DNA from: a virus
Length of the DNA: 64,000 nucleotides
Direction: 5' to 3' (one strand)
IMG/VR virus record: IMGVR_UViG_3300028195_000001
Span: 1 to 64,000 of that record
In this document: positions 1 to 64,000 of the stretch, one piece after another
Layout of the letters: each line of letters begins with the position of its first letter
How positions within the stretch are numbered: the stretch's first letter is position 1
Program-made: the position numbers and the translations under genes
Notes under the pieces: model-generated
What the model was told of the DNA's origin: nothing
Database searches by the model: none
Seen by the model: the letters and a program-made list of their open reading frames with translations, nothing else

Positions 1-225
1 TGTTGCGGTTGCTACATCCATAGGTGCATTGATACTACCTGGAACTGCGGTAGGTTGCAACCCCAAAGCTGTTGCGGTTGCTACATCCATAGGTGCATTG
101 ATACTACCTGGAACTGCGGTAGGTTGTAACCCCAAAGCTGTTGCGGTTGCTACATCCATAGGTGCATTGATACTACCGGGAACTGCGGTAGGCTGTAACC
201 CCGTAGCTGTTGCGGTTGCTACACT
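1..225. repeat. 69-bp tandem repeat, 3 full copies plus a partial one; may continue left of the window
   Basis: Units at 1-69, 70-138 and 139-207 are near-identical (tgttgcggttgctacatccataggtgcattgatactacc.ggaactgcggtagg.tg.aacccc...gc), and a fourth starts at 208. On the minus strand each unit encodes TAVPGSINAPMDVATATALGLQP. Confidence 0.9.
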
Positions 226-918
226 TAGACCGATACTTTGTGGCCCAGTTACCGAAGGTACTCCTATCGTAAAAATACGTGGGTAATAAATACGCGGGTG
301 ATCTTGTACCACCGTTTGGGTAACAGATACCGTTCCACCTGCACAACGATCAATTAATGAGTTTACCATTGGTGTATAACTTACAGGACTAGATCGTACA
401 CAGAATGGACTAACCCCGTTACCAAGTGCTTCAATTTCATCGCTGCTAAGAATGCGATCAAAAATAGCTGCTTCAGCAAGCATTCCATCCCAACAATGCG
501 CGTAATTACCTATATACACCGCATTACTGTTGCTATCCGCTGTTCCCGATGGAGTAGCTATTTCACTTATGCTAATAGACGAACCATTGAAATACATAAC
601 CGGATTATTAGCAACATCACTGTTATCATATGTAATCGCCACATGATGCCAAAGCGAATCAATCCACGTTTGCGCACTCGCTGATCGCCATTTTCCATCT
701 GTTCCACTAAACCAATGCTGAAACTCAGGGCTTCCCCCACCCAAATTGCGCAGGAAAAACTCATTGTTCTTGTACAGCATATTGCCGCCAGCGCCCTCAC
801 CAAGCCCCTGCATGTACGTCCAGATGGATAACGTAATCTGCGAATTATTGCCTGTGTACGCGGTAATAATCTGGTCGTTGTTATCAACGCCCCAGGTTGA
901 ACCAAATCCACGAGCCAT
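1..918 (-). CDS. LamG/concanavalin-A-like fold protein with C-terminal 23-aa tandem repeats (partial; 3' end lies left of the window)
   Basis: My own minus-strand translation from ATG 916-918 (CTAATG context overlapping the stop of 918..1397) stays open for 306 codons to base 1, so the ORF is absent from the track. MARGFGSTWG..LSIWTYMQG..WHHVAITYDNSD..VMYFNGSS..AIFDRILSSDEIEALGNG matches the LamG_3-type pattern. Track ORFs 29..286(+) and 567..911(-) are other frames of this gene. Confidence 0.75.
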   Translation of the reverse strand, partial: MARGFGSTWGVDNNDQIITAYTGNNSQITLSIWTYMQGLGEGAGGNMLYKNNEFFLRNLGGGSPEFQHWFSGTDGKWRSASAQTWIDSLWHHVAITYDNSDVANNPVMYFNGSSISISEIATPSGTADSNSNAVYIGNYAHCWDGMLAEAAIFDRILSSDEIEALGNGVSPFCVRSSPVSYTPMVNSLIDRCAGGTVSVTQTVVQDHPRIYYPRIFTIGVPSVTGPQSIGLSVATATATGLQPTAVPGSINAPMDVATATALGLQPTAVPGSINAPMDVATATALGLQPTAVPGSINAPMDVATAT

Positions 919-1397
919 TAGGTTTCTCTAACTTCCACCCGAATCAACTCTGCGTCACCCGTCATCGTATCGCTGGACGCATCACGGGTAATTTTTAGGC
1001 GAAAGGCGTTTCCTTTATCCACACTATCCATATCTGCTCCATCAGTAAAGGCAACCGTGTCTATTACAGGAATACCAGATGTACCTGATGGTGCATTATT
1101 ATCCGCACTATTAACAGCTGCAAACCCATCACTGTCAATATCTTGTGCTACTAAGTTTTCCCAGGCTACATCCCAGTCCACATCTCCTGTAACAGCAACG
1201 GCTGTCCAGTGTAAATACACTGTAACACCTCCGCCACCGTAATGTTGTGGCAGGATACCGGAAAAAATAATTGACTGATTAGTTGTATCATCAAAACTTT
1301 CAACAGGATGTTCATTTCGGGTTGTAAAAACTGACCCATTAGTAGCAGGACTTTCACCGGGAGCAACAAAAGTGCAAAGCGTATCACCTGAAGCCAT
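918..1397 (-). CDS. hypothetical protein (possibly virion/fibre-associated, by adjacency to the LamG gene)
   Basis: 159-aa track ORF. Its TAA stop overlaps the next ATG (TAATG). Composition is Gly/Thr/Asp/Val-rich and beta-like. No diagnostic motif. Confidence 0.55.
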   Translation of the reverse strand: MASGDTLCTFVAPGESPATNGSVFTTRNEHPVESFDDTTNQSIIFSGILPQHYGGGGVTVYLHWTAVAVTGDVDWDVAWENLVAQDIDSDGFAAVNSADNNAPSGTSGIPVIDTVAFTDGADMDSVDKGNAFRLKITRDASSDTMTGDAELIRVEVRET

Positions 1398-1399
1398 GA

Positions 1400-1654
1400 T
1401 TAACCCCCTGCCTGATAACGAGATAACATAACTTCAGCAGCTAACTTAGCTTTTTGGGGTGCTGTTAACCCTGTCCTAGCTGCTGCTGGAATAGTATTAT
1501 TGATCTCGGCTGCTTTTGTATCAAAGTAAAGATCAAGAGCTTCTACCGCTGCGTATAATTCTGCTTTGGTTACATTGATCGTATCTCTGTTGTTTGTCCA
1601 ATGTTTACCCAACGAATGTCGAAGATAAGTTAATTGTGCTGGTGTTAAAGCCAT
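1400..1654 (-). CDS. hypothetical protein
   Basis: 84-aa track ORF packed 2 nt from the next gene. No motif. Confidence 0.5.
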   Translation of the reverse strand: MALTPAQLTYLRHSLGKHWTNNRDTINVTKAELYAAVEALDLYFDTKAAEINNTIPAAARTGLTAPQKAKLAAEVMLSRYQAGG

Positions 1655-1664
1655 TATATTTCTC

Positions 1665-2078
1665 CTACGTACTTACAGTAGCTAACCCATTTACATGCCA
1701 TTGTAATACAATGTCACCACCGTTTGGTGTGATAGGTGCTACCAATTCTAAATAAAGTACCACCGGGTCAGCGCTTTCCGCACCAGCAGTATCCTCCCAG
1801 ATTACAACGGCTTCTGACTGGTCGCCAGAAACACTCGACAAAGTTAGATCATTGGCATCAATTGTTACAGTGGCTACACCAGCTACTACAGTAACATTAA
1901 CGAGTGTGCCTGTTGCAACCCGTCCAGCAGCTGTAATATCATCATAAAAATCATGTGTATCTTTATTCGCTACATAGTCAGCTGAGTCAACCAACGTAGC
2001 TTTCATTGTAGCAGTTGCTAGAGCAATATTACCTTGTAACAAAGACGCTACTGACCTAGTATAAAAGAAACTAGCCAT
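1665..2078 (-). CDS. hypothetical protein
   Basis: 137-aa track ORF with SD AAGAGGAG 7 nt upstream of the ATG. Ala/Thr/Val-rich. No motif recognised. Confidence 0.55.
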   Translation of the reverse strand: MASFFYTRSVASLLQGNIALATATMKATLVDSADYVANKDTHDFYDDITAAGRVATGTLVNVTVVAGVATVTIDANDLTLSSVSGDQSEAVVIWEDTAGAESADPVVLYLELVAPITPNGGDIVLQWHVNGLATVST

Positions 2079-2220
2079 CCTGATTCTCCTCTTTTTTAAC
2101 TTGCAATACTATCTTTAGTTCCAAATGTGCGTGTTCAATTTGAACAATTTGAGTAGGAGGTCTACCTTCAACTTCTACCTCAATAATTGCCAGTACTTCT
2201 TTCTTCTCTTTCTTATCCAC
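2071..2220 (-). CDS. possible 49-aa Lys/Glu-rich miniprotein (GTG start)
   Basis: My own translation is VDKKEKKEVLAIIEVEVEGRPPTQIVQIEHAHLELKIVLQVKKEENQDG. It fills the 2079-2219 gap. The GTG overlaps the upstream TAG (TAGTG), and its stop overlaps the next ATG (ATGGCTAG). Confidence 0.3.
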   Translation of the reverse strand: MDKKEKKEVLAIIEVEVEGRPPTQIVQIEHAHLELKIVLQVKKEENQDG

Positions 2221-2603
2221 TATGCTACAACCTCCAACTCATCTTCTATAGATTTAACATTATAATACAAACGTTCCAAGCGTAAGAAATCACGCACTTG
2301 AACACTCTGGCCTGTACGTCCTATCTCTATTTGCTCCCCTTCGTGTAGGCTACGAAGGGCGGGAAGAACCAACGCAAAAGGAACAACAGCCTTTACGACT
2401 GATTCGATAATTTGTGCAAGCGCGGTGTCTTTGTGTGGCACAAGCTCTAGTTCATCCAGACGAAAGCCTGTGTCAAGAGATTGCCCTGTTGAGTCATTGA
2501 CTAAAATGGCAGGTTCACCATCAACAGTGATAAATTCCCGAATAGTTCCGATTTGCCCAGAACGTATATGAACAACCTCATCACCGATACTAATCTGTGC
2601 CAT
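2220..2603 (-). CDS. hypothetical protein
   Basis: 127-aa track ORF overlapping the upstream gene by 14 nt. No motif. Confidence 0.5.
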   Translation of the reverse strand: MAQISIGDEVVHIRSGQIGTIREFITVDGEPAILVNDSTGQSLDTGFRLDELELVPHKDTALAQIIESVVKAVVPFALVLPALRSLHEGEQIEIGRTGQSVQVRDFLRLERLYYNVKSIEDELEVVA

Positions 2604-2805
2604 GTCTTAACTCCTCATTCCTCATGTGGATGAAATTCACCATCATGTCAGACGGTCTCACATTGTCGGGAGGGATGATGTCGAACTCATAACCTGCTTT
2701 CCAAGCTATGATTTTATTAACCTTTCCCCCATTACGGTGAACATAGTTAACAAAACGCTGGTTATCTGCTTCTTCCCACACCCAACCTTGCATACGTGCA
2801 GTCAT
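2590..2805 (-). CDS. hypothetical protein
   Basis: 71-aa track ORF. AGGAGG lies 4 nt before the ATG, directly downstream of the 2816-2844 promoter. Confidence 0.5.
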   Translation of the reverse strand: MTARMQGWVWEEADNQRFVNYVHRNGGKVNKIIAWKAGYEFDIIPPDNVRPSDMMVNFIHMRNEELRHGTD

Positions 2806-2815
2806 CTGTCCTCCT

Positions 2816-2844
2816 ACTATACACTACTATTACGAATTTGTCAA
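2816..2844 (-). promoter_or_regulatory. sigma70-type promoter (TTGACA-N17-TATAGT)
   Basis: Minus strand: TTGACA (2839-2844), 17-nt spacer, TATAGT (2816-2821). Only 10 nt (AGGAGGACAG) separate the -10 from ATG 2805, so the transcript would be nearly leaderless. Confidence 0.55.
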
Positions 2845-2876
2845 GCGATTCTTCCGGAATGTACAAATAGATGGTT

Positions 2877-3119
2877 TCAGAAGTTTGATAGAAAGTTATG
2901 CGAGATTTCTACTTCACCGTCTGTTACCGTTAGAAAGAGCATCCCGTTTACATATGATCTAAACGTTCCTGGTCTACGTGTTCGTACACATTCCCTAATC
3001 AAGTCGTCTGGGGTAGGGTACAACGGAATGACATGAGGGTGTAAAACGTGTACATTCTTTACTTTCTCACGTCCATCAGGCATTACTTCTCGGAAATCTT
3101 GCTCATAGTAATCAGACAT
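2877..3119 (-). CDS. hypothetical protein
   Basis: 80-aa track ORF starting 2 nt after the primase-helicase stop. Confidence 0.5.
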   Translation of the reverse strand: MSDYYEQDFREVMPDGREKVKNVHVLHPHVIPLYPTPDDLIRECVRTRRPGTFRSYVNGMLFLTVTDGEVEISHNFLSNF

Positions 3120-3121
3120 CG

Positions 3122-6100
3122 TTATCTCCTTTTAGTTGGGAAAGTGACACCTAGTTCACGTTCCGCTTCTTTCTTAGCTTTGGTATACATTGACGTACCA
3201 CACGAGAACTTCGAGAGAATGTCCTTACGTCGTGGAACATCATTAGTTTCATTCCAGGTTGCGATCATAAAATCTTTCACGCGGCTGGCTTTACTCTCAC
3301 CTCTGTAGAAATCTAATGCCGCCCGTTTGGTTTTGATCTCATCCACAAAGTTACCCGCTGGTCGGGAAGCAAATACATACACATGCTTTTCTTCGTTTGT
3401 TGCATGTGGACGAATACGTTCCTGACACTGTATCATCTCACCTATCTCGTAATCATCTGCGAACTTACGGGCAAAGGGATGAGTGAACGTGTAATGAGTA
3501 TGCCCTGCGTTCTTAGTATGGTACGGAGAGGGCAGGTAGCTCATCTCGTATGGGATAGGCTCATCTAACTCAAGTAAGCTCCCCCATGCCTGTATACGCC
3601 GCCACATGACGTTGTAAGGCATACGTGGTAAACCTATCATGACTGCTGCCGGAACGTCCTTGAATTTGTTAGTACCCCGCAGAGAGCCATAATGCCCCCA
3701 GTGTAACCTAGCTGCTGCATCTGGGTACGCTTCTTCAAACAGTTCCTTCAACACCCCGACTATACGTTTGTGGGTAACTACCAGTAGTTCAGGATGACGT
3801 TCTGCCAACACCTTAACTACATCTCGTGCGTCTTTGATAATAGGCGCGTCATAGAGCTTGTCCTTCACAGGTAAGGTAGACAGGTCGAGTTCCTGACCTT
3901 TAATGTCAAGTATTGGGTACTCAATTCTACGTTGACGTTCCCGCAACTCTTTACCTATCTGCTGCTCAATAGTGCTTAATGTCCAGTCACTCCCATGAAA
4001 CACCGTAGTTGTCGCATTAGGATTGTTGATGACGGGTTGAAACACTTCCACCGTCCGACCAAACATAGCTTCATAGAGTTCTTCCATCATCCCGGTAGCG
4101 TTAGCTGCTATAACAGGTGTGTTAGAACTTATACGTACCTTAGCCATCGGGTAAACCTCTAGTTTACCCGATACCAAGTGTATGCGACTGGGGAGCTTGT
4201 TCTCTGGGTCAGCTACATAAGATGCTATCTCCAACTTGATGGCATCGTAAACAAAAGGTACACAACGGGGGAGGACTTGATCTGGGTCATCCCCCAGGTA
4301 CTCCGGTTGGTAATATGTATGCAAATCGTTAGACGATATAAGATCAATTGTCTCAGCAAGTTTTTCCTGCATTTGCGAATCCAAAATTTTCAGGAAGCCT
4401 GCCCCAGAAATCATATCATTTTGTCCTACATTGGTGTTCATTACCAGACGCAGGGACGTAATGAGTTGCTCAATAGCGTCCAACGTTACCTGTTCCACAT
4501 CTAATTCCCAACCATCTCTGTGCGGGTACATCTCTCGTGCCTCACACACCATCGGGTCTTCCAGAACGTGGAAAGGTGATTCATCAACTACCACCAAGTT
4601 TTTGTAATCGTTAGCCAGAGAACCTTTGACCAAACTCTGGTGACGAAATACAGTGATTGGTTTTTCCTTGCGTGTCTCATTCTGTGAGAGATACCCTGCT
4701 TTAACACATGCGCCTTTGAACGGACAAGCTATCTCACAGAACTTACCAACGTTGTGATTGTTTGCTCCCAGGCGTTGCGCCATAGGAAAGTTTTGACAGT
4801 TCTCAATATCGCGTGCCTTGAAGTTAAACCACAGATTAGGGTTCGCACCTGCTTCCATAACATCTTCGTAGGCCACACGGAAAGGGGACACCCACATGAT
4901 AGACGTGAAAGAGAAATTATCCAGACGATCTTTCATCTTCCGCTTCTGGTCTATCATCAGATCACGTTCATCTGTGTCAACCCATTCACCTGTCGAGATT
5001 TCTTCTCCCAGGTTTTCAATCTGCTGTTCCAAGTCGGTACGTTCCACCAGCTTGTCAGCGTATGCTTCTCTAGCCATACGTTCCGCTACCCGTACTAACG
5101 TGTGCGTTTTACCTGCACCTGGGCCGGGGCGTAACAGAAGCATAACCCCTCTGCCCCGAACTGTTTTGCTATCATACTCATCCAAGAATCGAACAATACG
5201 ATGACGTAGGGAACGAGTACCTTCTCCCCGAATTTCCTGCAACGGTATCGGGTCTACTGTTTCGGGAACGTGGTCAGACTTTATCGCTGTGTAGTCTGGG
5301 ATAAACTCAGACTTCAAAGGTGCTGGCGACAAGGGAGCAACGTCTAATGTCTTAACACTATCCTCAAGGAATGAAATAATACCAGTTCCAAGAGCGACGT
5401 ATATATCAGTAAGGTCGTATTTAGAGGGTAAATCCCCCCATTGAATAGCCTTAACTTCCTCAAACCCTATGTCTTTCGCCCACCCAGATACGTTGGTGTT
5501 AAACGTTTCACCGGGTTCGTCATTGTCACCCAGTACCCAGATACGTTTGAAACCTGCGTCGTAAAGCGCCTGAGTTTTATGGTAACTCCAACTACTAGCA
5601 CCAAACGATGACGCAATATTACGATAACCTGCGTCCCACAAAGTTACCGAATCTTTTTCACCTTCTGTCAACAGGATAAGGTCATCATCTGGGTTGTCTT
5701 GGATTAACCAGAAGTAGTCCCTACGACTACCTGAGAGTGATACAGAACCTTTCCAAGTCTCATGTCGAAAGGTTGGATACCACCAGTCACCTGTTTCTGT
5801 AGCGGTACGCACATACGTTGGTATAACGTTTGCTAATTGACCTCTATAAGATGACAAACCTAGTTTGAAGTGGTTAATAGTTTCGTCCGACCAACCAAAC
5901 TGATACCAATAGTCACGCTGGACTTGCATGTGCGCTTGAATAACATCCCATTCAGACCAAAATTGAATAGGTCTATCAGATATTACACTAGGTTGTATGT
6001 CATAGAACGATGGTTCTACATCAAAAGACAACCCGGCTGACTCAAGGTATTGCAGAAGTTCTGGGTAAGTATGTCTGTGCTTACGTCCTTCGTTGTAGCA

Positions 6101-6301
6101 ACGACTACACCATACATGGTCATTGCGCCATACTAGACGGTCATCCCCAACAAAGGTAATGTCATTAACAGTCCACACATCCCCGTCTGTAACATCGGGA
6201 GAACAAAAAGGACAGGGTGATCTAAATAATCTGTCACCTTGTCCTTCTTCTACTTCCGGGAAATAGGAAGTTAAATCGTGCAGCGATCTGATAACGCTCA
6301 T
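3122..6301 (-). CDS. DNA primase (zinc ribbon + TOPRIM) fused to a P-loop NTPase/helicase domain
   Basis: 1059 aa. N-terminal CPFC..CSRC zinc ribbon. TOPRIM signature LLTEGEKDSVTLWDAG ... WVLGDNDEPGETF (E and DxD). Walker A LLLRPGPGAGKTHTL and Walker B LVVVDESP in the C-terminal half. Confidence 0.85.
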   Translation of the reverse strand: MSVIRSLHDLTSYFPEVEEGQGDRLFRSPCPFCSPDVTDGDVWTVNDITFVGDDRLVWRNDHVWCSRCYNEGRKHRHTYPELLQYLESAGLSFDVEPSFYDIQPSVISDRPIQFWSEWDVIQAHMQVQRDYWYQFGWSDETINHFKLGLSSYRGQLANVIPTYVRTATETGDWWYPTFRHETWKGSVSLSGSRRDYFWLIQDNPDDDLILLTEGEKDSVTLWDAGYRNIASSFGASSWSYHKTQALYDAGFKRIWVLGDNDEPGETFNTNVSGWAKDIGFEEVKAIQWGDLPSKYDLTDIYVALGTGIISFLEDSVKTLDVAPLSPAPLKSEFIPDYTAIKSDHVPETVDPIPLQEIRGEGTRSLRHRIVRFLDEYDSKTVRGRGVMLLLRPGPGAGKTHTLVRVAERMAREAYADKLVERTDLEQQIENLGEEISTGEWVDTDERDLMIDQKRKMKDRLDNFSFTSIMWVSPFRVAYEDVMEAGANPNLWFNFKARDIENCQNFPMAQRLGANNHNVGKFCEIACPFKGACVKAGYLSQNETRKEKPITVFRHQSLVKGSLANDYKNLVVVDESPFHVLEDPMVCEAREMYPHRDGWELDVEQVTLDAIEQLITSLRLVMNTNVGQNDMISGAGFLKILDSQMQEKLAETIDLISSNDLHTYYQPEYLGDDPDQVLPRCVPFVYDAIKLEIASYVADPENKLPSRIHLVSGKLEVYPMAKVRISSNTPVIAANATGMMEELYEAMFGRTVEVFQPVINNPNATTTVFHGSDWTLSTIEQQIGKELRERQRRIEYPILDIKGQELDLSTLPVKDKLYDAPIIKDARDVVKVLAERHPELLVVTHKRIVGVLKELFEEAYPDAAARLHWGHYGSLRGTNKFKDVPAAVMIGLPRMPYNVMWRRIQAWGSLLELDEPIPYEMSYLPSPYHTKNAGHTHYTFTHPFARKFADDYEIGEMIQCQERIRPHATNEEKHVYVFASRPAGNFVDEIKTKRAALDFYRGESKASRVKDFMIATWNETNDVPRRKDILSKFSCGTSMYTKAKKEAERELGVTFPTKRR

Positions 6302-6344
6302 GCTTAACCTGTCCAGTTTGTAAGATGCGTGTGGGAGTGCTATT

Positions 6345-6373
6345 ATACTACCACAGATCGGGCAGAAAGGGAA
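6345..6373 (-). promoter_or_regulatory. candidate promoter for the primase-helicase gene (weak -35, extended -10)
   Basis: Minus strand: CTGTGGTAGTATAAT. This TGG + TAGTAT/TATAAT arrangement matches the CTGTGG-TAnnnT seen at the stronger promoters. The -35 position reads TTCCCT (poor). Confidence 0.35.
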
Positions 6374-6420
6374 GATAGAGTTATCATTAGAAGGTTAATT
6401 AGAAGTTGTTCTCAGGGATT

Positions 6421-6449
6421 AAAAAGCCCTGCATGTTACACAGGGCTTT
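6421..6449 (-). terminator. rho-independent terminator after 6475..7680
   Basis: Stem AAAGCCCTG/CAGGGCTTT (6423-6431 / 6441-6449) with a 9-nt loop. On the minus strand it is followed by TTTTT (6421-6425). It lies 26 nt past the stop. Confidence 0.7.
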
Positions 6450-6474
6450 TATGTTATCGAGTGTTACGGCTGAA

Positions 6475-7680
6475 CTAGAACGGGTTAACCGCGTCTTCGG
6501 GAATTTCTTCCGGCATGTCGCCACTGGGTAGTGACTGTTGTGCCGTAGGAGCAGGCAGAGCGTTCAAACGTTGTTCTGCCAAACCCATAAACATGAACAG
6601 ATCGCGCCAACCATCCTGTGAATACACTGTCGATACCATTTGCAGGTAAGCGGCATATTCTTCGTCCGTCAACTGGCGAGTACCCATTTCCACCGTCTTG
6701 CCACCGTCTACACCTTGAGGACGTGCTTCCGGGTTAAGCACCGGAATGGATTCAACTTCACCGTCCAACAGAGTAAACTCAGTGATTGCCGTAGGCGGTG
6801 TAAAGTTGTTCAACGATACAGTCAACCGAGCAGCATACACAGGAGCGTGCGGATTGTCCATCGTAGGCCGACCTTCAGGACGATTGCGGAAACAAGGTGT
6901 GTCCGTACCATCCAGCTTGCCGATATACGAGAACGGGTTCTGGATACCCAGAAGTTCTTGACCGTCATAGCGACGACCAGTGTTCCCACGATGTCCCACG
7001 AGTGCCAACTGATTACCTACGTTCACACCCTTAATCGACATCAATTCGCGGCGGTCAATGTCCCACACAATGTACGTAAAGGTTTCACGACACATCGGAG
7101 GAGCTTTGCTACCGTCCGGCTTAGTAACCCACTGACCAAACGGGCAAGTCAGGCAAGGGAAGTCAACTTTTTCCACGCCGTTTTCACCATGAGCGTATCC
7201 GATCTTATGAGTCACACCCATGCGATAGTCATACACTTCTTGACCATCGTTGCTGAACCAGGGGAGGAAACCATTAGGCGTTGAGCATACAGGACGTTGT
7301 GCAGAACTCACACGCCGACCTTCGTTGTCAAACTGCCACATGGTACGTCCACCAACACCACCGGCCTCCACCGCAGACTTGGTAACGGGGTTTTCCCACA
7401 TCCAGTCTACTGCGTTCAGACGATGCCACACTAGCGAATCTACCAACAAGAAATCCAGGTGTTGAACTTCTTCCACGTTTGCTGCATCATTATCGTCGTT
7501 GATAATAATGCTACCGAATGCACCTACCCACGTTTGAGAGTTCCGTTGCGGAATTTCAATGCGGCGAATGCGCGGGGTCTGCCGACGCTCATTAGCGAAC
7601 ACATCGGGGTTGCCCATTTTTTCTTCATTTGCAAGTGCCTGAGCAAGATAATCAGGCATGTCGTTAGTTGTTGCACCCAT
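6475..7680 (-). CDS. hypothetical protein with an SSB-like acidic C-terminal tail (...DMPEEIPEDAVNPF)
   Basis: Track ORF 6475..7722. Start reassigned to ATG 7678-7680, preceded by AAGGAGAAACTCTAATG. The gene has its own promoter (7713-7741) and terminator. The acidic tail ending in PF resembles SSB/gp2.5-type tails, but there is no other motif. Confidence 0.55.
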   Translation of the reverse strand: MGATTNDMPDYLAQALANEEKMGNPDVFANERRQTPRIRRIEIPQRNSQTWVGAFGSIIINDDNDAANVEEVQHLDFLLVDSLVWHRLNAVDWMWENPVTKSAVEAGGVGGRTMWQFDNEGRRVSSAQRPVCSTPNGFLPWFSNDGQEVYDYRMGVTHKIGYAHGENGVEKVDFPCLTCPFGQWVTKPDGSKAPPMCRETFTYIVWDIDRRELMSIKGVNVGNQLALVGHRGNTGRRYDGQELLGIQNPFSYIGKLDGTDTPCFRNRPEGRPTMDNPHAPVYAARLTVSLNNFTPPTAITEFTLLDGEVESIPVLNPEARPQGVDGGKTVEMGTRQLTDEEYAAYLQMVSTVYSQDGWRDLFMFMGLAEQRLNALPAPTAQQSLPSGDMPEEIPEDAVNPF

Positions 7681-7712
7681 TAGAGTTTCTCCTTGATTTA
7701 TTGATTGACTAT

Positions 7713-7741
7713 AGCTTATCACAGAATTAGAAATTTGTCAA
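7713..7741 (-). promoter_or_regulatory. sigma70-type promoter (TTGACA-N17-TGaTAAGCT)
   Basis: Minus strand: TTGACA 7736-7741, 17-nt spacer, TAAGCT 7713-7718, with TG at -15/-14. Confidence 0.65.
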
Positions 7742-7742
7742 G

Positions 7743-7871
7743 TTAGGATTTGGTTGCTTGTTCTTCTTGCCACTCTTTTAATGCTTGCAACTCCTCATCC
7801 GTTAGACCGAACAACACCTCACACGCCGCACAAGAATCTGCATCACACGTAGTACATTGTTCATCACCCAT
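7743..7871 (-). CDS. possible 42-aa Cys-rich miniprotein
   Basis: My own translation is MGDEQCTTCDADSCAACEVLFGLTDEELQALKEWQEEQATKS. The start sits in GGAGGATAGTCTAATG and overlaps the upstream TAA. It is below the track size cutoff. Confidence 0.4.
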   Translation of the reverse strand: MGDEQCTTCDADSCAACEVLFGLTDEELQALKEWQEEQATKS

Positions 7872-8254
7872 TAGACTATCCTCCGTAGAATATGGTGGCC
7901 TACACAGCCAATTAACCACTCGAAAGTTCGAGTGGAATATACTAAGTCAAACTTATCATGCTTTGCCCACACCGGGTACAGTTCTTTAACTGCTTCTTCT
8001 GTCACAGGGATAGAAACGTTAGACCATTTAGCATCATCTTCGTCAAACGGGAAGAACTTCTTCTCTATGGTTTGTCTAACAAACTTATCGAAATGCTCTG
8101 TAGTAATATCAGGAGCTAAGTCCATCGCATGTAGACTGTCAATGAAAGGTGACAGAACAGGGTCGTGGAACGTTAGGTACGGTGGAAGTTCCCCCGTTTT
8201 AGGTACTCGATACAGTGTGCAGTAGGTACTCATTCTTTGTTCTCCTTCAACCAC
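7871..8254 (-). CDS. hypothetical protein
   Basis: 127-aa track ORF. No motif. Confidence 0.5.
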   Translation of the reverse strand: MVEGEQRMSTYCTLYRVPKTGELPPYLTFHDPVLSPFIDSLHAMDLAPDITTEHFDKFVRQTIEKKFFPFDEDDAKWSNVSIPVTEEAVKELYPVWAKHDKFDLVYSTRTFEWLIGCVGHHILRRIV

Positions 8255-8415
8255 AGTTCCGTTTCGATAAGCGATTGTTCTAGGTCACTCATTTCTTGGG
8301 AGTAATGGTCTCGCTCAACACTACACGGATAACCGGAGTATTCACGACATGAACCACAACCTTCCGGTGCATCATCAGGCATTGGAATACCACACCAACC
8401 ACATCTATCTTGCAT
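8230..8415 (-). CDS. small Cys-rich (zinc-ribbon-like) protein
   Basis: Track ORF 8230..8448. Start moved to ATG 8413-8415, preceded by GGGAGGAAAACTCTAATG. MQDRCGWCGIPMPDDAPEGCGSCREYSGYPC carries CxxC..CxxC. Confidence 0.5.
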   Translation of the reverse strand: MQDRCGWCGIPMPDDAPEGCGSCREYSGYPCSVERDHYSQEMSDLEQSLIETELWLKENKE

Positions 8416-8785
8416 TAGAGTTTTCCTCCCAGGGTTTGAACCAACCATCTCCGTAACGACGCTTAGGTACTTCCTCCGGTATCATAACACGTTTGATAAT
8501 ATCGTGAATACGACCATACGTGTTATGACTTTTCATAAGGCTCATACGGACACCGCCCCAGAACAAGCTACGCATCTGAACAGTGTCTTGCGGTATACCA
8601 CGATCTTCCACAAATTTTTTCCAGTACGTATGTACGTCATTCGTGCCGACTTCCAAGAACCAAGTCTCTGTGACATGCGTGGCGACTTCTGCACGCACCT
8701 TCCACCACAGACAGTCGCTAGCAGGGCAAAGGATGTCTGTCGTTCCCCACAAACGAATGCGTTCTGCATCGGGGATATTAGCCAT
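8405..8785 (-). CDS. hypothetical protein
   Basis: 126-aa track ORF. SD AAGGAG lies 8 nt upstream of ATG 8783-8785. Confidence 0.55.
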   Translation of the reverse strand: MANIPDAERIRLWGTTDILCPASDCLWWKVRAEVATHVTETWFLEVGTNDVHTYWKKFVEDRGIPQDTVQMRSLFWGGVRMSLMKSHNTYGRIHDIIKRVMIPEEVPKRRYGDGWFKPWEENSNAR

Positions 8786-8802
8786 TACGGTGACTCCTTT
8801 TT

Positions 8803-8847
8803 ATGGTACTGATTTACTATAATATATATATAGCAAATCAGTACCAT
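8803..8847. repeat. 45-bp palindromic element (13-bp perfect arms around a (TA)n core), copy 1
   Basis: atggtactgattt (8803-8815) / aaatcagtaccat (8835-8847) flank actataatatatatatagc. An almost identical element in the same + strand orientation lies at 33692-33739. Confidence 0.9.
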
Positions 8848-8851
8848 TTAT

Positions 8852-9508
8852 CTAAGACATTTCTAACACAGAAACCGTATCTTTCCACACTTTCTCTAAG
8901 TCGCATAATGTCACAGCTATTAGGGTGGCTTTACGGAGTTCTTTCCAGTCATGTCTTTGGTTGGGCGCAACGAACCGTGTAATATCCTTTGGTTCTACGT
9001 CCATCGTACTTAAAGAGAACTGTAATATCTTATCAGCATGGTTCGTTAACCAGTCACTCGAACCTATATGCTCTGACATTATGTTCTGGGCATGGATACG
9101 TACTTCTTCCCTGTCAGTCTCCCAGATAAGTTCTTCTTCACAGAAGTCTTCTATAGCTCGTGCGTGAATACCATGCAGATCGAGTATCCATTTTTTCCAA
9201 TCTGCATACTTAATCTCACTCTCTTGAGGGACAGGTATCGCCTGTTTGTTAATTTTGTCGATGTATATTTCTACAGAATACTCGACAAAATTATACTCCT
9301 CAGATACCTTCTCTGCCGGAACAAACCTATAGCTCAGAGTCCCAGTTAATGATTGGAGGACTACCGTATGCTCCGTCGGGATAGTTACGAGAAACAACCT
9401 CCCAAAATTGTTCGACAAGACGTACCCTGTTCTCAAGAGGGGAAGGGTTGAGCCGTTCCCATTGTTCTGCTTCATCGTCATCTCTACCTTTCGCAAATTC
9501 GTACTCAT
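8852..9508 (-). CDS. hypothetical protein (start uncertain)
   Basis: 218-aa track ORF. Its first 182 nt overlap 9327..9719 in another frame, and no canonical start lies downstream of the overlap. Confidence 0.45.
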   Translation of the reverse strand: MSTNLRKVEMTMKQNNGNGSTLPLLRTGYVLSNNFGRLFLVTIPTEHTVVLQSLTGTLSYRFVPAEKVSEEYNFVEYSVEIYIDKINKQAIPVPQESEIKYADWKKWILDLHGIHARAIEDFCEEELIWETDREEVRIHAQNIMSEHIGSSDWLTNHADKILQFSLSTMDVEPKDITRFVAPNQRHDWKELRKATLIAVTLCDLEKVWKDTVSVLEMS

Positions 9509-9719
9509 CGTCTAAATAACCATACTGTATAAAGTAAGTATCTTCAATATCTTTTGCGAAACGTCTGCTTGAATGTTCGTCATTCCAGTTCATTTCTACA
9601 AATGTATCAATGGCGTGGAATATGTCACCACCAGCTTTCGCTCGTTGATGTACCCATTCCACACCTTCCTCTATCAGTAGTTCATATCTTCGTTGTCCGT
9701 AGTCTCTAATCCTCATCAT
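9327..9719 (-). CDS. hypothetical protein
   Basis: 130-aa track ORF with an acidic central region. ATGA overlap with the upstream gene. Confidence 0.5.
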   Translation of the reverse strand: MMRIRDYGQRRYELLIEEGVEWVHQRAKAGGDIFHAIDTFVEMNWNDEHSSRRFAKDIEDTYFIQYGYLDDEYEFAKGRDDDEAEQWERLNPSPLENRVRLVEQFWEVVSRNYPDGAYGSPPIINWDSEL

Positions 9720-10183
9720 AACACCAATTCAGCTACGAGTGCTAACACAGTGATAGCTTCGATCATACATAGAAGTATCATCCATGCAGGCACTCTCCGT
9801 TCTATAATATTTGTTACTACAGGTGGTTTTTCTGCTTCCACCACAGCATTCAACAAATATTGGGTTTTCGCTTGATAGTCTGCTATAAGCGATTGACAGA
9901 ACTCTGAATCGGCATTGAACACCTTGCCGTTATAGTCGATAGCTACCAGTTCTGCTTCCAGATTCCGCTTACCCGCCTGAATCGCTGACCAGGGTAAAGG
10001 CAAGTCTGGGTCATCAAAGTTGTAATACAAATCGGTGAACACGGGAACTACCGCGTTCTCATCATCTTGATCTACAATATATGGTGCAACCACTTGCACC
10101 AAGCGGATTTTTTGTACACGTCTGTTCTTACGTGACCTAGCACGTTGAATATCCGAATCGGATAATCGTCTGTTGTTAGACAT
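9716..10183 (-). CDS. hypothetical C-terminally membrane-anchored protein
   Basis: 155-aa track ORF. The hydrophobic tail VPAWMILLCMIEAITVLALVAELVL looks like a single TM segment. Preceded by the 10215-10243 promoter. Confidence 0.55.
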   Translation of the reverse strand: MSNNRRLSDSDIQRARSRKNRRVQKIRLVQVVAPYIVDQDDENAVVPVFTDLYYNFDDPDLPLPWSAIQAGKRNLEAELVAIDYNGKVFNADSEFCQSLIADYQAKTQYLLNAVVEAEKPPVVTNIIERRVPAWMILLCMIEAITVLALVAELVL

Positions 10184-10214
10184 TGCTTAGACCTCATTCT
10201 CTAAGATTAGCCTA

Positions 10215-10243
10215 AGCTTACCACAAACGAATTATCTTGTCAA
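10215..10243 (-). promoter_or_regulatory. sigma70-type promoter (TTGACA-N17-TGgTAAGCT)
   Basis: Minus strand: TTGACA 10238-10243 (overlapping the methyltransferase stop), 17-nt spacer, TAAGCT 10215-10220, TGG immediately upstream. Confidence 0.6.
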
Positions 10244-10860
10244 GTCCTCTCGTAAGTCAGCTGCTCCGTAAGGTATCTGTGTACCTCTGTGTATCCCTTG
10301 CGCCACACGTACAAACCGTACTCATCTCCTCCGGTTTTCCCGTCGCCTGTGAAGGACGGGCGACGTGCCAGCACGCCCAATTGATATAATGGAAGCTCCC
10401 TCCAAAAACCTTCGTAGCGACGTTGACCTGTTTGGAAGGATAATTTGAGAAGCATAACCATCACACCATCGTGTCTCAACAGGTGGTGACTCTTTCTGAT
10501 AAATTTTTCTGCGAATTTGTACGGGGGGTTGCCTACAATGAAATTATATTGTGCAGGGAGGCAGTTCCATGTAAGGAAATCTTCGTTATACCATTCGTTA
10601 TATACAACGTCAGGGGTAACGTCACGAATTTCTACACCGTGTATGTTCATACCTTCATACATACGTCGTAAAGCACGCCCCCACACGCCCGAACCTGCAC
10701 CTGGGTCTAATACTTTGGAACGTTGTAACTTATAAAATGATGCCATAGGTGAAATATAATGTTGTATTGCTAGATCAGCTATAGCATCTTCCGTAGGATA
10801 AAAATCAAACGGCTTGCGTTCCGGTAGCTTCGTGTCTTTGTCGATATAAAACGTAGGCAT
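10240..10860 (-). CDS. N6-adenine DNA methyltransferase (orphan; no nuclease partner seen)
   Basis: AdoMet motif I VLDPGAGSGVWG and motif IV FIVGNPPYKF. Start moved from track 10938 to ATG 10858-10860 (MPTFYIDKD, AAGGGA upstream), because the track N-terminus overlaps 10805..11107. Confidence 0.8.
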   Translation of the reverse strand: MPTFYIDKDTKLPERKPFDFYPTEDAIADLAIQHYISPMASFYKLQRSKVLDPGAGSGVWGRALRRMYEGMNIHGVEIRDVTPDVVYNEWYNEDFLTWNCLPAQYNFIVGNPPYKFAEKFIRKSHHLLRHDGVMVMLLKLSFQTGQRRYEGFWRELPLYQLGVLARRPSFTGDGKTGGDEYGLYVWRKGYTEVHRYLTEQLTYERT

Positions 10861-11107
10861 TCTTTGTCCCTTCATACGGTTCGGAAATAGAATCAATAGT
10901 AAGAATTGTACCAGCGTAATAAATGATAACGTGTACAATTCCTAATGATGTATTAACATCTAATGATAGCACTTGATCGGTTTGGTTAAATGAAAGATTG
11001 TTTGCAACCTTTGTGAGCTTTCCTAATAATCGAAACGCGGCCTTAGACCTACGCTCCAACCTGTTTGGTAAAGCTAATGCCCAGTCATTATCAGTATCTT
11101 TTTCCAT
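10805..11107 (-). CDS. hypothetical protein
   Basis: 100-aa track ORF. SD AAGGAGAA lies upstream of ATG 11105-11107 and downstream of the 11126-11154 promoter. Confidence 0.45.
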   Translation of the reverse strand: MEKDTDNDWALALPNRLERRSKAAFRLLGKLTKVANNLSFNQTDQVLSLDVNTSLGIVHVIIYYAGTILTIDSISEPYEGTKNAYVLYRQRHEATGTQAV

Positions 11108-11125
11108 AACTTTCTCCTTTCGTAT

Positions 11126-11154
11126 AGTATAACCTATTACACATCGTTTGTCAA
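11126..11154 (-). promoter_or_regulatory. sigma70-type promoter (TTGACA-N17-TATACT)
   Basis: Minus strand: TTGACA 11149-11154, 17-nt spacer, TATACT 11126-11131. It follows the 11209-11242 terminator. Confidence 0.6.
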
Positions 11155-11208
11155 TAGGGTAAAACTGAAACCAAAAAAACGTGCGCCTGAACGTTTGGAA
11201 TTTTAGGC

Positions 11209-11242
11209 AAAAAAATACCCCTCACGCATGTTTACGTGAGGG
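11209..11242 (-). terminator. rho-independent terminator after 11249..11503
   Basis: Stem CCCTCACG/CGTGAGGG (11219-11226 / 11235-11242) with an 8-nt loop. On the minus strand it is followed by GTATTTTTTT. Confidence 0.75.
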
Positions 11243-11248
11243 TGTATG

Positions 11249-11503
11249 TTAGTCAGACCAGTGGTACACATATACACGTTGTTCGGTAGACTTTCCCTGA
11301 TGATGAGAACCTTTGAATTGCATTCCATCGTGTGTTGTGAAATTGATTTCTGCACGTTGTCCGGTACGTTTGTTCAATACCACCCGGAAACATCCGAGTT
11401 CCTCTGTCATGTATACACCGCTTACACCATGTACCCATTCTTTAAGAGTACGTTTGACAACGTTCAGTTTCACATCATGATGACGTTTCCAATGTTTAGC
11501 CAT
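11249..11503 (-). CDS. hypothetical basic protein
   Basis: 84-aa track ORF. Start context is AAGGAGGACTAATG. Confidence 0.55.
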   Translation of the reverse strand: MAKHWKRHHDVKLNVVKRTLKEWVHGVSGVYMTEELGCFRVVLNKRTGQRAEINFTTHDGMQFKGSHHQGKSTEQRVYVYHWSD

Positions 11504-11512
11504 TAGTCCTCC

Positions 11513-11779
11513 TTAATCATACGTTAAAGCGTGCATAGCGTCTGATATTACCAAACCAATTTCGTATGCACCTTGTCTGGACATGGTAATATGGACTCTT
11601 TCTTTGTTGCCGTGACCATCCTCAGAACGTAGTATTAATATTAAGGAACGTTCTGGTGTGAGAGTCACAGATGACGCAAACTTTTCTGTAGAAAGTTCGA
11701 TTGCATCTAAGACTTCACCTTTTAGTGAGTACGTTGCCTCAACCTTGAATTTCACTTTCGGTTCTTGTCTATTACTCAT
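11513..11779 (-). CDS. hypothetical protein
   Basis: Track ORF 11513..11893. Start moved to ATG 11777-11779 (MSNRQEPKVKF), preceded by GGAAGGAAACTCTAATG. ATGAGTAA overlap with the upstream stop. Confidence 0.5.
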   Translation of the reverse strand: MSNRQEPKVKFKVEATYSLKGEVLDAIELSTEKFASSVTLTPERSLILILRSEDGHGNKERVHITMSRQGAYEIGLVISDAMHALTYD

Positions 11780-12038
11780 TAGAGTTTCCTTCCTTTGTCC
11801 GGTTAAAGTACGCCGCACTTTCGATTTCCCGTATGTCGTCATCTGACAAACCTGTATAAGAAAGATATTGCCGCTTACATTCGTACAACGCACCTAACCG
11901 AGACTCGGTTCTCACCAACCTAAATTCAAATTCCTGTTGGGATTCTAACTGGCGAGAAAGAACACCAATTAAAACATGCTTGGTATTTTCTTCCTCTTTA
12001 ATACGTGTGTCAAGCCAAGTTACGTATTGATCGCTCAT
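11772..12038 (-). CDS. hypothetical protein, paralog of 12038..12391
   Basis: 88 aa. MSDQYVTWLD.. and ..YTGLSDDDIREIESAAYF align with MSDTYRNWLT.. and ..YEGLSEADKQSIAANARY of the adjacent gene. Confidence 0.5.
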   Translation of the reverse strand: MSDQYVTWLDTRIKEEENTKHVLIGVLSRQLESQQEFEFRLVRTESRLGALYECKRQYLSYTGLSDDDIREIESAAYFNRTKEGNSNE

Positions 12039-12391
12039 TAGATTTCCTTTAATTCAGACGGTTGATACCATTCACTTTCGACAACATACCGCGCATTTGC
12101 GGCAATACTTTGTTTATCGGCTTCTGACAAACCTTCGTAGTGATCGCAAGACTCACAATGACCGCCTGTACCAATAGGGCAGTAGTGGCATACGTTGTTA
12201 ACATACTCCCTTTTAGCGCGGTAAATCGCATTTATTTGACCTTGCTTGTAAGCCCTTTCTTTCTCGATACGTATTACTTCTTGTACGTTATCCGGCCTCC
12301 AAGCCTTAGTTAGCTGTTCTCCTAGTTCTTGAGCTTCAGTAACTAAACGGTTGTACTCATTGGTTAACCAGTTACGATATGTATCACTCAT
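12038..12391 (-). CDS. hypothetical protein with CxxC..CxxC insert, paralog of 11772..12038
   Basis: 117 aa with CHYCPIGTGGHCESC. TAATG coupling at both ends. Confidence 0.55.
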   Translation of the reverse strand: MSDTYRNWLTNEYNRLVTEAQELGEQLTKAWRPDNVQEVIRIEKERAYKQGQINAIYRAKREYVNNVCHYCPIGTGGHCESCDHYEGLSEADKQSIAANARYVVESEWYQPSELKEI

Positions 12392-12818
12392 TAGATTTTC
12401 TGTCCTTGATATTGTAAGCTATAACGTAACAGCCCGTCCAGCCATCATAGCTTACGTTTACCGGAAAGTTTTGAGTTCGGATTGCTTCAACAGCTACTTT
12501 GAACTCCCGTTTTAAGGCACGTTTGACAACGTTTACATCGTCTGTCCAACCAATGAACGTTCCCCGTAATGACACTGTTTCCGCATCGTCAGCTACGAAA
12601 TAACCTTCATCCTCATTCAATGCTTGGCAAGTAAACCTATCCGATGCTATGTGGCTTACACCACAATAAATACTTACACGAAGCGGGTTAATACTGCCTG
12701 TAATTTCTTGCATGTACTCGTACTGAATACCAGCAAGAAAATATGTTTGTTCGGCAATAAGATCAACCGCCGCGTCAATATCGTCTAACGTATGAATTAC
12801 AATCGTATCGTTACTCAT
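12384..12818 (-). CDS. hypothetical protein
   Basis: 144-aa track ORF. Start context is GAAAGGAAAATCTAATG. Confidence 0.55.
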   Translation of the reverse strand: MSNDTIVIHTLDDIDAAVDLIAEQTYFLAGIQYEYMQEITGSINPLRVSIYCGVSHIASDRFTCQALNEDEGYFVADDAETVSLRGTFIGWTDDVNVVKRALKREFKVAVEAIRTQNFPVNVSYDGWTGCYVIAYNIKDRKSNE

Positions 12819-12848
12819 TAGATTTTCCTTTCAATTGGATAGAGGTTC

Positions 12849-12873
12849 GGGGGTGGTTGACCAGACCACCCCC
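12849..12873 (-). other. GC-rich hairpin without a U-tract (terminator-like or processing/stabiliser element)
   Basis: GGGGGTGGT (12849-12857) / ACCACCCCC (12865-12873) with a 7-nt loop, in the 12819-12903 gap. The stem core GGGGTGGT/ACCACCCC recurs at 47291-47315. Confidence 0.5.
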
Positions 12874-12903
12874 TAGCACAAAGGAGTGTTGCTTGTGGTT
12901 GAG

Positions 12904-13383
12904 CTATTTAAGCTCTCTCGCAATAGAAACTTTACGTTCCTCAACCACCTTGAAACCATGTCCTGAGTATTCAGCAACATCGCCCGGTATAATCTCGGAC
13001 GGAATACGTCGATGTACAACCGCGTCAATGAATTTCGCCTTAACGTTTGTCAAGTTGGGTCTAAGCATCTCCCCAAGCGTTAAGTCCAACACAGTTGTAT
13101 TATTGACAAGCATTTCAATGAAAAAGGTTTCAACGGTGATTTTCAACTCACGTTTGAAGTAAACACCTACCATGTCATCGAATACCTTGTCATCAATCAA
13201 ACCTTGTTCGTGTAGATCGGTTGCCATCTCCACAATTTGACTCCGCAAGGCTTTCTTACGGTCTTTCAACTGGTTATGAACAGAGAGGAAACGTGAGTTC
13301 TCTTGTTCAAAATCGTCTGCGTCCTTAACTGATTCAACGTATGCAGACCACAAATCGTTGAATTCTTCTGGTACGTTACTCAT
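12904..13383 (-). CDS. hypothetical protein
   Basis: Track ORF 12904..13401. Start moved to ATG 13381-13383 (MSNVPEEF), with GAGGA 5 nt upstream and an ATGAGTAA overlap with the upstream stop. Confidence 0.5.
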   Translation of the reverse strand: MSNVPEEFNDLWSAYVESVKDADDFEQENSRFLSVHNQLKDRKKALRSQIVEMATDLHEQGLIDDKVFDDMVGVYFKRELKITVETFFIEMLVNNTTVLDLTLGEMLRPNLTNVKAKFIDAVVHRRIPSEIIPGDVAEYSGHGFKVVEERKVSIARELK

Positions 13384-14482
13384 CTTCGTCCTCATCTCCA
13401 TTACTCATGGTGAAAAGTGAAGGCCAGTCTACCGCAGTATATCTATGGGGTATAGATTCATAATACGGTGTTATTGGAACATCAGAATCCGGTGACAAAA
13501 AAGGTCGTGGATTAAATTCTTGATGATGAAAGAATTCACGTTGCCACCCTTCTTCAAACATTGGTAGTAAATCACCATCTTTTGCCAACCATTCTGTGTA
13601 CGTTTCACCAGCTTGTTCTGGTTGTTCTACCCCCCAAACCTCTAAGTGAGTGGGTTCGGTGTCACGACGTTGGCCTTTCCAGATAAATTGTTCTTCTTGA
13701 ACTACGCCATAGCGTTTTCCTTTACGTACTCGATAGAGAACGTTTGGGTCGCCGCTATCAAGAACCACTCGACAAGCTATGTCAACGCTGTCAAAGTAGA
13801 TTTTATCACCAGCGTCAATATAGTCACTATCAACATGGAAACCTTCTAAAGCGGACTTCATTTCCGGTGTCGGAGGGAGGGGTCGCCATGCTACTCGCGC
13901 AGCATTAGGGTGGGTCTGGTAAGCTACTGTCGCCATTGTCCCAACCTTGTCCTGAAGTTCTTGCATACGCTTGCGAACTAAACGTCTTTCATGACCATCA
14001 AGTTTTGACCATACTCGTTCTGTCCAGTCCAAACCAGCATGAGGTTCAGTGGTGGGTCTAGCACTTGCAACAACCCGAATGGGTACACCACGTATCAAGG
14101 TATCTGCAATATAGAACCCTGCATCTTTGTCAAACGGGTCTTGCTTGAAAAGGATGTTAAACAGACGTACCAGGAATTTATTCTTACGGGAAAGTTTGAC
14201 CTTACAAGTCTGTAACGTAGTAGGTGTAAGATATACTACAACCTTATCCACCATGTAAGGGTTGACATCCTCCCCCGTATCCAACCAGGGGAAACGTACA
14301 TAACCATCTTCCATCGTTTTCGTTTCCATCACTTCTTTCGCCCTCCCAATAGCTGTATCAGGAGCGAAAGCAGAGACAGTTTCTTGAGTATACGGGATAG
14401 TCCATTTAGACGTTTCCCGATTGAGTTTGATTGGTACTGGTATAGCAGGCTGTATCCCCCGCTTACCTTTATGGGTGAACAT
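13376..14482 (-). CDS. hypothetical protein
   Basis: Track ORF 13376..14488 starts at GTG. ATG 14480-14482 is better placed relative to AAGGAGA. 368 aa, no motif. Confidence 0.55.
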   Translation of the reverse strand: MFTHKGKRGIQPAIPVPIKLNRETSKWTIPYTQETVSAFAPDTAIGRAKEVMETKTMEDGYVRFPWLDTGEDVNPYMVDKVVVYLTPTTLQTCKVKLSRKNKFLVRLFNILFKQDPFDKDAGFYIADTLIRGVPIRVVASARPTTEPHAGLDWTERVWSKLDGHERRLVRKRMQELQDKVGTMATVAYQTHPNAARVAWRPLPPTPEMKSALEGFHVDSDYIDAGDKIYFDSVDIACRVVLDSGDPNVLYRVRKGKRYGVVQEEQFIWKGQRRDTEPTHLEVWGVEQPEQAGETYTEWLAKDGDLLPMFEEGWQREFFHHQEFNPRPFLSPDSDVPITPYYESIPHRYTAVDWPSLFTMSNGDEDEDE

Positions 14483-14484
14483 AG

Positions 14485-14829
14485 TCACTCTCCTTTAGAC
14501 TTAGTATACCCGATTTTCTTTACTGTGTCAACCCCATCGTTAACCAAATGCTTTGTGAGAACGAATTTCCCTTGCACGATCTCATGCTTAGTGGTTGGGT
14601 CAATCGTTGAAAGGTACATTGTAATCAGACCATCACGAGATGTTACCTTACGACTAACGTGTTCGGAGGCAAGACCTAGCTTACGAGTAAGGTAAGGCAC
14701 TATCTTTTTTCCGATGCCTCTCCACCCTTCTGTTATACACAGAAGGGTGAACTCGATTTTGAACGTGTGCTCTGGTCTAGCGTAGGAATAAACGTCCGCT
14801 TTCCAGAGGTATTTCTCTTTTGAGTACAT
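14485..14829 (-). CDS. hypothetical protein
   Basis: 114-aa track ORF. Confidence 0.5.
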   Translation of the reverse strand: MYSKEKYLWKADVYSYARPEHTFKIEFTLLCITEGWRGIGKKIVPYLTRKLGLASEHVSRKVTSRDGLITMYLSTIDPTTKHEIVQGKFVLTKHLVNDGVDTVKKIGYTKSKGE

Positions 14830-14843
14830 AGGTAGGTTGTCGT

Positions 14844-16640
14844 CTAGTCATTTTCCATGTGGGAGCATTGGTTTTCCCACAGGACTTTATAAGCGTCCAA
14901 CATACCCCTGTCGGCAACATCTAAGAAACATTTCAGACACATACCTGTTTGAACGAATGCTTCCAGCTGGTCGCCCTCAATTTTCACAACGTCTATTTTC
15001 CCTTCCTTGCAGTACCAACACTGGGTACGTCCTGGGAAACGTTGTCCTTCTATCCATACAGAGGAGGGTTCTCCGTCTGTTAAAAGAGGCGGGAACTTAG
15101 GTACAACCGTAGGTACGGTGCTACCTTCAATCTCCTCTTCATCTAGGTCGTAAGGTTCTTCTTCCAGATAGGTGAAGCAACCAGGACAAACGTTGTACAT
15201 TTTATCACCGTGTTCGTATGTTTGTCGTTTGATTCTCAGGGCTAGTTGTTCACAAATATCACAGGTGAAATATAGGTCGTAAGGTTCTCCTTCCAGATAG
15301 GTGAAGCAACCAGGACAAACGTTGTACGTTTTATCACCGTGTTCGTATGCTTGTCGTTTGATTCTCAGGGCTAGTTGTTCACAAATATCACAGGTGAAAT
15401 AGTTTTGCTGGTCATCGTCCAGAACATCTCGTGTCCAACGTTCATCTCCATTTGCATCTTTGATTAACACGCCTCCGTCCATCATCCACTGAAGGTCGTC
15501 TAATGCAAAGTCCGCTCTTTGTCCCTTGCATTGATCGCAGACAGCAAAGCCTCTAACGTATGTTGCATCATCCTCCCAAATAGTGTGGTTACACTGGCTA
15601 CAAATAGTCGCCATGTGTCCGGTAGCTTTGTGTAGGTAGATGACAGAAGAGTTGCCATCAGAGGTTTGTGTCCACTTCTCATATAACTTCTTGTTGTTCA
15701 TCCACAAGAAGTTATTAGGTCGGAATGCTTCAGCAGATGAACCTGCATCATGACCATGCCGTAGGGTTTGGTTGTAGGAAAACCCACGAATGTTCTCGTA
15801 AGATGATGTGTGATACAAGTTTTCATCACCCCATTGATCGTCATTCCAAGCATAGGCATATCGAGAAGTTTGGGGCATCGGTGTGTAAACCATCTCTGTA
15901 TCGTGCCACAAATCGTGGAAGTGAACGAAACGTGCCACCTGATTTAGCAACTCGTTAACGATAGCGTAGGCATCAGCATTATGATACCGATAGTACCCTA
16001 CAGCAACGTTGAACCCAAGTACCCCCAGTTGCTCTAACGAAACGATGTCGGTATAACTACCCCAGGCAGGAACGAAACCGGATTCAGCTAAACGTTCATG
16101 AAAATCCGCATCGTCGTACTGATACGTTTTAGCATCACTATCACCAGTACAATCGAATTCAACCATCCAATTGTAATGATCGGCTGGTAAACCATGCACA
16201 GCAGGGTCAAAGTAACGTGCGGTGCTACGTCCTGATTCTTCCCCTGTTGTAAGCAAGATGTCCGGCGGGTTTTTCATAATCTTGGATAACAAATCCATGA
16301 CTATGTATACCCCCAAGCGATCATCGAGTTGACCGTTGTAGATAGTTTCTTCATGTGTGTAACGTTCAGCACAGAAGGGCGAGACACCGAAATGGTTAGT
16401 ACGTTCATACTGTTGTACACTGTCCATGTGGGCTACAGCCAACACTTTGCTACCACGTTTGAGATACCCATACTGTTGACCGTCCGGGGTATCCACAACT
16501 TGCATGTGCTTCATCTGCTTCAGCAACCATTCTTCTGGTTTCAGGCAGATGTCCTCCATACGTTCATAGTCCAGAAACTTGTACAGAGGATGGTACTTCG
16601 GGTGATACTTTTTGATGTGTGTATAGAGGGGGTGCTTCAT
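14844..16640 (-). CDS. M28/M42-like metallopeptidase-fold N-terminal domain fused to multiple zinc-ribbon modules
   Basis: 598 aa. Metal-ligand-like series VAHMDSV, QLDDRLGVY, TTGEESG, YRYHNADAY. The C-terminal half has CSQC..CDQC, two copies of CDIC..CPGC (129-bp tandem duplication) and CWYC..CLKC. Confidence 0.45.
   Translation of the reverse strand: MKHPLYTHIKKYHPKYHPLYKFLDYERMEDICLKPEEWLLKQMKHMQVVDTPDGQQYGYLKRGSKVLAVAHMDSVQQYERTNHFGVSPFCAERYTHEETIYNGQLDDRLGVYIVMDLLSKIMKNPPDILLTTGEESGRSTARYFDPAVHGLPADHYNWMVEFDCTGDSDAKTYQYDDADFHERLAESGFVPAWGSYTDIVSLEQLGVLGFNVAVGYYRYHNADAYAIVNELLNQVARFVHFHDLWHDTEMVYTPMPQTSRYAYAWNDDQWGDENLYHTSSYENIRGFSYNQTLRHGHDAGSSAEAFRPNNFLWMNNKKLYEKWTQTSDGNSSVIYLHKATGHMATICSQCNHTIWEDDATYVRGFAVCDQCKGQRADFALDDLQWMMDGGVLIKDANGDERWTRDVLDDDQQNYFTCDICEQLALRIKRQAYEHGDKTYNVCPGCFTYLEGEPYDLYFTCDICEQLALRIKRQTYEHGDKMYNVCPGCFTYLEEEPYDLDEEEIEGSTVPTVVPKFPPLLTDGEPSSVWIEGQRFPGRTQCWYCKEGKIDVVKIEGDQLEAFVQTGMCLKCFLDVADRGMLDAYKVLWENQCSHMEND
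15145..15402. repeat. 129-bp tandem duplication (2 copies, about 3-4 mismatches) inside 14844..16640
   Basis: 15145-15273 and 15274-15402 are near-identical. Each encodes the 43-aa module YFTCDICEQLALRIKRQ.YEHGDK.YNVCPGCFTYLE.EPYDL. Confidence 0.9.
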
Positions 16641-18205
16641 TAGGAATTCTCCTTCATGCTTTCAGCAATTGCGAAAGCTGCGCCCATTCGGGCTGATTCA
16701 CGTTGGAAGATAGAAGCAACAAGGTCGGTTAGTTGCTCATTATCTGTGTATTCGTTAGCAATAACAGATAGTTTATCAATAACATCAGCAATCGTTTGTG
16801 ATGTTATCCCATTATCGTTTTCTGCTAACCCAAGTTCTACTAAACGATCACGTCCAGGTCGCTCGATTTTGAACGTTGTCGTGTAGGCTTGAATGAACTG
16901 TCCGGTTTGTTCGTCTGCACCAAATCGTGAGACATACCCAACTAACGGGTAACTGATTAGGTTATCCAACAGGTAATCAAGGTGAGTGACCGGGCATTCT
17001 TCAATCTGTGTATCAAAGCAACTATCACAAACTGAGAAACCTTCACCGTCAACGTACTGAGTATTTTCTTCTAACGTCCACTCATCACAGCACCCACAAG
17101 ATATTGCAACTTCTTCGATACAATCGTTGCAGTAGCACGTATCCCATTCATCGACTGAGAACATATTGTCTATGTTACCGATGTCACCACAATGTTCGCA
17201 ACGGCGGAATTGAGAAGAGTCATAGTAACCTTCCAGGTAATACGCGCCATCTACCTCAATGTAGTCATCACCTTCAAAGATCAGTTCTCCGCTGACTTCA
17301 CACGTTCCAATTACATCGTCTTGCCAGTGAAAATCATACTCATCGTAATCTTCAATCTCACCCTTACGTCCGATCAAAATGCCGCAAGAGTTATTGATGT
17401 ATAATGTCCCACAAGCGTCGCCATTGTTACGCAGGCTAATTTTCTTGTAGGTATATTCAGTACCTAACCATTGGGAGATCAATTGACCCAGGTATAATGT
17501 TTGGTCGCCCCAAACGTTTGGCCCGTACCCGTTAAAGAGTAGTATACTGTCCTCACAAACTTCGTCAAAAGCTACCCAAGCTCTCCCAACACCGTCACCA
17601 TTATCAAGGGTTGCTGTACCTTCCCGATAGACTTTAAGCGCCCATGCTGAGTGGTTTTCCATAATAGTACGTGCTTCGTTACGTCCACCCCAAAAGCACG
17701 AACCTCTATCACCAAAGTCACCAGCTTCCCAGTCGAAAGAGTTGTCAAAACAGAACACCATCGGAATGTTAGCTACGCTATGACGTGAACCTTCCTCTCC
17801 AAGAATTTGGAGAAGGTTGCCTTTGAACTTCCGTCCGTTATCGTGTGTATAATCGAGATGGAACTTCTTCAAACTGATAAGGTTTTCATAACGCTTGTGA
17901 TAATAAGCACCAATACGCTTGGATAACTTACCACTAACCTTATGTTCTTTCTTATCCCCTGGAATATGGAAAACATATTCCCCCACCAGCGCCCAGTCCC
18001 ACTCAGTCGGGAGCTTAGGGATGAACTTAAAGCCATGCTTATCCCACCATTCTTTAGACACACCTGTTGTTTGATCTTCCAAGTAGATCGTGTCTAAAAG
18101 TTGGCGGAGTAGGATTTGACCTTCCTCTGTTACTGCATGAACGCTTGGTGTGTAAGTGTAACGTTCACGTACATGAATATCACTGATTCGCAGATTATTA
18201 ATCAT
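16640..18205 (-). CDS. hypothetical protein with a C-terminal Cys-rich region; motif-level paralog of 18262..19101
   Basis: 521 aa. LPTEWDW, GRAWVAF..SILLFNGYG and EYTYKKISLRNNG parallel LPREWKWDW, GRCLIK..VHLILNGYS and EYRRVEVYNKG in the next gene. C-terminus has CEHCG..CYCNDC..CGCC..CDSC. Confidence 0.55.
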   Translation of the reverse strand: MINNLRISDIHVRERYTYTPSVHAVTEEGQILLRQLLDTIYLEDQTTGVSKEWWDKHGFKFIPKLPTEWDWALVGEYVFHIPGDKKEHKVSGKLSKRIGAYYHKRYENLISLKKFHLDYTHDNGRKFKGNLLQILGEEGSRHSVANIPMVFCFDNSFDWEAGDFGDRGSCFWGGRNEARTIMENHSAWALKVYREGTATLDNGDGVGRAWVAFDEVCEDSILLFNGYGPNVWGDQTLYLGQLISQWLGTEYTYKKISLRNNGDACGTLYINNSCGILIGRKGEIEDYDEYDFHWQDDVIGTCEVSGELIFEGDDYIEVDGAYYLEGYYDSSQFRRCEHCGDIGNIDNMFSVDEWDTCYCNDCIEEVAISCGCCDEWTLEENTQYVDGEGFSVCDSCFDTQIEECPVTHLDYLLDNLISYPLVGYVSRFGADEQTGQFIQAYTTTFKIERPGRDRLVELGLAENDNGITSQTIADVIDKLSVIANEYTDNEQLTDLVASIFQRESARMGAAFAIAESMKENS

Positions 18206-18237
18206 TAGATTTTGTTCTCCCTTGCGTCGATAGATAG

Positions 18238-18265
18238 ATTATACCAGATTACACAGTGATGTCAA
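18238..18265 (-). promoter_or_regulatory. sigma70-type promoter (TTGACA-N16-TGgTATAAT)
   Basis: Minus strand: TTGACA 18260-18265 (overlapping the stop of 18262..19101), 16-nt spacer, consensus TATAAT 18238-18243, preceded by TGG. Confidence 0.7.
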
Positions 18266-19101
18266 CGTGCTTTTGGAGTGCTTAACTGAAGGTCAATTCT
18301 TTCTTCAGTTACTCTTTCAAGTCGTTCTGTTGAACCTACCAAATACCCAGTAGGACGTTGGGTATCAGCTACGGTATCCCAAGTTAATTGAATGGCGAAC
18401 CTTCCGGTATACGTACCCTTGTTGTACACTTCCACTCGTCTGTACTCCCCCTCTGTGTAAGAACACAAGATACGAGCAAACAAACGCGATTGTCTGGTAG
18501 TTGACGTGAATGAGTAACCATTCAGGATAAGATGAACACCTTGAATGGGGTAGTTACGTTTGATAAGACATCTACCATATGCTCCGTATGCTTTGTTTAC
18601 CAAAATGCTCTTACGATCACTTTCACTCAGGCCGTTGAACCCGTCGCTACCCCAACCTGGCGCAACCACCACTTCATCTCGTACACCGTTTGAATATATA
18701 CTCATGTATTCACCGTCTACTTCCTGCCAGATTTCTGGCATACGTCTGGAAGTCTCCCACTCAGGAGATTCATGATCGTTTGCTTGTCCTCTCCCGAAAA
18801 TCATCTCATTACTAATGACGAAGTGAGTGAAAGGTGATAGTTCTTCTTTGGCGAACAAACGTAGCATAACTGATTGACCACTAGACATTGTGTAACCTTG
18901 TGTCTCAAGTTCGTGTTCAATACGATTCCCGATTGTGCCTAAACCTGGAATGTACCAGTCCCATTTCCATTCGCGGGGTAAGTTCACTCCCCACGTTTCG
19001 GTAAGGAACTGCCGAATCTGAGACTTAGCCGCATCTGGTATAAGCAAACGTCGCTCATTACTACCATCATAGTACACCGGATAGAACTTATAGAGTTCCA
19101 T
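18262..19101 (-). CDS. hypothetical protein, motif-level paralog of 16640..18205
   Basis: 279-aa track ORF. See the shared motifs listed for 16640..18205. Confidence 0.55.
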   Translation of the reverse strand: MELYKFYPVYYDGSNERRLLIPDAAKSQIRQFLTETWGVNLPREWKWDWYIPGLGTIGNRIEHELETQGYTMSSGQSVMLRLFAKEELSPFTHFVISNEMIFGRGQANDHESPEWETSRRMPEIWQEVDGEYMSIYSNGVRDEVVVAPGWGSDGFNGLSESDRKSILVNKAYGAYGRCLIKRNYPIQGVHLILNGYSFTSTTRQSRLFARILCSYTEGEYRRVEVYNKGTYTGRFAIQLTWDTVADTQRPTGYLVGSTERLERVTEERIDLQLSTPKAR

Positions 19102-19103
19102 TA

Positions 19104-19406
19104 TCAGTCATTCTCCAACGTTATTTGCCGATAAAAACCATACGTTTCTTCTCGTATGATACGGGCAGGAACTAACTTTTGTGCAGCTTTTCTCAAAGCT
19201 GGTAATTCCCACTCAGTCATTTTACCAGCAACAATTATAGCATGATCGAAATGAGCAACGTCGAGTCGCCCCTGTGGTGTGTCGAAAGATTTTCGCCAGC
19301 ATTCCCCTAACGTAAACGAATGGTCACGTTCAAACTTTTTCTTGAACATGGGGGTGTTGCTGAGATGTACTCTTGCCCACATAGCTAACCCGGTGAGTTT
19401 AACCAT
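19104..19406 (-). CDS. hypothetical protein
   Basis: 100-aa track ORF. AAGGAG lies 6 nt upstream. Confidence 0.55.
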   Translation of the reverse strand: MVKLTGLAMWARVHLSNTPMFKKKFERDHSFTLGECWRKSFDTPQGRLDVAHFDHAIIVAGKMTEWELPALRKAAQKLVPARIIREETYGFYRQITLEND

Positions 19407-19755
19407 GCTTTGCTCCTTTCTTTTTGAAGTACCTTTGGTACAACGCTTCCATCCAGATTACATCGTCATGATCGGGAGGTAGTACCGCGTTCTTATGAGG
19501 AACGTTATACCAACTGTTATCCGAACTACGGGAGTAAACATGCACACCATCCCGGAAAACAAATCCACTTCTTGTCATGAAGTAGGGTTGGATATACTTT
19601 CTGTTACATCGGTGTGCCAACGTTTTTCGTATGTACATCGGCAGGAAAACGAGAATACGTTCTGGTCTACCTTTCTTGCTCATAGGATTGGGTAGACGAT
19701 GTTTTCTTTTTGCCCTTTGTTCTCCCACGCTTTTGACTTTGGACTTGCCTTTCAT
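19399..19755 (-). CDS. hypothetical highly basic protein
   Basis: 118-aa track ORF. Start context is CAGGAGAGACTTCTAATG. It overlaps the 3' end of 19667..20191 by 89 nt in another frame. Confidence 0.5.
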   Translation of the reverse strand: MKGKSKVKSVGEQRAKRKHRLPNPMSKKGRPERILVFLPMYIRKTLAHRCNRKYIQPYFMTRSGFVFRDGVHVYSRSSDNSWYNVPHKNAVLPPDHDDVIWMEALYQRYFKKKGAKHG

Positions 19756-20191
19756 TAGAAGTCTCTCCTGTTAGAGCGCCACTGGTTGCAGTAAATACTT
19801 GATCTGCAAACCTTTGCAGCCGAATGTTTTGAGTATGTAACTTCCTATTAGCTGCGTCCTTATCAGCTAATTCCATACGTAGTCGTCTAAGTTCTTGGTC
19901 ACGTTGTGTGTAACCCTGCAATATTGTTACATCATCTTCGGATAAATCCAGGTCACTTAACCCATGACGTTCCAATAATGGACGTGTTAGTGTGGGTGGT
20001 AACTTAGGTGGCCTATCCCGATACACAACCTTTGACTTCGGTGCTTGTTTATTAAGAGCGGAATCCCGTCCGCCCCTGATAGAATAAATAAGCACCCCCA
20101 TAAATGACCAGAGTGTGAACAATTCTATTGCACCAGCCCCCGCCAATGCAATACACCCGCACACCCATACCATAGTTATGAGGGTGGTCAT
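19667..20191 (-). CDS. hypothetical membrane protein (2 N-terminal TM segments, basic C-terminus)
   Basis: Track ORF 19667..20194 starts at GTG; an ATG is adjacent at 20189-20191. The N-terminus MTTLITMVWVCGCIALAGAGAIELFTLWSFMGVLIYSI is hydrophobic. Confidence 0.5.
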   Translation of the reverse strand: MTTLITMVWVCGCIALAGAGAIELFTLWSFMGVLIYSIRGGRDSALNKQAPKSKVVYRDRPPKLPPTLTRPLLERHGLSDLDLSEDDVTILQGYTQRDQELRRLRMELADKDAANRKLHTQNIRLQRFADQVFTATSGALTGETSNERQVQSQKRGRTKGKKKTSSTQSYEQER

Positions 20192-20193
20192 CA

Positions 20194-20631
20194 CTAGAAT
20201 TCCTCCGCAATACGTTTGATAGTGGGGAGGTCAACGCCAGAGATTATGACGTTGGGAAGTTTGGCAGGAGCTTTTTCGGTAGGTACACCCCAACCACTGA
20301 TTTTCTGACTATCGTTCTGGTACATGGTGAGGAAGGAACGTCCGTTGATTGCCCAAACACCTTTCTCTTTGTCATCCCAGTCACCGCAGTAGTCCTCATT
20401 GGCATCTACCACGATAACCTTGCCATCATTCTTCTGTTGTTCAACAACCTTGTGAACGTTATCCCGCAGGGTGATCGGAACGAGTACCGCTTTCTTGCCG
20501 GTATCCTTGACCACGATTTTTTTGGCGTGACCGGGAACACGTACCACCGGTACGCAAGGAAGGGGTTTGCCGTTACGTGCCATAGGTAATTCCTTTTCTT
20601 TGTTTGCGCCGTTCAGGTACAGATATAACAT
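20194..20631 (-). CDS. hypothetical protein
   Basis: 145-aa track ORF. AAGGAG lies 8 nt upstream of ATG 20629-20631. An alternative start at 20583 also has an SD. Confidence 0.55.
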   Translation of the reverse strand: MLYLYLNGANKEKELPMARNGKPLPCVPVVRVPGHAKKIVVKDTGKKAVLVPITLRDNVHKVVEQQKNDGKVIVVDANEDYCGDWDDKEKGVWAINGRSFLTMYQNDSQKISGWGVPTEKAPAKLPNVIISGVDLPTIKRIAEEF

Positions 20632-20674
20632 GATTGAAACTCCTTAGATTGATTAGATTTTTGCTGCCAGAACT

Positions 20675-20703
20675 ATCCTACCACAGGTCGGTTTCGGTGT
20701 CAA
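20675..20703 (-). promoter_or_regulatory. sigma70-type promoter (TTGACA-N17-TGgTAGGAT)
   Basis: Minus strand: TTGACA 20698-20703 (inside the end of 20678..21013), 17-nt spacer ending CCTGTGG, TAGGAT 20675-20680. Confidence 0.55.
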
Positions 20704-21013
20704 GTTTTTGCTCCACCAATAACATACCTGCGCTGTATCGGAACGTGATATTATCATCCGTGTATTCCAGGGGCGGGTTATACCGCTGAAATATTTGATG
20801 GATGAACGAAAGGTACAACTGCATCGGTGTAGCACCATGTATCTTGATGTATCTGTTGTCCATACACTTTCGCGCTTCATTAGACGCGGTAGCTACAATG
20901 GTATGGGGTGGGTATACTTCCACAAATAACCCTTGTGCATGATGCTTGTAGTATTCCCCTGTGTCTTTACTCAGTACATCAAGTAACAAGCCTACCTCAT
21001 GTGGTACATCCAT
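20678..21013 (-). CDS. hypothetical protein
   Basis: Track ORF 20678..21073. Start moved to ATG 21011-21013 (MDVPHEV), with GGAAGGAA 6 nt upstream, just after the upstream TAG. Confidence 0.5.
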   Translation of the reverse strand: MDVPHEVGLLLDVLSKDTGEYYKHHAQGLFVEVYPPHTIVATASNEARKCMDNRYIKIHGATPMQLYLSFIHQIFQRYNPPLEYTDDNITFRYSAGMLLVEQKLDTETDLW

Positions 21014-21014
21014 A

Positions 21015-21428
21015 CTACATTCCTTCCGGCTGTTTGCCGTTATCGTCATCGTCAGTGACAACGTTGTCATCATCGTCTAAGCTGTCATCATCAAACAGAG
21101 TTTCGTTCACAAACGACGACCAGGGTGAATTTTGCTCTGCTTCATCACGTTGTAACAAGGCGGAAATTTCTTGAAACAAACGTGTGACAACTTCCTTCGC
21201 ACTTTCTTCGTCATCCGGCCATGCCCATACTAAGGCCAACCGAAGGTAAAAGGTGTTGGAGTTGCTACCTTTGCGAATTTGGTTAACATATGTGTTGCTC
21301 CGCAGGAATTCCACAATTCTATCCTCATACTCCTGTAGAATTTCACATTCAACCAACCACTGAGCTTTGTTCTTACGTGCGTCCAAACGCACATCAGTTA
21401 CCACGAACACTTTAGGTTGTAACGGCAT
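21015..21428 (-). CDS. hypothetical protein with a poly-acidic C-terminus
   Basis: Track ORF 21015..21443. ATG 21426-21428 (MPLQPKV) follows GAGAGGA. The tail is DDDSLDDDDNVVTDDDDNG. Confidence 0.5.
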   Translation of the reverse strand: MPLQPKVFVVTDVRLDARKNKAQWLVECEILQEYEDRIVEFLRSNTYVNQIRKGSNSNTFYLRLALVWAWPDDEESAKEVVTRLFQEISALLQRDEAEQNSPWSSFVNETLFDDDSLDDDDNVVTDDDDNGKQPEGM

Positions 21429-21912
21429 CTGTAGTCCTCTCAACTAATTTCTTAAATGCGCCCCATACAGACGCACTATAGGCTTGCGTGCTAAAATCAT
21501 GAAGGTCAAGCTGTCTAAACGTATCGGCTAAGTGTACCTTGATTAACCTCCAATGGTTGCCGAAGGTAGACCTTCCCCCATAAATAACGCTATCATCTTC
21601 CGGGGAATAAGCGATTACATCCGGCCATTCCCATTTGTCATTCCAAGACTTATGCCCACCTCTTTGATATACATTCTGGTGATTGGGAAATACTTCACCA
21701 TCTGCATAACGTTTCGCCATGTTAGTGTGTCGCTTGGTAGTGATGCTTATCTCTGTTTTAAGCAGATAACGTTTCCCTTCTACAGTACGGCCTATCTCTT
21801 GGTTGAATGAGAAAAGACTCCCACCTTCTGAACGTAAGTTCTTTACCCGTCCTTCTCTACCTTCTGCCCAAGCTCGAATTACGTCCGCGTTTCTCCTTAA
21901 CCATTTTACCAT
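21412..21912 (-). CDS. hypothetical protein
   Basis: 166-aa track ORF with a CTAATG start overlapping the upstream stop. Confidence 0.55.
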   Translation of the reverse strand: MVKWLRRNADVIRAWAEGREGRVKNLRSEGGSLFSFNQEIGRTVEGKRYLLKTEISITTKRHTNMAKRYADGEVFPNHQNVYQRGGHKSWNDKWEWPDVIAYSPEDDSVIYGGRSTFGNHWRLIKVHLADTFRQLDLHDFSTQAYSASVWGAFKKLVERTTDAVTT

Positions 21913-22625
21913 TAGTGTACCCCACGACGACTAACGTTTAAGCCCCAAACATCATCTCCTATACGTTTCTCTATTAATCGCATAGCTTTAACAGAGGTAG
22001 GAGCATAATATGTCATAGGGTAGAAACCGGGATTGATACTCAAGTACCCGCAGATTGTGGTTTTGTTCAGGGTGTTTTTGACTAACCTGTGATAGAAGGT
22101 TATGTCCCACCCACCTTTCTGATGATGTCGGAAAATCGTATACACATCCCCATGACGAGTTTCAAACACAGTTGGCGTATTCCGTCGGTACAATTGCCAA
22201 ACGTGTTTGAACGAGTACATCGGCGGTGTTTCGGCTGTTACACGAAACAAACGACCTTGCCGGTCAATTTCTACCCCGATGGTAACGTCGCGATTGTGGT
22301 TCGCTAATACGTTTCGCTTTTGTCGAATAACACCAACAATTTTACGGGCTGTTTCCTCGGTGTACCAGCGTAATTCATGAGGACTTTTGTACAACGTTCT
22401 GTTGTTAGTTCGGTAAGCCAACCGCCGAACCAAATCCTTAAACATTGCCTGTTGTAGTTTATCGTCATAGAGACTCATCCCTGTGTAAGTCATCGAGTAC
22501 GTATCTTGAGGAAACACAGGTGTTACGTAGAATCTCTCAGAGTATACATTGTTACCAAACATAGATATATTTGGTAACATCTTCTTGGTATGGTACATAT
22601 TTAATTCGTACCTATCTACTTTCAT
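21912..22625 (-). CDS. hypothetical protein
   Basis: 237-aa track ORF. Start context is GGAGAAAATCTAATG. Confidence 0.55.
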   Translation of the reverse strand: MKVDRYELNMYHTKKMLPNISMFGNNVYSERFYVTPVFPQDTYSMTYTGMSLYDDKLQQAMFKDLVRRLAYRTNNRTLYKSPHELRWYTEETARKIVGVIRQKRNVLANHNRDVTIGVEIDRQGRLFRVTAETPPMYSFKHVWQLYRRNTPTVFETRHGDVYTIFRHHQKGGWDITFYHRLVKNTLNKTTICGYLSINPGFYPMTYYAPTSVKAMRLIEKRIGDDVWGLNVSRRGVH

Positions 22626-23167
22626 TAGATTTTCTCCATTAGATATGATATTGCTCTAGGTAAACCTATTCCAACAGAACGAATAGGTTGTCGGATATGC
22701 ACATCTGTTTCTACGTTAACTGCCCAAGTATCCCAGATACGTGAGTCCCGACGTTTGGCAAAGATGTCCCAATCACCTTCTCTCCATGTGGTATAAGATG
22801 GATGATTAGATAGGTGAACGTGGTTAGTTACTACAGGATGATGAACAGCTAGGCTCAAACAACGTATGTGCATAGCTACCAACTTACCCCCGTAAGCAAA
22901 CTCAAAACAACGCAACGTTCCCGGTGTACCTACAGTCCAAAACTGAGCCGGTAATTCATTCGTTCCTGTGTGAACATCGAGAGTATCAGGAAAATCTTCA
23001 CTTCTCCTTTTAATTTCCTGTTCACTTAATCCTAAACAACGGGTGGATTGGTAAAACGCTTTGATTAAATCCCGGCCTGTACCTACGTTGTAAACATTCC
23101 ACCAGTCTGTAGTAAACGTTCTGCCTAGTGAAACGCTTTGAACGTAAGACACTTTTTTGTAGATCAT
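22625..23167 (-). CDS. hypothetical protein
   Basis: Track ORF 22625..23182. ATG 23165-23167 gives an ATGA overlap with the upstream stop. Confidence 0.5.
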   Translation of the reverse strand: MIYKKVSYVQSVSLGRTFTTDWWNVYNVGTGRDLIKAFYQSTRCLGLSEQEIKRRSEDFPDTLDVHTGTNELPAQFWTVGTPGTLRCFEFAYGGKLVAMHIRCLSLAVHHPVVTNHVHLSNHPSYTTWREGDWDIFAKRRDSRIWDTWAVNVETDVHIRQPIRSVGIGLPRAISYLMEKI

Positions 23168-23430
23168 TGGAGCATCTTCCATAGCTTCTGGTACGTCCGG
23201 GCAACCAACTCACTACTCATACCAACTACCTTGAACTGCTTCCCAACAACCTTACGACTCCATGTGTCGTGTTCTATAACCGTGAGTCCTATTTCATCGG
23301 ACATACGTTCCCAACGATTGCCGGTATAAGATTTAGCTTTGGCTAAAAGATCGGGGTTAGCTTCTAACGTTCTGTGCATATTCCAGGCAATACACGAGCT
23401 TTTTTGGTCTTGCGATACACGGTCTTGCAT
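23164..23430 (-). CDS. hypothetical protein
   Basis: Track ORF 23164..23475 starts at TTG. ATG 23428-23430 is preceded by AAGGGAGTCTAAAATG. Confidence 0.5.
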   Translation of the reverse strand: MQDRVSQDQKSSCIAWNMHRTLEANPDLLAKAKSYTGNRWERMSDEIGLTVIEHDTWSRKVVGKQFKVVGMSSELVARTYQKLWKMLQ

Positions 23431-23461
23431 TTTAGACTCCCTTGATAGATTTTGATAGGTT

Positions 23462-23548
23462 TTAGCGTCGGTCAAACATGGACGCTACAATACGTAGACA
23501 CACTACAACCACCGCAAAAAGGATGATTGCGTTAATTACCATCTCCAT
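23462..23548 (-). CDS. possible 28-aa hydrophobic miniprotein
   Basis: My own translation is MEMVINAIILFAVVVVCLRIVASMFDRR. The start sits in GGGAGGTTCTAATG and overlaps the upstream TAA. One TM-length hydrophobic run. Confidence 0.35.
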   Translation of the reverse strand: MEMVINAIILFAVVVVCLRIVASMFDRR

Positions 23549-23829
23549 TAGAACCTCCCAACGTATGCCATTACCTGAGTGACCTTCGGCTTCCCATATC
23601 TAGGGTTAGTATCGGGTACAAATATTTTCCCGTAGACATGACCTCCAACTACGTAATACATTTCCCTAGCAAACGTAAACGTTGTCCCGATGGCGCTCAT
23701 TCCTTTCTCCATCTCGTCAATCTTTATCGCATGATTACGGACGATGTTTAACCATCCCGGCATCATGTTTGGTACAACCTTATACTCTTTCTCTCCTAGC
23801 ACCAATTTAGTCGGATACACATTAATCAT
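23548..23829 (-). CDS. hypothetical protein
   Basis: 93-aa track ORF with an ATGA overlap with the upstream gene. Confidence 0.55.
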   Translation of the reverse strand: MINVYPTKLVLGEKEYKVVPNMMPGWLNIVRNHAIKIDEMEKGMSAIGTTFTFAREMYYVVGGHVYGKIFVPDTNPRYGKPKVTQVMAYVGRF

Positions 23830-24116
23830 TTGTACACGTCCTTTGTTGATACAATAAAATAGGATACAATGTAAGGATTATGTAACGACCCAGAAAAATG
23901 ATAATCCATACGTATATACCCATCTTCTTGAATTTCTTCAAGCCTACCATTATACGAAGGTTGGAGGTCAAAGATGTCATCATGTATATCCCGGTAACAA
24001 TCTTTTAATGTTGTGGAACGTATCCGAAGAATATGCCATGATTTGATTACCCTTAAATCAGACGGAATACGCTCAGATAAAGGGTGAACATCAACTACAT
24101 AAATTGTATGAATCAT
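23826..24116 (-). CDS. small protein, possible distant member of the ERxIE array
   Basis: Track ORF to 24122 starts at GTG. ATG 24114-24116 follows AAGGGAG. STTLKDCYRDIHDDIF only loosely matches the family helix. Confidence 0.5.
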   Translation of the reverse strand: MIHTIYVVDVHPLSERIPSDLRVIKSWHILRIRSTTLKDCYRDIHDDIFDLQPSYNGRLEEIQEDGYIRMDYHFSGSLHNPYIVSYFIVSTKDVYK

Positions 24117-24128
24117 TCCCACTCCCTT

Positions 24129-24157
24129 AGTCTACCACAGGACGAAATTTCTGTCAA
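24129..24157 (-). promoter_or_regulatory. sigma70-type promoter (TTGACA-N17-TGgTAGACT) inside the paralog array
   Basis: Minus strand: TTGACA 24152-24157, 17-nt spacer ending CCTGTGG, TAGACT 24129-24134. Only 12 nt separate it from ATG 24116. Confidence 0.6.
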
Positions 24158-24161
24158 GTTC

Positions 24162-24440
24162 TTATACGGTGCATTCACGAATAATGAACGCGGTTTGTTG
24201 CTTGGGATTACCCGTCCAATCAGAATAGTATACACGACAACGTAGTACACTAACGCTTATTTGCGTATACTGTACACGTGTCTCCTTCCAATCGGCATGA
24301 ATGGAGCATTGATACAAGTAATCTTCAAACCAACGTATCACCTTTTTCTGTGTGTTGGATGAATATTGCCAAGTACCTCGTAGGATGTTAGATGGTTCTA
24401 CTACTGGCGCACCAGATTGAAGGTACAGCCTATATTTCAT
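24162..24440 (-). CDS. ERxIE-motif small protein, array member 9
   Basis: Start chosen at MKYRLYLQSG (ATG 24438-24440). The helix motif is NTQKKVIRWFEDYLYQ. Confidence 0.55.
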   Translation of the reverse strand: MKYRLYLQSGAPVVEPSNILRGTWQYSSNTQKKVIRWFEDYLYQCSIHADWKETRVQYTQISVSVLRCRVYYSDWTGNPKQQTAFIIRECTV

Positions 24441-24738
24441 ACCTACGCCCTTTCCCATAAACTATGTAATATGTAGATATACTGTGAGAATTGTTTGCAT
24501 GATTAAACTGTACATGGATACGAGTAACGTTAGGTGTATCTTGGAAACGTTCTAAAATTTGGGCGGAATCGTCCTCCCACTCATGACAAAGATTGTGAAT
24601 ATGGGTTTCGATAGCACGTTCAGCTTCTCGGTGCGTGTCGAAAGGAAACCCTCTTATCCAGACCGCCAAGTGTTCGGAATCTTCCCATGCTTTGCGACCC
24701 CAATACACATAGATACGATACTTCTTAGACATACTCAT
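24430..24738 (-). CDS. ERxIE-motif small protein, array member 8
   Basis: KKYRIYVYWG ... THREAERAIETHIHNL ... TRIHVQF. Confidence 0.6.
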   Translation of the reverse strand: MSMSKKYRIYVYWGRKAWEDSEHLAVWIRGFPFDTHREAERAIETHIHNLCHEWEDDSAQILERFQDTPNVTRIHVQFNHANNSHSISTYYIVYGKGRRYEI

Positions 24739-24994
24739 GGTATCGGTACTCCAAGACCAACCCTAAACAAGTATGTTTACAGGTATTGTTATCCCATTCA
24801 ACTTGGTCTACACCTGGACGATTCTGAAACTCACGTTCTATAAAACGTTGGATGTCTTGTTCTGTACCATTTTGGATTATCCAACAACGATTATTTTCCG
24901 CCGCTTGCTCAAACGTAATGAAGGAGTCGGCACGCTTTGCTATCGTCCATTGGTCGTGCCATAGGTAGTAGATAACCCATCTCTTAACCATCAT
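24725..24994 (-). CDS. ERxIE-motif small protein, array member 7
   Basis: Start moved to MMVKRWVIYYLW (AAGAGGAA upstream). TEQDIQRFIEREFQNR ... DQVEWDNNTC. Confidence 0.55.
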   Translation of the reverse strand: MMVKRWVIYYLWHDQWTIAKRADSFITFEQAAENNRCWIIQNGTEQDIQRFIEREFQNRPGVDQVEWDNNTCKHTCLGLVLEYRYHEYV

Positions 24995-25235
24995 GTTCCT
25001 CTTTGATAGCATACATAGTGTAATGACCAAAGTTACGACCACCCACTACAGTACAAGTAGATAGAAAACCTTCTGCTTTGCCCCATTGAACACGACTAAA
25101 ATTAAATAAAAGAACGTGTTCAATGTAACGTTCAACATCACGTAATGACGTTTGTGGTATACTGCGAGAGTAAAGAGATCGTTGGAACTTATCTTCTTGA
25201 TCGTGCTTAACGTATAGAACAAACATCTGCACCAT
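24984..25235 (-). CDS. ERxIE-motif small protein, array member 6
   Basis: Start moved to MVQMFVLYVKHD (GGAGGG upstream). TSLRDVERYIEHVLLF ... SRVQWG. Confidence 0.55.
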   Translation of the reverse strand: MVQMFVLYVKHDQEDKFQRSLYSRSIPQTSLRDVERYIEHVLLFNFSRVQWGKAEGFLSTCTVVGGRNFGHYTMYAIKEEHDG

Positions 25236-25236
25236 G

Positions 25237-25500
25237 TTAGTACACCCTCCACCAACTAACATAGACGAGTTCACCGACTACGTTGTACATATAACAAACG
25301 TTGTCATGCCATTCTACACGATGAATTAGTGATTGGCCATATAATTGCATGTCCCTTTCTATATAACGTTCTACGTTCTTATACGAACTAGCGCTAAAGT
25401 AGCGAAACGGGGAGATGTCGTAGTTAACTATCGCTCTTTCATTGTCAATACAAAACCGTACCCTTTCATCATCTGCCAACCATATCTCATATTCAGCCAT
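25237..25500 (-). CDS. ERxIE-motif small protein, array member 5
   Basis: Start moved to MAEYEIWLADD (GGAGGA upstream). SYKNVERYIERDMQLY ... HRVEWHDNVC. Confidence 0.55.
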   Translation of the reverse strand: MAEYEIWLADDERVRFCIDNERAIVNYDISPFRYFSASSYKNVERYIERDMQLYGQSLIHRVEWHDNVCYMYNVVGELVYVSWWRVY

Positions 25501-25756
25501 ACCAGTATATCCTCCGTAATTTACCATACGTATAGACAAAGCACATCTCTCGTAACCACACAATACGAATATCGTATGTACTACTGTGTTGACTTTGTAT
25601 CCAAGTTTCTATAGCACGTTCAGCATCACGTATAGTGAGATAACACAGGTGACAAGAATAAGAAAACCAATCTGCCATTTCCTCCCAGGATGAAAAGTTT
25701 TCATCTCTGTCCTGGCAGATTTTAATGGTCGATAGGTTTAGGTAATAGATGTTCAT
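25493..25756 (-). CDS. ERxIE-motif small protein, array member 4
   Basis: Start moved to MNIYYLNLS (ATGA overlap). TIRDAERAIETWIQSQ ... IRIVW. Confidence 0.55.
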   Translation of the reverse strand: MNIYYLNLSTIKICQDRDENFSSWEEMADWFSYSCHLCYLTIRDAERAIETWIQSQHSSTYDIRIVWLREMCFVYTYGKLRRIYWYG

Positions 25757-26052
25757 ACGTTCTCCCACCCTGCTATGGCGAAAATTCCTACCTCATCCGT
25801 TGATATATAATGTATCATACATACCTGAACTATTTGATTAATGGCAAAAACATCTGGGGTGTGTTTCACCCAGGTTATGCGCCTAACGGTAACATTCCGC
25901 CACGTTTGACACAAACGTTCTACCTTAAGTTCAGCTTCCTGTATGGTAGCATACGACTTAGACTCAATCATGAAGAAACGTTTAGTTTTCTCCAAGTATG
26001 AAAAGTCTAAATTAAGCATATAATCCTTATGTTCAAGGATAACGTATCTCAT
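25753..26052 (-). CDS. ERxIE-motif small protein, array member 3 (divergent)
   Basis: MRYVILEHKD ... TIQEAELKVERLCQTW ... RRITWV. GGAGGAGGT lies directly upstream. Confidence 0.55.
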   Translation of the reverse strand: MRYVILEHKDYMLNLDFSYLEKTKRFFMIESKSYATIQEAELKVERLCQTWRNVTVRRITWVKHTPDVFAINQIVQVCMIHYISTDEVGIFAIAGWENV

Positions 26053-26291
26053 ACCTCCTCCTTATCGTACCATAAACGTATGTATAACTTATTACTGTCT
26101 ATACGACGGACACAACAAACGTTATCCACCCACTCCACCCGGAGGTTCTTAGCCCACTGTTTAGCGTGGTGATGGACTTTTCTTTCTATCCAACGTTCTA
26201 TATCTCGTTGTGTCCAATTAGGAAGGATACGTTTGCGATGTACATCATCGTACAACCCATAAAAAGTCCAGTAAATTCGTCGTTGTTTCAT
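26049..26291 (-). CDS. ERxIE-motif small protein, array member 2
   Basis: QRRIYWTFYG ... TQRDIERWIERKVHHH ... LRVEWVDNVC. Confidence 0.6.
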   Translation of the reverse strand: MKQRRIYWTFYGLYDDVHRKRILPNWTQRDIERWIERKVHHHAKQWAKNLRVEWVDNVCCVRRIDSNKLYIRLWYDKEEV

Positions 26292-26518
26292 GATTCATAC
26301 CATAAAGCTACCCACAACCGACCATCATCCAGATAAACTTCACAACTTGTTTCTGTGTCCCATATAACAGACATACGATCTTTGACTCGATTGGTGAATA
26401 CGATTGCCCATATCTTATCTTCTATAACACGTTGAATTTCTCGTGTAGTAGGTAAATCAGGCGTAGGTTCATAATGTGTATCATTCCCAGATGAACTACA
26501 AAACTTCCAGAGAATCAT
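26288..26518 (-). CDS. ERxIE-motif small protein, array member 1
   Basis: TTREIQRVIEDKIWAI ... MSVIWDTETSC ... LWVALWYES. Confidence 0.55.
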   Translation of the reverse strand: MILWKFCSSSGNDTHYEPTPDLPTTREIQRVIEDKIWAIVFTNRVKDRMSVIWDTETSCEVYLDDGRLWVALWYES

Positions 26519-26519
26519 A

Positions 26520-26873
26520 TTACCCCCTCATATTCTGCGGATACCAAACCATTTCGTATTCACCCCACTTAGTAAGGTTGGGTGAAACACGCTCGAAGTG
26601 AGCTTTTTCATACAGGGCTTGAGCAGGAATGTTACTCTGTACCACATGCAAATGCAATGGTTTGTCATAAGCTATTTGTTTAGCTATGTCCAAAACCATT
26701 GTAGCATAACCTAAACGTTGGTACTCAGAGAATATTTCTAATCCGTGTATCCAAATTCTTGAACCTATTTCTGTTAACCCACAACCACCAACGTATTCAC
26801 TGTTATCATATAGTAAAATAACGTAAGTGTATACACAATGATCGTCTTTCACTACGAAATTCATGTTAATCAT
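26520..26873 (-). CDS. GNAT-family N-acetyltransferase (minimal, 117 aa)
   Basis: Acetyl-CoA motif A-like EYQRLGYATMVLDIAK, and AQALYEKAHFERV (A-x-x-L-Y-x-K-x-x-F). Confidence 0.65.
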   Translation of the reverse strand: MINMNFVVKDDHCVYTYVILLYDNSEYVGGCGLTEIGSRIWIHGLEIFSEYQRLGYATMVLDIAKQIAYDKPLHLHVVQSNIPAQALYEKAHFERVSPNLTKWGEYEMVWYPQNMRG

Positions 26874-26875
26874 GA

Positions 26876-27163
26876 TTAGTCCTTAATCATTAACCTTAGA
26901 TTGCGAAAGGTTCTGGTAGTCATACGAAAACCTAGTTTTTTATACAGGGCAATCGCTGTGTAGTTTGTTACCGATACGTGTAGGTGGTAAGGAGGTGGGA
27001 ACACCTCAAATACCTTATTAAGCATAGCCGTAGCTAAACCCTGACGACGATGTTCAGGACGTACATTGATGCTTTCTATGTACGTACAATCGGGTTGGGG
27101 GTCAACGATTGTTAACCCCTTCCCCTGTACCTTGACGATGGTTGCGTTATGCTTGACGTTCAT
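26876..27163 (-). CDS. GNAT-family N-acetyltransferase (minimal, 95 aa)
   Basis: INVRPEHRRQGLATAMLNKV (V-x-P-x-x-R-x-x-G-h-A) and AIALYKKLGFRM. Confidence 0.7.
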   Translation of the reverse strand: MNVKHNATIVKVQGKGLTIVDPQPDCTYIESINVRPEHRRQGLATAMLNKVFEVFPPPYHLHVSVTNYTAIALYKKLGFRMTTRTFRNLRLMIKD

Positions 27164-27183
27164 CAGAACGTACCAGTAAGGGA

Positions 27184-27267
27184 TTACTTCTTATTCATGT
27201 AGGCGATGAACATCAAGAACAAGAGGAACATCCCGATCAGGATTAATTCGTTGGTTGTAATGGGCAT
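27184..27267 (-). CDS. possible 27-aa hydrophobic miniprotein
   Basis: My own translation is MPITTNELILIGMFLLFLMFIAYMNKK. It starts 1 nt after the upstream TAA and fills the 27164-27268 gap. Confidence 0.35.
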   Translation of the reverse strand: MPITTNELILIGMFLLFLMFIAYMNKK

Positions 27268-27268
27268 A

Positions 27269-27535
27269 TTAGCCCTCCATTAACTCAAATGCTTTTTGTC
27301 GGACTGATACATCTCTGGGTAAACGTTCTGCCGCAGCTTCGTCGTACCCAGTAGTAACAGCAATGGTTGGGGGCATACAGACACAGAAGGATGGATAAGA
27401 CCTTGCTTCCTGTGTTGCTGTGTGCCAGTCGGTGATTAACAACCCATGTATCTGTTTGGGTGTAATCTTAAAGTATCGGCAATCGGTGTGGTTACGAGAA
27501 TGTTTGATTACCAGGACAATGATGTGTGTTCTCAT
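27269..27535 (-). CDS. hypothetical protein
   Basis: 88-aa track ORF with an ATGA-type overlap upstream. Confidence 0.5.
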   Translation of the reverse strand: MRTHIIVLVIKHSRNHTDCRYFKITPKQIHGLLITDWHTATQEARSYPSFCVCMPPTIAVTTGYDEAAAERLPRDVSVRQKAFELMEG

Positions 27536-27903
27536 AGGTAAGTTTTCTCGTTGTAAATGAATTTATCCCAGGTATACCGGGGGATGTTAACACCGTTAGA
27601 AATCAAAACGCTATAGGTTGCCCCATAACGTGCGCCACCTAGTGGGAAGGAACGTTCCTCTGTGATTTGCACACCTTCACGTTGGTAGCAAACGTGCCGG
27701 TTTTGATCGAGAAATACTTGAGCAACCAACACCCAATCATGTTCCAGTTCGTACCAACCAACGATCTCGATAACGTTTTCTTCTTTGTGGTATTGACCGG
27801 TGAGAAAAGTAACATTTTCATCGGTAGCATGATTAGCAACCATGTCCAGAACGTTCTGAATAAGACGTACATCTGATGGCTGTGATTTAGTTGATATTGG
27901 CAT
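27532..27903 (-). CDS. hypothetical protein; homologous to the N-terminal half of 28238..28777
   Basis: GVNIPRYTWDKF versus GVLIPQLTWDLF, and IVGWYELEHDWVLVAQVFLDQNRHVCY versus LTGWDADFEDEYPFLYFVNEDGTFMYH. GGAGGA SD. Confidence 0.55.
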   Translation of the reverse strand: MPISTKSQPSDVRLIQNVLDMVANHATDENVTFLTGQYHKEENVIEIVGWYELEHDWVLVAQVFLDQNRHVCYQREGVQITEERSFPLGGARYGATYSVLISNGVNIPRYTWDKFIYNEKTYL

Positions 27904-27905
27904 TT

Positions 27906-28241
27906 TTATTCCTCCAATACATTGCTGATACGAATAACGTTAAACTCAATTGTACCTAAACGTGGCTCTCTACCCCACGTACCGACATTGAACATCTGCA
28001 AGGCATGGTAGAAGGTATCAACAGTTGAGTACGATGTGACCAATTCGTCTGTACCAACCTTATAAACGTTGACCGTACCATCTTCCTGCAAGAAAACGTC
28101 ATACTTTACCGCAATGTGAAACGGTGTGTATAACCCTAGAAAACCCGCCCAACCATTACCTATTACAGAGAAACACGATTCTTCATGAGCAAAGAAATCA
28201 GGCAGGTTATTGAACGTTAAGCTGTCCTCAATAAAAGTCAT
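27906..28241 (-). CDS. hypothetical protein; resembles the C-terminal half of 28238..28777
   Basis: SLTFNNLPDFF..GFLGLY..DGTVNVYKVG..STVDTFYHAL versus AVTFPLPDNMV..GVLGIV..YGSVVFYFEG..STQSFDNYCA. Confidence 0.5.
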   Translation of the reverse strand: MTFIEDSLTFNNLPDFFAHEESCFSVIGNGWAGFLGLYTPFHIAVKYDVFLQEDGTVNVYKVGTDELVTSYSTVDTFYHALQMFNVGTWGREPRLGTIEFNVIRISNVLEE

Positions 28242-28777
28242 GAGAAGATAACCTCTATGCCATGCTTAGCACAATAATTGTCAAAAGACTGGGTGGACAT
28301 GAACGTTGTAGAATGATGTCCCTCAAAGTAGAATACGACACTACCGTAATCGTCGCGTTTACCTTGTAGTTTACCATAGAACTTACCTTTGTCAACGATA
28401 CCCAATACTCCGACGGTATCACTCGTCCATACCATGCGAACAGGCCAATCGCTCTCAACCATGTTGTCAGGTAAGGGAAAGGTTACGGCTAATGCTAGGT
28501 CGGAGAATAAGTCCCAAGTAAGCTGCGGGATAAGTACCCCGGCTAACCGCATCGTTTCCCAACTCAGTTCGATAACCTTTGCCTCTGCAATGTAGCCTAT
28601 TCCGTGATAGTGGTACATGAATGTACCATCTTCGTTCACGAAGTACAGGAAGGGGTACTCATCTTCAAAATCAGCGTCCCACCCTGTAAGGACAAGGGTA
28701 TGGCTATCTTGGTCAAGGTATGCCCTAACGTATAGCAGGTTATGTGCTTCTGCTTTTCGTAACAGGTGTTCTAACAT
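28238..28777 (-). CDS. hypothetical protein (fused counterpart of the 27532/27906 gene pair)
   Basis: Track ORF 28238..28951. Start moved to MLEHLLRKAE (ATG 28775-28777, AAAGGAAA upstream), because the track N-terminus overlaps 28740..29213. Confidence 0.5.
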   Translation of the reverse strand: MLEHLLRKAEAHNLLYVRAYLDQDSHTLVLTGWDADFEDEYPFLYFVNEDGTFMYHYHGIGYIAEAKVIELSWETMRLAGVLIPQLTWDLFSDLALAVTFPLPDNMVESDWPVRMVWTSDTVGVLGIVDKGKFYGKLQGKRDDYGSVVFYFEGHHSTTFMSTQSFDNYCAKHGIEVIFS

Positions 28778-29213
28778 AACGTTTCCTTTCTTGGTAATCT
28801 TTTTCGCTGGTAAATCCAGCCTTGATACGTAGTTGCATTGCTGTGTGCGAGTAATAATTAGCATCAGCCGCAGCCCGGATGCTACTGTATTGTACACCAT
28901 TCCAGGTACAAGGTATAGACCTATCTCCCCTGTCTGGTACATCTTCATCACAGGTATACCCTGCTTGTATCCTATTCCATAACGTACCCGGTAAAATGCC
29001 TAATGTTATCGCGGCTTGCCGAATACTAGGGTAGGTCACATCATTCCAGGTACATTCGATAGCACTACCGGGCAATCGGGTATCAGCATCACAAACGTAC
29101 CCCCTACGTAGATGACGTTGGAAGGTATGAATATTATACCCATTAGCTTCCGCAGCACCTACTACTGATGGATAGGTTGTACCATTCCAGGTACATAGTT
29201 TAGTGTTGGGCAT
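28740..29213 (-). CDS. DNA-binding protein candidate with three tandem NUMOD1/HTH-like repeats
   Basis: Start at ATG 29211-29213 (GGAAGGA upstream). Three units of about 47 aa: CTWNGTTYPSVVGAAEANGYNIHTFQRHLRRGY, CTWNDVTYPSIRQAAITLGILPGTLWNRIQAGY, CTWNGVQYSSIRAAADANYYSHTAMQLRIKAGF. Confidence 0.55.
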   Translation of the reverse strand: MPNTKLCTWNGTTYPSVVGAAEANGYNIHTFQRHLRRGYVCDADTRLPGSAIECTWNDVTYPSIRQAAITLGILPGTLWNRIQAGYTCDEDVPDRGDRSIPCTWNGVQYSSIRAAADANYYSHTAMQLRIKAGFTSEKDYQERKRYVRTPVTKSRST

Positions 29214-29247
29214 GTTATCCTTCCTATAATTGTTACCAGGACAGTAT

Positions 29248-29271
29248 GTACCTAAGCCACCTCTTAGGTAC
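29248..29271 (-). other. hairpin without a U-tract, downstream of the cold-shock-like gene
   Basis: gtacctaag (29248-29256) / cttaggtac (29263-29271), 9-bp stem with a 6-nt loop. Confidence 0.45.
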
Positions 29272-29290
29272 ACACAAGCCCGATGACAAT

Positions 29291-29497
29291 CTATGTAAGA
29301 GAAACATTACGGGCTACGAAACCTTTGTCGGTGATTTCTACCTCAAACAATACCTTCGTACCAAAGGTGATATTGTCAGGCAGAGGGAAATTCCAGATAA
29401 CAGTGTCGTAACCTACTCCGTCACCTTCAATGATAGCGTATTTCCCAGGTTCACTAATGTAACGAACTGTACCTTGAATCTTTTGATTTTTGTTCAT
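29291..29497 (-). CDS. cold-shock-domain/OB-fold-like small protein
   Basis: Start moved to MNKNQKIQGTVRY (GGAGGT 4 nt upstream). GTVRYISEPGKYAIIEGDG..DTVIWNF...GTKVLFEVEITDKGFVARNV follows the CspA layout (G-x-V-x-h-h...G-h-h...V-x-F-x-h...G-x-x-A-x-N-V). Confidence 0.5.
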   Translation of the reverse strand: MNKNQKIQGTVRYISEPGKYAIIEGDGVGYDTVIWNFPLPDNITFGTKVLFEVEITDKGFVARNVSLT

Positions 29498-29515
29498 TGT
29501 TACCTCCATAAAATA

Positions 29516-29540
29516 GGGCAATCCTCTTTGTTTTCTACCC
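29516..29540 (-). repeat. GGCAATCC..GTTTTCTACC repeat, isolated copy A
   Basis: gggcaatcctctttgttttctaccc lies between the stop of 29535..29831 and the SD of 29291..29497, and is preceded by an A-run. Confidence 0.8.
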
Positions 29541-29831
29541 GGTAGTGTGCTGTTGATAACGTACCTCGTTACCTTCCAACAATGCCAGAACTTTGTTAGT
29601 ATCTAGCAAACGTAACTTGTGATGCTTCTCACCTTTCATGAAAGGGCTGTTAAGATGATACCCCATCGTTTGCCAATTGAACAAGGTGCAAACGTGCTTA
29701 CCAGCTTGATCGAACAAAGTGAAGGAATGGAATGTACCTTTATCCCACACTGTATCATAGGTGTAAGCTGCATCAAAGAAAGGTTGGAGTATGACCTGAT
29801 AAACAAAGGGTAATCTGAGTGTTTCAAACAT
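29535..29831 (-). CDS. hypothetical protein
   Basis: 98-aa track ORF. Confidence 0.5.
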   Translation of the reverse strand: MFETLRLPFVYQVILQPFFDAAYTYDTVWDKGTFHSFTLFDQAGKHVCTLFNWQTMGYHLNSPFMKGEKHHKLRLLDTNKVLALLEGNEVRYQQHTTG

Positions 29832-29866
29832 GCTAACCTACTTTCGTAAAGATAAGGGTTAAAAAA

Positions 29867-30044
29867 GGGGCAATCCCGCTGTTTTCTACCTCTGTAAAAA
29901 AGGGGCAATCCGACCTTAAAAAAAAGGGGCAATCCGACTGTTTTACCGCGCCCCTAAAAGAGGCCAATCCGGTCAAAATTCAGACGAGAGATTACCCCTA
30001 AGTTAAAGCAACTGTCAGGAAGGCCAATCCCGCTGTTTTTCACC
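29867..30044 (-). repeat. cluster of five direct GG(G/C)CAATCC(N2-3)CTGTTTT(C)(T)ACC repeats in a 208-bp non-coding gap
   Basis: Copies start at 29867, 29902 (truncated), 29926, 29962 (variant) and 30022. All are in the same orientation and each is preceded by A4-8. Spacing is 35/24/36/60 bp. Confidence 0.85.
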
Positions 30045-30810
30045 AAACAAATTGCACCCAATCCAACGTTTGGACGTTCCAGTGATCGAGAACTTGCAGC
30101 AATCGTTCCGGGTTCAAAGACCGTAACGTATGGCCTTTAGAATTATCCTCTGGATGGTAAAAGCGGGTAGCCTTAATATCGGTATGGTTATCCCGGTCAA
30201 CTAACTCCACACAGGTGAGGATATGCCATTCACCTTCTGCCTCAGCTTCCAGATAACCTTGCCCGGAAAGCTCAGTAACAAAGCGCATCTTCAAAGGGTT
30301 AACAATTGCCGGGTAAAAGACCTTGACCAAATACTCAATATCATCGCGGTAAACCGCCCCGCTGGTGAGCCTTACCAAGTCACTTACAATCTTGTTACGT
30401 TGCCGATTAGCTTCTGCCCAGTGAATGCTTCGGGTCTGCCGGGTTTTCCAGGTATAGTGAACGTCCCAGATCAAGAAAATCGGGTTAAGCTGCCAGGGAA
30501 CGTTTTTATATACCCAGAACGCTTTTTGTAAATCTGAGAAGATACGTTCCAACCAAATCGAGTAATCAATCTTACGATTATGTCGCCAGAACGTATAGCG
30601 TGACTGAACCTGGAAGGCCGGTTGTCCTAACAATTTTCCCACGATCTTAATGACCGTTTCTTCCAGGTGATGCCCAACGTTTGCGACAACGTGACGACAG
30701 TGTTGGTACAGGGGAATGTTGAGAACACGGCCTATAACACCGGAAATAAGCCAGCCTAACAAGCAGTAAAACATAATCCACAACGTGTGATACAGTGTAT
30801 CTTGAGACAT
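30040..30810 (-). CDS. hypothetical membrane-anchored protein (first gene of the leftward arm)
   Basis: Track ORF to 30846 starts at TTG; ATG 30808-30810 (MSQDTLYHTLWIMFYCLLGWLISGVIG) is preferred. One N-terminal TM segment. Confidence 0.5.
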   Translation of the reverse strand: MSQDTLYHTLWIMFYCLLGWLISGVIGRVLNIPLYQHCRHVVANVGHHLEETVIKIVGKLLGQPAFQVQSRYTFWRHNRKIDYSIWLERIFSDLQKAFWVYKNVPWQLNPIFLIWDVHYTWKTRQTRSIHWAEANRQRNKIVSDLVRLTSGAVYRDDIEYLVKVFYPAIVNPLKMRFVTELSGQGYLEAEAEGEWHILTCVELVDRDNHTDIKATRFYHPEDNSKGHTLRSLNPERLLQVLDHWNVQTLDWVQFVW

Positions 30811-31040
30811 TATATTACCTTTCTGCTCCGCAGAGCAATTAGACAAGGTTTTTTATACTTTTTTTCCCTGTGTATACAGGGAGGTTAAATTACCTTGTCA
30901 GGGATACCTGATTAGAGAGTGGTTACAGCGTTACAACAGTGTTGGTACAGCGTAGGTACGGTGTGAAAACAAAGTAACCATGTTTATAACTGGTAACGTT
31001 GTCATTACAGGCAAAAGGTCAGACTCGCTCTCCACCCACA

Positions 31041-31069
31041 ATTTTACTACGATTCCTATCAAAATGCAA
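31041..31069 (-). promoter_or_regulatory. candidate leftward promoter at the left edge of the iterons (TTGCAT-N17-TAAAAT)
   Basis: Minus strand: TTGCAT 31064-31069, 17-nt spacer, TAAAAT 31041-31046. The -35 is weak. Confidence 0.3.
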
Positions 31070-31073
31070 GTTT

Positions 31074-31297
31074 TTTCACGTTTTGCAAGAAATTTCACGT
31101 TTTTTGACTAAAAACCCTAAAATTTCACGTTTTTTCCCAGAAATTTCATGAATTTTCACGTTTTTTCCCAGAAATTTCACGTTTTTTCATGGATTCATGA
31201 ATAATGTATATTTCACGAATTCTCCCCAAAACCCCATTTTTTTCTCTTTTTTTTCCGCACGATTTTTTTTCCTCAAAAATTCACGTTCTTTTTCACG
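31074..31297 (+). repeat. iteron array: nine same-orientation TT(T)CACG(T/A)T-rich repeats
   Basis: tttcacg at 31074, 31093, 31123, 31154, 31175, 31211 and 31291, plus variants at 31255 and 31280. Most are followed by T5-8. A 30/31-bp unit cacgttttttcccagaaatttca is nested twice. Confidence 0.85.
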
Positions 31298-31559
31298 ATT
31301 TTTTTCCTCCCACTGTGGAGTGTAACGTTGGCTGTAACGTTTGGGTCTTGACTACACGAAAAGCTATTAACGATGTACATACTAGAACAGATGGGCTACC
31401 CAGGGGCGGATTCTTGACTATAGGAAAAATGACCTGGAAAACGTGTAATAGACTATAGACATAGTAATTACAGTGTACTATTACATACCTATGCTATATA
31501 TGCATATAGGGGTTACATGAAGTGTAGGACAATTTGTGGGGTTTTGCCCTACTCAACTC

Positions 31560-31587
31560 AGTATACGGAATCGCTGAATCTTGTCAA
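31560..31587 (-). promoter_or_regulatory. leftward sigma70-type promoter (TTGACA-N16-TATACT) with no ORF downstream
   Basis: Minus strand: TTGACA 31582-31587, 16-nt spacer, TATACT 31560-31565. It points at the iterons, about 250 nt away. Confidence 0.5.
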
Positions 31588-31734
31588 GTTTTTGACTCTT
31601 TGGCTGAGTCCGCCAGGTGGACGCTTTTGTGCATGTTGCACAAATTGACTAATTCCGCCTTGAGTAAAAAAAAAGCCGCTATTGTGCAAAATGTACGAAT
31701 CGTGGGAATCTTAAAAATTGGTCGCTCAAAACGC

Positions 31735-31764
31735 TTGACTCGGTTTCAAATTTCATGGTATAGT
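31735..31764 (+). promoter_or_regulatory. rightward promoter (TTGACT-N18-TGgTATAGT)
   Basis: TTGACT 31735-31740, 18-nt spacer, TATAGT 31759-31764, preceded by TGG. Confidence 0.5.
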
Positions 31765-31807
31765 GTTATCAATGACCGAGAAACATCAAACAAAAACAGA
31801 GGATAAA

Positions 31808-31993
31808 ATGACCAACTTATCAGCAATCGCAATCGCAATCACTTTCGCAATCGGAATGATTACACTTAATGTACTAGGCGTAATCGGATATATTCAGCAA
31901 GTTAACACAATTGAACAATTGTTAGCGGCTAACGGGTTAATCGCAATCACTTTCGCAACCGTTGTCATCTCCACCATTATCCGCAATCGTTAA
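31808..31993 (+). CDS. small two-TM membrane protein
   Basis: Start moved to MTNLSAIAIAITFAIGMITLNVLGVIGYI (GAGGA 5 nt upstream). A second hydrophobic run is GLIAITFATVVISTII. Confidence 0.55.
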   Translation: MTNLSAIAIAITFAIGMITLNVLGVIGYIQQVNTIEQLLAANGLIAITFATVVISTIIRNR

Positions 31994-32214
31994 TAGTTTA
32001 ACGGTAGGGTTAACCCCTACTTACTACTGGCAAGCGAAAGTTTGCCGATAGTGACTAGAGATTAATCTAGGCGCAACTTAACAATTGAATATAGAGCGAG
32101 TATACCGGGAACATAGACCATTGTATACCGCCATAGTACCCACTAAAAACCCCTAAAATCCTCTTAAGCGTGAATCGCCAGACAAGCGCTTAAATCTAAG
32201 TGATAGGTGAACAC

Positions 32215-33369
32215 ATGCTAACATTTATAGGTTGGTCAATAGCAGTATTGATTATAGGCCAACTAGCGCTAGAACTAGCCGTAATAATCACCATAGCGCT
32301 ATTGGCAAGGGATATACTAGGAATCGCCGCTAAACTATTGTTAAGTGCGATTATGGCAGTACCATACAGGGCAATAGGTGGCTCTATTGTAAAGCGTAGC
32401 AAGCGAGTTGTAACATCAATTCTAAGCAAGTCTAAACGTACAAAGGACTATCTAATGGCTAAGTATAAAGCGCAAAAATTGACTCACAACGCGGACTCAA
32501 TTCTGAAATTGTTGTATGCCTCAGAAATTGAAATTGTACGTGTACTCTATAGTGCTAGCAAGTTAGGGCATATCAGGAAAGTAAACAACGCCGTTAGTGG
32601 CGAAAAACCCAACTTCATCAGTGTAACAGGCGAAAATACAGAAGCCTGTATGTTAACATCGTCTAACATGGTAGCAAAAACCGCTATACGGGTTATCGAC
32701 TGGCTAGAGGATAACAAGTATACAAAATCGGAAGTATTATTGGCATTAGAAAAACTGCAAACGGCTTATGCAGAGACTCCGGAATCTGAACGTTATAGCC
32801 GGTTTGCTTACAGCTATAAAGCGCGAGTCGACTCAGGGCAACCGAAAGCATTAAACGTTAAGACCCTGTTAATCGAATTGCAAATTATCGCGCCTGTTAA
32901 AATATTCGAATCTGTACCGGGGAAGGTTGGCGCAAGTGTACCAGCAAGCGCGGACTCAGTAGTGTTCAAAGGTTCTAAGGCCAACTACACGGTAAACGGA
33001 CTCACCGTTACCTATGACGCATGGAACATTACAGACAAGGGGTATAAGTTTCGTACCACTGACAAGCGCGTTAAAACCACTTCAAAAGGTTATGAGTGGG
33101 TTGGTAAAACATTCTCAGCAAGTGACGGTACAGTATACCGTGTGATAGAAGTATTCTATAGTGGGTTGCATCTTCTATGTGAAATAGTCTCACATGCACC
33201 TAACACCAGTGTAGCGGGCAAGGTTATGCCTTACACGGATAAAGCGCAAGTTACAGCGGACTCACAAGACTTGGCAGCACAAGTTAAAGACTTAGCGCAA
33301 GGGTTAGCACAGACTCAATTGATGCTAGTCAATGTGCTTAAGGCTAACGGCATAGACATGCCTAGCTAG
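32215..33369 (+). CDS. hypothetical membrane-anchored protein
   Basis: Track ORF 32200 starts at GTG; ATG 32215 follows AGGTGA. The N-terminal roughly 60 aa are hydrophobic (2-3 TM). No other motif. Confidence 0.55.
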   Translation: MLTFIGWSIAVLIIGQLALELAVIITIALLARDILGIAAKLLLSAIMAVPYRAIGGSIVKRSKRVVTSILSKSKRTKDYLMAKYKAQKLTHNADSILKLLYASEIEIVRVLYSASKLGHIRKVNNAVSGEKPNFISVTGENTEACMLTSSNMVAKTAIRVIDWLEDNKYTKSEVLLALEKLQTAYAETPESERYSRFAYSYKARVDSGQPKALNVKTLLIELQIIAPVKIFESVPGKVGASVPASADSVVFKGSKANYTVNGLTVTYDAWNITDKGYKFRTTDKRVKTTSKGYEWVGKTFSASDGTVYRVIEVFYSGLHLLCEIVSHAPNTSVAGKVMPYTDKAQVTADSQDLAAQVKDLAQGLAQTQLMLVNVLKANGIDMPS

Positions 33370-33400
33370 TACACACACATAGCACGCTTCGCATAGTCAA

Positions 33401-33420
33401 TACACTGTAAGTACAGTGTA
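33401..33420. repeat. 20-bp palindrome TACACTGTA-AG-TACAGTGTA
   Basis: 9-bp perfect arms (33401-33409 / 33412-33420) with a 2-bp centre. Geometry is operator-like. Confidence 0.7.
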
Positions 33421-33431
33421 ACGTAGTATGA

Positions 33432-33470
33432 AACCTAGCAACGTTAGATAGATTGTAACGTTGCTAGGTT
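33432..33470 (+). terminator. terminator-like hairpin after 32215..33369
   Basis: 15-bp perfect stem aacctagcaacgtta / taacgttgctaggtt with a 9-nt loop, followed by the T-rich attgctttgc. Confidence 0.45.
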
Positions 33471-33545
33471 ATTGCTTTGCTATACATTATAACATCATAA
33501 TATATTAATACTATATGATATACTATTACATTGTAATAACATTGT

Positions 33546-33611
33546 AGTTAGGCTTACCTAAAAATTATGTTAGTTTGTACCAACGTTGTGAGTTAGGTTA
33601 AGCTAAAAATT
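33546..33611 (+). repeat. two 21-bp direct repeats AGTTAGG.T.A..CTAAAAATT, 45 bp apart
   Basis: 33546-33566 and 33591-33611 match at 18/21 positions. Each contains an internal TTAG(G)..(C)CTAA dyad. Confidence 0.7.
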
Positions 33612-33691
33612 CCGAAAGGTTAGTCTAAAGCTCAGTTTGACCCCCTCACCGTATTTGTAAAAAATTTAGGGAAAGTGACATTTTTGAGGCC

Positions 33692-33739
33692 TATGGTACT
33701 GATTGTCTATATATATATATATAGCAAATCAGTACCATA
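33692..33739. repeat. 45-bp palindromic element, copy 2
   Basis: tatggtactgatt (33692-33704) / aatcagtaccata (33727-33739) flank gtctatatatatatatatagca. Near-identical to 8803-8847. Confidence 0.9.
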
Positions 33740-33819
33740 AGGGGTTTTCCTGTCACTTTGCCTGTTTTCCCACTGTATGCTAGCACAAAGTCACTTCCAA
33801 AGTATCACAAATGAAGCCT

Positions 33820-33832
33820 ATGGTACTGATTT
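33820..33832 (+). repeat. isolated left arm (half-site) of the palindromic element
   Basis: atggtactgattt follows agcct, as in copy 2 (aggcct). No right arm is present. Confidence 0.7.
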
Positions 33833-33864
33833 ATATAAATTTCAAAAATAAATGACAAAAACCC

Positions 33865-33893
33865 TTGACATTCATGACATATTATGGTACACT
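33865..33893 (+). promoter_or_regulatory. sigma70-type promoter (TTGACA-N17-TGgTACACT) at the head of the rightward arm
   Basis: TTGACA 33865-33870, 17-nt spacer, TACACT 33888-33893, preceded by TGG. A GTCACTT site lies at about +20. Confidence 0.6.
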
Positions 33894-33938
33894 TTAAGGG
33901 AGTTAAAACAATGTCACTTAGGGAGTAAATAGAAACTA

Positions 33939-34157
33939 ATGTCATTACTAACTGAAAAAGAGCAGGTCGCGATTCAAGCGCTAGTTACGGCCTGGAACGC
34001 TTTTTGCGAATTAGAACAAATACACACACCCGACACCGTAGCCTTTGCCCGACAAATTGATGCCTGTCATAGCATCATTATGTCCCGCCCAGTTATGCGT
34101 GAATTGAACTTACAGGTTAAGTGTCCAAATGCAACCAACCCTAATCCGGCCCAGTGA
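33939..34157 (+). CDS. hypothetical protein
   Basis: 72-aa track ORF. Confidence 0.5.
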   Translation: MSLLTEKEQVAIQALVTAWNAFCELEQIHTPDTVAFARQIDACHSIIMSRPVMRELNLQVKCPNATNPNPAQ

Positions 34158-34461
34158 TTTCAAGAATTACGTTGACAGATGGGGTAAGAACGAGATAATC
34201 GCATGGTTTAACGAGATTTACGTCATAACAGAGGTACTACGACCTGGATTGAGGTCAGAAGGCTTATATGACCTGTTTAGCTTCACTGACAGGATAGCTA
34301 CAGTCAATAATGACTTCTCCATCACCATCGAAGCCTACGATGAAGCTAAAATGCGTCAACAATGTCTCGACATCGTAAATAAACTGGGTGGACGCTGCCT
34401 GATAATCGCCCTACAAGACTTGAAAGCTGAGTTAGATTGGCAGGAGCAAGAAAATGGATAG
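34129..34461 (+). CDS. hypothetical protein
   Basis: 110-aa track ORF overlapping the upstream gene by 29 nt. Confidence 0.5.
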   Translation: MQPTLIRPSDFKNYVDRWGKNEIIAWFNEIYVITEVLRPGLRSEGLYDLFSFTDRIATVNNDFSITIEAYDEAKMRQQCLDIVNKLGGRCLIIALQDLKAELDWQEQENG

Positions 34462-34476
34462 AACGGAGGACGAGGA

Positions 34477-34701
34477 ATGAAACTAGGCTATCAACCCTAT
34501 TGGATACTTCTCAAGAAACTGGCCACCCTCTATGTGGGTTCAGCTACTCTCATGCTGGTAGGTCAATGGACGCTGGAAACTCTACGGGATAACCCGATTG
34601 GTTGGGTCATCTTTCTGTTAGTCTTACTTGTTATGGCAGGTCGTTTAGCAAATCAGGAGATGGATTATGATAACACGCCCAAATCTACGCCGGAAGTATA
34701 A
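34477..34701 (+). CDS. small membrane protein
   Basis: 74 aa. GGAGGACGAGGA lies upstream. Hydrophobic runs are LATLYVGSATLMLVGQW and IGWVIFLLVLLVMAG. Confidence 0.55.
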   Translation: MKLGYQPYWILLKKLATLYVGSATLMLVGQWTLETLRDNPIGWVIFLLVLLVMAGRLANQEMDYDNTPKSTPEV

Positions 34702-34999
34702 CGATCTTCGCAACCGGCTTCTAGGACATACCACCCAACGTATTCTGGAAAAAGCTCATCTTGTTCTGGATACGTATGGCAAAGAACTCTCTGTCAAACG
34801 GCCTGATTGGAATGATGAGGTGAATATAATCCACATCTTCACCCAGAGCAAGCTCTCAGTCCAGCGCACTCGTTGGGGAAGTCGTTACTACCTGATAACG
34901 GTGTGGTGGAACGGGAGAAAGGTCTTCCGGGTGGAAAGCGGCAAACTGAAGGTGTATCGCTACGATTCTCTGTGGGTTAAGTACCTACTTGACATTTAA
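34667..34999 (+). CDS. hypothetical basic protein
   Basis: 110-aa track ORF. AGGAGA lies 6 nt upstream. Confidence 0.55.
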   Translation: MITRPNLRRKYNDLRNRLLGHTTQRILEKAHLVLDTYGKELSVKRPDWNDEVNIIHIFTQSKLSVQRTRWGSRYYLITVWWNGRKVFRVESGKLKVYRYDSLWVKYLLDI

Positions 35000-35017
35000 G
35001 TTACAATGTGATATAAT
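34989..35017 (+). promoter_or_regulatory. sigma70-type promoter (TTGACA-N17-TGaTATAAT)
   Basis: TTGACA 34989-34994 (overlapping the stop of the upstream gene), 17-nt spacer, consensus TATAAT 35012-35017 with TG at -15/-14. Confidence 0.7.
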
Positions 35018-35043
35018 ATGTACCTATACTAAAGGAAAGAGTC

Positions 35044-35139
35044 ATGAAACGCAATTGGGTACATATTATCGGTTACATTATCATCCTATTCATGCTATTC
35101 GTCTTTTTTATAGCTATCCTAAGTGAGTTACCTTTATGA
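35044..35139 (+). CDS. 31-aa hydrophobic miniprotein
   Basis: My own translation is MKRNWVHIIGYIIILFMLFVFFIAILSELPL. AAGGAAAGAG lies upstream, and there is an ATGA overlap with the next gene. Confidence 0.45.
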   Translation: MKRNWVHIIGYIIILFMLFVFFIAILSELPL

Positions 35140-35456
35140 AGAAACAAGCACAGATGCAGATGCAGAAACAACCGGTGAAAAAGATACGGAAAACGAAAGA
35201 TCGACTTGACTTATACTACGTAACATTACTTTGTGGTATTATGGCGGCAAAAGCAGGGTATACAGTTGATCTAGTCGGTGAGCGCTTTGGCGCAACTACC
35301 ATTATTGAAACACCAACACATGGTACATTCAAACTGCATGTACCAGCAATTGAATTCAAAGAACGTGATTTAGACATTACGCATAAAGCTATTCGAGCTT
35401 TTGCTAAAGATATTGTCGAGGAGTACGAGAAAAATGGCCAGGAACAGTCTCAATGA
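35136..35456 (+). CDS. hypothetical protein
   Basis: 106-aa track ORF. Confidence 0.55.
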   Translation: MKKQAQMQMQKQPVKKIRKTKDRLDLYYVTLLCGIMAAKAGYTVDLVGERFGATTIIETPTHGTFKLHVPAIEFKERDLDITHKAIRAFAKDIVEEYEKNGQEQSQ

Positions 35457-35856
35457 TAGTGACTATCAGAACGAAGCTACCAAGAAAGATTTGGAGCTAG
35501 TCGGTCACGCGCCAGTGTCAGTCTTTGATAAAGCTACCTGGAAATGTATTCGCTGCGGTAAGATCATGTCTAAATCATACCGGGCGGTCAAGTATGGTAA
35601 GTATGGATGCCGCTGCCAGTCAATGTACAAGCAACTTCCGGCAGAAGATTACCACACACTGGCAAAAGAACTCGGTATCGAGTGGGTGGGAGAAGAAGCC
35701 CCGGAACACCACCGCGCTTACACATCCTGGAAGGGTAAGACCGGCCTAGAAACCGTCCTCCCCTACAGCTTACTCAAGAAGGGTGAGATTAGCCATATTA
35801 CCAAGATGATATTAGGACTAGAAGATGACTATGCCCAGTCTACAGGAACTTCATAA
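35434..35856 (+). CDS. zinc-ribbon protein
   Basis: Start moved to MARNSLND (GAGGAG upstream). WKCIRCGKIMSKSYRAVKYGKYGCRCQ carries CxxC..CxC. Confidence 0.5.
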   Translation: MARNSLNDSDYQNEATKKDLELVGHAPVSVFDKATWKCIRCGKIMSKSYRAVKYGKYGCRCQSMYKQLPAEDYHTLAKELGIEWVGEEAPEHHRAYTSWKGKTGLETVLPYSLLKKGEISHITKMILGLEDDYAQSTGTS

Positions 35857-36079
35857 TCCTCTAAGCGGTATGAACGATTGGGAGAAGCTACAGCTGCTCC
35901 GATTCTGTCGTAACCAAACGGTTGACCCCCGCGCTTTGTCCCTCTTGGAAGCGAAAGGCTTAATCGGGCCGCAGAAAAAGGGCGGGTACGTAGCTACCGT
36001 AATGGGGGGTATTGCCTATAATCAGTTGATGGAAAAGAGGCGTGATGCCAAGAAAAAAGAAGGAAATAGCGATAGCTGA
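35825..36079 (+). CDS. hypothetical protein
   Basis: 84-aa track ORF. The start is uncertain. Confidence 0.45.
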   Translation: MTMPSLQELHNPLSGMNDWEKLQLLRFCRNQTVDPRALSLLEAKGLIGPQKKGGYVATVMGGIAYNQLMEKRRDAKKKEGNSDS

Positions 36080-36653
36080 TGATCTAGTAGATGGTATACA
36101 GAGGCGTGAGGTTCTAAGATTGTATCTATCTGCAACACCTTTTGAAGAGATAGTTGAAAAAACTCAATTAGCACCCAAAACTATTAAAGCAGTTCTTAAA
36201 GAAGTTGAAAGTAATCTTAACTACGATATGGCTTCCCTGGCGGAGCGTATCACTCTTCTAAACTTAGCTCGTACTCAAGAACTCGTCTCTGTTGTTATGC
36301 CGTTGGCTTTGGAGGTTGATCTCAAAGCCATGCGTATTCTGCTGGATATTATTAAGCTGCAACAGAATATTGCTGAAGGCGTTAAACCCAAAGAAGAACT
36401 TAATAGCAAAGTTAATATCCATATTGAGAAGTTTGAGCAGACCCTTACCAGCACTAACCCACTGTATGCTATTGCGCAAGAGAACATGGAACATGAATGG
36501 TTAGGTCAGGCAGAACGGAGTATTGATGAGATTTACAATACTCCCGTTTTAGAAGCTCCGGCTCAACTTGATGACGAAATATTAGATTTTGCAACTAAAA
36601 TAGAACAAGAGTATGGTGATGAACTCGAAGCTATCCCCGCCGACGACGATTGA
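36045..36653 (+). CDS. terminase small subunit candidate
   Basis: It lies immediately upstream of and overlaps TerL. The N-terminus is basic with an HTH-like LRLYLSATPFEEIVEKTQLAPKTIKAVL. The call rests on position and architecture only. Confidence 0.45.
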   Translation: MPRKKKEIAIADDLVDGIQRREVLRLYLSATPFEEIVEKTQLAPKTIKAVLKEVESNLNYDMASLAERITLLNLARTQELVSVVMPLALEVDLKAMRILLDIIKLQQNIAEGVKPKEELNSKVNIHIEKFEQTLTSTNPLYAIAQENMEHEWLGQAERSIDEIYNTPVLEAPAQLDDEILDFATKIEQEYGDELEAIPADDD

Positions 36654-38190
36654 CGAGACTCCTCCGCTGATAGATCATCGGACGGGAGAGCCTAGAAAGA
36701 AACGTTACGTAACAATGAGTACCGCTGAGAAGTGGTGGATTGAGCAATCTCGCCTCTACCCTCATCGGTTTATTCAGTATGTCACCGGCCTAGAACCTGC
36801 TGAACACCATAAGATTTGGTTGGCGAATATCTTCGACTTCAAGCCAGAGAACGAGAAGTTCCGCTTGCAGTTCGTCGCACCGAGAGAGTCGGCCAAGACA
36901 ACAATAATGGTGTACTCTCTAGTGTGGTTCATTGCCCGTTTCCCCTGGATGTCTAATGCCATCATCTCTGTATCAGCGAAACAGGCTGAAGCTCGTCAGT
37001 CAATGATACGAGATATTATCAAACACGATCAACGTTTCCAAAACGTCTTCCCCTGGATTAAGGTGGATGAAAGACAACGTAATACTGTCAATGAGTTCTC
37101 TGTTTACGCAGAGGCTCTCTTTGATTCTAAATCTGGTGTTGCCACCCCCGTTCATTATAGTAAATGGCGGGGTATTCTCCAACGCTTGGGTTCACTGAAA
37201 GACCCTACTATGTTCAGTACCGGCGCAGGTGGCAAGGGTGTAATTGGACGACGTATCTCAGGGCTAATGATGCTGGATGATATTGTAGATGAGAGCCATT
37301 TGAAAGAAAACCTCCAACGGGATATGTACGACTATATCATGCGGACGCTTACTCCCTGTTTACAAGAAAATGCTAAGTGTATTAATATCGGCACGCGCTG
37401 GATGATCGGAGATGTCCCATCTCAGTTAATGGAGAACCCGGCGTGGCACACTTTAGAAATACAAGCTATCCGAGCAGATGAGAACGGGGTAGAGAAATCT
37501 TACTGGCCTGAATACTGGCCTATGGAGAAGCTCAACGCGAAACGCATCGAAGTCGGGCCTATAATGTTTAATGTAATGTATCAAAATGACCCGCAGGCTC
37601 TTGCTTCGGCTATGTTCTCACCCGACAAGCTACAAACGAAGCTCCCTAACCCTCTGCCGGAACTTGCAGGTATCATCATCGGTTGTGATCTGGCATTGTC
37701 CATCAAACAGGACGCAGACTTCACTGTGTTCGCCGCTGTCGGCTACGATAACAGCCAGAATCTATATGTTTTGGATATGCACCGGATTAAGACTACGCCC
37801 GACAAAGTAATTGAGGAGTTAGGCTATTTCGCTAACATGGTGCATGACCAATACGGGAAGCTGAACAAGCTCCTTATCGAAAAGGTCGCTTTCCAGTCTG
37901 CTTATCGTTATGCTCTGGTAGAGAAGTTCCCCTACCTTCCGGCTGACGAACTTCGTCCCATCGGTGATAAAGGCCATCGGGCTGACATCATGGCACGTAA
38001 GGTTAATAGCGGACAAATGTTCTTTAACACAGATAACCCGGTACACAAGCAGCTTATTACAGAATGTCTTAACTTTCCGTTGTATGGACATGATGACACT
38101 ATTGACGCTATTACTCTGGTACTCCAATACTTAGGTATGTCAGCAAGCAGCGCTTCCGTCCGCAGAATTAAGTCCAATTATCTTATGTAG
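36613..38190 (+). CDS. terL: terminase large subunit
   Basis: Walker A-like VAPRESAKTT, Walker B LMMLDDIVDE, and nuclease-domain Asp motifs IIGCDLALS and GHDDTIDAITL. 525 aa. The exact start is uncertain (36613, 36619 or 36715). Confidence 0.85.
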   Translation: MVMNSKLSPPTTIDETPPLIDHRTGEPRKKRYVTMSTAEKWWIEQSRLYPHRFIQYVTGLEPAEHHKIWLANIFDFKPENEKFRLQFVAPRESAKTTIMVYSLVWFIARFPWMSNAIISVSAKQAEARQSMIRDIIKHDQRFQNVFPWIKVDERQRNTVNEFSVYAEALFDSKSGVATPVHYSKWRGILQRLGSLKDPTMFSTGAGGKGVIGRRISGLMMLDDIVDESHLKENLQRDMYDYIMRTLTPCLQENAKCINIGTRWMIGDVPSQLMENPAWHTLEIQAIRADENGVEKSYWPEYWPMEKLNAKRIEVGPIMFNVMYQNDPQALASAMFSPDKLQTKLPNPLPELAGIIIGCDLALSIKQDADFTVFAAVGYDNSQNLYVLDMHRIKTTPDKVIEELGYFANMVHDQYGKLNKLLIEKVAFQSAYRYALVEKFPYLPADELRPIGDKGHRADIMARKVNSGQMFFNTDNPVHKQLITECLNFPLYGHDDTIDAITLVLQYLGMSASSASVRRIKSNYLM

Positions 38191-38198
38191 GAGCAACG

Positions 38199-38795
38199 AT
38201 GCTTTACAAAGAGCCAAGTGCAATAAACGCAATAGAAGAAAACGTATTATCGGTTCAGTCAGAATATAACCATATTACGTACTATGTCGATGTGGACGAA
38301 AAACACGCCACTGAATTGATTGGTTCATTGCGAAATTTGGATAACTACTACCGTACTCAACAAGCAACCCTTAACGTGGAAGATACTCACCCCCCTACCC
38401 CGGTATGGCTTCACGTCTGCTCTCCTGGTGGATACCTGTTTCCTGGGTGGGCTATGGTAGACTATATTAAGCGATCAAAGACACCTGTCTATTCTATCGC
38501 AGAAGGTCGGGTAGCTAGTGCGGCTACGTTGATGACAATGGCCTGTGCCAAACGTTTCTCCCTACCCCACACTTACTTTCTTATTCATCAACTAACAGGT
38601 TCTCTGTGGGGTAAGTTCACCGACATGGAAGATGACATGGTTATTAATAAGAAACTTATGGACGATATGATTACTTTCTACGTGGCACATTCGTCTATGA
38701 AACGTAAGCAAGTGAAGGACTTACTAAGTCGTGAGTCATGGCTCAATGCTGAAGAAGCACTAGAACTGGGTATTATTGACGAAATACTAACGTAA
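38199..38795 (+). CDS. ClpP-like (S14) serine protease
   Basis: CSPGGYLFPGWAMVDYI, GRVASAATLM (nucleophile Ser region) and FLIHQL (His) follow the ClpP INSPGG / GxAAS / IHQP pattern. Confidence 0.7.
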   Translation: MLYKEPSAINAIEENVLSVQSEYNHITYYVDVDEKHATELIGSLRNLDNYYRTQQATLNVEDTHPPTPVWLHVCSPGGYLFPGWAMVDYIKRSKTPVYSIAEGRVASAATLMTMACAKRFSLPHTYFLIHQLTGSLWGKFTDMEDDMVINKKLMDDMITFYVAHSSMKRKQVKDLLSRESWLNAEEALELGIIDEILT

Positions 38796-38854
38796 TATTA
38801 CCCCCCTCCCCTACTAGGGGTATCCCCTGAATTCAGTCGTTTGACCTCTCTTGA

Positions 38855-38899
38855 CCCCCCTATACCCCTTCTCAAATAAGAGTCGGCGGAGTAGGGGGG
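38855..38899 (+). terminator. possible terminator (long-loop C6TA/TAG6 hairpin + TATTTTAT)
   Basis: ccccccta 38855-38862 pairs with tagggggg 38892-38899 (29-nt loop), then tattttat follows. The C-rich tracts allow alternative pairings. Confidence 0.3.
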
Positions 38900-38903
38900 T
38901 ATT

Positions 38904-38944
38904 TTATCCCAAATTATAACCCAAATATCCCAAAGTAACCCTTA
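38904..38944 (+). repeat. phased TA(T/A)(A)CCCAAA repeats of about 11 bp, upstream of the 38959 promoter
   Basis: ttatcccaaa / ttataacccaaa / tatcccaaag / taaccctta, at roughly helical periodicity and ending 15 bp before the -35. Confidence 0.6.
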
Positions 38945-38958
38945 GTTGTTATTAGCCC

Positions 38959-38987
38959 TTTACAAACAAGTAACTGTATGTTATAAT
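38959..38987 (+). promoter_or_regulatory. sigma70-type promoter (TTTACA-N17-TGtTATAAT)
   Basis: TTTACA 38959-38964, 17-nt spacer, TATAAT 38982-38987, preceded by TGT. Confidence 0.6.
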
Positions 38988-39015
38988 GTGGTAAGACTTA
39001 ATTTATTTAGTATAG

Positions 39016-39477
39016 ATGACAATGACTATACTTATTTCGTTTCTCCAAAAATGCAAAGCTAATTGCCCTTTTGCCATACGAAAATTTCTATGCTGGCTCA
39101 CCCAAATATCAACTATCATTGGTATTTGGACTTTTGTATTTGGGGTGACGTTATCTTTCATAGAACATGGAAAACCATTTCAGTACGGTCATATAAGTAT
39201 TCATGAACTAACACATCAGTTGCCTTTTCTTCCCTTCCATTTCTATATAAATCTTACCGTTGTAGTAGGTTCTATATTAATGGTACTACCGAGACCGGCG
39301 TGGTGGGTGATATTTATAGGTACAACCCCCTCCGCATTTTATACGATTTTATTCGTTTATTATACATTGGCGCAACGGATTGAACCTGCTCCTTTTTATG
39401 TTTATCCAGTTTTCATAGGATGGGTTATCTTACAGTGGGTACTTACAGTCCATGTTGCGGACAGGAAACTGAGATAA
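39016..39477 (+). CDS. polytopic membrane protein (holin-like by context only)
   Basis: 153 aa with about 4 hydrophobic segments (ISTIIGIWTFVFGVTLSFI, LTVVVGSILMVLP, WWVIFIGTTPSAFYTILFVYY, YVYPVFIGWVILQWVL). Confidence 0.5.
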   Translation: MTMTILISFLQKCKANCPFAIRKFLCWLTQISTIIGIWTFVFGVTLSFIEHGKPFQYGHISIHELTHQLPFLPFHFYINLTVVVGSILMVLPRPAWWVIFIGTTPSAFYTILFVYYTLAQRIEPAPFYVYPVFIGWVILQWVLTVHVADRKLR

Positions 39478-39480
39478 CCT

Positions 39481-40005
39481 ATGGACTACAACCCATTACA
39501 ACCAGTAATTGATGCTGTATTAGCACTAGTTAGTGTTGGTATTGTTTATGGTGCGACATTCTTAACTATAAAACTACGTGCTATGCGTAAAGAATTGGTT
39601 GATAATAGAGTAAAACTCGATACTGCTGAAATAGCTCAAACCGAGCAAATAGAGAAAGTGACTGCTAATACTGAAGTGCTTTCTCTTATGCAAACGCGAT
39701 TGGACAAGGTTGAAGAAGCTCATAGAGACTTACTCTCCGAACATATTCAATTACAACGTAAATACACTCAGTCGATTGAACGTGATCTGGAACGCGAAAA
39801 GAGAATTAGTGAATTGGAACTCAGTCTCGCTAGTACCGCCCAACAGCAAACTGCACTCGAAGCTGAGAACAAAGATTTACGTCGAGAAAATACAGAACTC
39901 CGTGAAACTAACACAGGGTTACAAACAGAGATTAAAGCCCTTCGATCTGAATTAGAAACGGTAAAGACCCTTATTCAAGGCAAGTTTGTTGATGGTGATT
40001 GCTAA
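39481..40005 (+). CDS. N-terminally anchored coiled-coil protein (i-spanin-like architecture)
   Basis: TM segment VIDAVLALVSVGIVYGATFLTI, then about 130 aa of heptad-rich Glu/Leu/Arg sequence, ending in Cys. Confidence 0.5.
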   Translation: MDYNPLQPVIDAVLALVSVGIVYGATFLTIKLRAMRKELVDNRVKLDTAEIAQTEQIEKVTANTEVLSLMQTRLDKVEEAHRDLLSEHIQLQRKYTQSIERDLEREKRISELELSLASTAQQQTALEAENKDLRRENTELRETNTGLQTEIKALRSELETVKTLIQGKFVDGDC

Positions 40006-41210
40006 TGCAACGTGTGTCATTTAACGTCAATGCCTCTCGTTTAAGAGATCGTGCATACTTCTTAGATTACATGCACAGATACCAGCCGACCAGTGTCACT
40101 GTTATGAATGCAGGACACAATTTCCTGGCTGATCTACTCGCTGCCACAGAAGGTAAGACGATTATTGTGCGGCGCGAGTATTCAGAAGCCGAAGGCAACC
40201 AGTGGAAGCACCAACGTCCTTATGACTACGTAGAAGAACTGGTTAAAGACCTAGACCCGCGCGTGTGGACTTATGTTCTGAACGAACCCGGCCCACATGG
40301 AGATGATCTAAGCAACATGCTTGATTGGATTATCAATGTTGGTGAACTATTGGAAGCGAAAGGCTACCACGCCAGTCTGGGTAATCTCGGTGCTGCCGTA
40401 TGGACTGAAGAAGAAGTTATCAGTGGACGGTTTGATAAGTACCTTACTCGTTTGGCTGATTGGAGTGAGCGTGACATCCATTACGGTGGTTGGCACGAGT
40501 ACACTGGTATTTTACTTCCTGCTGGTGTGGGTCAATGGCCGTTAGAGAATCTGACATATCCTGACAGAGTGCAAATTCCTGACTGGCCTCTTGAATTGCC
40601 CCTTGAAAAGACCCCGGTATTTGATGATGCAGGTGAAATCATTGGTTGGAAAATGCCTCCTTATTGGCACATCCTCCGTACTGCATGGTTCGACCTTCGC
40701 GCTATAGATATTGGAGTAGCAAGACACAAGAAACTCATTACTGAGTTCTTCTTAGATCGAATGCCTGATTGGACACAAAGAGCGGATAACGTATATGACA
40801 TACTAGAACGAATGTATGGTCTGCCTGATAACGTCAAAGGTGAAAAATACTCCACTATGCGTGGCCCTCTAACAATGCAGAACGTATATGCTGGTTACTA
40901 TCCTGGCGTTCATTTTGAAAAAGTTCTGTTTGAACAATTCAAATATGCGGAACAGATTTACGATGAAACATACATCGGATTGCACACTTTCACATGGTCT
41001 TACCACGAACCCACCTGGGATTTGAAAAACGGTTTCGATTGCAGTAGTCTATATTCTCTTCATCGGATGATGATTGAGCATATAGACGAACAACCGGAAG
41101 AGCCAAAACCCAAACCATCCACAAAATGGTATTGGGAGTTCTTAAAAGTCGTTGTCGGTTGGTTAATTGACAGACTAGAGGAATTGGACGCATGGCTGGA
41201 ACAGAAATAA
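40005..41210 (+). CDS. TIM-barrel glycoside-hydrolase-like protein (clan GH-A style NEP / HEY motifs)
   Basis: Start at ATG 40005 (TAATG coupling). WTYVLNEPGP and GGWHEYTG are placed like the acid/base and nucleophile Glu strands of GH-A enzymes. The C-terminus is amphipathic, WYWEFLKVVVGWLIDRL. Confidence 0.4.
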   Translation: MQRVSFNVNASRLRDRAYFLDYMHRYQPTSVTVMNAGHNFLADLLAATEGKTIIVRREYSEAEGNQWKHQRPYDYVEELVKDLDPRVWTYVLNEPGPHGDDLSNMLDWIINVGELLEAKGYHASLGNLGAAVWTEEEVISGRFDKYLTRLADWSERDIHYGGWHEYTGILLPAGVGQWPLENLTYPDRVQIPDWPLELPLEKTPVFDDAGEIIGWKMPPYWHILRTAWFDLRAIDIGVARHKKLITEFFLDRMPDWTQRADNVYDILERMYGLPDNVKGEKYSTMRGPLTMQNVYAGYYPGVHFEKVLFEQFKYAEQIYDETYIGLHTFTWSYHEPTWDLKNGFDCSSLYSLHRMMIEHIDEQPEEPKPKPSTKWYWEFLKVVVGWLIDRLEELDAWLEQK

Positions 41211-42982
41211 CTGCTAAGGTCTCGATGACCGACAAACAAAAAACTTATGCTGCTGCCGAAGCAGCTAAGACTTATGGGACAGCTATTATTGGTGTTGGTA
41301 GGAGCAATTTCGATCTCAATCGTCACCTAGCCTATTCACAGCATATTCGAGACACGTTCATTTGGAAAGTTCCTATCCTTCCTGGCGCGGCTACTGTCTA
41401 TCAACAGGTTGCCGCAGGCCGAGAATGGTTAGTTACAGGCAAATTACGCTCGTGCTTACGTTCAATAGACTTCTTACATCGGACAGAGGTGACAGACCTT
41501 CATTCCGGTATGCGGTATCACGGTTACGAAGAATATATTCGTCGCCGCGCTTTGGATTCATTAACAATTGGTCGGGTTGCTTTCCGGTACAAAAAACAGT
41601 CTGGTAAGAATAACCGTATAGAATATCTTGACCCGACAGAACTCACTTTCAAACGCGAAAACAAAACTGATACCCCTGTCACTGATGCCGAAAAGGTCTG
41701 GACATACGGAGGAAGAAAGTTTAGGTTTGATGAAGTGCATTTACTTCACCACATGCCTTTAGGTTCTAAAGGAGCTTTTATTGCTCCAATGCACTTCCTT
41801 GTACCTAGTGCTACACTAGCTTGGTTGGTACGCGAACATGACTCAGCTTCAGCTGATGGACGTAAAATCCGAGACATCATGTTGGTAGCATCAGACCAAG
41901 TGGCTGATGCGATTGGAGATGCGATTAAAGCATCTCTAGGACTTTGGGCAGGACTAGACCCCAGTAAGGTTGGTGTTCCTGTTGTTGCGGTTAACAACCT
42001 CTCTGGTCAGCCTATAAATAACATGATAACCAAGATCGGTATTGCTGAAATTCCAGAATCATTTGATCGAGAGAATTCTACCTTCAATTACGCGAATGAG
42101 ATTTCATCTGCGCTTGGGCTTGCGCTCCGACATTTTTGGAATGAAGAAACAACCACAAACCGAGCTTTGGAAGAAATTCAAGAACAACGACAACTGCAAA
42201 AAGGCCCAAGTGCATATATACGTAGTGAAGAACGTTTGATGAATCGGACTAAAATCTTACGTCAATTTGGGCGTGTCCGGTTTGGGTTTGTAGAAGAAGT
42301 AGACCTTGCTAGCCAAAAGAACAAAGCTGAAGTATTGAAGATGACTGCTGAAGGTCTAGGGCAATTTGCCACTGTACTACAAGCCCGTTTGGATTTGGAT
42401 GCTGCCGTTGCGTGGATGCAACAACTTCAGATTATGCCTAATGATCTCGACATTCTTTTACCCGGAGAACCAGGAATGGCGGTAGAAGAAGAAGGGGTTG
42501 TACGGCGTAATCCAGATGAGTTCCCTCCACCTGATGGTGATGATGAGCAGATAGTCAGTAGTGACGAACCCCCAGTTCAATCTGCTGCTGATAAAGATAA
42601 ATCTGCTGGTGTTCCCGACTATGATGAAGTACAAGTTGACATGAATGGAAAAGTTGTCAACAGACGATCTAAAGTGTTTCAGGTATCAGAATACTTAGCC
42701 GATCTAATGCACCAAAATGGCGTAGATACCGTACAAGAAGTTGATGCGGAAAAAATGTTTGAATCTTCGGTTGACGAAGTACACGAACAAAACGCCGATG
42801 AGCTTAGAACTCTATACGAGTCCAACAAACGAGCTATCAACAAGTGGGCAAAAGATAGTGGGACACTCTATTCAGAAAGTGAGATCAAAGGCGCAATAAA
42901 AGCAGTTGTCCAGGAAACCCCTATCACAGAGGAACAACATACAATTATTGGGATAGTTTTGGAGAACTGTAATGAGTCGTAG
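41192..42982 (+). CDS. portal protein candidate
   Basis: 596 aa, placed between the terminase region and the protease/capsid genes, with an acidic C-terminal third. No motif verified; the call is by size and position. Confidence 0.55.
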   Translation: MAGTEITAKVSMTDKQKTYAAAEAAKTYGTAIIGVGRSNFDLNRHLAYSQHIRDTFIWKVPILPGAATVYQQVAAGREWLVTGKLRSCLRSIDFLHRTEVTDLHSGMRYHGYEEYIRRRALDSLTIGRVAFRYKKQSGKNNRIEYLDPTELTFKRENKTDTPVTDAEKVWTYGGRKFRFDEVHLLHHMPLGSKGAFIAPMHFLVPSATLAWLVREHDSASADGRKIRDIMLVASDQVADAIGDAIKASLGLWAGLDPSKVGVPVVAVNNLSGQPINNMITKIGIAEIPESFDRENSTFNYANEISSALGLALRHFWNEETTTNRALEEIQEQRQLQKGPSAYIRSEERLMNRTKILRQFGRVRFGFVEEVDLASQKNKAEVLKMTAEGLGQFATVLQARLDLDAAVAWMQQLQIMPNDLDILLPGEPGMAVEEEGVVRRNPDEFPPPDGDDEQIVSSDEPPVQSAADKDKSAGVPDYDEVQVDMNGKVVNRRSKVFQVSEYLADLMHQNGVDTVQEVDAEKMFESSVDEVHEQNADELRTLYESNKRAINKWAKDSGTLYSESEIKGAIKAVVQETPITEEQHTIIGIVLENCNES

Positions 42983-43340
42983 AGAAGCACTACCTACTGA
43001 ACTCTATATTGCGGCCCAGATGTTGTTAGAGTCGTTTCCGGCTCGTACTATTGAGTTCTACTGCAAGATATTTTCTAACGTATCACAACGTAGGGCTGTT
43101 TCCTTAAAAGAAATGGCTGAGATGTATGGCTGTACGCCACAAGCAGCCGCGAAGCATGTGGGTGTTTTGACTGCAAGAGGCTATCTTCGTCGGCTTCATT
43201 ATCGTGCGTGGCGAATTGAGGAGAGAAAGATTGCTCCTATACTAGCGTACACACAAAAGAATAATCGTTTTGGAAAAGAGGTTCAAAATGAAAAAGAATC
43301 GAATCCCCCGGTACGTCAGCCCCAACGTCAAACAGCTTGA
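42972..43340 (+). CDS. winged-HTH DNA-binding protein
   Basis: VSLKEMAEMYGCTPQAAAKHVGVLTARGYLRR has the MarR/ArsR-type helix-turn-helix-wing layout. Confidence 0.5.
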   Translation: MSRREALPTELYIAAQMLLESFPARTIEFYCKIFSNVSQRRAVSLKEMAEMYGCTPQAAAKHVGVLTARGYLRRLHYRAWRIEERKIAPILAYTQKNNRFGKEVQNEKESNPPVRQPQRQTA

Positions 43341-44274
43341 GAACGATAGGGAAGATGTAACAGTCTTCCGCGTTGTCGGTGTTCCGTTTGGTGGCCCAGA
43401 CTACCTACAAGGGAAAGACCTGGAAGGTGAATACTTTGATACAAACACTAACCTGGGGAAAGATTCTGACGGTAATGTTACGGTTGACACCGTATATGCG
43501 TACTACCACCACGCCCTGCACAGCAAGATCGGGCAGGAACTGATTGGTTACGCCAAATACGTTAAGGAAACCGACGAAGGACAGGTGTGGGATTTGGAAG
43601 TTCGTCGTGCATTCCTGTACCACGACATGCTGTTAGCTCTTTCTGATAAAGGTCTGTTAGGTGCAAGTTCGCAACCAGTTCAAACTTCTGTAAAGATTGA
43701 TTGGGATAGTGGTCACATCGACCAATGGCACGTAGCTGAAATTAGCTTGACCCCCACCCCCGCGAATCCAAATGCGGTTGTGGACGTTCTGAAGTCACAT
43801 GACATCAGTCAAGAAGTTCTTGACGTTGTGCTGGATTTGGAACTGGACGAGCCGGAAGTTGACGAGCCGGAAGTTGAAGAAACCGAAAATCTCGCTGGTG
43901 AAATTGACGAATTGTTTTCTGAAGACTTGGCGAAGTCCGGTCAGATTGAACAACTTGTTGAACAGATCAACGCTCTGACAGTTCAGGTGGAAACACTGGG
44001 AACTGGCGTAGTCGAGATCAAAACCCAGATGACAGAGAACCACGAAGAAACCAAAACCGCTCTGAAGACTGCTATGACAGCTTTGGACGTGGTGAAATCG
44101 GGTTTGAAATCGTTTGCGGTTAATGTTGCGAAACAATTGAAGTTTGAAACTCGTAATATTGCTGAAGAATTAGGTGGGATGTCGGAAGAAGAACAAGAAG
44201 CTGAAGACAAACTGAAGATTCGGACGCAAGATAAATCTAGCTATCTGCCAACCAATGCTCCTGGCAGAAATTAG
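43288..44274 (+). CDS. HK97-type (S78) prohead protease fused to an acidic coiled-coil scaffold-like domain
   Basis: Start at ATG 43288 (AAGAGG upstream). DLEGEYFD, YYHHALHS, GLLGASSQ and ISLTPTPANPNAV are S78-like. The C-terminal 150 aa are Glu-rich heptads. Confidence 0.65.
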   Translation: MKKNRIPRYVSPNVKQLENDREDVTVFRVVGVPFGGPDYLQGKDLEGEYFDTNTNLGKDSDGNVTVDTVYAYYHHALHSKIGQELIGYAKYVKETDEGQVWDLEVRRAFLYHDMLLALSDKGLLGASSQPVQTSVKIDWDSGHIDQWHVAEISLTPTPANPNAVVDVLKSHDISQEVLDVVLDLELDEPEVDEPEVEETENLAGEIDELFSEDLAKSGQIEQLVEQINALTVQVETLGTGVVEIKTQMTENHEETKTALKTAMTALDVVKSGLKSFAVNVAKQLKFETRNIAEELGGMSEEEQEAEDKLKIRTQDKSSYLPTNAPGRN

Positions 44275-44291
44275 AAAAAGGGTGGTTAAAA

Positions 44292-45734
44292 ATGGAAAAT
44301 TTTGATATTCTTCAGGCATACAAAGCTGCGCGTACTGCCGGAGTTAACGTAAACGACCCTGAAGCCTTCGAGAACTTTGTGAAAACCTTCAAAAAGGACG
44401 TTATCACTGGTACTCGTCCGGTTGACGGTTGGCTGTACGAAAACGGGCCATTCTCCCTGGTGGAAGATGAACCTGTAAGTGCAGTAATCAAAGGTGGGTC
44501 AGCGTTGGCTCAGTGGCTTCCTGCTCGGTTGGTTGATTACCGCTATCCGCATGTTAGCCATCTGGAATGGATTGCTCCTGACGGTTTCGATGGTAGTGAA
44601 ACCTACCGCGATTACCTACGTGACGTTGAAATTGCCGACTGTGACTACGGCCCGACCAGCGATTGGTCAGGGTTCGAGTATCACATGGAAGGCGCAGAGT
44701 GGTCGTTCCAGAGTCCTGTCCTAAAGGACAAAGACTTCGGTATGAAGGACTATGAAGAAAGCCCGGTTTATCAGGTTCGTGGTGGGCAGGCAGGAATGCC
44801 TCTGACTAACGATGCTGATTGGGCTGTTGCTCGTTCCCTCATTCTGATGGAACAGCACATGAGTTATCTGTTGGTTTACGGTGACATCACCAACTCCGTA
44901 ATGGAGTTTGATGGTCTTGATACGATCATCAGCAATGGTTATGTTGCTAGTAAAGTTGTTGGCCCTGGCGTTCCCCATTGGCCTAATCCTCTGATCGTTA
45001 ATGCTGCTGCGGTTACGACTGCTGCTGGCATTCTCGAACTAATCCGAGGTATGGTTCGCAAGCTGCGTAATCGTGCGCTGTCTCGCAACTGGTCGCTGGC
45101 TGTGAATGATATGGCTATTCTGCTCCCGGCTGCTATGTGGCCCTATATTGCCGACTCCTGCGCCTCTGGCTCACACGTCGCCTTTGATGCTACAGAGTTT
45201 ACCGGTCAGATGACATACGGTGACTTCTTGAGTGAGCGTTCACGCATTACTCAGGGTGGTCTTGGTTTTGGGTTCATTGACGTTGATGGTATGGCTGTTC
45301 CGGTTATCCCGGATGGTAACTTGGGCCGTAACACAACTATTGACCCCGGTGGAGACAACGAAGCTGAAGGCGTGACCGGCGACATCATGATCTTGACCCG
45401 GCGCATCAACGGCATGACCATTCTGGAACAGCAATACATGGACTGGTCACAGTTTGTTACCCCCGACAACGGACATCAAGATACATTCGCTCTGATGAAT
45501 GGTCTGATGAAGGGTGGATGGAAACTGGAAAACAACGCTTGCTTCCAATACTACTTGAAAGCTGGTGGACGTTTGACAAGTTTGTTCCAACCGATGCAAG
45601 CACGTATCAATAACGTATCGCTCACTACAATTCTTGAAAATGAGAATGAAGGTGGAATGTTCTGGTCGCCAGATTTCTATGCTTATGATGGCGCTCAGGG
45701 TGGCGGTGCAGTTAGCTTGCTCACTCCGCTGTAA
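44292..45734 (+). CDS. major capsid protein candidate
   Basis: 480 aa, directly downstream of the protease-scaffold gene, with a strong SD (AAAGGGTGG). The call is positional. Confidence 0.55.
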   Translation: MENFDILQAYKAARTAGVNVNDPEAFENFVKTFKKDVITGTRPVDGWLYENGPFSLVEDEPVSAVIKGGSALAQWLPARLVDYRYPHVSHLEWIAPDGFDGSETYRDYLRDVEIADCDYGPTSDWSGFEYHMEGAEWSFQSPVLKDKDFGMKDYEESPVYQVRGGQAGMPLTNDADWAVARSLILMEQHMSYLLVYGDITNSVMEFDGLDTIISNGYVASKVVGPGVPHWPNPLIVNAAAVTTAAGILELIRGMVRKLRNRALSRNWSLAVNDMAILLPAAMWPYIADSCASGSHVAFDATEFTGQMTYGDFLSERSRITQGGLGFGFIDVDGMAVPVIPDGNLGRNTTIDPGGDNEAEGVTGDIMILTRRINGMTILEQQYMDWSQFVTPDNGHQDTFALMNGLMKGGWKLENNACFQYYLKAGGRLTSLFQPMQARINNVSLTTILENENEGGMFWSPDFYAYDGAQGGGAVSLLTPL

Positions 45735-45743
45735 ACTTGGGTC

Positions 45744-45772
45744 TTTACAAACTCTTAAGTTTGTAGTATAAT
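45744..45772 (+). promoter_or_regulatory. sigma70-type promoter (TTTACA-N17-TATAAT) just after the capsid gene
   Basis: TTTACA 45744-45749, 17-nt spacer, TATAAT 45767-45772. Confidence 0.55.
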
Positions 45773-45775
45773 ATG

Positions 45776-45803
45776 TTACGTTGGGGTTAATACCCCAACG
45801 TAA
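45776..45803 (+). other. 11-bp stem-loop at the predicted 5' end of the 45824 transcript
   Basis: ttacgttgggg (45776-45786) / ccccaacgtaa (45793-45803), 6-nt loop, no U-tract. It begins 4 nt after the -10. Confidence 0.55.
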
Positions 45804-45823
45804 CTAACTACTAGGAGAGAACA

Positions 45824-46369
45824 ATGGCAAACGAAAAACAAGTTCCAGTTTACTATATCGGCGTGCATTTCAAGAACGCCCAACGTCGGCCTACCTTCAA
45901 TGTGAAGGGTGTACCTTATCACGCTCCTGCAAGTGTCGGTGAACACATCATGGTTGCACAAAATGATGTTGAAGAACTGATTGAAAAGTCTCGCGCTGAG
46001 ATTAGGGGCAAAGGTTCAGTCGAAACATTCACAACGAGTCCTGATGTTGCGGCAGCTGTTACTCAACAGTTTATCGGTGGGAAAGAAATGGCTGTACCTG
46101 TGCGAGTTAGTGTACAGGACGCTATGGGTATGATGACTCCCGAAATGTTGAAAGAACGGGTTCTTAATGAATTCTCGGCTGACGAACTGGAAGATTTGCT
46201 TAAAATTATGAAACCAGACATTGAAACTGCGCAAGATGTTGAAGCAGCGATTGTTGCTGAAGCTCATGCAGAAGAAATTCTGGAAGAAGAAGAAAAACCG
46301 AAACGCAAACGTGGTCGGCCTAAGAAAGATGAAGCTCTCGACTTGTTTGCCGAAAGTAAAGAGGAGTAA
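45824..46369 (+). CDS. hypothetical protein with an AT-hook-like C-terminus
   Basis: 181 aa with AGGAGAG SD. The tail EEEEKPKRKRGRPKKDEAL contains an RGRP core flanked by Lys/Arg. Confidence 0.55.
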   Translation: MANEKQVPVYYIGVHFKNAQRRPTFNVKGVPYHAPASVGEHIMVAQNDVEELIEKSRAEIRGKGSVETFTTSPDVAAAVTQQFIGGKEMAVPVRVSVQDAMGMMTPEMLKERVLNEFSADELEDLLKIMKPDIETAQDVEAAIVAEAHAEEILEEEEKPKRKRGRPKKDEALDLFAESKEE

Positions 46370-46372
46370 ATA

Positions 46373-47269
46373 ATGCCTACTACAATTACTAATGGTAACT
46401 TTGATGGGATTCTGGCAAACGTCAAAGCTCCCTATGGGCCAATTACTCGTAGTGAAGCCGTTCCCGCACACGCGCCTAACAGCGATATGCAAGTTGCTGT
46501 AGCCTCTGCCCTGTCTGTTGCTTTCACGATCTCCTTCGATCAGTTGAATGATGTTCAGACAGCTAATGAGATTGCCAAGCGTGTCCATTCGGTTCGTGGG
46601 ATTAACCATCCCGGTTTTGAACTGGAAATCGTTACCCGCCTGATGGCTGAGTACATGGAGAGCTACGCTGGCCCTCCGTTTACAGACGTTGAATGGCAGA
46701 CAATGATTGACGGTTTGCGTATTATGAAACCGATGGTTGCCAACGTTCCGAATCGGGATTATCCCCCGGACGAACAGGTTCATGCTGGCTTCACCGTCGT
46801 TGATGACGACGCTGGCGCGGCTGGACTAGACGCTACGGCTACGGACACTTCAACAGGTAACATTTCGATGTATCTGTGGGACTGGGGTGACGGTGAGTAC
46901 AGTGTTGGTGCTGCGAACAATACTCATACCTATGTCTTGGCTGGCACATATACAGTTACACTGTATGTTATCGGCCCTGGCGGGGTTGATTGGGCAGTTG
47001 CTTCGTTAACGATGACCGGTAGCTCTGCCCCTGTGGTGAGCTTCACAGTTGTTGACGATGACGCTGGTGGTGCTGGTCTGGATGCTACTATTACCGATGC
47101 TAACACTGGTACGATCACAAAGACGTACTGGCTGTGGGGTGATGGTACTATCACTGAAGATGCTGTGGTTACACACACGTATGCTGGTGCAGGTACGTAC
47201 CAAGTTGGTGGCGTTGCTATCGGCCCTGGTGGGTCTGACAGTGATAACGTTGCCGTTATCATGGCTTAA
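46373..47269 (+). CDS. capsid decoration/surface protein candidate with two PKD-like Ig domains
   Basis: Two units of about 85 aa: FTVVDDDAG.AGLDAT.TD..TG.I....W.WGDG.......THTY...GTY.V......GPGG. WxWGDG and HxYxxxGxYxV are the PKD signature. Confidence 0.65.
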   Translation: MPTTITNGNFDGILANVKAPYGPITRSEAVPAHAPNSDMQVAVASALSVAFTISFDQLNDVQTANEIAKRVHSVRGINHPGFELEIVTRLMAEYMESYAGPPFTDVEWQTMIDGLRIMKPMVANVPNRDYPPDEQVHAGFTVVDDDAGAAGLDATATDTSTGNISMYLWDWGDGEYSVGAANNTHTYVLAGTYTVTLYVIGPGGVDWAVASLTMTGSSAPVVSFTVVDDDAGGAGLDATITDANTGTITKTYWLWGDGTITEDAVVTHTYAGAGTYQVGGVAIGPGGSDSDNVAVIMA

Positions 47270-47290
47270 CGATTGCTACAATATGAAACT

Positions 47291-47315
47291 AAGGGGTGGT
47301 TACACACCACCCCTT
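47291..47315 (+). other. GC-rich hairpin without a U-tract after the PKD gene
   Basis: aaggggtggt (47291-47300) / accacccctt (47306-47315), 5-nt loop. Same stem core as 12849-12873. Confidence 0.5.
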
Positions 47316-47330
47316 CACTCAGGATAACCG

Positions 47331-47783
47331 ATGTTTGAATTTATCATAGCTATCTTTGCAGCGTTTTATGTTCTTCAAGTTATGCTGTATGAAGATAGAA
47401 TCTCTCACTTCGGGCCTTTCAAGTCTACAGAAAAATTCATTCACAATAGTCAAACATACCACACACAACCTGTTGCTCTGTTCGACTATATCAGACGGTT
47501 TACTGTAATCTTTAACCCCTACGAAATACACGGGGATTTGTGGGAGATCATTCCACATAAGATGGAACGGTGGACATGCCCTAAGTGTCTGTCCTTCTGG
47601 ACAACTTTCTGCATTACCGGCCCGATGTTTATACATAGCGCTGTGCGCGGCGTACCAATAAATTTCTTAGAATATATTTTCTTTCATTTAGCGGTAGCTG
47701 GCGCGAGTACATTACTATCTGAGGTATACGATGGCTTGTTGCGGAAAAAAGAGTCGGAAGACGACTCCCCTGACGAAAGCTAA
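47331..47783 (+). CDS. membrane protein (DUF1360-like W-x-C-x-x-C-x-S-F-W feature)
   Basis: 150 aa. Hydrophobic N-terminus FEFIIAIFAAFYVLQVML, WTCPKCLSFWTTFCITGPMF, and a third hydrophobic run. Confidence 0.5.
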   Translation: MFEFIIAIFAAFYVLQVMLYEDRISHFGPFKSTEKFIHNSQTYHTQPVALFDYIRRFTVIFNPYEIHGDLWEIIPHKMERWTCPKCLSFWTTFCITGPMFIHSAVRGVPINFLEYIFFHLAVAGASTLLSEVYDGLLRKKESEDDSPDES

Positions 47784-47799
47784 AGATGGGGGAAACTTC

Positions 47800-47946
47800 A
47801 TGGTGTACTGCCCTACTTGTACAGAAGCACTACAAGACCCAGGTGGTATGCTCATCCCTGTACATCTAGTTGCTGTGTGCGTACCGAAGTCAACTCGTGA
47901 TTTCTGGATAGCGCAAGGATATGAGGTAACAAGTGACTCTTGTTAA
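47800..47946 (+). CDS. small Cys-containing protein
   Basis: Start moved to MVYCPTCTEAL (GGGGGA upstream). 48 aa. Confidence 0.4.
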   Translation: MVYCPTCTEALQDPGGMLIPVHLVAVCVPKSTRDFWIAQGYEVTSDSC

Positions 47947-49345
47947 TTTGTACACGTTTACCCCAAACCTAACTCCTACCCAAACCTGGGACATAGTAAA
48001 TTCTCTGTCCGTTTCATTTGATGACTTTGCACATAAAAGTCACTACAACGGGAGAATGTACGGTGTCTTCACCGGGGATATGCGATTTGATAACAAAGAA
48101 GATAATAGCTACGATGACACTGTTATTAATGAGTGTTTGCGAGAGGCCATCTGGCGTACTCTGTATTCTGTTCAAGAAGAAACAGAACGTCATGTCGGAT
48201 TCAACTTCTCCCCCCGTTATCATACAAACACAGATAAGTTTTTGTTTGGAGAACCTCAACAAGACGGTATCTGGCCTGGGATAGAAGAAGCAGATGTAGT
48301 TCAAGCTTGGTCAACTCTGGCTGGCTTGGATGCTGTTACGGTGAACCCATTTGTCGTAACAGGCACTACAGCGGCTAATGTAGGTGGCGTATGGGTAGTA
48401 ACAGTTGATGCAAGTATCGTTGATAACCCCCACAATGTCCTTATTCGTAGGGATGACAATGGTCATGTGTATCCACTGCTCCATTCCGCAACTTACCCAC
48501 GTAGGAATGCAGGTAACTGGGAAATAGCTATAGACGTAGACGTTATTGGGTATACTGCACTTGATCTACTTAATATTCAGCATGTATATTACACGTTTGT
48601 AGATATTACCACTCCTGTTTGTGCAGGGGAAACCCATCCTGTATACCAAAATACAAACCAAATTATACCGCAAGCTAAAGCTCCTGAAGATATTGGTGGT
48701 GGTCAAACCCGTTATTGGCTTTACATCTATACATTAGTTGACCCTGCATTTTATAACGCGCCTACTGATTTATTAGGCGCACCTGGGGAATACTATAAGT
48801 TATTAGAGGAGATTGAGTTCCGTTGTGTTACGGAGACTGAATCAAAAGCCATTATTACGCGAGAGTGCAAATGCGATTACGAATGTGATTGCGACAATGC
48901 AACGTATCGTGCTGCAACTACAATTATTGACGCTAAACAAGGTATTGTCAGTTTTTGTATAGATGCAAAGCTCGATGACGATGGAATAACTTGGGTTGCC
49001 ACTTCGTCTTGTTGCCCTATAACCGATGATGGAACAGGCTACTGGAAAGTAACTCATACTTATAAGACTGCTCCTGAATATCTTCCTAAGCACGCCTTCT
49101 CGTCAGTATCTAATTTACTATATGCTATGTTGCATAAAGTTGCTGCCGATTTGCCCACAAAAGATTGTGGTTGTGAAGTCAAGCATGGGTTCATCTACGA
49201 AAATCAACAAGCGTATGGTTCGTTGAAGTTCAACCCAATCACGAATGAGACTACACAATCGTTCAAATACGGTGACTTACATGGGCAACGCATTTATGCG
49301 GAAACCCTTACCGGAGTTGCCATCATGAAGTATACTTTGCTATAG
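47933..49345 (+). CDS. hypothetical virion protein (neck/connector region by position)
   Basis: 470-aa track ORF. GTG start with GAGGT 5 nt upstream. Contains a Cys cluster, CKCDYECDCDN. Confidence 0.5.
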   Translation: MTLVNLYTFTPNLTPTQTWDIVNSLSVSFDDFAHKSHYNGRMYGVFTGDMRFDNKEDNSYDDTVINECLREAIWRTLYSVQEETERHVGFNFSPRYHTNTDKFLFGEPQQDGIWPGIEEADVVQAWSTLAGLDAVTVNPFVVTGTTAANVGGVWVVTVDASIVDNPHNVLIRRDDNGHVYPLLHSATYPRRNAGNWEIAIDVDVIGYTALDLLNIQHVYYTFVDITTPVCAGETHPVYQNTNQIIPQAKAPEDIGGGQTRYWLYIYTLVDPAFYNAPTDLLGAPGEYYKLLEEIEFRCVTETESKAIITRECKCDYECDCDNATYRAATTIIDAKQGIVSFCIDAKLDDDGITWVATSSCCPITDDGTGYWKVTHTYKTAPEYLPKHAFSSVSNLLYAMLHKVAADLPTKDCGCEVKHGFIYENQQAYGSLKFNPITNETTQSFKYGDLHGQRIYAETLTGVAIMKYTLL

Positions 49346-49354
49346 GAGACTACT

Positions 49355-49753
49355 ATGTTTAGTGATAACAAACCTGAAGAAGCACAAGAAGTTAAGGAAG
49401 TTAAGAAGAAATCTGCGAAGGTTGAAGTTAAATTGGCAACTCGCCGGGTCTACGAGTACGGGGGTTCACGTAAGAACTTGGTTGTGTCAGTTGACTCTCC
49501 ATTACGCGGTTTTTTGGTTAACGAGGGCGAAGTTTCTCGTGACCTCCAAGAAGTACAACGAGTAGATGAGAAACATCTCATCGAAGTCTATAAATGGGAA
49601 CAAGAACTACAAGCAATGCTGCCGAGCATCGAGGCAGTACGCGAACAAGTGCTTCGCTCATTTTGGGCTTCTGGTGCATTCAGCACCGAAGACCTGGAAG
49701 ATAAGCACGTTGTTCAACGAATGTTCGATCAAGCTTTTCCACATAAACTTTAG
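49355..49753 (+). CDS. hypothetical protein
   Basis: 132-aa track ORF with GGAGAC SD. Confidence 0.5.
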   Translation: MFSDNKPEEAQEVKEVKKKSAKVEVKLATRRVYEYGGSRKNLVVSVDSPLRGFLVNEGEVSRDLQEVQRVDEKHLIEVYKWEQELQAMLPSIEAVREQVLRSFWASGAFSTEDLEDKHVVQRMFDQAFPHKL

Positions 49754-49764
49754 GAGGTCATTAA

Positions 49765-51255
49765 ATGGCTACTGAATTTTTTGGGCCTGATAGTGGTATT
49801 GATACCAAAGACTATCTGCTGATGATGGATGGTACAACTGCCATCTCCCGTCCTGAGCAGCTATTAGGTCACACACTAACTGATGCTAACGTTGATTTGT
49901 CGGACGCTCTGACTGTCACTCGTGTACGACTGAAAAATGGTCGTATCAAGACTGTCGTTCAGACCAAGCGTGCGCCAGAGGAACGTGGTCGTCAGTATAC
50001 CGTCGGCTTCCCGTCTGGGGCGCTGTGGACACCTGCTATGGAGCTTACGCTGCGTACTGGGTGCGAAAAAACCTTTTACATGAAGTACCTCTGTCCTGAT
50101 GACCGTCGGTACAACCATGTGGAAATCATGCCGGATGCTTTGCTTGACCCGGCTGTTCCTGAAGGTGATCTAATTACGGTTGACGAGGAAAGTATCATTA
50201 CTTCCACTTCGACAATTCGTATTTCGGAACAATTCCGTCTGTGGGCCGTAGGCTTGCAGCCGATCTATGACATTGGTACAGCAGAACTGCATACAATTGA
50301 GTTCACAACGGCGGATTGCCCGTCCTGCACCGATGTTGTTGGTCTTGGAATGATTACAATGGGTGGTGACGGTATTGCTGTTCCCGAAGCGGAACTAACT
50401 GATGACCGTTTTGCCACACAGACAACCCTGACTACAGGTGGCGGTGCTGCTGATTACGCCGTTGGTCTGTGGACAGAAGGTGCGATTGTGTTGGCAGGTA
50501 CTTCCGACGCTGTTACGCCTGCTGCGGGTACAGCTGGTTCAATCTTTGTCTCCGGCGACGGTGGCCTGAACTTCGGTGCGGTCACTGGTGTTGTCGAACC
50601 GATCTGGGACTTCGCTCGTTTAGGCGAGAATATCCTGGCGGTTGGTGGAGTTGGTGGTGCTGCTGCAAAAGTGTATCTGAGTAATAACAACGGGGCGACC
50701 TGGACTGCTATTACATCGGCTGCGCTGCCTGCGACTGAAACAATCGTTTCAATCGACGTTGATGAAGAAACAGGTAACTTCTACATGGTGTCCGAAGCGG
50801 GGACGTTCCTCAAGGCTGACATTAGCGGTTCAACAGTTACCATTGTTGATATTTCTGCTAATCTGGCTGGAACACCTACTGCTGCTTGGCGCGTAAAAGT
50901 GCTGGCTAAAGATCATGTCGCCGTTGGTGGCGCTGATGCTGGTGGCTCTTGGTACGAAGAAACCCTGGATGGTGGGGAAACATTCGCTGAGTTCGCAACT
51001 GGGGCTGGCGCTTCTGTTATCCGAGCTATCGCTGGTACAAAATTCCGCACAATCGTTGGCGCAGGAACGGGATTGTTCATCCGTGATATGCTGACCAACA
51101 TGGAATGGAATTCGGTTACGTTGGAAAATGGTACGTCGGTCACTGGTAATTACACCGATGGCGCAGAAGGCGTGGATGGTGATTTTAACCAATTCTGCTT
51201 CTGCACCGATGACGGTGAAGTTGTCTTTGGTAAGGCGTTTTACCCCAACGCATAA
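49765..51255 (+). CDS. major tail protein candidate with a C-terminal Asp-box (BNR) beta-propeller-like domain
   Basis: 496 aa with AGGAGG SD, followed by a terminator-like hairpin. Asp-box-like motifs are SGDGGLNF, SNNNGATW and TLDGGETF. The tail-tube assignment is positional. Confidence 0.4.
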   Translation: MATEFFGPDSGIDTKDYLLMMDGTTAISRPEQLLGHTLTDANVDLSDALTVTRVRLKNGRIKTVVQTKRAPEERGRQYTVGFPSGALWTPAMELTLRTGCEKTFYMKYLCPDDRRYNHVEIMPDALLDPAVPEGDLITVDEESIITSTSTIRISEQFRLWAVGLQPIYDIGTAELHTIEFTTADCPSCTDVVGLGMITMGGDGIAVPEAELTDDRFATQTTLTTGGGAADYAVGLWTEGAIVLAGTSDAVTPAAGTAGSIFVSGDGGLNFGAVTGVVEPIWDFARLGENILAVGGVGGAAAKVYLSNNNGATWTAITSAALPATETIVSIDVDEETGNFYMVSEAGTFLKADISGSTVTIVDISANLAGTPTAAWRVKVLAKDHVAVGGADAGGSWYEETLDGGETFAEFATGAGASVIRAIAGTKFRTIVGAGTGLFIRDMLTNMEWNSVTLENGTSVTGNYTDGAEGVDGDFNQFCFCTDDGEVVFGKAFYPNA

Positions 51256-51270
51256 GTAGTTCGTAATACA

Positions 51271-51300
51271 AATAGGGGTGAACGTATGTTTACCCCTATT
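51271..51300 (+). terminator. terminator-like hairpin after 49765..51255
   Basis: aataggggt (51271-51279) / acccctatt (51292-51300), 12-nt loop, followed by ctttc. Confidence 0.45.
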
Positions 51301-51340
51301 CTTTCAGTAGGAAAACAACACTTAGTTGGCTTCTTACGGA

Positions 51341-51369
51341 TTGACAAACCACTTTATTTATGGTACACT
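51341..51369 (+). promoter_or_regulatory. sigma70-type promoter (TTGACA-N17-TGgTACACT)
   Basis: TTGACA 51341-51346, 17-nt spacer, TACACT 51364-51369. The -10 region TTATGGTACACT is the same as at the 33865 promoter. Confidence 0.6.
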
Positions 51370-51391
51370 ATATGTTCAAGGAGAACAGATT

Positions 51392-52084
51392 GTGGCTAAC
51401 AAAAAAACCCCTAATCAAATTGAATATCTGGTAAATGAGTATGTAGACACCAATGTTGAAGAACCAGAAAAGTTACATATTCTGTTTGACAAGAATACGC
51501 GGACTGCCGTAGACCAGTATGATATGGCTCTAAAGGTTGCTCGTGGTATTCCCTTCAATACCGAATCTGTATCCATTACTGACCCTCTTTCTCTAATTAT
51601 TGCCAAGCAATACGCGGAGCAAGATGGTAACAAAGTTGTGCGTATGGCTGCACAGCATTACGAGAAGTGGGCTTATGATGTACAACAGCATTCTTGGTTG
51701 TTGGGGTTACTGGTTGACAATGAATTTATCAACATCCCAGAACCCTGGGAAGTATCCAAAGCTCCTCCCGGCCTCCCTGAAATTCCAGAACCGTCTTTGA
51801 ATTTGAGTCATCCTCTGGAATATCGCCTTAAACAAATTATCGACTTTCTCGGTTCAGATATGATGTTGCAATCGCGTGTGATGACCATCATCAACAACTC
51901 GATGGCGAAAATCGTAGCTGACGTTGAGGGCGTGACAGACACAGCAGGGTTTCAGCCTGTCAGCGCTAACGACGATATACCTGCACAAACTAGCGCCGAC
52001 GATAACAATACGAGAAAGCGCACCAAACGGACAAAAGATAAAGAACAAAGTTCCGGTACTGGTGAGGTGGCAGAAGCTACATAA
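51392..52084 (+). CDS. hypothetical protein (tail assembly chaperone position)
   Basis: Track ORF starts at TTG 51326, inside the promoter. GTG 51392 follows AAGGAGAA by 8 nt. The C-terminus is acidic/basic. Confidence 0.5.
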   Translation: MANKKTPNQIEYLVNEYVDTNVEEPEKLHILFDKNTRTAVDQYDMALKVARGIPFNTESVSITDPLSLIIAKQYAEQDGNKVVRMAAQHYEKWAYDVQQHSWLLGLLVDNEFINIPEPWEVSKAPPGLPEIPEPSLNLSHPLEYRLKQIIDFLGSDMMLQSRVMTIINNSMAKIVADVEGVTDTAGFQPVSANDDIPAQTSADDNNTRKRTKRTKDKEQSSGTGEVAEAT

Positions 52085-52361
52085 GATTCTCGAAGGCGAA
52101 ACAACTGCGATCAAAGAACATAAAAAGGAGTTATTCGGTTCATTATTAATCGAAGATACTCCTTATGATTTCGATTTGATCTCCTCTCTAAAAAAGCTAA
52201 ATATGTGGCGTGTGCCAGAAGGCATGGATGATAACGCGATACATGCGTTAGCTAAAGCTATTGCTCATAACCATTTAGAGGGCATTATGGACATTCTTCG
52301 TAGGCATGACGACATTATGGAAAGGCGCTTAAAAGACCGTTCTTCTAAAAGGAATAAGTAA
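52062..52361 (+). CDS. hypothetical protein (no ATG or SD; possibly a frameshift extension of 51392..52084)
   Basis: 99-aa track ORF with a GTG start lacking an SD. Its frame is open from 51936 and overlaps the upstream gene. Confidence 0.4.
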   Translation: MRWQKLHKILEGETTAIKEHKKELFGSLLIEDTPYDFDLISSLKKLNMWRVPEGMDDNAIHALAKAIAHNHLEGIMDILRRHDDIMERRLKDRSSKRNK

Positions 52362-52930
52362 TGAACAAGAGAATTAACATCCTTGCAGAAAAACCGTCTA
52401 CCATCGTAGGTATATTTGAAAGAGCTTTTGCACAGCAACAACAGTCTCAAGTAGATCGTGCTTTAGAAATCGTCCAAGAAGAATACGATAAACTCATTAA
52501 AGGGATGATACGCAAAAGTAGATCAAGCGGAGGGGCTGGCGTAGCAGGAGCTAAAGTAAGTATTGCAAAAGAAAACTATACAAAAGGTCGTTTCTTCCGT
52601 AGTACGTTTACTAGGTATAACGTATCCGTAGATGATGACAATGACGGGGGTGTTGTATTTAACATCCTTGATCTGGGTGAGAAACGACCTAAAGGTGATG
52701 CAGCGAAACACGGACTTAAAGCTTGGCCTATGCGTAACACACGCTCTAACAAGATGACTGCCCCAGGTTCGCTGAAATTAGCCGTACCAAATCCTAAACA
52801 CGAGATAATCTTTCGTCCTGTTATCCGAAAGAGAATCGCAGCTAGAAATTTCACAGAATCTATACTGCTTATGGCAAAAAGGAGAGCCTCTAAAGAAGGA
52901 CTGGATGTTGAATTTACATTAGAGGATTAA
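52361..52930 (+). CDS. hypothetical protein
   Basis: 189-aa track ORF with a TAATG-coupled start. Confidence 0.5.
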   Translation: MNKRINILAEKPSTIVGIFERAFAQQQQSQVDRALEIVQEEYDKLIKGMIRKSRSSGGAGVAGAKVSIAKENYTKGRFFRSTFTRYNVSVDDDNDGGVVFNILDLGEKRPKGDAAKHGLKAWPMRNTRSNKMTAPGSLKLAVPNPKHEIIFRPVIRKRIAARNFTESILLMAKRRASKEGLDVEFTLED

Positions 52931-52931
52931 T

Positions 52932-55900
52932 ATGCCTGCTGCTACTATTGCTATAGATGCCAACACCTTTGACAAATTTATAAAGACCCTTGATCGTCTT
53001 GATAACAGTCTTGGTCAGGTAAGTAGTGAGCTTAAAGTTCTAAAGAAACTGACCAAAGGCATATCCATCAAGATAGAAGGTCTTGACCAACTCGAAAATA
53101 TTGCCAAAGCCATTCAGAAAACAGACCTAAAGCAACTTGAAGGGGTAATTCGAGCTTTCCAACTTCTCTCAAGCCTCAAGTTCGACAAGAACACAGAGAA
53201 GTTCTTTCAAAGTCTTGGTACACTAGCCAACAGTCTTAAAAAGTTTGAACGTGTTAGGTTAGATGGGACAACCGTTGAGTCATTAGCAACCCTGGCTCGT
53301 TTGTCGTCTAGCATTGTAAAACTCTTTAAGAATACAGAAAAAATCAATAAGAAGAATGCTGCAAGCCTTAGCCTTATTATCGGCGCGTTGGGTACGTTCA
53401 CTACTGGGTTGGCTGGCATTTTGAAATCTCTCCCTGGCGGCGCGGCTTCCAGGGAACTTTCGCTTACATTTGAACGTGTCGGTTTAGGTATCTCCGGTAT
53501 GTTCCGTCATATTGCCGATATTAATATAGGCTCGGCTAAAAAATTAGTCACCCTAATCTCTATTCTCACAATTGCTGTGCGCGGTCTTTCCACCATCCTT
53601 ACCTTCAAAGGTGGAGCAAAAGGTGTTAAGTTACTGGCGCAAATCTTTAGCGCGATTGCTAATATTGTAAGAGCATTCTCCACTGGTGTTGATGTCAAAC
53701 GGCTAAAGGACTCCAAGCAAGTTAACAAGTTGATCTTAGCTCGTATTAAGTCATTCACCAAGATCATCAAAGAGATGCGTAAGATCAAGACTAAGAATAT
53801 TGGGGGGTCTGCCGAAGCTATTAAAGCCATCGCAAACTTGTTCAAGATTGTGTCTGATGTTAGTGTTGAAGGTAGAGACAACAAAGCTTTTGAAGGCCCT
53901 ATCAAAGCTATATCTAACCTTGTTAAAGCTTTACAGCAACTAAATAAAGTCAAAGTTAATAAGAACGTTGCTCAGTCACTAAACTCTTTGCAACAAATTT
54001 TAGCACTACAAGGTGCGCAAGGACAGCAAGTTCAAAAGTCTGCTGCCGGTTTTGGAGAGAAACTATCCACAACAATAGCCAAAGGTATCTTAAAAGCCGA
54101 GATTGCTAAACTCCTATTTAAGACAATCGCTAGCGCCTTTAGGAACTTAAACCCAATAGCTTTAACGAAAAGGTTTATTGACGGTACAATTCGTCCTTTC
54201 CTCCGGCTGCAATCGGCAGTTAAAAATGCTTTGAACAACGTTGCCCAGAGTGTTATTCAACTGGGTACGACAATGACCAATGTTGGAGCGCAGATTCATC
54301 GTAACTTCGGTGTCGGAGCACTTCTTCGTTCCGAAGCATTTACGGCTGCGGCTGAGTTTGATAAAGTAAGTAAACGTGTGGAAGTCTTTGGTAATCTCTC
54401 CGAAGAGACTACCAAGCAAGTTCAAGCACTTGCTTTCGAGATTGGGCGTAAGTACCCCTTGTCTGCTAATGATGCTATCAACGCTTCACTTGATTTGGTG
54501 AAAGCGGGTCTGAGCGCACAAGAGATTGAATCAGTTCTACCCAATATTGCTGACCTAACTGCCCTATCCGATAGCGGTGACATCGAGCGTATTTCAGGCG
54601 CTATGATTCAAGTTGTCTCGGTGTTCGATCAGTTTTCAGATGAAATTGCAGGTACATTTGATAATAGTGCTACTGCTGCTACTATCTTATCGGCTGCGGC
54701 TGATAGTTCAGTAGCTTCTGTTGAATCAATTGCAGATGGTATTTCTAAAGTTGGCCCGATTGCAAATAGCTTCGGTTTCACGATGGAAGAAACCTCTGCT
54801 GCATTGGCTCTGTTCTCTAACGCTGGTCTTGATGGTGCGCGTGCGGGTACACAGTTCAAGTCATTACTTAACAACCTACAAACAAATACAGCGAAAGACC
54901 AACTGAAAGAGTTGGGGGTTACTATCGCTGATGACGCAGGGAACTTCAAAGACCTTAATACTATTGTTAATGAACTCAATGAAGCTCTGAACACAACAAA
55001 ATCAGTAACGTTTACTCCTAGTAATCCTTTGAGTGATGCGGCGCAAGAGCGTTTCGATGCAGCTACTAAAGCGGCTGCACGCGCTTCTCGTCAGTTAGCT
55101 ATATATCGTGATGGATTAACAGGTGGCGCTCTCGATCAAGAAAAAGCGGGAGAAAAGATGCAAGAATACGAGGCTATTTTAGCTAACGCTAATCGTGTTA
55201 TTGCTGAAGTCACCGGTAGTCAAGTAGAAGCAGATTCAATTACCACTCAGATTACTCGTAGCCAGCAACAGAATGCAGAAGCGATTAAGAACTTAGCTGG
55301 TTCTTATGGTTCTATAGGTCTAAACATTCTTCTCCAAGAAGGTGAAGATGGGTTAGCTAACTTCATTGCTCAAATGAATGGAGTTGCTCCCGCTTCTGAA
55401 CGTGCTATGCAGTTGCTTGACAACTTTAGTGGTGAAGTGCTTCAGTTACAAGGTTCGTTTGAAACCTTGATGACAAAAGTGTTCCTTCCATTATTAGACA
55501 ATATTTTCCGTCCCTTTATTAAAGGGTTACGGTTTATTGTAGATGGTCTATTACTTATGGATGACGCTACAACTGAGCTTGTATCGTCTATGATTGGTCT
55601 TGGGTCTATCTTTGCTAGTATGACTGGTGGATTACTGGTATTTGTAGGTACTTTCACTAAATTTGGAGGTCTGTTCTTTAGTTTCTTCCTCAACGTGCTT
55701 AAAATGCACAAGATTGGTTTCTTCCTTATCAAACTCATTGCTGGCTTTACAGTGGGTTTTGCGGGTTTCCTTCTTATAATTGGGCCGCTTGTAGTGCTTT
55801 TAACTGCACTTGCAGCCGGGTTCAATTCGTTACTTAAAATTTTCCGACAAGACATTGGTGGTGCGAGAACTGCTTTCGATCAGTTGACTACTACTCTAGG

Positions 55901-58900
55901 TGTATTCATAGATATGCTGATAGAAACAGGGAAGGCTATTCTCGGCATAGTAGGAATTGTATTCGCTGGTGGAAATAATCTTGAAGCGGTGGGTACTGGA
56001 ATTGCAGGTTTCTTTGAGCATTTGAATGGTGTGTTGCTCCGTTTCATTGGTAATTCTAATGGAGTAAACAGTCGGCTTGAAAAGAACTTTATGAACTTCC
56101 GTAATGTGTTTACGGGATTCTTCGGTTTCTTGACTGCCGATGACCAAATACAATCGGCTGAAAATGAAGTACGCGAAAAAATGACTGCTGTAGCAGATGT
56201 ATTTGGGTATTCCGCAGAGGATATTGAAAAAGAAGCTAAAAGAGCAGGTGATAAAGTACGTGATTCTTTGAGTGAATCAATGCTTTCTCTTGCAGATAAC
56301 CCATTTATTCAAGGTATTCTTGGCGAAGACATTGACGAAAACTCAGTCTTCAGGTTCTTTACAGTATTAAAAGGTTTGATAGGTCTTGTTAGAACAGGTT
56401 TCCAAGCTATCTTTAACTCCATAGGTACATTCTTTCAAACATTAGGTGAGGGCGGGGGTTTTAGTGGAGCTTTGGATAAGGCGACACAACAACTAACATT
56501 AGAAACAAAATTAGTTCTTGCAGGGTTAGTTCTCTCATTAAAATCTATTTTTAATCTTGATTTAGTAGGTGCAGAAGACCTAATTGATGATAATAAATTC
56601 AGCGGTCTTCTTGATCTTTTCTTTGAGGTTTTACGTGGAAAGATTAGAAATTTCCTAGTTAATAATCGGGATAGCATTGAGAACTTACTCTCTGACATCT
56701 TCAAAACTTTCTTTGTACCGGGTAAGATTATTGGTACAATAGGGACAGTATTTGGAATTGACGCACTTAAAGACGTGTTTGATGAAATCGAGCGTGTCTT
56801 TATTGGCGCATTTGAAGGTATCATTGCTACCATTTTTAATATCCTTGAAGGTGATGATGTTAATACCGCTTTGAAAAAAGCGTTTGGCCCTGCTATTACT
56901 CCCTTGCTCGATTTCTTAACAGCCATCGGGAAAACAATTGATACGATTATCGGTATCTTCACCAACCTATACTCCACGCTTGCTCCAATACTCGGTCTTG
57001 ACCAAGACATAACCTTGATGGAGGTTATTAACAACGTCCTCACCAGCTTCACAGAAGGTTTGAACTTCTTAAATGAGAATGTTCTTATCCCGTTAGCTAA
57101 TACGATTGCTGGTATTGACTTTGAAGGTCTAGTAGGTTTCTTTGGAGATATATTCACTAGCATCTTTGCCATTGTTGGTTCACTGTCATCTGGTGACTTT
57201 GCAGGTGCAATTGGCTCTCTGGCTGACTTTGGTAGGACATTAGCCAATACATTCTTGGATGTGTTCAGCGCTATTTTGGATATTGATATTAGCGCAGCTG
57301 TAGACATCTTTGATGGTTTCAGGTTATTCTTCGCAGGGATTATTGATAAACTTATCCCTGTGGTTGAATCAGTTATCCAGGGTGTACCGCAACTTATTAA
57401 AAACGTAGGTAGGTTTCTACTTGACTTACTTGGCTTCGGTGATATTGACATCGACCAAGACTTCTCCGGTATCGTAACAGAGATTGCAGGTAAGATTTCA
57501 ACTGCATTAGGCACTATCCCTGACAAGCTCGTTGAACTTGGTACGACACTTGGTTCTCCTTTGATTACAAAAGTGGGTACGGCAATAAGTACCAGCGATT
57601 GGACACCGGTTGCAACTGAAATACTTAGTAAAATACAGGAAGCTATTGAAGGTATTCCCGGTGCGTTAATCGACTTAGGTACAACCTTCAATGCGCCCCT
57701 AGTCACAAAGATTGGCGAAGCTATAAACACAGGAGATTGGACATCTGTTGGAGATGAAATACTTGGTAAAGTCCAGCTGCTTGTTGACGGTGTAGCTACT
57801 GGGTTAGAAAACTTAGGTACAACCTTTAGCGCTCCTTTAATTACGAAAGTCGGTACAGCCCTCCGTGATAGTGACTGGGCAGCGGTTGGTACAGAAATAA
57901 CAACTAAGATTAACGAAGTTCTAACAAGTATTCCAGACACGCTTATTGATCTGGGTACTGCCTTTAGCGCTCCTTTAATCACTAAGCTCGGTACATCCTT
58001 CAAGACTGGTGACTTCGGCCCTGCGGTTGAAGAACTCAGAGGCGGGTTGGAACGGATAATGGGGCAAGCGCTTACATTGGCTGCTACGGGTATCACCGAT
58101 CTAGGTACAATATTTGGTAATCCTTTCCTGTTAGAACTTGGTACTGCTCTTGACCCGGCACAAGGCGGTGGGTTTGAAACTGGTATTCAACTCATTGCTA
58201 ACAACGTAGTTCAAGTATTAAAAGATGCCCTGGCTCTTGTTCCCGGACTTTTAATCCAGGCAGGAGAACTTACGGGTTTAGGGGGTCTTATCACAGCGGG
58301 TACAGAACTGGAAGAAGGTAAGGTACTTGGTGCAGCGTCCGGGTTTGCTGATGCGTTAGTCCAACTTATTAATAATGGCTTTGCCTTAGCCGCGAACATC
58401 TTTGAAGGCGCACCTAGCCCCGAACAAGTAAGTTTCTTCCGGGCTATTGGTAATCTCATTTCGTTTCCTATTGATACATTTAGGGCTGTAGCTAAGGGTG
58501 TTCAGGATATTGCTGATGCTATAAGCGGTCTAAAAGTTCCTGAAGGAACTGCGGAGGCTTTAACTGCTATATTTACCGCGCTTACGGTAGCAAAATTTAA
58601 TCCTGCAATTTTAACCTTCCTCCGAGCAACCGCCCTTCCGTTAGCCAAACTTGCTTTCATTGTCTTGATTGTTAAAAACGCTTTTGATAATCTAGGTGAA
58701 TTGTTTGATGATTTTGGTGAAGCATTGGCTCAGTTCCAAGAAGGAGATATACTGGGCGGTTTAACAACTGCTTTAGAAGGTGTAGCTAATTTCGCCGTTA
58801 ACACCTTAACAGGAATCACTTCAGATATTCTTGGGTTCTTAGGTATCGAGATTTCAGCCGATCAGATTAGAGAACGTGTTAGTACCGTCTTAAATCAAAT

Positions 58901-61115
58901 TGTCGGTTTGATTAACGTAGTGGGTTTGAACCTAAGTAATCAGATTGCCGAGTTCTTTAACGATTTCTCCTTACGAACACAACTCTTTGTCCTTGATGTT
59001 CAAAGGGAACTGGCACGCGCTAACCTGGGTACAGTGGCATTTAATCTTGATGTTCAAGCTGCGTTTGATGAAGCTATGACAGAGTTTGAAGAAGGTGGCG
59101 ACCCGACAGCGTTCTTTAATAGTGTATCTTCACTATTGGAAAGTGGGGATTTGAACGAAGCCGATCTTCAACGTATACGCGCAAAGATGCGTTTCTTCGG
59201 AGATGATATTGCCGCAGGTTTCTTAACTGACTTAGGTAATGCTGTAGGACAAGAGAATATAGATGCAGTAGTTAGTAAGTGGTTGCCTATTATCGCAGGG
59301 GTTGGCGATCAAATCATTCCGCAATTACTGGCAACATCTGATATTGGAACGTTACAACCTTTGTTTGATGCGTTACTTGACCCGAATAAAGTTCAAATAA
59401 CTGATGAAAGCATAGCGGGACTTAGTGCAACTGTAATAGATAGCCTTAACACCATTCTTCGTGACCCAACCCAAGCGATTACACGCGAAGATGTTACAGG
59501 CGGACTTAATTTACTCGATCAATTAATGGTGGCTGCTACGGAACAAGGTATTAGTACCGATAGTATCTTAAATGCACGAAATCTATTCCTGGCTCAACTT
59601 GAAGCTATTTATGGTGTAGATGACCAAGACCTACAAGCGATAATTGACGCATCAAATGAAAACCTTCCTCAAATTATGGTGAATAGTTTGATTGATCGTA
59701 TTGCAAATGTAGACTTTACAGATAACGGTCTTGGACTTCTTCTCGCTAGTTTCTTTGAAGATACCCCCGATGCGATTATTACTCCGAGTGAAATTTCTCT
59801 GATCGTAGGGAAACTCGAAGATGAGTTTACCCAAATTGGTAAAGAAGTTGATATTGATCTGTTAAGTCTTATCGCTCTATCCACAACTGACCCAGATGGA
59901 TTAACAGTAGAGGAATTTAGAACTGCGTTGGTGGAGGTACTTAACTCTGCTGTTGTTGATGTCCCATTAGAAAATGTTAATCCTGTTGAAGTTGCTCCTG
60001 AGTATGTAGCTAAAGAACTAACCCCAGAAGAACAGTTCAAACTTCAAGAGTCAATGACCACCCAGGTTCAAGAAACGCTTGATGCTGGTGAAGGTTTAGT
60101 GGCTGACGTAGAAGTTACTCCGGCTGCTACTGTTCAAGAAGAAATAGATGAAGCCTTACCGGATGAGGAAGCTCCTCCCCCAGAGTTTGAGGCTGTAACG
60201 GACTCCGCATCTGCTGAAGCTCTGACAGAGGCGTTACGTCTGCTGAAAGAACAGGGTGATCTAGTAATTGAGACATTGACTACATTAGCTATTAAAACGT
60301 TGGAACATGAAACAAGTCTTATCACTCTGTATAACCAAATTCTCTTAACATCTGACTTATTCATTGAACGAGTTTTCCTGATGTCAGGAACGTGGGCGGT
60401 TTTTGCCTTTGCGGTATCCTTTGGCATTACAACCATGATAGGCCACATGATGAATTTGATTGCTGAATTTGGTAAATTCGGTACTACTGTTATAGCACAG
60501 GGGAATAAGATCATTGTTAAGATGGGGTTAATGGCAGCAGCTTCAACCATATTCTTCAACAAGATGATAAAGGGGTTCACCAAAGCAGAAGAAGGTGGGC
60601 GTAAATTAATCAAGACCCTTGATGAAGTCATCAGCAAATTCAAAGAAGCTCAGTCACTTGCTAAAGAAGGCATCGACGGTGATGGTGGTGGCGGTGGCGG
60701 CGGTGGTGGTGGCCGCGCTGAAGGTGGTTCTATTTTAGGTGGTAGACTATACGAAATTGCAGAACAAGGCGCACCGGAAATCTTTACTCAAGGTAACAGG
60801 ACGTTCTTAGTTCCTGGTACATCAGGTAAGGTTATCCCGGCAGCTGCTTTTAATACTGCCCCTTCACCTCTGGTGCAAGGTGGTAGCGGAGGGGCTGTTC
60901 CACAACAAGCTGTATCCAGAGCGCCATTAGCTGGTTTTGATAGACAGCTTTCACCTGTAGAAATACAACCTTCACCAATAACTATTGAGATTAACGCTAC
61001 ACCTGACCAGAATCCGCAGGAGATTGCGGACTTGGTTAATGAACAACTTCAATCACAACTTACAGATCGAAACTCATTCTTTATTACGGAACTTCGTAAT
61101 GCAGGGAGAATATAA
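52932..61115 (+). CDS. tape measure protein (2727 aa)
   Basis: Giant Ala/Leu/Gly/Ile/Lys-rich ORF downstream of the tail genes. It has hydrophobic TM-like blocks (about nt 55570-55830 and 60380-60560), internal 46-aa repeats and a Gly10 tract. The antisense ORFs listed within it are compositional artefacts. Confidence 0.8.
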   Translation: MPAATIAIDANTFDKFIKTLDRLDNSLGQVSSELKVLKKLTKGISIKIEGLDQLENIAKAIQKTDLKQLEGVIRAFQLLSSLKFDKNTEKFFQSLGTLANSLKKFERVRLDGTTVESLATLARLSSSIVKLFKNTEKINKKNAASLSLIIGALGTFTTGLAGILKSLPGGAASRELSLTFERVGLGISGMFRHIADINIGSAKKLVTLISILTIAVRGLSTILTFKGGAKGVKLLAQIFSAIANIVRAFSTGVDVKRLKDSKQVNKLILARIKSFTKIIKEMRKIKTKNIGGSAEAIKAIANLFKIVSDVSVEGRDNKAFEGPIKAISNLVKALQQLNKVKVNKNVAQSLNSLQQILALQGAQGQQVQKSAAGFGEKLSTTIAKGILKAEIAKLLFKTIASAFRNLNPIALTKRFIDGTIRPFLRLQSAVKNALNNVAQSVIQLGTTMTNVGAQIHRNFGVGALLRSEAFTAAAEFDKVSKRVEVFGNLSEETTKQVQALAFEIGRKYPLSANDAINASLDLVKAGLSAQEIESVLPNIADLTALSDSGDIERISGAMIQVVSVFDQFSDEIAGTFDNSATAATILSAAADSSVASVESIADGISKVGPIANSFGFTMEETSAALALFSNAGLDGARAGTQFKSLLNNLQTNTAKDQLKELGVTIADDAGNFKDLNTIVNELNEALNTTKSVTFTPSNPLSDAAQERFDAATKAAARASRQLAIYRDGLTGGALDQEKAGEKMQEYEAILANANRVIAEVTGSQVEADSITTQITRSQQQNAEAIKNLAGSYGSIGLNILLQEGEDGLANFIAQMNGVAPASERAMQLLDNFSGEVLQLQGSFETLMTKVFLPLLDNIFRPFIKGLRFIVDGLLLMDDATTELVSSMIGLGSIFASMTGGLLVFVGTFTKFGGLFFSFFLNVLKMHKIGFFLIKLIAGFTVGFAGFLLIIGPLVVLLTALAAGFNSLLKIFRQDIGGARTAFDQLTTTLGVFIDMLIETGKAILGIVGIVFAGGNNLEAVGTGIAGFFEHLNGVLLRFIGNSNGVNSRLEKNFMNFRNVFTGFFGFLTADDQIQSAENEVREKMTAVADVFGYSAEDIEKEAKRAGDKVRDSLSESMLSLADNPFIQGILGEDIDENSVFRFFTVLKGLIGLVRTGFQAIFNSIGTFFQTLGEGGGFSGALDKATQQLTLETKLVLAGLVLSLKSIFNLDLVGAEDLIDDNKFSGLLDLFFEVLRGKIRNFLVNNRDSIENLLSDIFKTFFVPGKIIGTIGTVFGIDALKDVFDEIERVFIGAFEGIIATIFNILEGDDVNTALKKAFGPAITPLLDFLTAIGKTIDTIIGIFTNLYSTLAPILGLDQDITLMEVINNVLTSFTEGLNFLNENVLIPLANTIAGIDFEGLVGFFGDIFTSIFAIVGSLSSGDFAGAIGSLADFGRTLANTFLDVFSAILDIDISAAVDIFDGFRLFFAGIIDKLIPVVESVIQGVPQLIKNVGRFLLDLLGFGDIDIDQDFSGIVTEIAGKISTALGTIPDKLVELGTTLGSPLITKVGTAISTSDWTPVATEILSKIQEAIEGIPGALIDLGTTFNAPLVTKIGEAINTGDWTSVGDEILGKVQLLVDGVATGLENLGTTFSAPLITKVGTALRDSDWAAVGTEITTKINEVLTSIPDTLIDLGTAFSAPLITKLGTSFKTGDFGPAVEELRGGLERIMGQALTLAATGITDLGTIFGNPFLLELGTALDPAQGGGFETGIQLIANNVVQVLKDALALVPGLLIQAGELTGLGGLITAGTELEEGKVLGAASGFADALVQLINNGFALAANIFEGAPSPEQVSFFRAIGNLISFPIDTFRAVAKGVQDIADAISGLKVPEGTAEALTAIFTALTVAKFNPAILTFLRATALPLAKLAFIVLIVKNAFDNLGELFDDFGEALAQFQEGDILGGLTTALEGVANFAVNTLTGITSDILGFLGIEISADQIRERVSTVLNQIVGLINVVGLNLSNQIAEFFNDFSLRTQLFVLDVQRELARANLGTVAFNLDVQAAFDEAMTEFEEGGDPTAFFNSVSSLLESGDLNEADLQRIRAKMRFFGDDIAAGFLTDLGNAVGQENIDAVVSKWLPIIAGVGDQIIPQLLATSDIGTLQPLFDALLDPNKVQITDESIAGLSATVIDSLNTILRDPTQAITREDVTGGLNLLDQLMVAATEQGISTDSILNARNLFLAQLEAIYGVDDQDLQAIIDASNENLPQIMVNSLIDRIANVDFTDNGLGLLLASFFEDTPDAIITPSEISLIVGKLEDEFTQIGKEVDIDLLSLIALSTTDPDGLTVEEFRTALVEVLNSAVVDVPLENVNPVEVAPEYVAKELTPEEQFKLQESMTTQVQETLDAGEGLVADVEVTPAATVQEEIDEALPDEEAPPPEFEAVTDSASAEALTEALRLLKEQGDLVIETLTTLAIKTLEHETSLITLYNQILLTSDLFIERVFLMSGTWAVFAFAVSFGITTMIGHMMNLIAEFGKFGTTVIAQGNKIIVKMGLMAAASTIFFNKMIKGFTKAEEGGRKLIKTLDEVISKFKEAQSLAKEGIDGDGGGGGGGGGGRAEGGSILGGRLYEIAEQGAPEIFTQGNRTFLVPGTSGKVIPAAAFNTAPSPLVQGGSGGAVPQQAVSRAPLAGFDRQLSPVEIQPSPITIEINATPDQNPQEIADLVNEQLQSQLTDRNSFFITELRNAGRI
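57537..58150 (+). repeat. 138-bp (46-aa) tandem repeats within the tape measure gene
   Basis: LGTT(F/L)(S/G/N)(A/S)PL(I/V)TK(V/I/L)GT... units start at 57537, 57675, 57813 and 57951 (exact 138-bp period). Degenerate units start at 58101 and 58137. Confidence 0.85.
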
Positions 61116-62257
61116 TGCCACTCGTAATGTATCAGGTAGGTAATGTACCTGTATTTCAAACTCTTGAAGGGGTGGGAAGCTCCGGGGTGAAACTTAAAGC
61201 AGATCGTAAATGGACTGTCACAACTGACAAGTTCCATAACATTCCTGGGCAACACATATACAATGACCCTTCTCGTCCGTTGGCAGACAACCAGCAGATT
61301 TCTCTGGATGGTGCTATTGTAGCTGACAACGCTCATAGTATTGACCAGACAGTTAACAAACTGATGTCTCTCGGTGGACGTAGTGAAATTCCTTTTATCG
61401 CCTTTCATTACGAAGACCGGGATGGGCTTGATCTTGATTCCTGTGCTAACTGTGAGGATAAAATAACGTGGCTGTTAAACACAGGTGTTGTAACTAACAT
61501 TACTCGTAATTCAGAATTGGGAACTAAAAGATCAACTGCTTCATTGGCATGGCAGAAAGTTAAGATTGCTGCTTTGCTTGATTGGAGATGGCAAGTGCTT
61601 AACCCCTGGACATGGGAGTATCGTATTAACAGTCCTGTAGCTAATCCTCTCAGCCCAGACCTTCAGAGTGAAGTGCCGAGTAACATATTTGAACATCCTA
61701 AGACATTTCGTGGGGTTAGGCCAAAAGGAGAGTTCTTCAATTGGCGCAACGATCTTACTATTTATACACCTTCAGCCTGGGCTAGTCGTTTCAATGAAGA
61801 TCGTCAAGGAGGGGTATCGAGCAACTTTGTAGATTTTGGGTCATACGAGTTTTGGTCAGACCCATCATATTGGTCTGCTCCTCCGTCATCTGCTTACGCT
61901 TTCTCTGATTTATCTCTATCTGGTTCTATTAGTATTGAAGTTCGGAATGCGTCAGGATTGGCTTATGGAGAAGATAATGTTACTACTGCCACTCTTGATC
62001 TCGCACAACTTAACACACAGTTGGATACAGTAGGTTACTTCGGCCTGCGAAATGATGATATTATATTAACAGGAGATGTACAACCGTTTCCTGGTTTGGT
62101 TGTGCGAGATAATGAGATTATTCCTAACATTCGGCCTGAGTGGATATATGACGGAGTGTACCCAGGAGAAACATTCATAGGGTACAACTACACAAATTTC
62201 ATCCTAACGAGTGCCTCTGCTAAAGTTGCTTACATACATAAATTTGGAACATACTAA
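61115..62257 (+). CDS. distal tail protein candidate
   Basis: 380 aa, immediately after the tape measure (ATAATG overlap). Positional call. Confidence 0.4.
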   Translation: MPLVMYQVGNVPVFQTLEGVGSSGVKLKADRKWTVTTDKFHNIPGQHIYNDPSRPLADNQQISLDGAIVADNAHSIDQTVNKLMSLGGRSEIPFIAFHYEDRDGLDLDSCANCEDKITWLLNTGVVTNITRNSELGTKRSTASLAWQKVKIAALLDWRWQVLNPWTWEYRINSPVANPLSPDLQSEVPSNIFEHPKTFRGVRPKGEFFNWRNDLTIYTPSAWASRFNEDRQGGVSSNFVDFGSYEFWSDPSYWSAPPSSAYAFSDLSLSGSISIEVRNASGLAYGEDNVTTATLDLAQLNTQLDTVGYFGLRNDDIILTGDVQPFPGLVVRDNEIIPNIRPEWIYDGVYPGETFIGYNYTNFILTSASAKVAYIHKFGTY

Positions 62258-64000
62258 TGCCTTCCACAGTGTTAAAAGCACGTTTCAAAGACAGTGATGA
62301 TATAGTTGTAGCAGATACTTTGCTTCTTGATGCTAAGTTAACCCTTAAACTCTCGGAGTCAGGCACGTTCTCGTTTACTATGGCTGATAATACTTATGCA
62401 GCACAAGAGGTTGCTGAAGGTGGTTATTGCGAAATATTTGATGGTTCTAACATCCTTATACAAGGTTACATCACGGATGTAAAGCAAACAAACCGAAGCG
62501 GAAAGATGACTCTGCAAGTTAAAGGTCGTGACTTAACCGATGAGGTTTACAAAGCTCGTGCTATGCCCACTTCGTATTATGAAGATATTACTTTCATAGG
62601 GTTGCTGGCTCAACTTTTATTCTACACAGGTTGGCGATTAGGAGAAATAGGTACAGCACAAAGTATACTTGATAACACGGTAGGAATCGATCTTCGTAAC
62701 GAATCAAACTTGATGGCTCAAGTCCAGAAACTTTTAGATAAAGAAGCAGGAGTAACTTTTCGTTACGGAGGTATTGAAGCCGGATACCCTACTATTGATA
62801 TAGGTGTATTTGGAGAGAATGGTCATGTCCAACTCTTTACTACTCCTTTTGCTAACGCAGTAAAAGATTTTGTACCGAACATCGGTGCTGTTGTGGAGTA
62901 CGAAGTCAAGCAAACGAATGACGAACTTATTTACGAACTTGAACCATATGGTGGGGAAATTGACGATGCTGGTGTATCTCGCCCTGCTAGTATGGAAGAC
63001 CATCTTCGTCACGGTGGAACAGACACATTATCCCAAGACCCTGATTTCCCTATTATAGAGACTGTATCTGGGGTCACTTTCTCAGTCCTAAACCCCGATC
63101 TATTAGGCGAGGGTGGGGAGATACAAATACGCTCTGATAATTCTTCTGGTATTATACATATTGGAGATGTTACAGATATTGAACGTATGTACGCCCATCG
63201 GTTTTATTGTTGGCCTGGGTGGTTAAAACAGTTTGGTTTCATGGTTATATCTAATAGTATTAGTACCGGTTCAAATGTTTGGCTGCGGATTTGGAGCGAT
63301 AATGCGGGGGCTGGCCCGTTACCAGATCAAGTTCTTTGGGAGTACAACTTAGGAGATGTAGCTCAATTTTCCGCTAACAATATGTATTACTTTGATTTTG
63401 AACGTTTTGAAAGTGTTTACCTTGATCTTGGCACACCGTATTGGTGGTCATTACAACATGATGCCAATATTTCCACTAATCAACGTTTATATCTATCTTC
63501 TCAATTAGCTCCTGATGCTGGTGTGCAACAAGGTGGGATAGCTGGAACAACTGGGGTAACTTCGACATATCCAGCCACTCCAAGTTGGAACTCAGGATAT
63601 TTCCCTACGTATACATTGCATAGCACCATTGTAACGGAAGGAGATGAACCACACCGGGGTATCTCTAAACGAATTACCTGGAATGAATACACCCCTGAAT
63701 ATACAAGTGGGCCATTATCTTTAGCTTCTTTAACACCAGTGGTAAAGTCAATGTATGAACGTGCTAGAGCTTTTCTGGAAGAAAAGTCACAAGTTTGGCA
63801 TGACTACAAAATTAAAGCTATTGGTACAAGTTTGTTTCCAGAACTTGGTGACAAAGTATATGTAAGTTATGTTGATAAACAGCAAATACGAGATGAGTTC
63901 CGACAAGATTTCCAGCAAGTAACAACACAGTTACAAGAGTGGTTAACCTGTCTTGCTATCAATGTTGACTACAAAGGCGGAAAGGTTTCATGGAGTTTCG
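62257..64000 (+). CDS. tail hub / tail-associated protein candidate (partial; continues right of the window)
   Basis: My own translation from ATG 62257 (TAATG overlap) gives MPSTVLKARFKDSDDIVVADTLLLDAKLTLKLSESGTFSFTMAD... It stays open to base 64000, which is why it is missing from the track. Confidence 0.45.
   Translation, partial: MPSTVLKARFKDSDDIVVADTLLLDAKLTLKLSESGTFSFTMADNTYAAQEVAEGGYCEIFDGSNILIQGYITDVKQTNRSGKMTLQVKGRDLTDEVYKARAMPTSYYEDITFIGLLAQLLFYTGWRLGEIGTAQSILDNTVGIDLRNESNLMAQVQKLLDKEAGVTFRYGGIEAGYPTIDIGVFGENGHVQLFTTPFANAVKDFVPNIGAVVEYEVKQTNDELIYELEPYGGEIDDAGVSRPASMEDHLRHGGTDTLSQDPDFPIIETVSGVTFSVLNPDLLGEGGEIQIRSDNSSGIIHIGDVTDIERMYAHRFYCWPGWLKQFGFMVISNSISTGSNVWLRIWSDNAGAGPLPDQVLWEYNLGDVAQFSANNMYYFDFERFESVYLDLGTPYWWSLQHDANISTNQRLYLSSQLAPDAGVQQGGIAGTTGVTSTYPATPSWNSGYFPTYTLHSTIVTEGDEPHRGISKRITWNEYTPEYTSGPLSLASLTPVVKSMYERARAFLEEKSQVWHDYKIKAIGTSLFPELGDKVYVSYVDKQQIRDEFRQDFQQVTTQLQEWLTCLAINVDYKGGKVSWSF

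Follow-up and report, generated by a model that had tools for sequence, protein, structure and literature searches.

Introduction

The size of a phage genome is limited by its capsid. Host-takeover modules consist mostly of unrelated genes, many of which have their own promoters. In the poxvirus K3L accordion, a small host-interaction gene is amplified in tandem as an arms-race response, and the copies are recent, near-identical and unstable. Orphan immunity-gene arrays beside polymorphic toxin loci are tandem and diversified, with products of ~80-120 aa that bind specifically. The SPO1 host-takeover region has been cited as a precedent for clustered small early genes (PMC2147016).

Here we examined an array of small genes in a 64-kb stretch of viral DNA (the window). 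Like host-takeover clusters such as that of SPO1, whose genes are mostly ORFans, it comprises short genes near the early promoter end and upstream of the replication genes; unlike them, it consists of nine or ten paralogs of one predicted fold in one apparently coupled string. It resembles the accordion in being an amplification of small genes, and a related genome amplified a different family at about the same place, but the copies are strongly diverged, fixed, and the same in every sampled copy of the phage. It differs from immunity arrays in that it lies in a putative phage early operon, no toxin gene is nearby, and matches to Imm families are below threshold.

Genomic setting and organization of the array

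The large terminase, the 2727-aa tape measure and the primase indicate a tailed phage, and we regard the source as a novel siphovirus-like phage with an 82.5-kb genome. Gene strand and GC skew switch near 32 kb. The array lies in the early (non-structural) arm, 5-8 kb downstream of a divergent promoter region (30.8-32.2 kb) that contains the best minus-strand promoter match (31587-31560, 11/12). Its position in the minus-strand arm and this promoter match suggest that it is expressed early.

Two related genomes, L016 and L015, are collinear with the replication genes of the window (3122-18205) at 29-52% amino-acid identity. Neither has a match to the 21.4-30.8 kb block that contains the array, and both have retained the replication genes but lack the array family altogether. 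At roughly the same place L016 carries a tandem array of its own, with at least 5 paralogs of a different family. The families at this site differ in size, with products of 76-102 aa here and unrelated products of 160-180 aa in L016. A survey of copy number found no variation among metagenome copies of the phage, all of which were 99.8-100% identical; variation in copy number or sequence was not found because every copy is about 100% identical, and copies this similar hold nothing that shows ongoing positive selection.

Ten successive ORFs, all on the minus strand, fill 2.7 kb of the window (23826-26518; Table 1). An earlier note on this DNA, made from the sequence alone, had listed ten minus-strand ORFs and quoted peptides from them, and all of its coordinates and peptides match. 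The ORFs are protein-coding. They are intact and cover ~97% of the 2.7 kb, in a region of roughly 40% GC, and the codon-usage score was highest in the annotated frame for 10/10. Most starts are preceded by a Shine-Dalgarno (SD) sequence, for example GAGGGGG upstream of g10 and AAAGAGG upstream of g04. In public assemblies g05 is called with the longer of its two starts (P0004).

Table 1. Features of the array and its surroundings (window coordinates).
Feature	Position	Strand	Length (aa)	Description
Two tandem mini-GNAT acetyltransferase paralogs	26520-27163	-		Directly upstream of array, same gene string
mini-GNAT	26876-27163	-	95
mini-GNAT	26520-26873	-	117
g10	26288-26518	-	76	Core family member; TTREIQRVIE ... 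SVIWDTETSC; first gene of array
g09	26049-26291	-	80	TQRDIERWIE ... LRVEWVDNVC; nearest to family consensus; pI 9.7
g08	25753-26052	-	99	Divergent member; TIQEAELKVE ... RITWVKH
g07	25493-25756	-	87	Core member; TIRDAERAIE ... IRIVWLREMC
g06	25237-25500	-	87	Core member; SYKNVERYIE ... HRVEWHDNVC; pI 4.9
g05	24984-25226	-	80 (83 with start 25235)	Core member; SLRDVERYIE ... RVQWGK
g04	24725-24994	-	89	Core member; TEQDIQRFIE ... DQVEWDNNTC
g03	24430-24738	-	102	Core member; THREAERAIE ... CHEWEDD; longer C-terminal part
g02	24162-24440	-	92 (98 with start 24458)	Weakly supported; TQKKVIRWFE ... HADWKE
Sigma-70-like promoter match	24129-24157 (24157 to 24129)	-		TTGACA-17-TAGACT with TG; in 45-nt g02/g01 gap
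g01	23826-24116	-	96	Possible tenth member; TLKDCYRDIH

The genes had been described as overlapping by 4-14 nt. This holds for seven junctions (4, 4, 4, 8, 11, 14 and 11 nt) but not for g06/g05, where there is a 1-10 nt gap, nor for g02 and g01, which lie 45 nt apart. g02 is the final gene of the coupled block. The g10/g09 junction is an ATGA overlap, a type that recurs within the array. At the other end g01 overlaps the next gene, which is unrelated and encodes 93 aa (23548-23829), by 4 nt. A promoter had also been proposed inside the array. The match is real (10/12 with an extended -10 TG), but matches of such quality are not enriched in the region (19 found, 26.5 expected), and the site would leave a leader of only about 6 nt. 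With the -10 hexamer only ~12 nt from the ATG of g01, a transcript from this site would lose most of the SD.

The two mini-GNATs are 34% identical to each other. Their public copies match Pfam Acetyltransf_1/7/10. The two also match a PHROG acetyltransferase (E = 1e-12 and 4e-9), and there are PDB matches to N-alpha-acetyltransferases. The GNAT gene next to the array ends 1 nt before g10, and the array and the mini-GNATs are predicted to be translationally coupled or cotranscribed. No recognised anti-defence marker was seen among the neighbouring genes, and in this respect the mini-GNATs are at most suggestive.

Homology among the array members

Seven members, g03, g04, g05, g06, g07, g09 and g10, scored 12-33 bits with leave-one-out HMMs (g10 12.1, g09 32.6, g07 22.7, g06 21.8, g05 15.6, g04 20.2 and g03 16.6 bits), values reached by 0/500 shuffles and 0/154 other ORFs of the window. 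A jackhmmer search seeded with g09 alone recovered the same seven, g10 included, but not g02. The seven were combined into a core-7 profile, which was used to score the other three. g08 scored 11.5 bits (2/2000 shuffles, 0/154 background ORFs), g02 6.7 bits (13/2000 and 0/154), and g01 2.2 bits (108/2000 and 3/154). hhalign aligned g08 (P = 0.0056) and g01 (P = 0.042) in the register of the motif, and in a six-frame scan of the window g08 was the top match outside the training set (E = 0.0056). By these comparisons g03-g07, g09 and g10 are clearly homologous, membership of g02 and g08 is supported at p about 0.001-0.007, and that of g01 is marginal (p about 0.05), making it a possible tenth member. 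The ten-gene paralog family proposed earlier is borne out for nine genes; the proposal had itself set g01 apart as a looser member, and this caution was justified.

The strict helix motif, [TS]-x-[RQK]-[DEN]-[AIV]-[EQ]-R-x-I-E, occurs 7 times in six frames of the window, and all 7 occurrences lie inside the array in annotated frames. The companion strand that the earlier note had described as shared, V-E-W-x-D-N-x-C, is complete in only 3-4 members. An eight-member alignment leaves only Arg33, Glu36 and Trp54 invariant (g09 numbering). Identity between pairs is 11-32% and is independent of adjacency, in keeping with the view that divergence is nearly complete outside a few anchor residues. The motif DNA of g07 and g03 is 88% identical over 26 nt.

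It is next to inconceivable that the motif is a coincidence among unrelated small genes. Most pairs are weak by BLAST (g06 and g09 reach a BLASTP E of 4e-7) and g01 is not significant alone, as such a coincidence would predict. For seven members, however, the profile scores beat every shuffle and every other ORF of the window, and for two others they beat nearly all. jackhmmer converges on the seven, and the strict motif is confined to the array. This refutes coincidence for nine members and leaves it for g01 only.

Predicted fold

An AlphaFold (AF2) model of g09, built with eight paralogs (pLDDT 78.7, pTM 0.63), has the order β1-β2-α1-β3-β4-β5, with strands at 3-10, 18-24, 50-55, 58-63 and 69-75 and a helix at 28-46 that begins directly after the conserved Thr. 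The scaffold of the members is modelled as a five-stranded antiparallel sheet packed on one amphipathic helix. Where the helix begins, T-x-x-[DE] can be read as a capping box; the alternating hydrophobics and the invariant Arg, Glu and Trp can be read as residues of the core or its packing. Net charge appears to have changed almost completely between copies, along with the loops and the exposed positions; pI spans 4.6-9.7, and net charge lies between -5.4 and +6.8. A single-sequence model of g01, with a pLDDT of only 58, has the same strand-strand-helix-strand-strand-strand order.

Foldseek found no significant neighbour of the g09 model among PDB structures (E at least 0.012; most TM 0.2-0.43 with rmsd around 10 Å). 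The weak top neighbours include dimerising platform domains such as sedlin, Ykt6 and LAMTOR/MP1-p14. The paralogs might be subunits of homo- or hetero-oligomers formed by edge-strand pairing, as in roadblock and longin domains, and serve phage replication, transcription or morphogenesis instead of acting on host proteins. Translational coupling of nine genes would favour balanced co-production, and the array is directly upstream of the replication module. We consider this unlikely, as the PDB matches are not significant, charge differs widely between members, and the replication genes of L015 and L016, which are kept without the family, argue against a core function.

In BFVD, uncharacterised phage proteins of 75-95 aa resemble the g09 model in size and predicted fold, with a Foldseek probability of about 1.0 and TM up to 0.70 at an rmsd of 2.7 Å. 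They include A0A6J5KSG7, A0A2L0UZK4 of Agrobacterium phage Atu_ph07, A0A2D1ADZ7 of Rhodococcus phage Trina, and proteins of Pseudomonas phage Phabio. Matches of the g01 model overlap with these, and 12 entries of its top 50 are shared with the g09 model. Sequence identity to g09 is 5-18%, E is only 2e-3 to 4e-2, and none of the matches is of known function. The look-alikes were undetected by HMM search, so the likeness may be one of fold alone, and a fold this simple and common to many small viral proteins says little about function.

Searches for relatives

Among 1.84 billion (1.84e9) representative proteins, searched exhaustively with HMMs, the sole hits were proteins of this phage itself; 5.8 billion (5.8e9) clustered proteins, searched by word seeding, likewise gave self matches only. 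Pfam, PHROGs, NCBIfam, PADLOC and PDB sequences contained no match to the family. By sequence search the array family is an ORFan, in agreement with the earlier note, which did not recognise it.

Several identities were considered, and none was supported. HicB-like (UPF0150) antitoxin N-terminal domains, suggested by an N-terminal strand followed by a T-x-x-E-A helix, gave no Pfam match even at E up to 1; no PDB sequence matched at E up to 10, and no HicB/TTHA0281-type structure appeared in the top 50 Foldseek PDB matches. Longin/roadblock (LC7) and YeeU (CbeA)-type domains share the strand and helix order of the g09 model and are among its weak top PDB neighbours. Foldseek values for longin/roadblock were E 0.026-0.4 and TM 0.2-0.33, and the Pfam Longin match of g08 reached 13.9 bits against a cut-off of 26.2 bits; the C-terminal helices of these domains are missing in the g09 model, which ends after β5, and a sequence signal is lacking. 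For the CbeA/YeeU-type (type IV) antitoxins, 2h28 and 2ea9 gave E 0.09-0.3 and TM 0.26-0.28, and the neighbouring genes, searched for a CbtA-type partner, yielded no toxin family of any kind. The polymorphic-toxin immunity family Imm27 was matched by g10 at 11.6 bits against a cut-off of 27.3 bits (E = 0.27), and by no other member. Known anti-defence proteins (anti-CRISPR, anti-RM, Tad/Gad/Acb and similar) had no PHROGs or Pfam match, and no solved anti-defence protein was among the PDB fold matches of the g09 model. No member matched a toxin-antitoxin or immunity family above threshold in Pfam, PHROGs or PADLOC.

These results bear on the idea that the array supplies a set of antitoxin- or immunity-like neutralisers, in which every copy would sequester a toxin of its own, either a host abortive-infection toxin or a polymorphic toxin. 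Size, solubility and the tandem, diversified layout are reminiscent of the immunity-gene arrays of T6SS, CDI and Rhs loci, and besides the faint Imm27 match, YeeU/CbeA and YfjZ antitoxin structures stand at ranks 5, 16 and 32 of the PDB fold matches. All of these matches are sub-threshold, no toxin gene was found nearby, and we judge the idea quite improbable; it is really a special case of the explanation favoured below.

Extreme divergence, the lack of homologues elsewhere and the absence of the family from related genomes could also describe leftovers of an old amplification, drifting ORFs with little or no present function that persist only because their loss would bring no gain. The near-complete coverage by intact ORFs, the coupling overlaps, the SDs and the in-frame codon usage speak against this, as do scaffold residues kept at such low identity and the capsid limit on genome size. 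Intact ORFs, SDs, coupling overlaps, codon usage and kept residues together point to purifying selection on folded proteins, and we hold decay to be very unlikely.

Discussion

The best explanation, to which we lean only tentatively, is a family specific to this lineage that was amplified and diversified and whose small early products interact with the host. The array would have arisen by repeated tandem duplication in the early arm followed by divergence of the copies, and the products would be small, soluble, single-domain proteins sharing one scaffold. Nine copies (g10 to g02) are probably translated by coupling from one polycistronic message, after the two small GNATs. Most likely the paralogs differ in the host protein, or in the variant of a single host protein, that they bind, and the array may act as a panel of host-takeover or anti-defence inhibitors. 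The earlier note had proposed an arms-race, anti-defence, host-takeover or decoy family. The context is consistent with this, given the early arm, the non-homologous block, the different array in one relative, a charge range of -5 to +7 and the upstream GNATs, but no known anti-defence, toxin-antitoxin or immunity match backs it. To call the array a candidate "undescribed system" goes too far, as there is no sign of joint action by the ten products.

A more far-reaching reading, which we hold to be doubtful, places an amplification hot spot of this phage lineage between its early promoters and its replication genes. Different families of small proteins would each have expanded there, independently of one another, to 6-10 copies and diversified. 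The array would then be a new inhibitor family, directed at host defence or serving host takeover, with one host target per copy, and a long-lived phage counterpart of gene accordions.

The array is a well-documented candidate family whose function we infer. Nine to ten copies of an ORFan miniprotein occupy about 3% of the 82.5-kb genome, which suggests sustained selection for a specificity panel. If the copies are inhibitors, they would form a natural variant set on a scaffold of ~80 aa (model pLDDT about 79), useful for discovery of host targets and defence systems and for the study of how binding specificity evolves. The different array of L016 at a similar place hints at a little-studied mode of phage adaptation by local gene amplification, beyond horizontal exchange.

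Genes of the array

The ten array genes, g10 to g01, were delimited by their start codons and the sequence 5' of each start. They lie in a continuous run of minus-strand ORFs that, in the ORF listing, extends over 22.5-28 kb of the window, and all of the peptides quoted in the earlier note were found in them. A purine-rich Shine-Dalgarno (SD) sequence is present 5' of most starts. The junctions are overlaps of 4-14 nt, except for g06/g05 (1-10 nt gap) and a 45-nt gap before g01. With codon usage modelled on 13 long window ORFs, the annotated frame was top-scoring for 10/10 genes. In public data, gene callers run on independent assemblies arrived at the same proteins. That the genes are decaying duplicates is less likely than the reading favored below.

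A promoter had been proposed inside the array; the site lies in the gap between g02 and g01. It is a genuine consensus match; a functional role is doubtful because hardly any leader is left before g01.

Features of the array, its surroundings and the related contig L016 (window positions, except for the L016 rows, which give contig positions)
Feature	Position	Strand	Length	Remarks
g10	26288-26518	minus	76 aa	
g09	26049-26291	minus	80 aa	
g08	25753-26052	minus	99 aa	
g07	25493-25756	minus	87 aa	
g06	25237-25500	minus	87 aa	
g05	24984-25226	minus	80 aa	83 aa from 25235
g04	24725-24994	minus	89 aa	
g03	24430-24738	minus	102 aa	
g02	24162-24440	minus	92 aa	98 aa from 24458
g01	23826-24116	minus	96 aa	possible tenth member
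Promoter-like site	24129-24157			g02/g01 gap
GNAT gene 1	26520-26873	minus	117 aa	tandem, truncated; 34% identical to GNAT gene 2
GNAT gene 2	26876-27163	minus	95 aa	tandem, truncated
Small ORF	27183-27266	minus	27 aa	MPITTNELILIGMFLLFLMFIAYMNKK; GGAGGG SD; single hydrophobic membrane-type helix
Best minus-strand promoter match	31587-31560	minus		11/12
Primase-like protein	3122-6301			
521-aa protein	16640-18205	minus	521 aa	
Large terminase	36613-38190			
Tape-measure protein	52932-61115	plus	2727 aa	
L016 paralogs	1-2558 and 5253-6017		160-180 aa	Logan SRR13838937, 60-kb contig; shared VDFVEPY and YKS motifs
L016 second paralog pair	3033-3987			

Homology among the array members

Most array pairs were weak by pairwise BLAST, the best being g06 and g09 (E=4e-7, ten-sequence database). 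Pairwise identity averages ~20% (range 11-32%), and adjacent genes are no more alike than distant ones; therefore the duplications are old, or divergence is fast. In leave-one-out HMMs seven core members (g03, g04, g05, g06, g07, g09 and g10) scored 12-33 bits, which was reached by 0/500 composition-preserving shuffles and 0/154 other window ORFs of 60-130 aa. A jackhmmer search from g09 alone, run over every six-frame segment of the window and two related loci, converged on exactly these seven. The profile comparison that the earlier note had suggested thus finds significant similarity among them, and the motif that they share is not coincidental. When the whole window was translated in six frames, the strict form of the helix motif, [TS]-x-[RQK]-[DEN]-[AIV]-[EQ]-R-x-I-E, was present seven times, 7/7 inside the array and one per gene. 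The DNA repeat families of the array region correspond to the helix motif and the RVEW-DNVC strand, and nothing else.

The remaining genes were scored against the core-seven profile using 2000 shuffles and the same 154 background ORFs. The score of g08 (11.5 bits) was reached by 2/2000 shuffles and 0/154 ORFs, that of g02 (6.7 bits) by 13/2000 and 0/154, and that of g01 (2.2 bits) by 108/2000 and 3/154. Using hhalign, g08 (P=0.0056) and g01 (P=0.042) both fall in the family motif register. Profile comparison of the sequences establishes g02-g10 as nine paralogs, so that the ten-paralog array described earlier holds for nine members with g01 as a possible tenth. No further members were found among other window ORFs, where the two GNAT acetyltransferase genes are the only other paralog pair detectable by BLAST.

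Predicted fold of the family

The g09 AlphaFold2 model generated with an eight-paralog alignment had a pLDDT of 78.7 and a pTM of 0.63, and all five models fell within 75-79. Its elements are b1 (residues 3-10), b2 (18-24), a helix (28-46), b3 (50-55), b4 (58-63) and b5 (69-75). A conserved Thr directly precedes the helix and is followed, three residues on, by Asp or Glu, an arrangement that, in sequence and model, would represent a classical helix capping box. Met1 aside, only Arg33, Glu36 and Trp54 are invariant in the family alignment, and the charge of the members spans -5 to +7. We infer that the conserved residues are a scaffold and that the variable surfaces carry different specificities.

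A model of g01 from its single sequence was of low confidence (pLDDT 58) and has the element order of the g09 model, the helix beginning after its own S-T-T. Among the best 50 BFVD neighbors of the g01 model, 12 were also in the best 50 of the g09 model. This overlap between models lends modest independent support to g01 membership.

Foldseek found nothing significant for the g09 model in the PDB, with no match below E=0.01 (best E=0.012, TM 0.43); the structure prediction and search put forward in the earlier note thus leave the family unrecognised among solved structures. Resemblances to longin, roadblock and YeeU/CbeA (TM 0.2-0.33) were considered and dropped, as were those to WWE and HicB. 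Among predicted viral structures the model resembles many uncharacterised phage proteins of 75-95 aa (probability ~1.0, TM up to 0.70). As modelled, the family fold recurs among small phage proteins and has no characterised representative.

Search for relatives of the family and the phage

When 1.84 billion representative proteins were searched exhaustively with the profile, seven proteins of the phage itself came back, and the sole non-self match was a spurious repeat protein. This 1715-aa metagenome protein (P0010) was rejected as a homologue, as it contains 12 near-identical tandem repeats (…AVSWAANHCFSTD…) each matching ~20 profile positions, and the match is a summed repeat artefact. A word-seeded search of 5.8 billion clusters gave self matches only, both with the ten-member alignment and with g01 alone. 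Pfam, PHROGs, PADLOC and NCBIfam gave only inconsistent sub-threshold matches to the ten proteins, and no PDB sequence matched the family profile with E allowed up to 10. For IMG/VR, the divergence of the family alignment precluded search patterns, and a scan with g09 gave no match. The family is therefore unrecognised in the libraries searched, as had been claimed. A described equivalent was sought in the literature, which offered general precedents only. Clusters of small early ORFans (e.g. PMC2147016) and tandem paralog expansions are known features of phage genomes.

The phage had no DNA match among ~50,000 GenBank phages in near and distant modes, and its 521-aa protein had none in IMG/VR. 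A terminase scan of IMG/VR identified only 28-29% relatives on short contigs. Neither GenBank phages nor IMG/VR include a relative whose terminase identity exceeds ~30%, so the phage represents an unsampled lineage. A scan of genome contigs for the host with a conserved 415-aa phage protein produced no match.

Genomic setting

The window encodes a large terminase, a tape-measure protein and a primase-like protein, and by its gene content is assigned to a tailed phage. From the length of the tape-measure protein, the tail would be unusually long for a phage of 82.5 kb. Strand and GC skew both change near 32 kb. Rightward genes are structural. The minus-strand arm opens with small unknown genes, the replication genes following farther along, and the array lies 5-8 kb into this arm. 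In the 12-kb block 19104-31000 (minus) nearly all genes except the two GNATs lack a Pfam or PHROG match. Scanning the window for Rfam families and tRNAs gave nothing.

The two mini-GNAT paralogs directly precede the array with a 1-nt spacer and are translationally coupled to its first gene. What they retain of the fold is mostly its acetyl-CoA-binding half, and among solved structures N-alpha-acetyltransferases were the only close relatives found. Small phage GNATs are in some cases host-modifying or anti-defence enzymes. The apparent intergenic gap upstream of them is occupied by the ORF for a 27-aa hydrophobic peptide.

Several metagenome assemblies contain the phage, one contig being 82,528 bp long. 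Identity to the window is 99.8-100% for ten metagenome contigs, and every recovered fragment falls in this range, which leaves no population variation for a dN/dS or copy-number comparison. Contigs from several independent assemblies stop inside g06/g07 (25441, 25462, 25468 and 25551); these breaks could reflect low coverage or unassembled variation within the array. The first 115 nt of contig L005, which do not match, look like an assembly chimera and were dismissed.

Related genomes

Homologues of the 521-aa protein (29-31% identical) were identified on the Logan contigs L015 (81.7 kb) and L016 (60.1 kb). Over the replication genes (window 3122-18205) both are collinear with the phage, with amino-acid identities of 29-52%. 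Neither contig contains a counterpart of window block 21.4-30.8 kb, array included, or any family member. Just upstream of the shared genes, L016 has an array of its own with at least five paralogs in a row; a sixth copy is 3 kb away, and there is a second paralog pair. These families are unrelated to that of the window. The window array therefore sits in a fast-turnover region, in which, judging from these sequences, the L016 relative has independently amplified another family.

A metagenome scan with the 521-aa protein alignment generated 47 loci. Together with earlier ones these made 56 loci (357 kb), most around 521-aa homologues and most not syntenic with the window, and no family members were found in them. 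The 521-aa protein matches no Pfam or PHROG family. Its SCFWGGR / WxAGDFGD core is invariant, and it has several C-x2-C pairs. Homologues of 25-35% identity lie on many contigs of unrelated phages and metagenomes, one of which was binned with an Anaerolineae MAG.

Interpretation

The array represents a genuine family of protein-coding genes, nine and perhaps ten in number, restricted to a single phage lineage, with one small alpha/beta fold and a location in a variable early-arm region. Taken with its position, its operon structure and the amplification that L016 shows in parallel, the scaffold and surface pattern fits a panel of diversified proteins that bind host targets in takeover or anti-defence, a reading that we put forward tentatively, at somewhat under even chances. 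Its products would present a constant scaffold with diversified surfaces, each binding host proteins. The same proteins might instead assemble with one another into a phage complex, or form a bank of toxin neutralisers; both are less likely than the host-binding panel.

Tandem paralog expansions and early clusters of small ORFans are otherwise familiar in phage genomes, and therefore the array does not amount to a new type of system. What is undescribed is the family itself; the earlier suggestion of an undescribed system claims too much. For a phage of 82 kb the array has a high copy number, and its parallel in the relative L016 is a useful lead. The array is a solid, testable candidate.

Follow-up and report, generated by a model that had tools for sequence, protein, structure and literature searches.

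The window analyzed here comprises 64 kb of the ~82-kb genome of an uncultured tailed phage, a lytic-looking siphovirus in which no repressor, integrase or phage RNA polymerase was recognized and no tRNAs were found, and which encodes its own replication genes (for a primase-type protein, a helicase and PolA). Its leftward early operon is predicted to begin at a promoter at ~31.56-31.59 kb and to run through gene A, an array of short repeat units, and genes B, C, D and E, with the units sitting in the spacers downstream of the first two of these genes (Table 1). Since no promoter-like site is predicted from the array to position 28395, genes B to E should rely on transcription passing through the array. 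The gap between genes A and B, which holds four of the six units, is not AT-rich (45.2% GC versus 43.6% for the window); an earlier note on this DNA, made from the letters alone, was correct about its length of 208 bp, about the overlap of one unit with the stop codon of gene A and about the adjacency of another to the SD of gene C. The other repeat set of the region, the TTTCACG array, is found at the GC-skew and strand switch, 1.1 kb from the motif array and across gene A; the sequences of the two arrays are unrelated.

Table 1. Positions in the window of the genes, repeat units and predicted signals of the leftward early region
Feature	Position	Strand	Sequence	PWM (bits)	nhmmer E	Remarks
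Promoter-like site	31560..31587	-	TTGACA-16-TATACT			11/12; closest predicted leftward promoter ahead of gene A and the array
TTTCACG array	31069..31310		TTTCACG, then T-run			~9 copies; 30.6% GC, AT-rich
Gene A	30040..30810	-				256 aa; hydrophobic membrane-type N-terminus; first gene of the leftward early arm
R1 (full)	30015..30044	-	GGTGAAAAACAG-CG-GGATTGGCC-TTCCTGA	20.7	5.8e-6	Arm contains gene A stop TGA (30042-30040); -35-like CTGACA in place of T-tract
A/B gap	29832..30039					
Rinv (degenerate full, inverted)	29971..29998	+	ggtcaaaattcagacgagagattacccc			By itself not significant as a motif copy
Composite RNA hairpin	29918..29999	-				Rinv pairs with R3, R2 at apex; -30.8 kcal/mol; directly followed by U8
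R2 (half)	29955..29972	-	CC-GGATTGGCC-TCTTTTA	24.9		At apex of composite hairpin
R3 (full, arm 2 nt shorter)	29918..29947	-	GGTAAAACAG-TC-GGATTGCCCC-TTTTTTTT	26.7	4.7e-6	Core 29926-29935; T8 29918-29925
R4 (half)	29896..29915	-	GGTC-GGATTGCCCC-TTTTTT	26.7		
R5 (full, reference copy)	29861..29890	-	GGTAGAAAACAG-CG-GGATTGCCCC-TTTTTT	27.1	5.9e-8	T-tract end 29 nt and core start 45 nt upstream of gene B start codon (29831)
Gene B	29535..29831	-				98 aa; bracketed by full units R5 and R6
Possible seventh, degenerate copy	29801..29825	-	GAAACACTCAGATTACCCTTTGTTT	12.3		Codons 3-10 of gene B; 68% to the reference copy; not significant
R6 (full)	29510..29539	-	GGTAGAAAACA-AAGA-GGATTGCCC-TATTTTA	22.4	3.9e-5	Arm contains gene B stop TAG (29537-29535); tail abuts GGAGG SD of gene C
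Gene C	29291..29497	-				68 aa; predicted cold-shock-domain fold
Gene D	28740..29213	-				157 aa; three tandem ~48-aa HTH-type repeats
Next leftward promoter-like site	28368..28395	-	TTGACA-16-TAAACT			With TG

Gene A has no homologue, an exhaustive HMMER search of 1.84 billion representatives having returned only the protein itself, and no relative of it was found in IMG/VR. Gene B likewise has no homologue, matches nothing in Pfam, PHROGs or PADLOC and no toxin family, and its structure model is unusable (pLDDT 46). The model of gene C (pLDDT 73, five strands) has as its top PDB matches CspA (2l15, TM 0.77), followed by the cold-shock domains of CspB, CspE and YB-1 (TM ~0.7), and the PADLOC model CSD_V matches at E 9e-4, Pfam remaining below threshold; as modeled, gene C has a five-stranded OB-type cold-shock-domain fold, which supports its earlier description as cold-shock-like. 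Gene D is the only DNA-binding protein recognized in 24.7-30.8 kb. At 35-41% identity, its repeats match the NUMOD1-type repeat array at the C-terminus of GIY-YIG homing endonucleases, aligning solely with the C-terminal repeat region of P0077-P0079; the GIY-YIG catalytic domain (PF01541) is absent, and the gene begins at the first repeat, with only 77 bp of non-coding DNA upstream. Judged from these alignments, gene D corresponds to the DNA-binding repeat array of a GIY-YIG homing endonuclease without the nuclease, and the missing domain, the restriction to repeats and the short non-coding stretch speak against its being such an endonuclease itself.

The core of the motif, GGSCAATCC on the plus strand, occurs six times in 29516-30030, always on the same strand and within 515 bp. 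Over the 64 kb and both strands it has seven matches versus 0.68 expected, at least seven being reached by 0/100 shuffles; the seventh (50313, opposite strand, coding) looks like a chance occurrence. A PWM of core and tail gives the six units 20.7-27.1 bits and the runner-up (7605, + strand, coding) 18.8 bits, which is inside the shuffle range (maximum 20.3), and with an nhmmer profile E is 6e-8 to 4e-5 for the four full units and ~0.2 for the two halves. The exact upstream arm, GGTRRAAAACA, is seen in the window only at three units. All six same-strand copies of the earlier note are where it had placed them, clustered far beyond chance. A 28-nt inverted and degenerate unit on the plus strand, Rinv, had been missed, and with it the long hairpin and U8 that Rinv makes up with R3. 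The letters ‘ggtcaaaatt’ beyond the copy at 29962 are the start of Rinv and not an arm of that copy.

In gene sense, a full unit spans ~30 bp and consists of GGTRRAAAACAG, 1-3 nt, GGATTGSCC(C) and a T-tract; four of the six are full length, while the halves R2 and R4 comprise core and T-tract, with no arm. The units are asymmetric, combining an invariant 9-bp core with more variable flanks and a spacer of varying length, although the contrast between core and flanks is qualified by the fact that the copies were located via the core. All six share one orientation, the sense of the minus-strand genes, and their start-to-start spacings are 60, 35, 24, 35 and 352 bp; Tandem Repeats Finder does not call the array. 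A T-tract lies 3' of the C-rich core in five of the six. The stop codons of genes A and B occupy the same unit register, at which R3 and R5 carry TAA and TAG in the frame of gene B; the overlap of the copy at 29516-29540 with the stop of gene B had been overlooked, its placement having been right. Because the units are read in different frames, the idea of a repeated encoded peptide was dropped. R3 and R4 are identical over 19 nt, a sign of recent duplication in place; the identity of R1 and R5 extends over 15 nt.

Single units fold at -2 to -8.5 kcal/mol (z -0.7 to +0.5), i.e. with no stable fold, and folding gave no signal either in the R4-R5 stretch or in the whole A/B gap on both strands (z -0.9). 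Together with the internal GGG/CCC dyad, which is broken in 4/6 units, this argues against structured RNA as the common denominator; the view of the earlier note that the repeats are not simple terminators is supported, and the dyad it described is not kept in most copies. The composite hairpin, for which Rinv provides the 5' strand in the minus-sense RNA, has z = -3.04, with 2/200 shuffles folding equally well, a figure to be read with the facts that its window was chosen after the fold was seen and that z <= -3 is reached by 27 of 534 local 87-nt windows (5%). Compared with a perfect complement of R3, both core differences of Rinv turn into G-U wobbles, and do so only in the minus-sense RNA. 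Runs of at least six U number seven in 30.8 kb of leftward transcripts, and three of these are at the array. The hairpin with its U8 is a plausible candidate for an intrinsic terminator or attenuator after gene A. Elsewhere the phage uses textbook TTGACA/TATAAT promoters and clear terminators with 8-10-bp GC-rich stems, which argues that the units are neither host-type promoters nor canonical terminators; no promoter-like site was found inside the units, no canonical terminator ahead of gene B, and no Rfam match at gathering thresholds or at E <= 10. The units do resemble intrinsic terminators in having a C-rich segment followed by 6-8 T and in forming one composite hairpin with U8, but differ from them in that single units make no stable stem.

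What, then, could such an array do? We tentatively propose, as a possible reading, that the repeats are oriented protein-binding sites that gate the passage of transcription beyond gene A to the early genes that follow. The array would be a lineage-specific cis-regulatory element in spacers transcribed as part of the first leftward early operon, each full unit offering an asymmetric dsDNA docking site to a sequence-specific protein that would be a monomer or carry several DNA-binding domains. Given the common orientation and the lack of a predicted promoter before genes B-E, occupied sites would stop, i.e. pause or block, the RNA polymerase arriving from gene A, and the Rinv-R3 hairpin with U8 would add a basal, protein-independent stop after that gene. 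That a protein binds, that it does so on DNA and not on RNA, which protein it is and what it does to transcription are all predictions; the reading as a whole finds support in a cluster beyond chance and at one locus, with an invariant core and a shared orientation, in units that overlap the stops of genes A and B and occupy short intergenic spacers, and in the genuine multi-HTH DNA-binding module of gene D. The suggestion of the earlier note that the repeats are sites for a sequence-specific factor fits this asymmetric, core-centered anatomy best, its binding part being predicted only.

The proposed arrangement would resemble, in a clustered version, the ‘stoperator’ roadblocks of cluster A mycobacteriophages, which depend on orientation. 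These sites occupy short intergenic spaces and often adjoin stop codons; here, six of six units run in the gene sense, two overlap stops and four fill the A/B gap. The stoperators of L5 and TipsytheTRex are, like the units, asymmetric and oriented with transcription, and it is established that a monomeric repressor carrying two DNA-binding domains recognizes these asymmetric sites and halts elongating RNA polymerase there (PMC9283540). Whereas stoperators measure 13 bp and are dispersed in ~20-30 copies over the genome of a temperate phage, the units measure 24-30 bp and form a single cluster of six at one junction; and whereas stoperators have a dedicated HTH-plus-stoperator-domain repressor, none was recognized here, nor an integrase, the sequences are not similar, and binding is predicted only. 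A siphovirus parallel is offered by the 22-bp repeats of T1 and Stevie, which are asymmetric, predominantly intergenic and oriented with transcription (PMC4319613). The units share all three traits, but the T1/Stevie repeats (consensus VWATAGCAYKWWTTGYTAAAAV) are dispersed in 16-20 copies, whereas the units are clustered at one locus of a phage unrelated to T1.

Which protein might read the units? Gene D, a three-HTH homing-endonuclease derivative encoded just downstream, would be the most plausible candidate binder; three HTH units would suit a site of ~30 bp, and an autoregulatory circuit would follow. I-TevI, a GIY-YIG endonuclease, acts as an autorepressor of its own promoter via its DNA-binding domain, and gene D resembles it in its DNA-binding HTH-type repeats of the GIY-YIG endonuclease C-terminus, but has no nuclease domain whatever, and any operator for it would be hypothetical. 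The earlier note had singled out gene D as the natural binder. It does belong to a DNA-binding family and has three repeats, but around L193, the one other nuclease-less relative found, 4 kb of flanking DNA contain no repeat array, and a search for a link between D-type proteins and the motif found none beside three endonuclease genes or in two IMG/VR loci. It is distinctly unlikely that gene D has been domesticated as an elongation roadblock at clustered, oriented ~30-bp sites on the border between immediate-early and next early genes, possibly together with the hairpin and U8 and with gene C. Were this so, a lytic-looking siphovirus would have reached a stoperator-like switch by a new route, with a homing-endonuclease DNA-binding module reused as a regulator. 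In a lineage in which almost no gene has a known relative, units that are roadblock or attenuator sites would mark the border between immediate-early and delayed-early genes and provide a handle on the early programme, whereas units that are only products of duplication would make this an ordinary locus.

Several observations count against binding sites and lead over to other readings. The region is conserved in no related phage found, the spacings of 24, 35, 35 and 60 bp do not follow the helical repeat, the stoperators and T1-type repeats are dispersed whereas these units are clustered and come with no recognized repressor or integrase, and the absence of a repeat array near L193 and of the motif next to the family endonuclease genes counts against gene D. 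Moreover, the T-tracts and the hairpin with U8 fit a reading at the RNA level equally well, namely that the hairpin terminates the minus-sense transcript after gene A and that R4-R6 are back-up pause or termination sites or RNA-protein sites, with the cold-shock protein of gene C as one candidate RNA binder. CspA-family proteins melt hairpins and antiterminate. The fold of gene C, the energy and z of the hairpin and the U8 directly after it, the wobbles confined to the minus-sense RNA, the T-tract in five of six units, the concentration of otherwise rare U-runs and a position sensible for an operon-internal terminator, with no promoter ahead of gene B, all speak for this reading. We nevertheless regard it as rather unlikely, for single units, the R4-R5 stretch and the gap as a whole show no fold, z <= -3 is not rare locally and the hairpin window was picked post hoc, the hairpin is far longer and more branched than the clear terminators of the phage, a sequence-conserved but unstructured 24-30-nt RNA motif would be unusual as a protein-binding RNA site, and Rfam has no match. 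The R3/R4 duplication, for its part, needs no function, and the units might be a junction or recombination substrate, i.e. the 3' flank (stop plus spacer) of small early-gene cassettes, with little function of their own, copies having arisen through local duplication and as units recombined with one another, so that cassettes were gained and lost, and R2-R5 being empty junctions. Such shuffling of cassettes by recombination has been proposed for the PeSL elements of T4-type phages, which consist of an early promoter and a stem-loop and are dispersed across the genome; the units resemble them as short repeated intergenic modules that border small early ORFs and may allow cassette shuffling, but have no promoter and no stem-loop and occur at one locus. 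The common register of the stops of genes A and B, the in-frame TAA and TAG of R3 and R5, the bracketing of gene B by full units, the identities within the R3/R4 and R1/R5 pairs, and two genes with no homologues in a region unconserved among TerL relatives all suit a junction. It is still unlikely, given that the many other junctions between small early genes all lack the motif, that the core is invariant while the flanks drift (though the copies were found via the core), that a stop codon in all four arms would occur by chance about once in three cases by our own estimate, and that two assemblies agree fully, with no variation in copy number.

A replication or segregation element could be a second iteron set or a centromere-like site, both of them ideas of the earlier note, or a P4 crr-like replication enhancer, with an initiator or a partition protein as its binder. 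Lambda ori, P4 ori/crr and P1 incC/incA are the systems with which iterons would be compared, and the units are like iterons in being several (six) direct repeats of ~20 bp in one orientation, on one strand, with A/T-tracts and near a strand switch, the AT-rich TTTCACG array lying 1.1 kb off in a phage that encodes primase-type protein, helicase and PolA. They are unlike iterons in their irregular spacing, out of helical phase, in a context of 45.2% GC, in the lack of an adjacent initiator gene and in the unrelatedness of the two sets; gene A, which lies between both arrays, opens with a hydrophobic segment of membrane type. Neither the precomputed Pfam tables of the contigs fetched nor the 38 ORFs scanned with Pfam and/or PHROGs, which include a minority of the small ORFs of 11-25 kb and only part of the right arm, yielded a Rep, ParA, ParB or ParR. 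This weakens the earlier idea to the point where we consider it improbable, and the same grounds speak against an iteron origin proper, the AT-rich array being 1.1 kb away, and, with parM also missing from the ORFs scanned and the Pfam tables, against a partition centromere (parS, parC). A transcribed RNA decoy against the host, acting as a CRISPR-repeat mimic (Racr or solitary repeat units), a pseudo-ToxI array or a CsrA/Hfq-type sponge, the last prompted by the presence in the unit of GGA and of A-rich and U-rich parts, seems very improbable. ToxI-type arrays are regular tandem repeats of 34-45 nt, whereas the unit is irregular in length and spacing. Phage RNA decoys of such kinds do exist (PMC10651486; PMC3475682), and the array does consist of several short direct repeats in non-coding early phage DNA, their number evidently grown by duplication. 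Against a decoy stand the lack of a terminator of its own and of a clear promoter, the absence of a toxin family match for gene B and of Rfam CRISPR-DR, ToxI or CsrB-type matches at E <= 10, and the failure to find the array in the species genomes described below.

A number of known classes were set aside on similar evidence. A CRISPR array, mini-array or Racr is contradicted, as the earlier note had held, by start spacings of 24, 35, 35, 60 and 352 bp, by units that abut and by the absence of a Tandem Repeats Finder call; Rfam, which covers only some CRISPR repeat families, gave no CRISPR-DR match at E <= 10. A type III toxin-antitoxin or pseudo-ToxI locus was rejected on the irregular units, the lack of a toxin match for gene B and the lack of a canonical terminator ahead of it. 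Sigma-70 or phage-specific promoters, the latter listed among other options in the earlier note, are unlikely, since the motif is confined to one locus, the units hold no promoter-like site and no phage RNA polymerase was recognized. Transposon or MITE ends do not agree with a single degenerate inverted unit, no flanking duplication and no opposite-strand set elsewhere. By eye, likenesses to ops, boxA, CsrA sites and Cas13b repeats can be seen, each of them founded on 5-9 nt or on a stretch of low complexity.

The scan of the genome and of related phages that the earlier note had called for confirmed the cluster in the window and found no copy in the other ~18 kb fetched of the ~82-kb genome; no related phage found conserves the region. 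Among GenBank phages, megablast and tblastn gave no close relatives, TerL matches in IMG/VR are only 28% identical, and the TerL relatives in a large protein collection (51-65% identity) come from contigs that end before the early region or carry one that is quite different and free of comparable repeats, homologues of genes A-J being absent from them. A second assembly is 100% identical at the locus, so that no microdiversity and no copy-number variation are seen. The literature returned only primer sequences for the motif string. In current databases the motif is private to this phage lineage, which limits its wider significance for now: in IMG/VR, the 16-mer of the motif gave 22 single matches, which is the chance level, and a 23-nt pattern of arm plus core gave none, while among 185,579 species genomes, in which no array was found, the same 23-nt pattern had 6 scattered single matches versus ~2 expected by our own estimate. 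Matches to a pattern of three cores were unrelated tandem repeats only; the widespread palindromic element GGGGCAACCAC..GGGATTGCCCCTAC, which also fits that pattern, shares with the units only the core that was searched.

All six copies of the repeat that the earlier note had located in and around the 208-bp non-coding gap between genes A and B (29832-30039) are present where it had placed them (units R1-R6), and the feature is real and statistically robust. Seven matches to the 9-mer GGSCAATCC occur on both strands of the 64-kb window against 0.68 expected, a count attained by none of 100 shuffles; six of them are confined to 29516-30030 on the + strand, and the seventh (50313, opposite strand) falls in coding sequence and is otherwise unlike the motif. 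A position weight matrix of core and tail scores the six copies at 20.7-27.1 bits, the shuffle maximum being 20.3, and an nhmmer profile yields E-values of 6e-8 to 4e-5 for the four full units and of ~0.2 for the two short units. The exact arm GGTRRAAAACA is found only at three of the units. The best site outside the cluster reaches 18.8 bits (E 1.3 in the nhmmer window scan) and is within chance, and no copy occurs in the remaining ~18 kb of the ~82-kb contig, obtained via flanking genes.

Read in the direction of the minus-strand genes, each full unit consists of the arm GGTRRAAAACAG, a 1-3-nt spacer, the invariant core GGATTG(C/G)CC(C) and a T-tract of 4-8 nt. Start-to-start distances are 60, 35, 24, 35 and 352 bp, and Tandem Repeats Finder calls no array for the units. 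Identity between R3 and R4 extends over 19 nucleotides and that between R1 and R5 over 15, so the array is in part a product of recent local duplication. In both gene A (TGA, 30042-30040) and gene B (TAG, 29537-29535) the stop codon occupies the same arm position, which reads TAA in R3 and TAG in R5, in the frame of gene B; by our estimate, stops in these latter two arms have a chance of about 1/3, since three of the four purine-purine pairs after a T make a stop. The earlier description needs only small corrections: it overlooked a degenerate inverted unit (Rinv), to which the 'ggtcaaaatt' assigned to the 29962 copy actually belongs, and the small GGG/CCC dyad regarded as a unit feature is lost in four of the six copies.

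Repeat units and associated sites in the window
Feature	Position	Strand	Description
R1	30015-30044		full unit
R2	29955-29972		core and T-tract only
R3	29918-29947		full unit
R4	29896-29915		core and T-tract only
R5	29861-29890		full unit
R6	29510-29539		full unit
Rinv	29971-29998	+	ggtcaaaattcagacgagagattacccc; gapped, degenerate inverted unit
Best motif-like site outside cluster	7597-7621 (7605)	+	AACACATCGGGGTTGCCCATTTTTT; antisense within gene 6475-7722
Leftward promoter-like site	31587-31560		TTGACA-16-TATACT; within 1.35-kb divergent region
Rightward promoter-like site	31735-31764		within 1.35-kb divergent region
AT-rich array	31069-31310		30.6% GC; ~9 copies of TTTCACG then T-run, (A)AATTTCACG; divergent region
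Next leftward promoter-like site past the repeats	28395-28368		

The phage is siphovirus-like and encodes a 2727-aa tape measure protein, TerL (large terminase subunit), PolA, a helicase and a primase-type protein. Its genes point leftward left of ~30.85 kb and rightward right of ~32.2 kb, and the GC skew changes sign at the same switch. There, between the leftward promoter-like site and gene A, lies the AT-rich array, which has a single inverted copy near 31438 and might be an origin or operator region; its T-runs and those of R1-R6 are directed away from gene A on both sides. Leftward, gene A comes first, followed by five units, gene B, R6 and genes C, D and E. The repeats occur solely in the spacers that follow these first two genes, in an operon with no predicted internal promoter. 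Elsewhere in the left arm, promoters in the intergenic spaces are of the textbook TTGACA/TATAAT type and terminators have GC-rich stems of 8-10 bp; host signals being thus conventional, the repeats are neither promoters nor terminators of that kind.

What, then, might the units do? Tentatively ranked first is recognition of double-stranded DNA by a protein reading asymmetric sites, the units being oriented binding sites, as the asymmetric invariant core and the single orientation relative to transcription would suggest. This reading accounts best for the repeat family, and occupied units would control whether polymerase elongating from gene A reaches genes B-E. Its nearest precedents are stoperators in cluster A mycobacteriophages (PMC9283540) and oriented 22-bp repeats, of unknown function, between genes of T1-like phages (PMC4319613); both are dispersed, whereas the present units are clustered. 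A purely RNA-level attenuator, ranked second and unlikely, would account for the T-tracts and for a long hairpin (29918-29999) formed by base pairing of Rinv to R3 (arm and core) around R2 at the apex, but it leaves the other units unexplained. This hairpin (-30.8 kcal/mol) has a z of -3.04, matched by 2 of 200 shuffles for a window picked after the fold was seen, and equalled by 27 of the 534 87-nt windows between 26 and 34 kb. Both departures of the Rinv core from a perfect complement are G-U pairs, in the minus-sense RNA only, and with U8 directly at its end the hairpin is a plausible candidate terminator after gene A. Single units, the R4-R5 stretch and the whole gap (z -0.9 and +0.3 on its two strands) fold no better than shuffles, and Rfam returns no match even at E <= 10.

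A neutral or recombination-related duplication of gene junctions, ranked third and rather doubtful, would explain the register of the stop codons as well as the recent duplications, though it leaves the invariant core unaccounted for. Replication or partition sites, in fourth place, are improbable: base composition is unfavourable, spacing is irregular, and no Rep or Par gene was recognised among the 38 ORFs run against Pfam and/or PHROGs or in existing Pfam tables for the fetched contigs. Least likely is an RNA decoy of the Racr (PMC10651486) or pseudo-ToxI (PMC3475682) type, or a protein sponge, as the units are irregular and have no family match.

For the DNA-binding reading, the product of gene D, already suggested in the earlier note, would be the natural candidate. 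Its 157 aa form three ~48-aa repeats (C-TWNG-x-Y-S-x3-AA...) that share 35-41% identity with repeat arrays at the C-termini of three GIY-YIG endonucleases from metagenomes, one of them containing Pfam NUMOD1; the gene opens directly with the first repeat and lacks a nuclease domain. It is a nuclease-less three-repeat derivative of a GIY-YIG homing endonuclease DNA-binding array. Its IMG/VR relatives are one full-length endonuclease and one nuclease-less two-repeat protein on another viral contig (L193, 3974-4276), neither with a DNA repeat array within 4 kb, and the motif was not found on the GIY-YIG endonuclease contigs. No other DNA-binding family was recognised in 24.7-30.8 kb. The structure predicted for gene C (68 aa; pLDDT 73) is a five-stranded barrel whose best PDB matches are the cold-shock domains of CspA, CspB, CspE and YB-1 (TM ~0.7), and gene C also touches the CSD_V model of PADLOC. 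Gene B (98 aa) has no family match and an unusable structure model; gene A (256 aa, hydrophobic N-terminus) has no homologue among 5.8 billion clustered proteins or by exhaustive HMMER search of 1.84 billion representatives. The significance of the repeats is modest, and would be greater if gene D bound the units and blocked transcription.

The repeats belong to a well-known general kind, direct-repeat clusters in phage regulatory regions; the motif itself is private to a phage lineage that is otherwise uncharacterised. Over 25462-30802, a second assembly shows 100% identity. No relative was found among GenBank phages, and IMG/VR holds nothing closer than 28% TerL identity; a large protein collection yielded TerL relatives (51-65% identity, genomes of similar size), none encoding homologues of genes A-J; their contigs either end short of the early region or have another early region that lacks comparable repeats. 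One TerL relative (P0046, 893 aa) has a LAGLIDADG_3 domain (PF14528), an indication that an intein or endonuclease is inserted in TerL in this group. Scanning collections of viruses, metagenomes and species genomes for the pattern gave chance-level or unrelated matches only. Among the unrelated ones is a tandem palindromic element of wide occurrence, GGGGCAAYCAC(R)RGGGATTGCCCCTAC (period 26-46 bp; metagenome and viral contigs L040, L042, L054, L125, L134, L142 and L162), retrieved only because it contains the searched 9-mer.

Other repeats were seen in the window. A second family, the palindrome ATGGTACTGATT-(~20 nt, TA-rich)-AATCAGTACCAT, is intergenic in both arms (8803-8847, 33693-33738, 33820-33831; 5 half-sites versus 0.42 expected), with one half-site directly upstream of a TTGACA promoter-like site near 33866, and resembles an operator for a dimeric repressor. 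A perfect 15-bp inverted repeat, AACCTAGCAACGTTA / TAACGTTGCTAGGTT (33432-33470), lies in the 570-bp non-coding stretch 33370-33938 and with the TA-centred palindrome gives the minimum folding z of 26-34 kb (down to -9). Between genes C and D, the minus strand of the 77-bp gap forms a strong hairpin (29219-29305; GTGTACCTAAG-AGGTGG-CTTAGGTACA; window z -4.7) with no following T-tract. Tandem duplications within genes are found at 1-223 (69 bp x 3.2 copies, 96% identical; a 582-aa Laminin_G_3 protein) and 15144-15401 (129 bp x 2.0 copies, 97% identical; a 598-aa peptidase-like gene).
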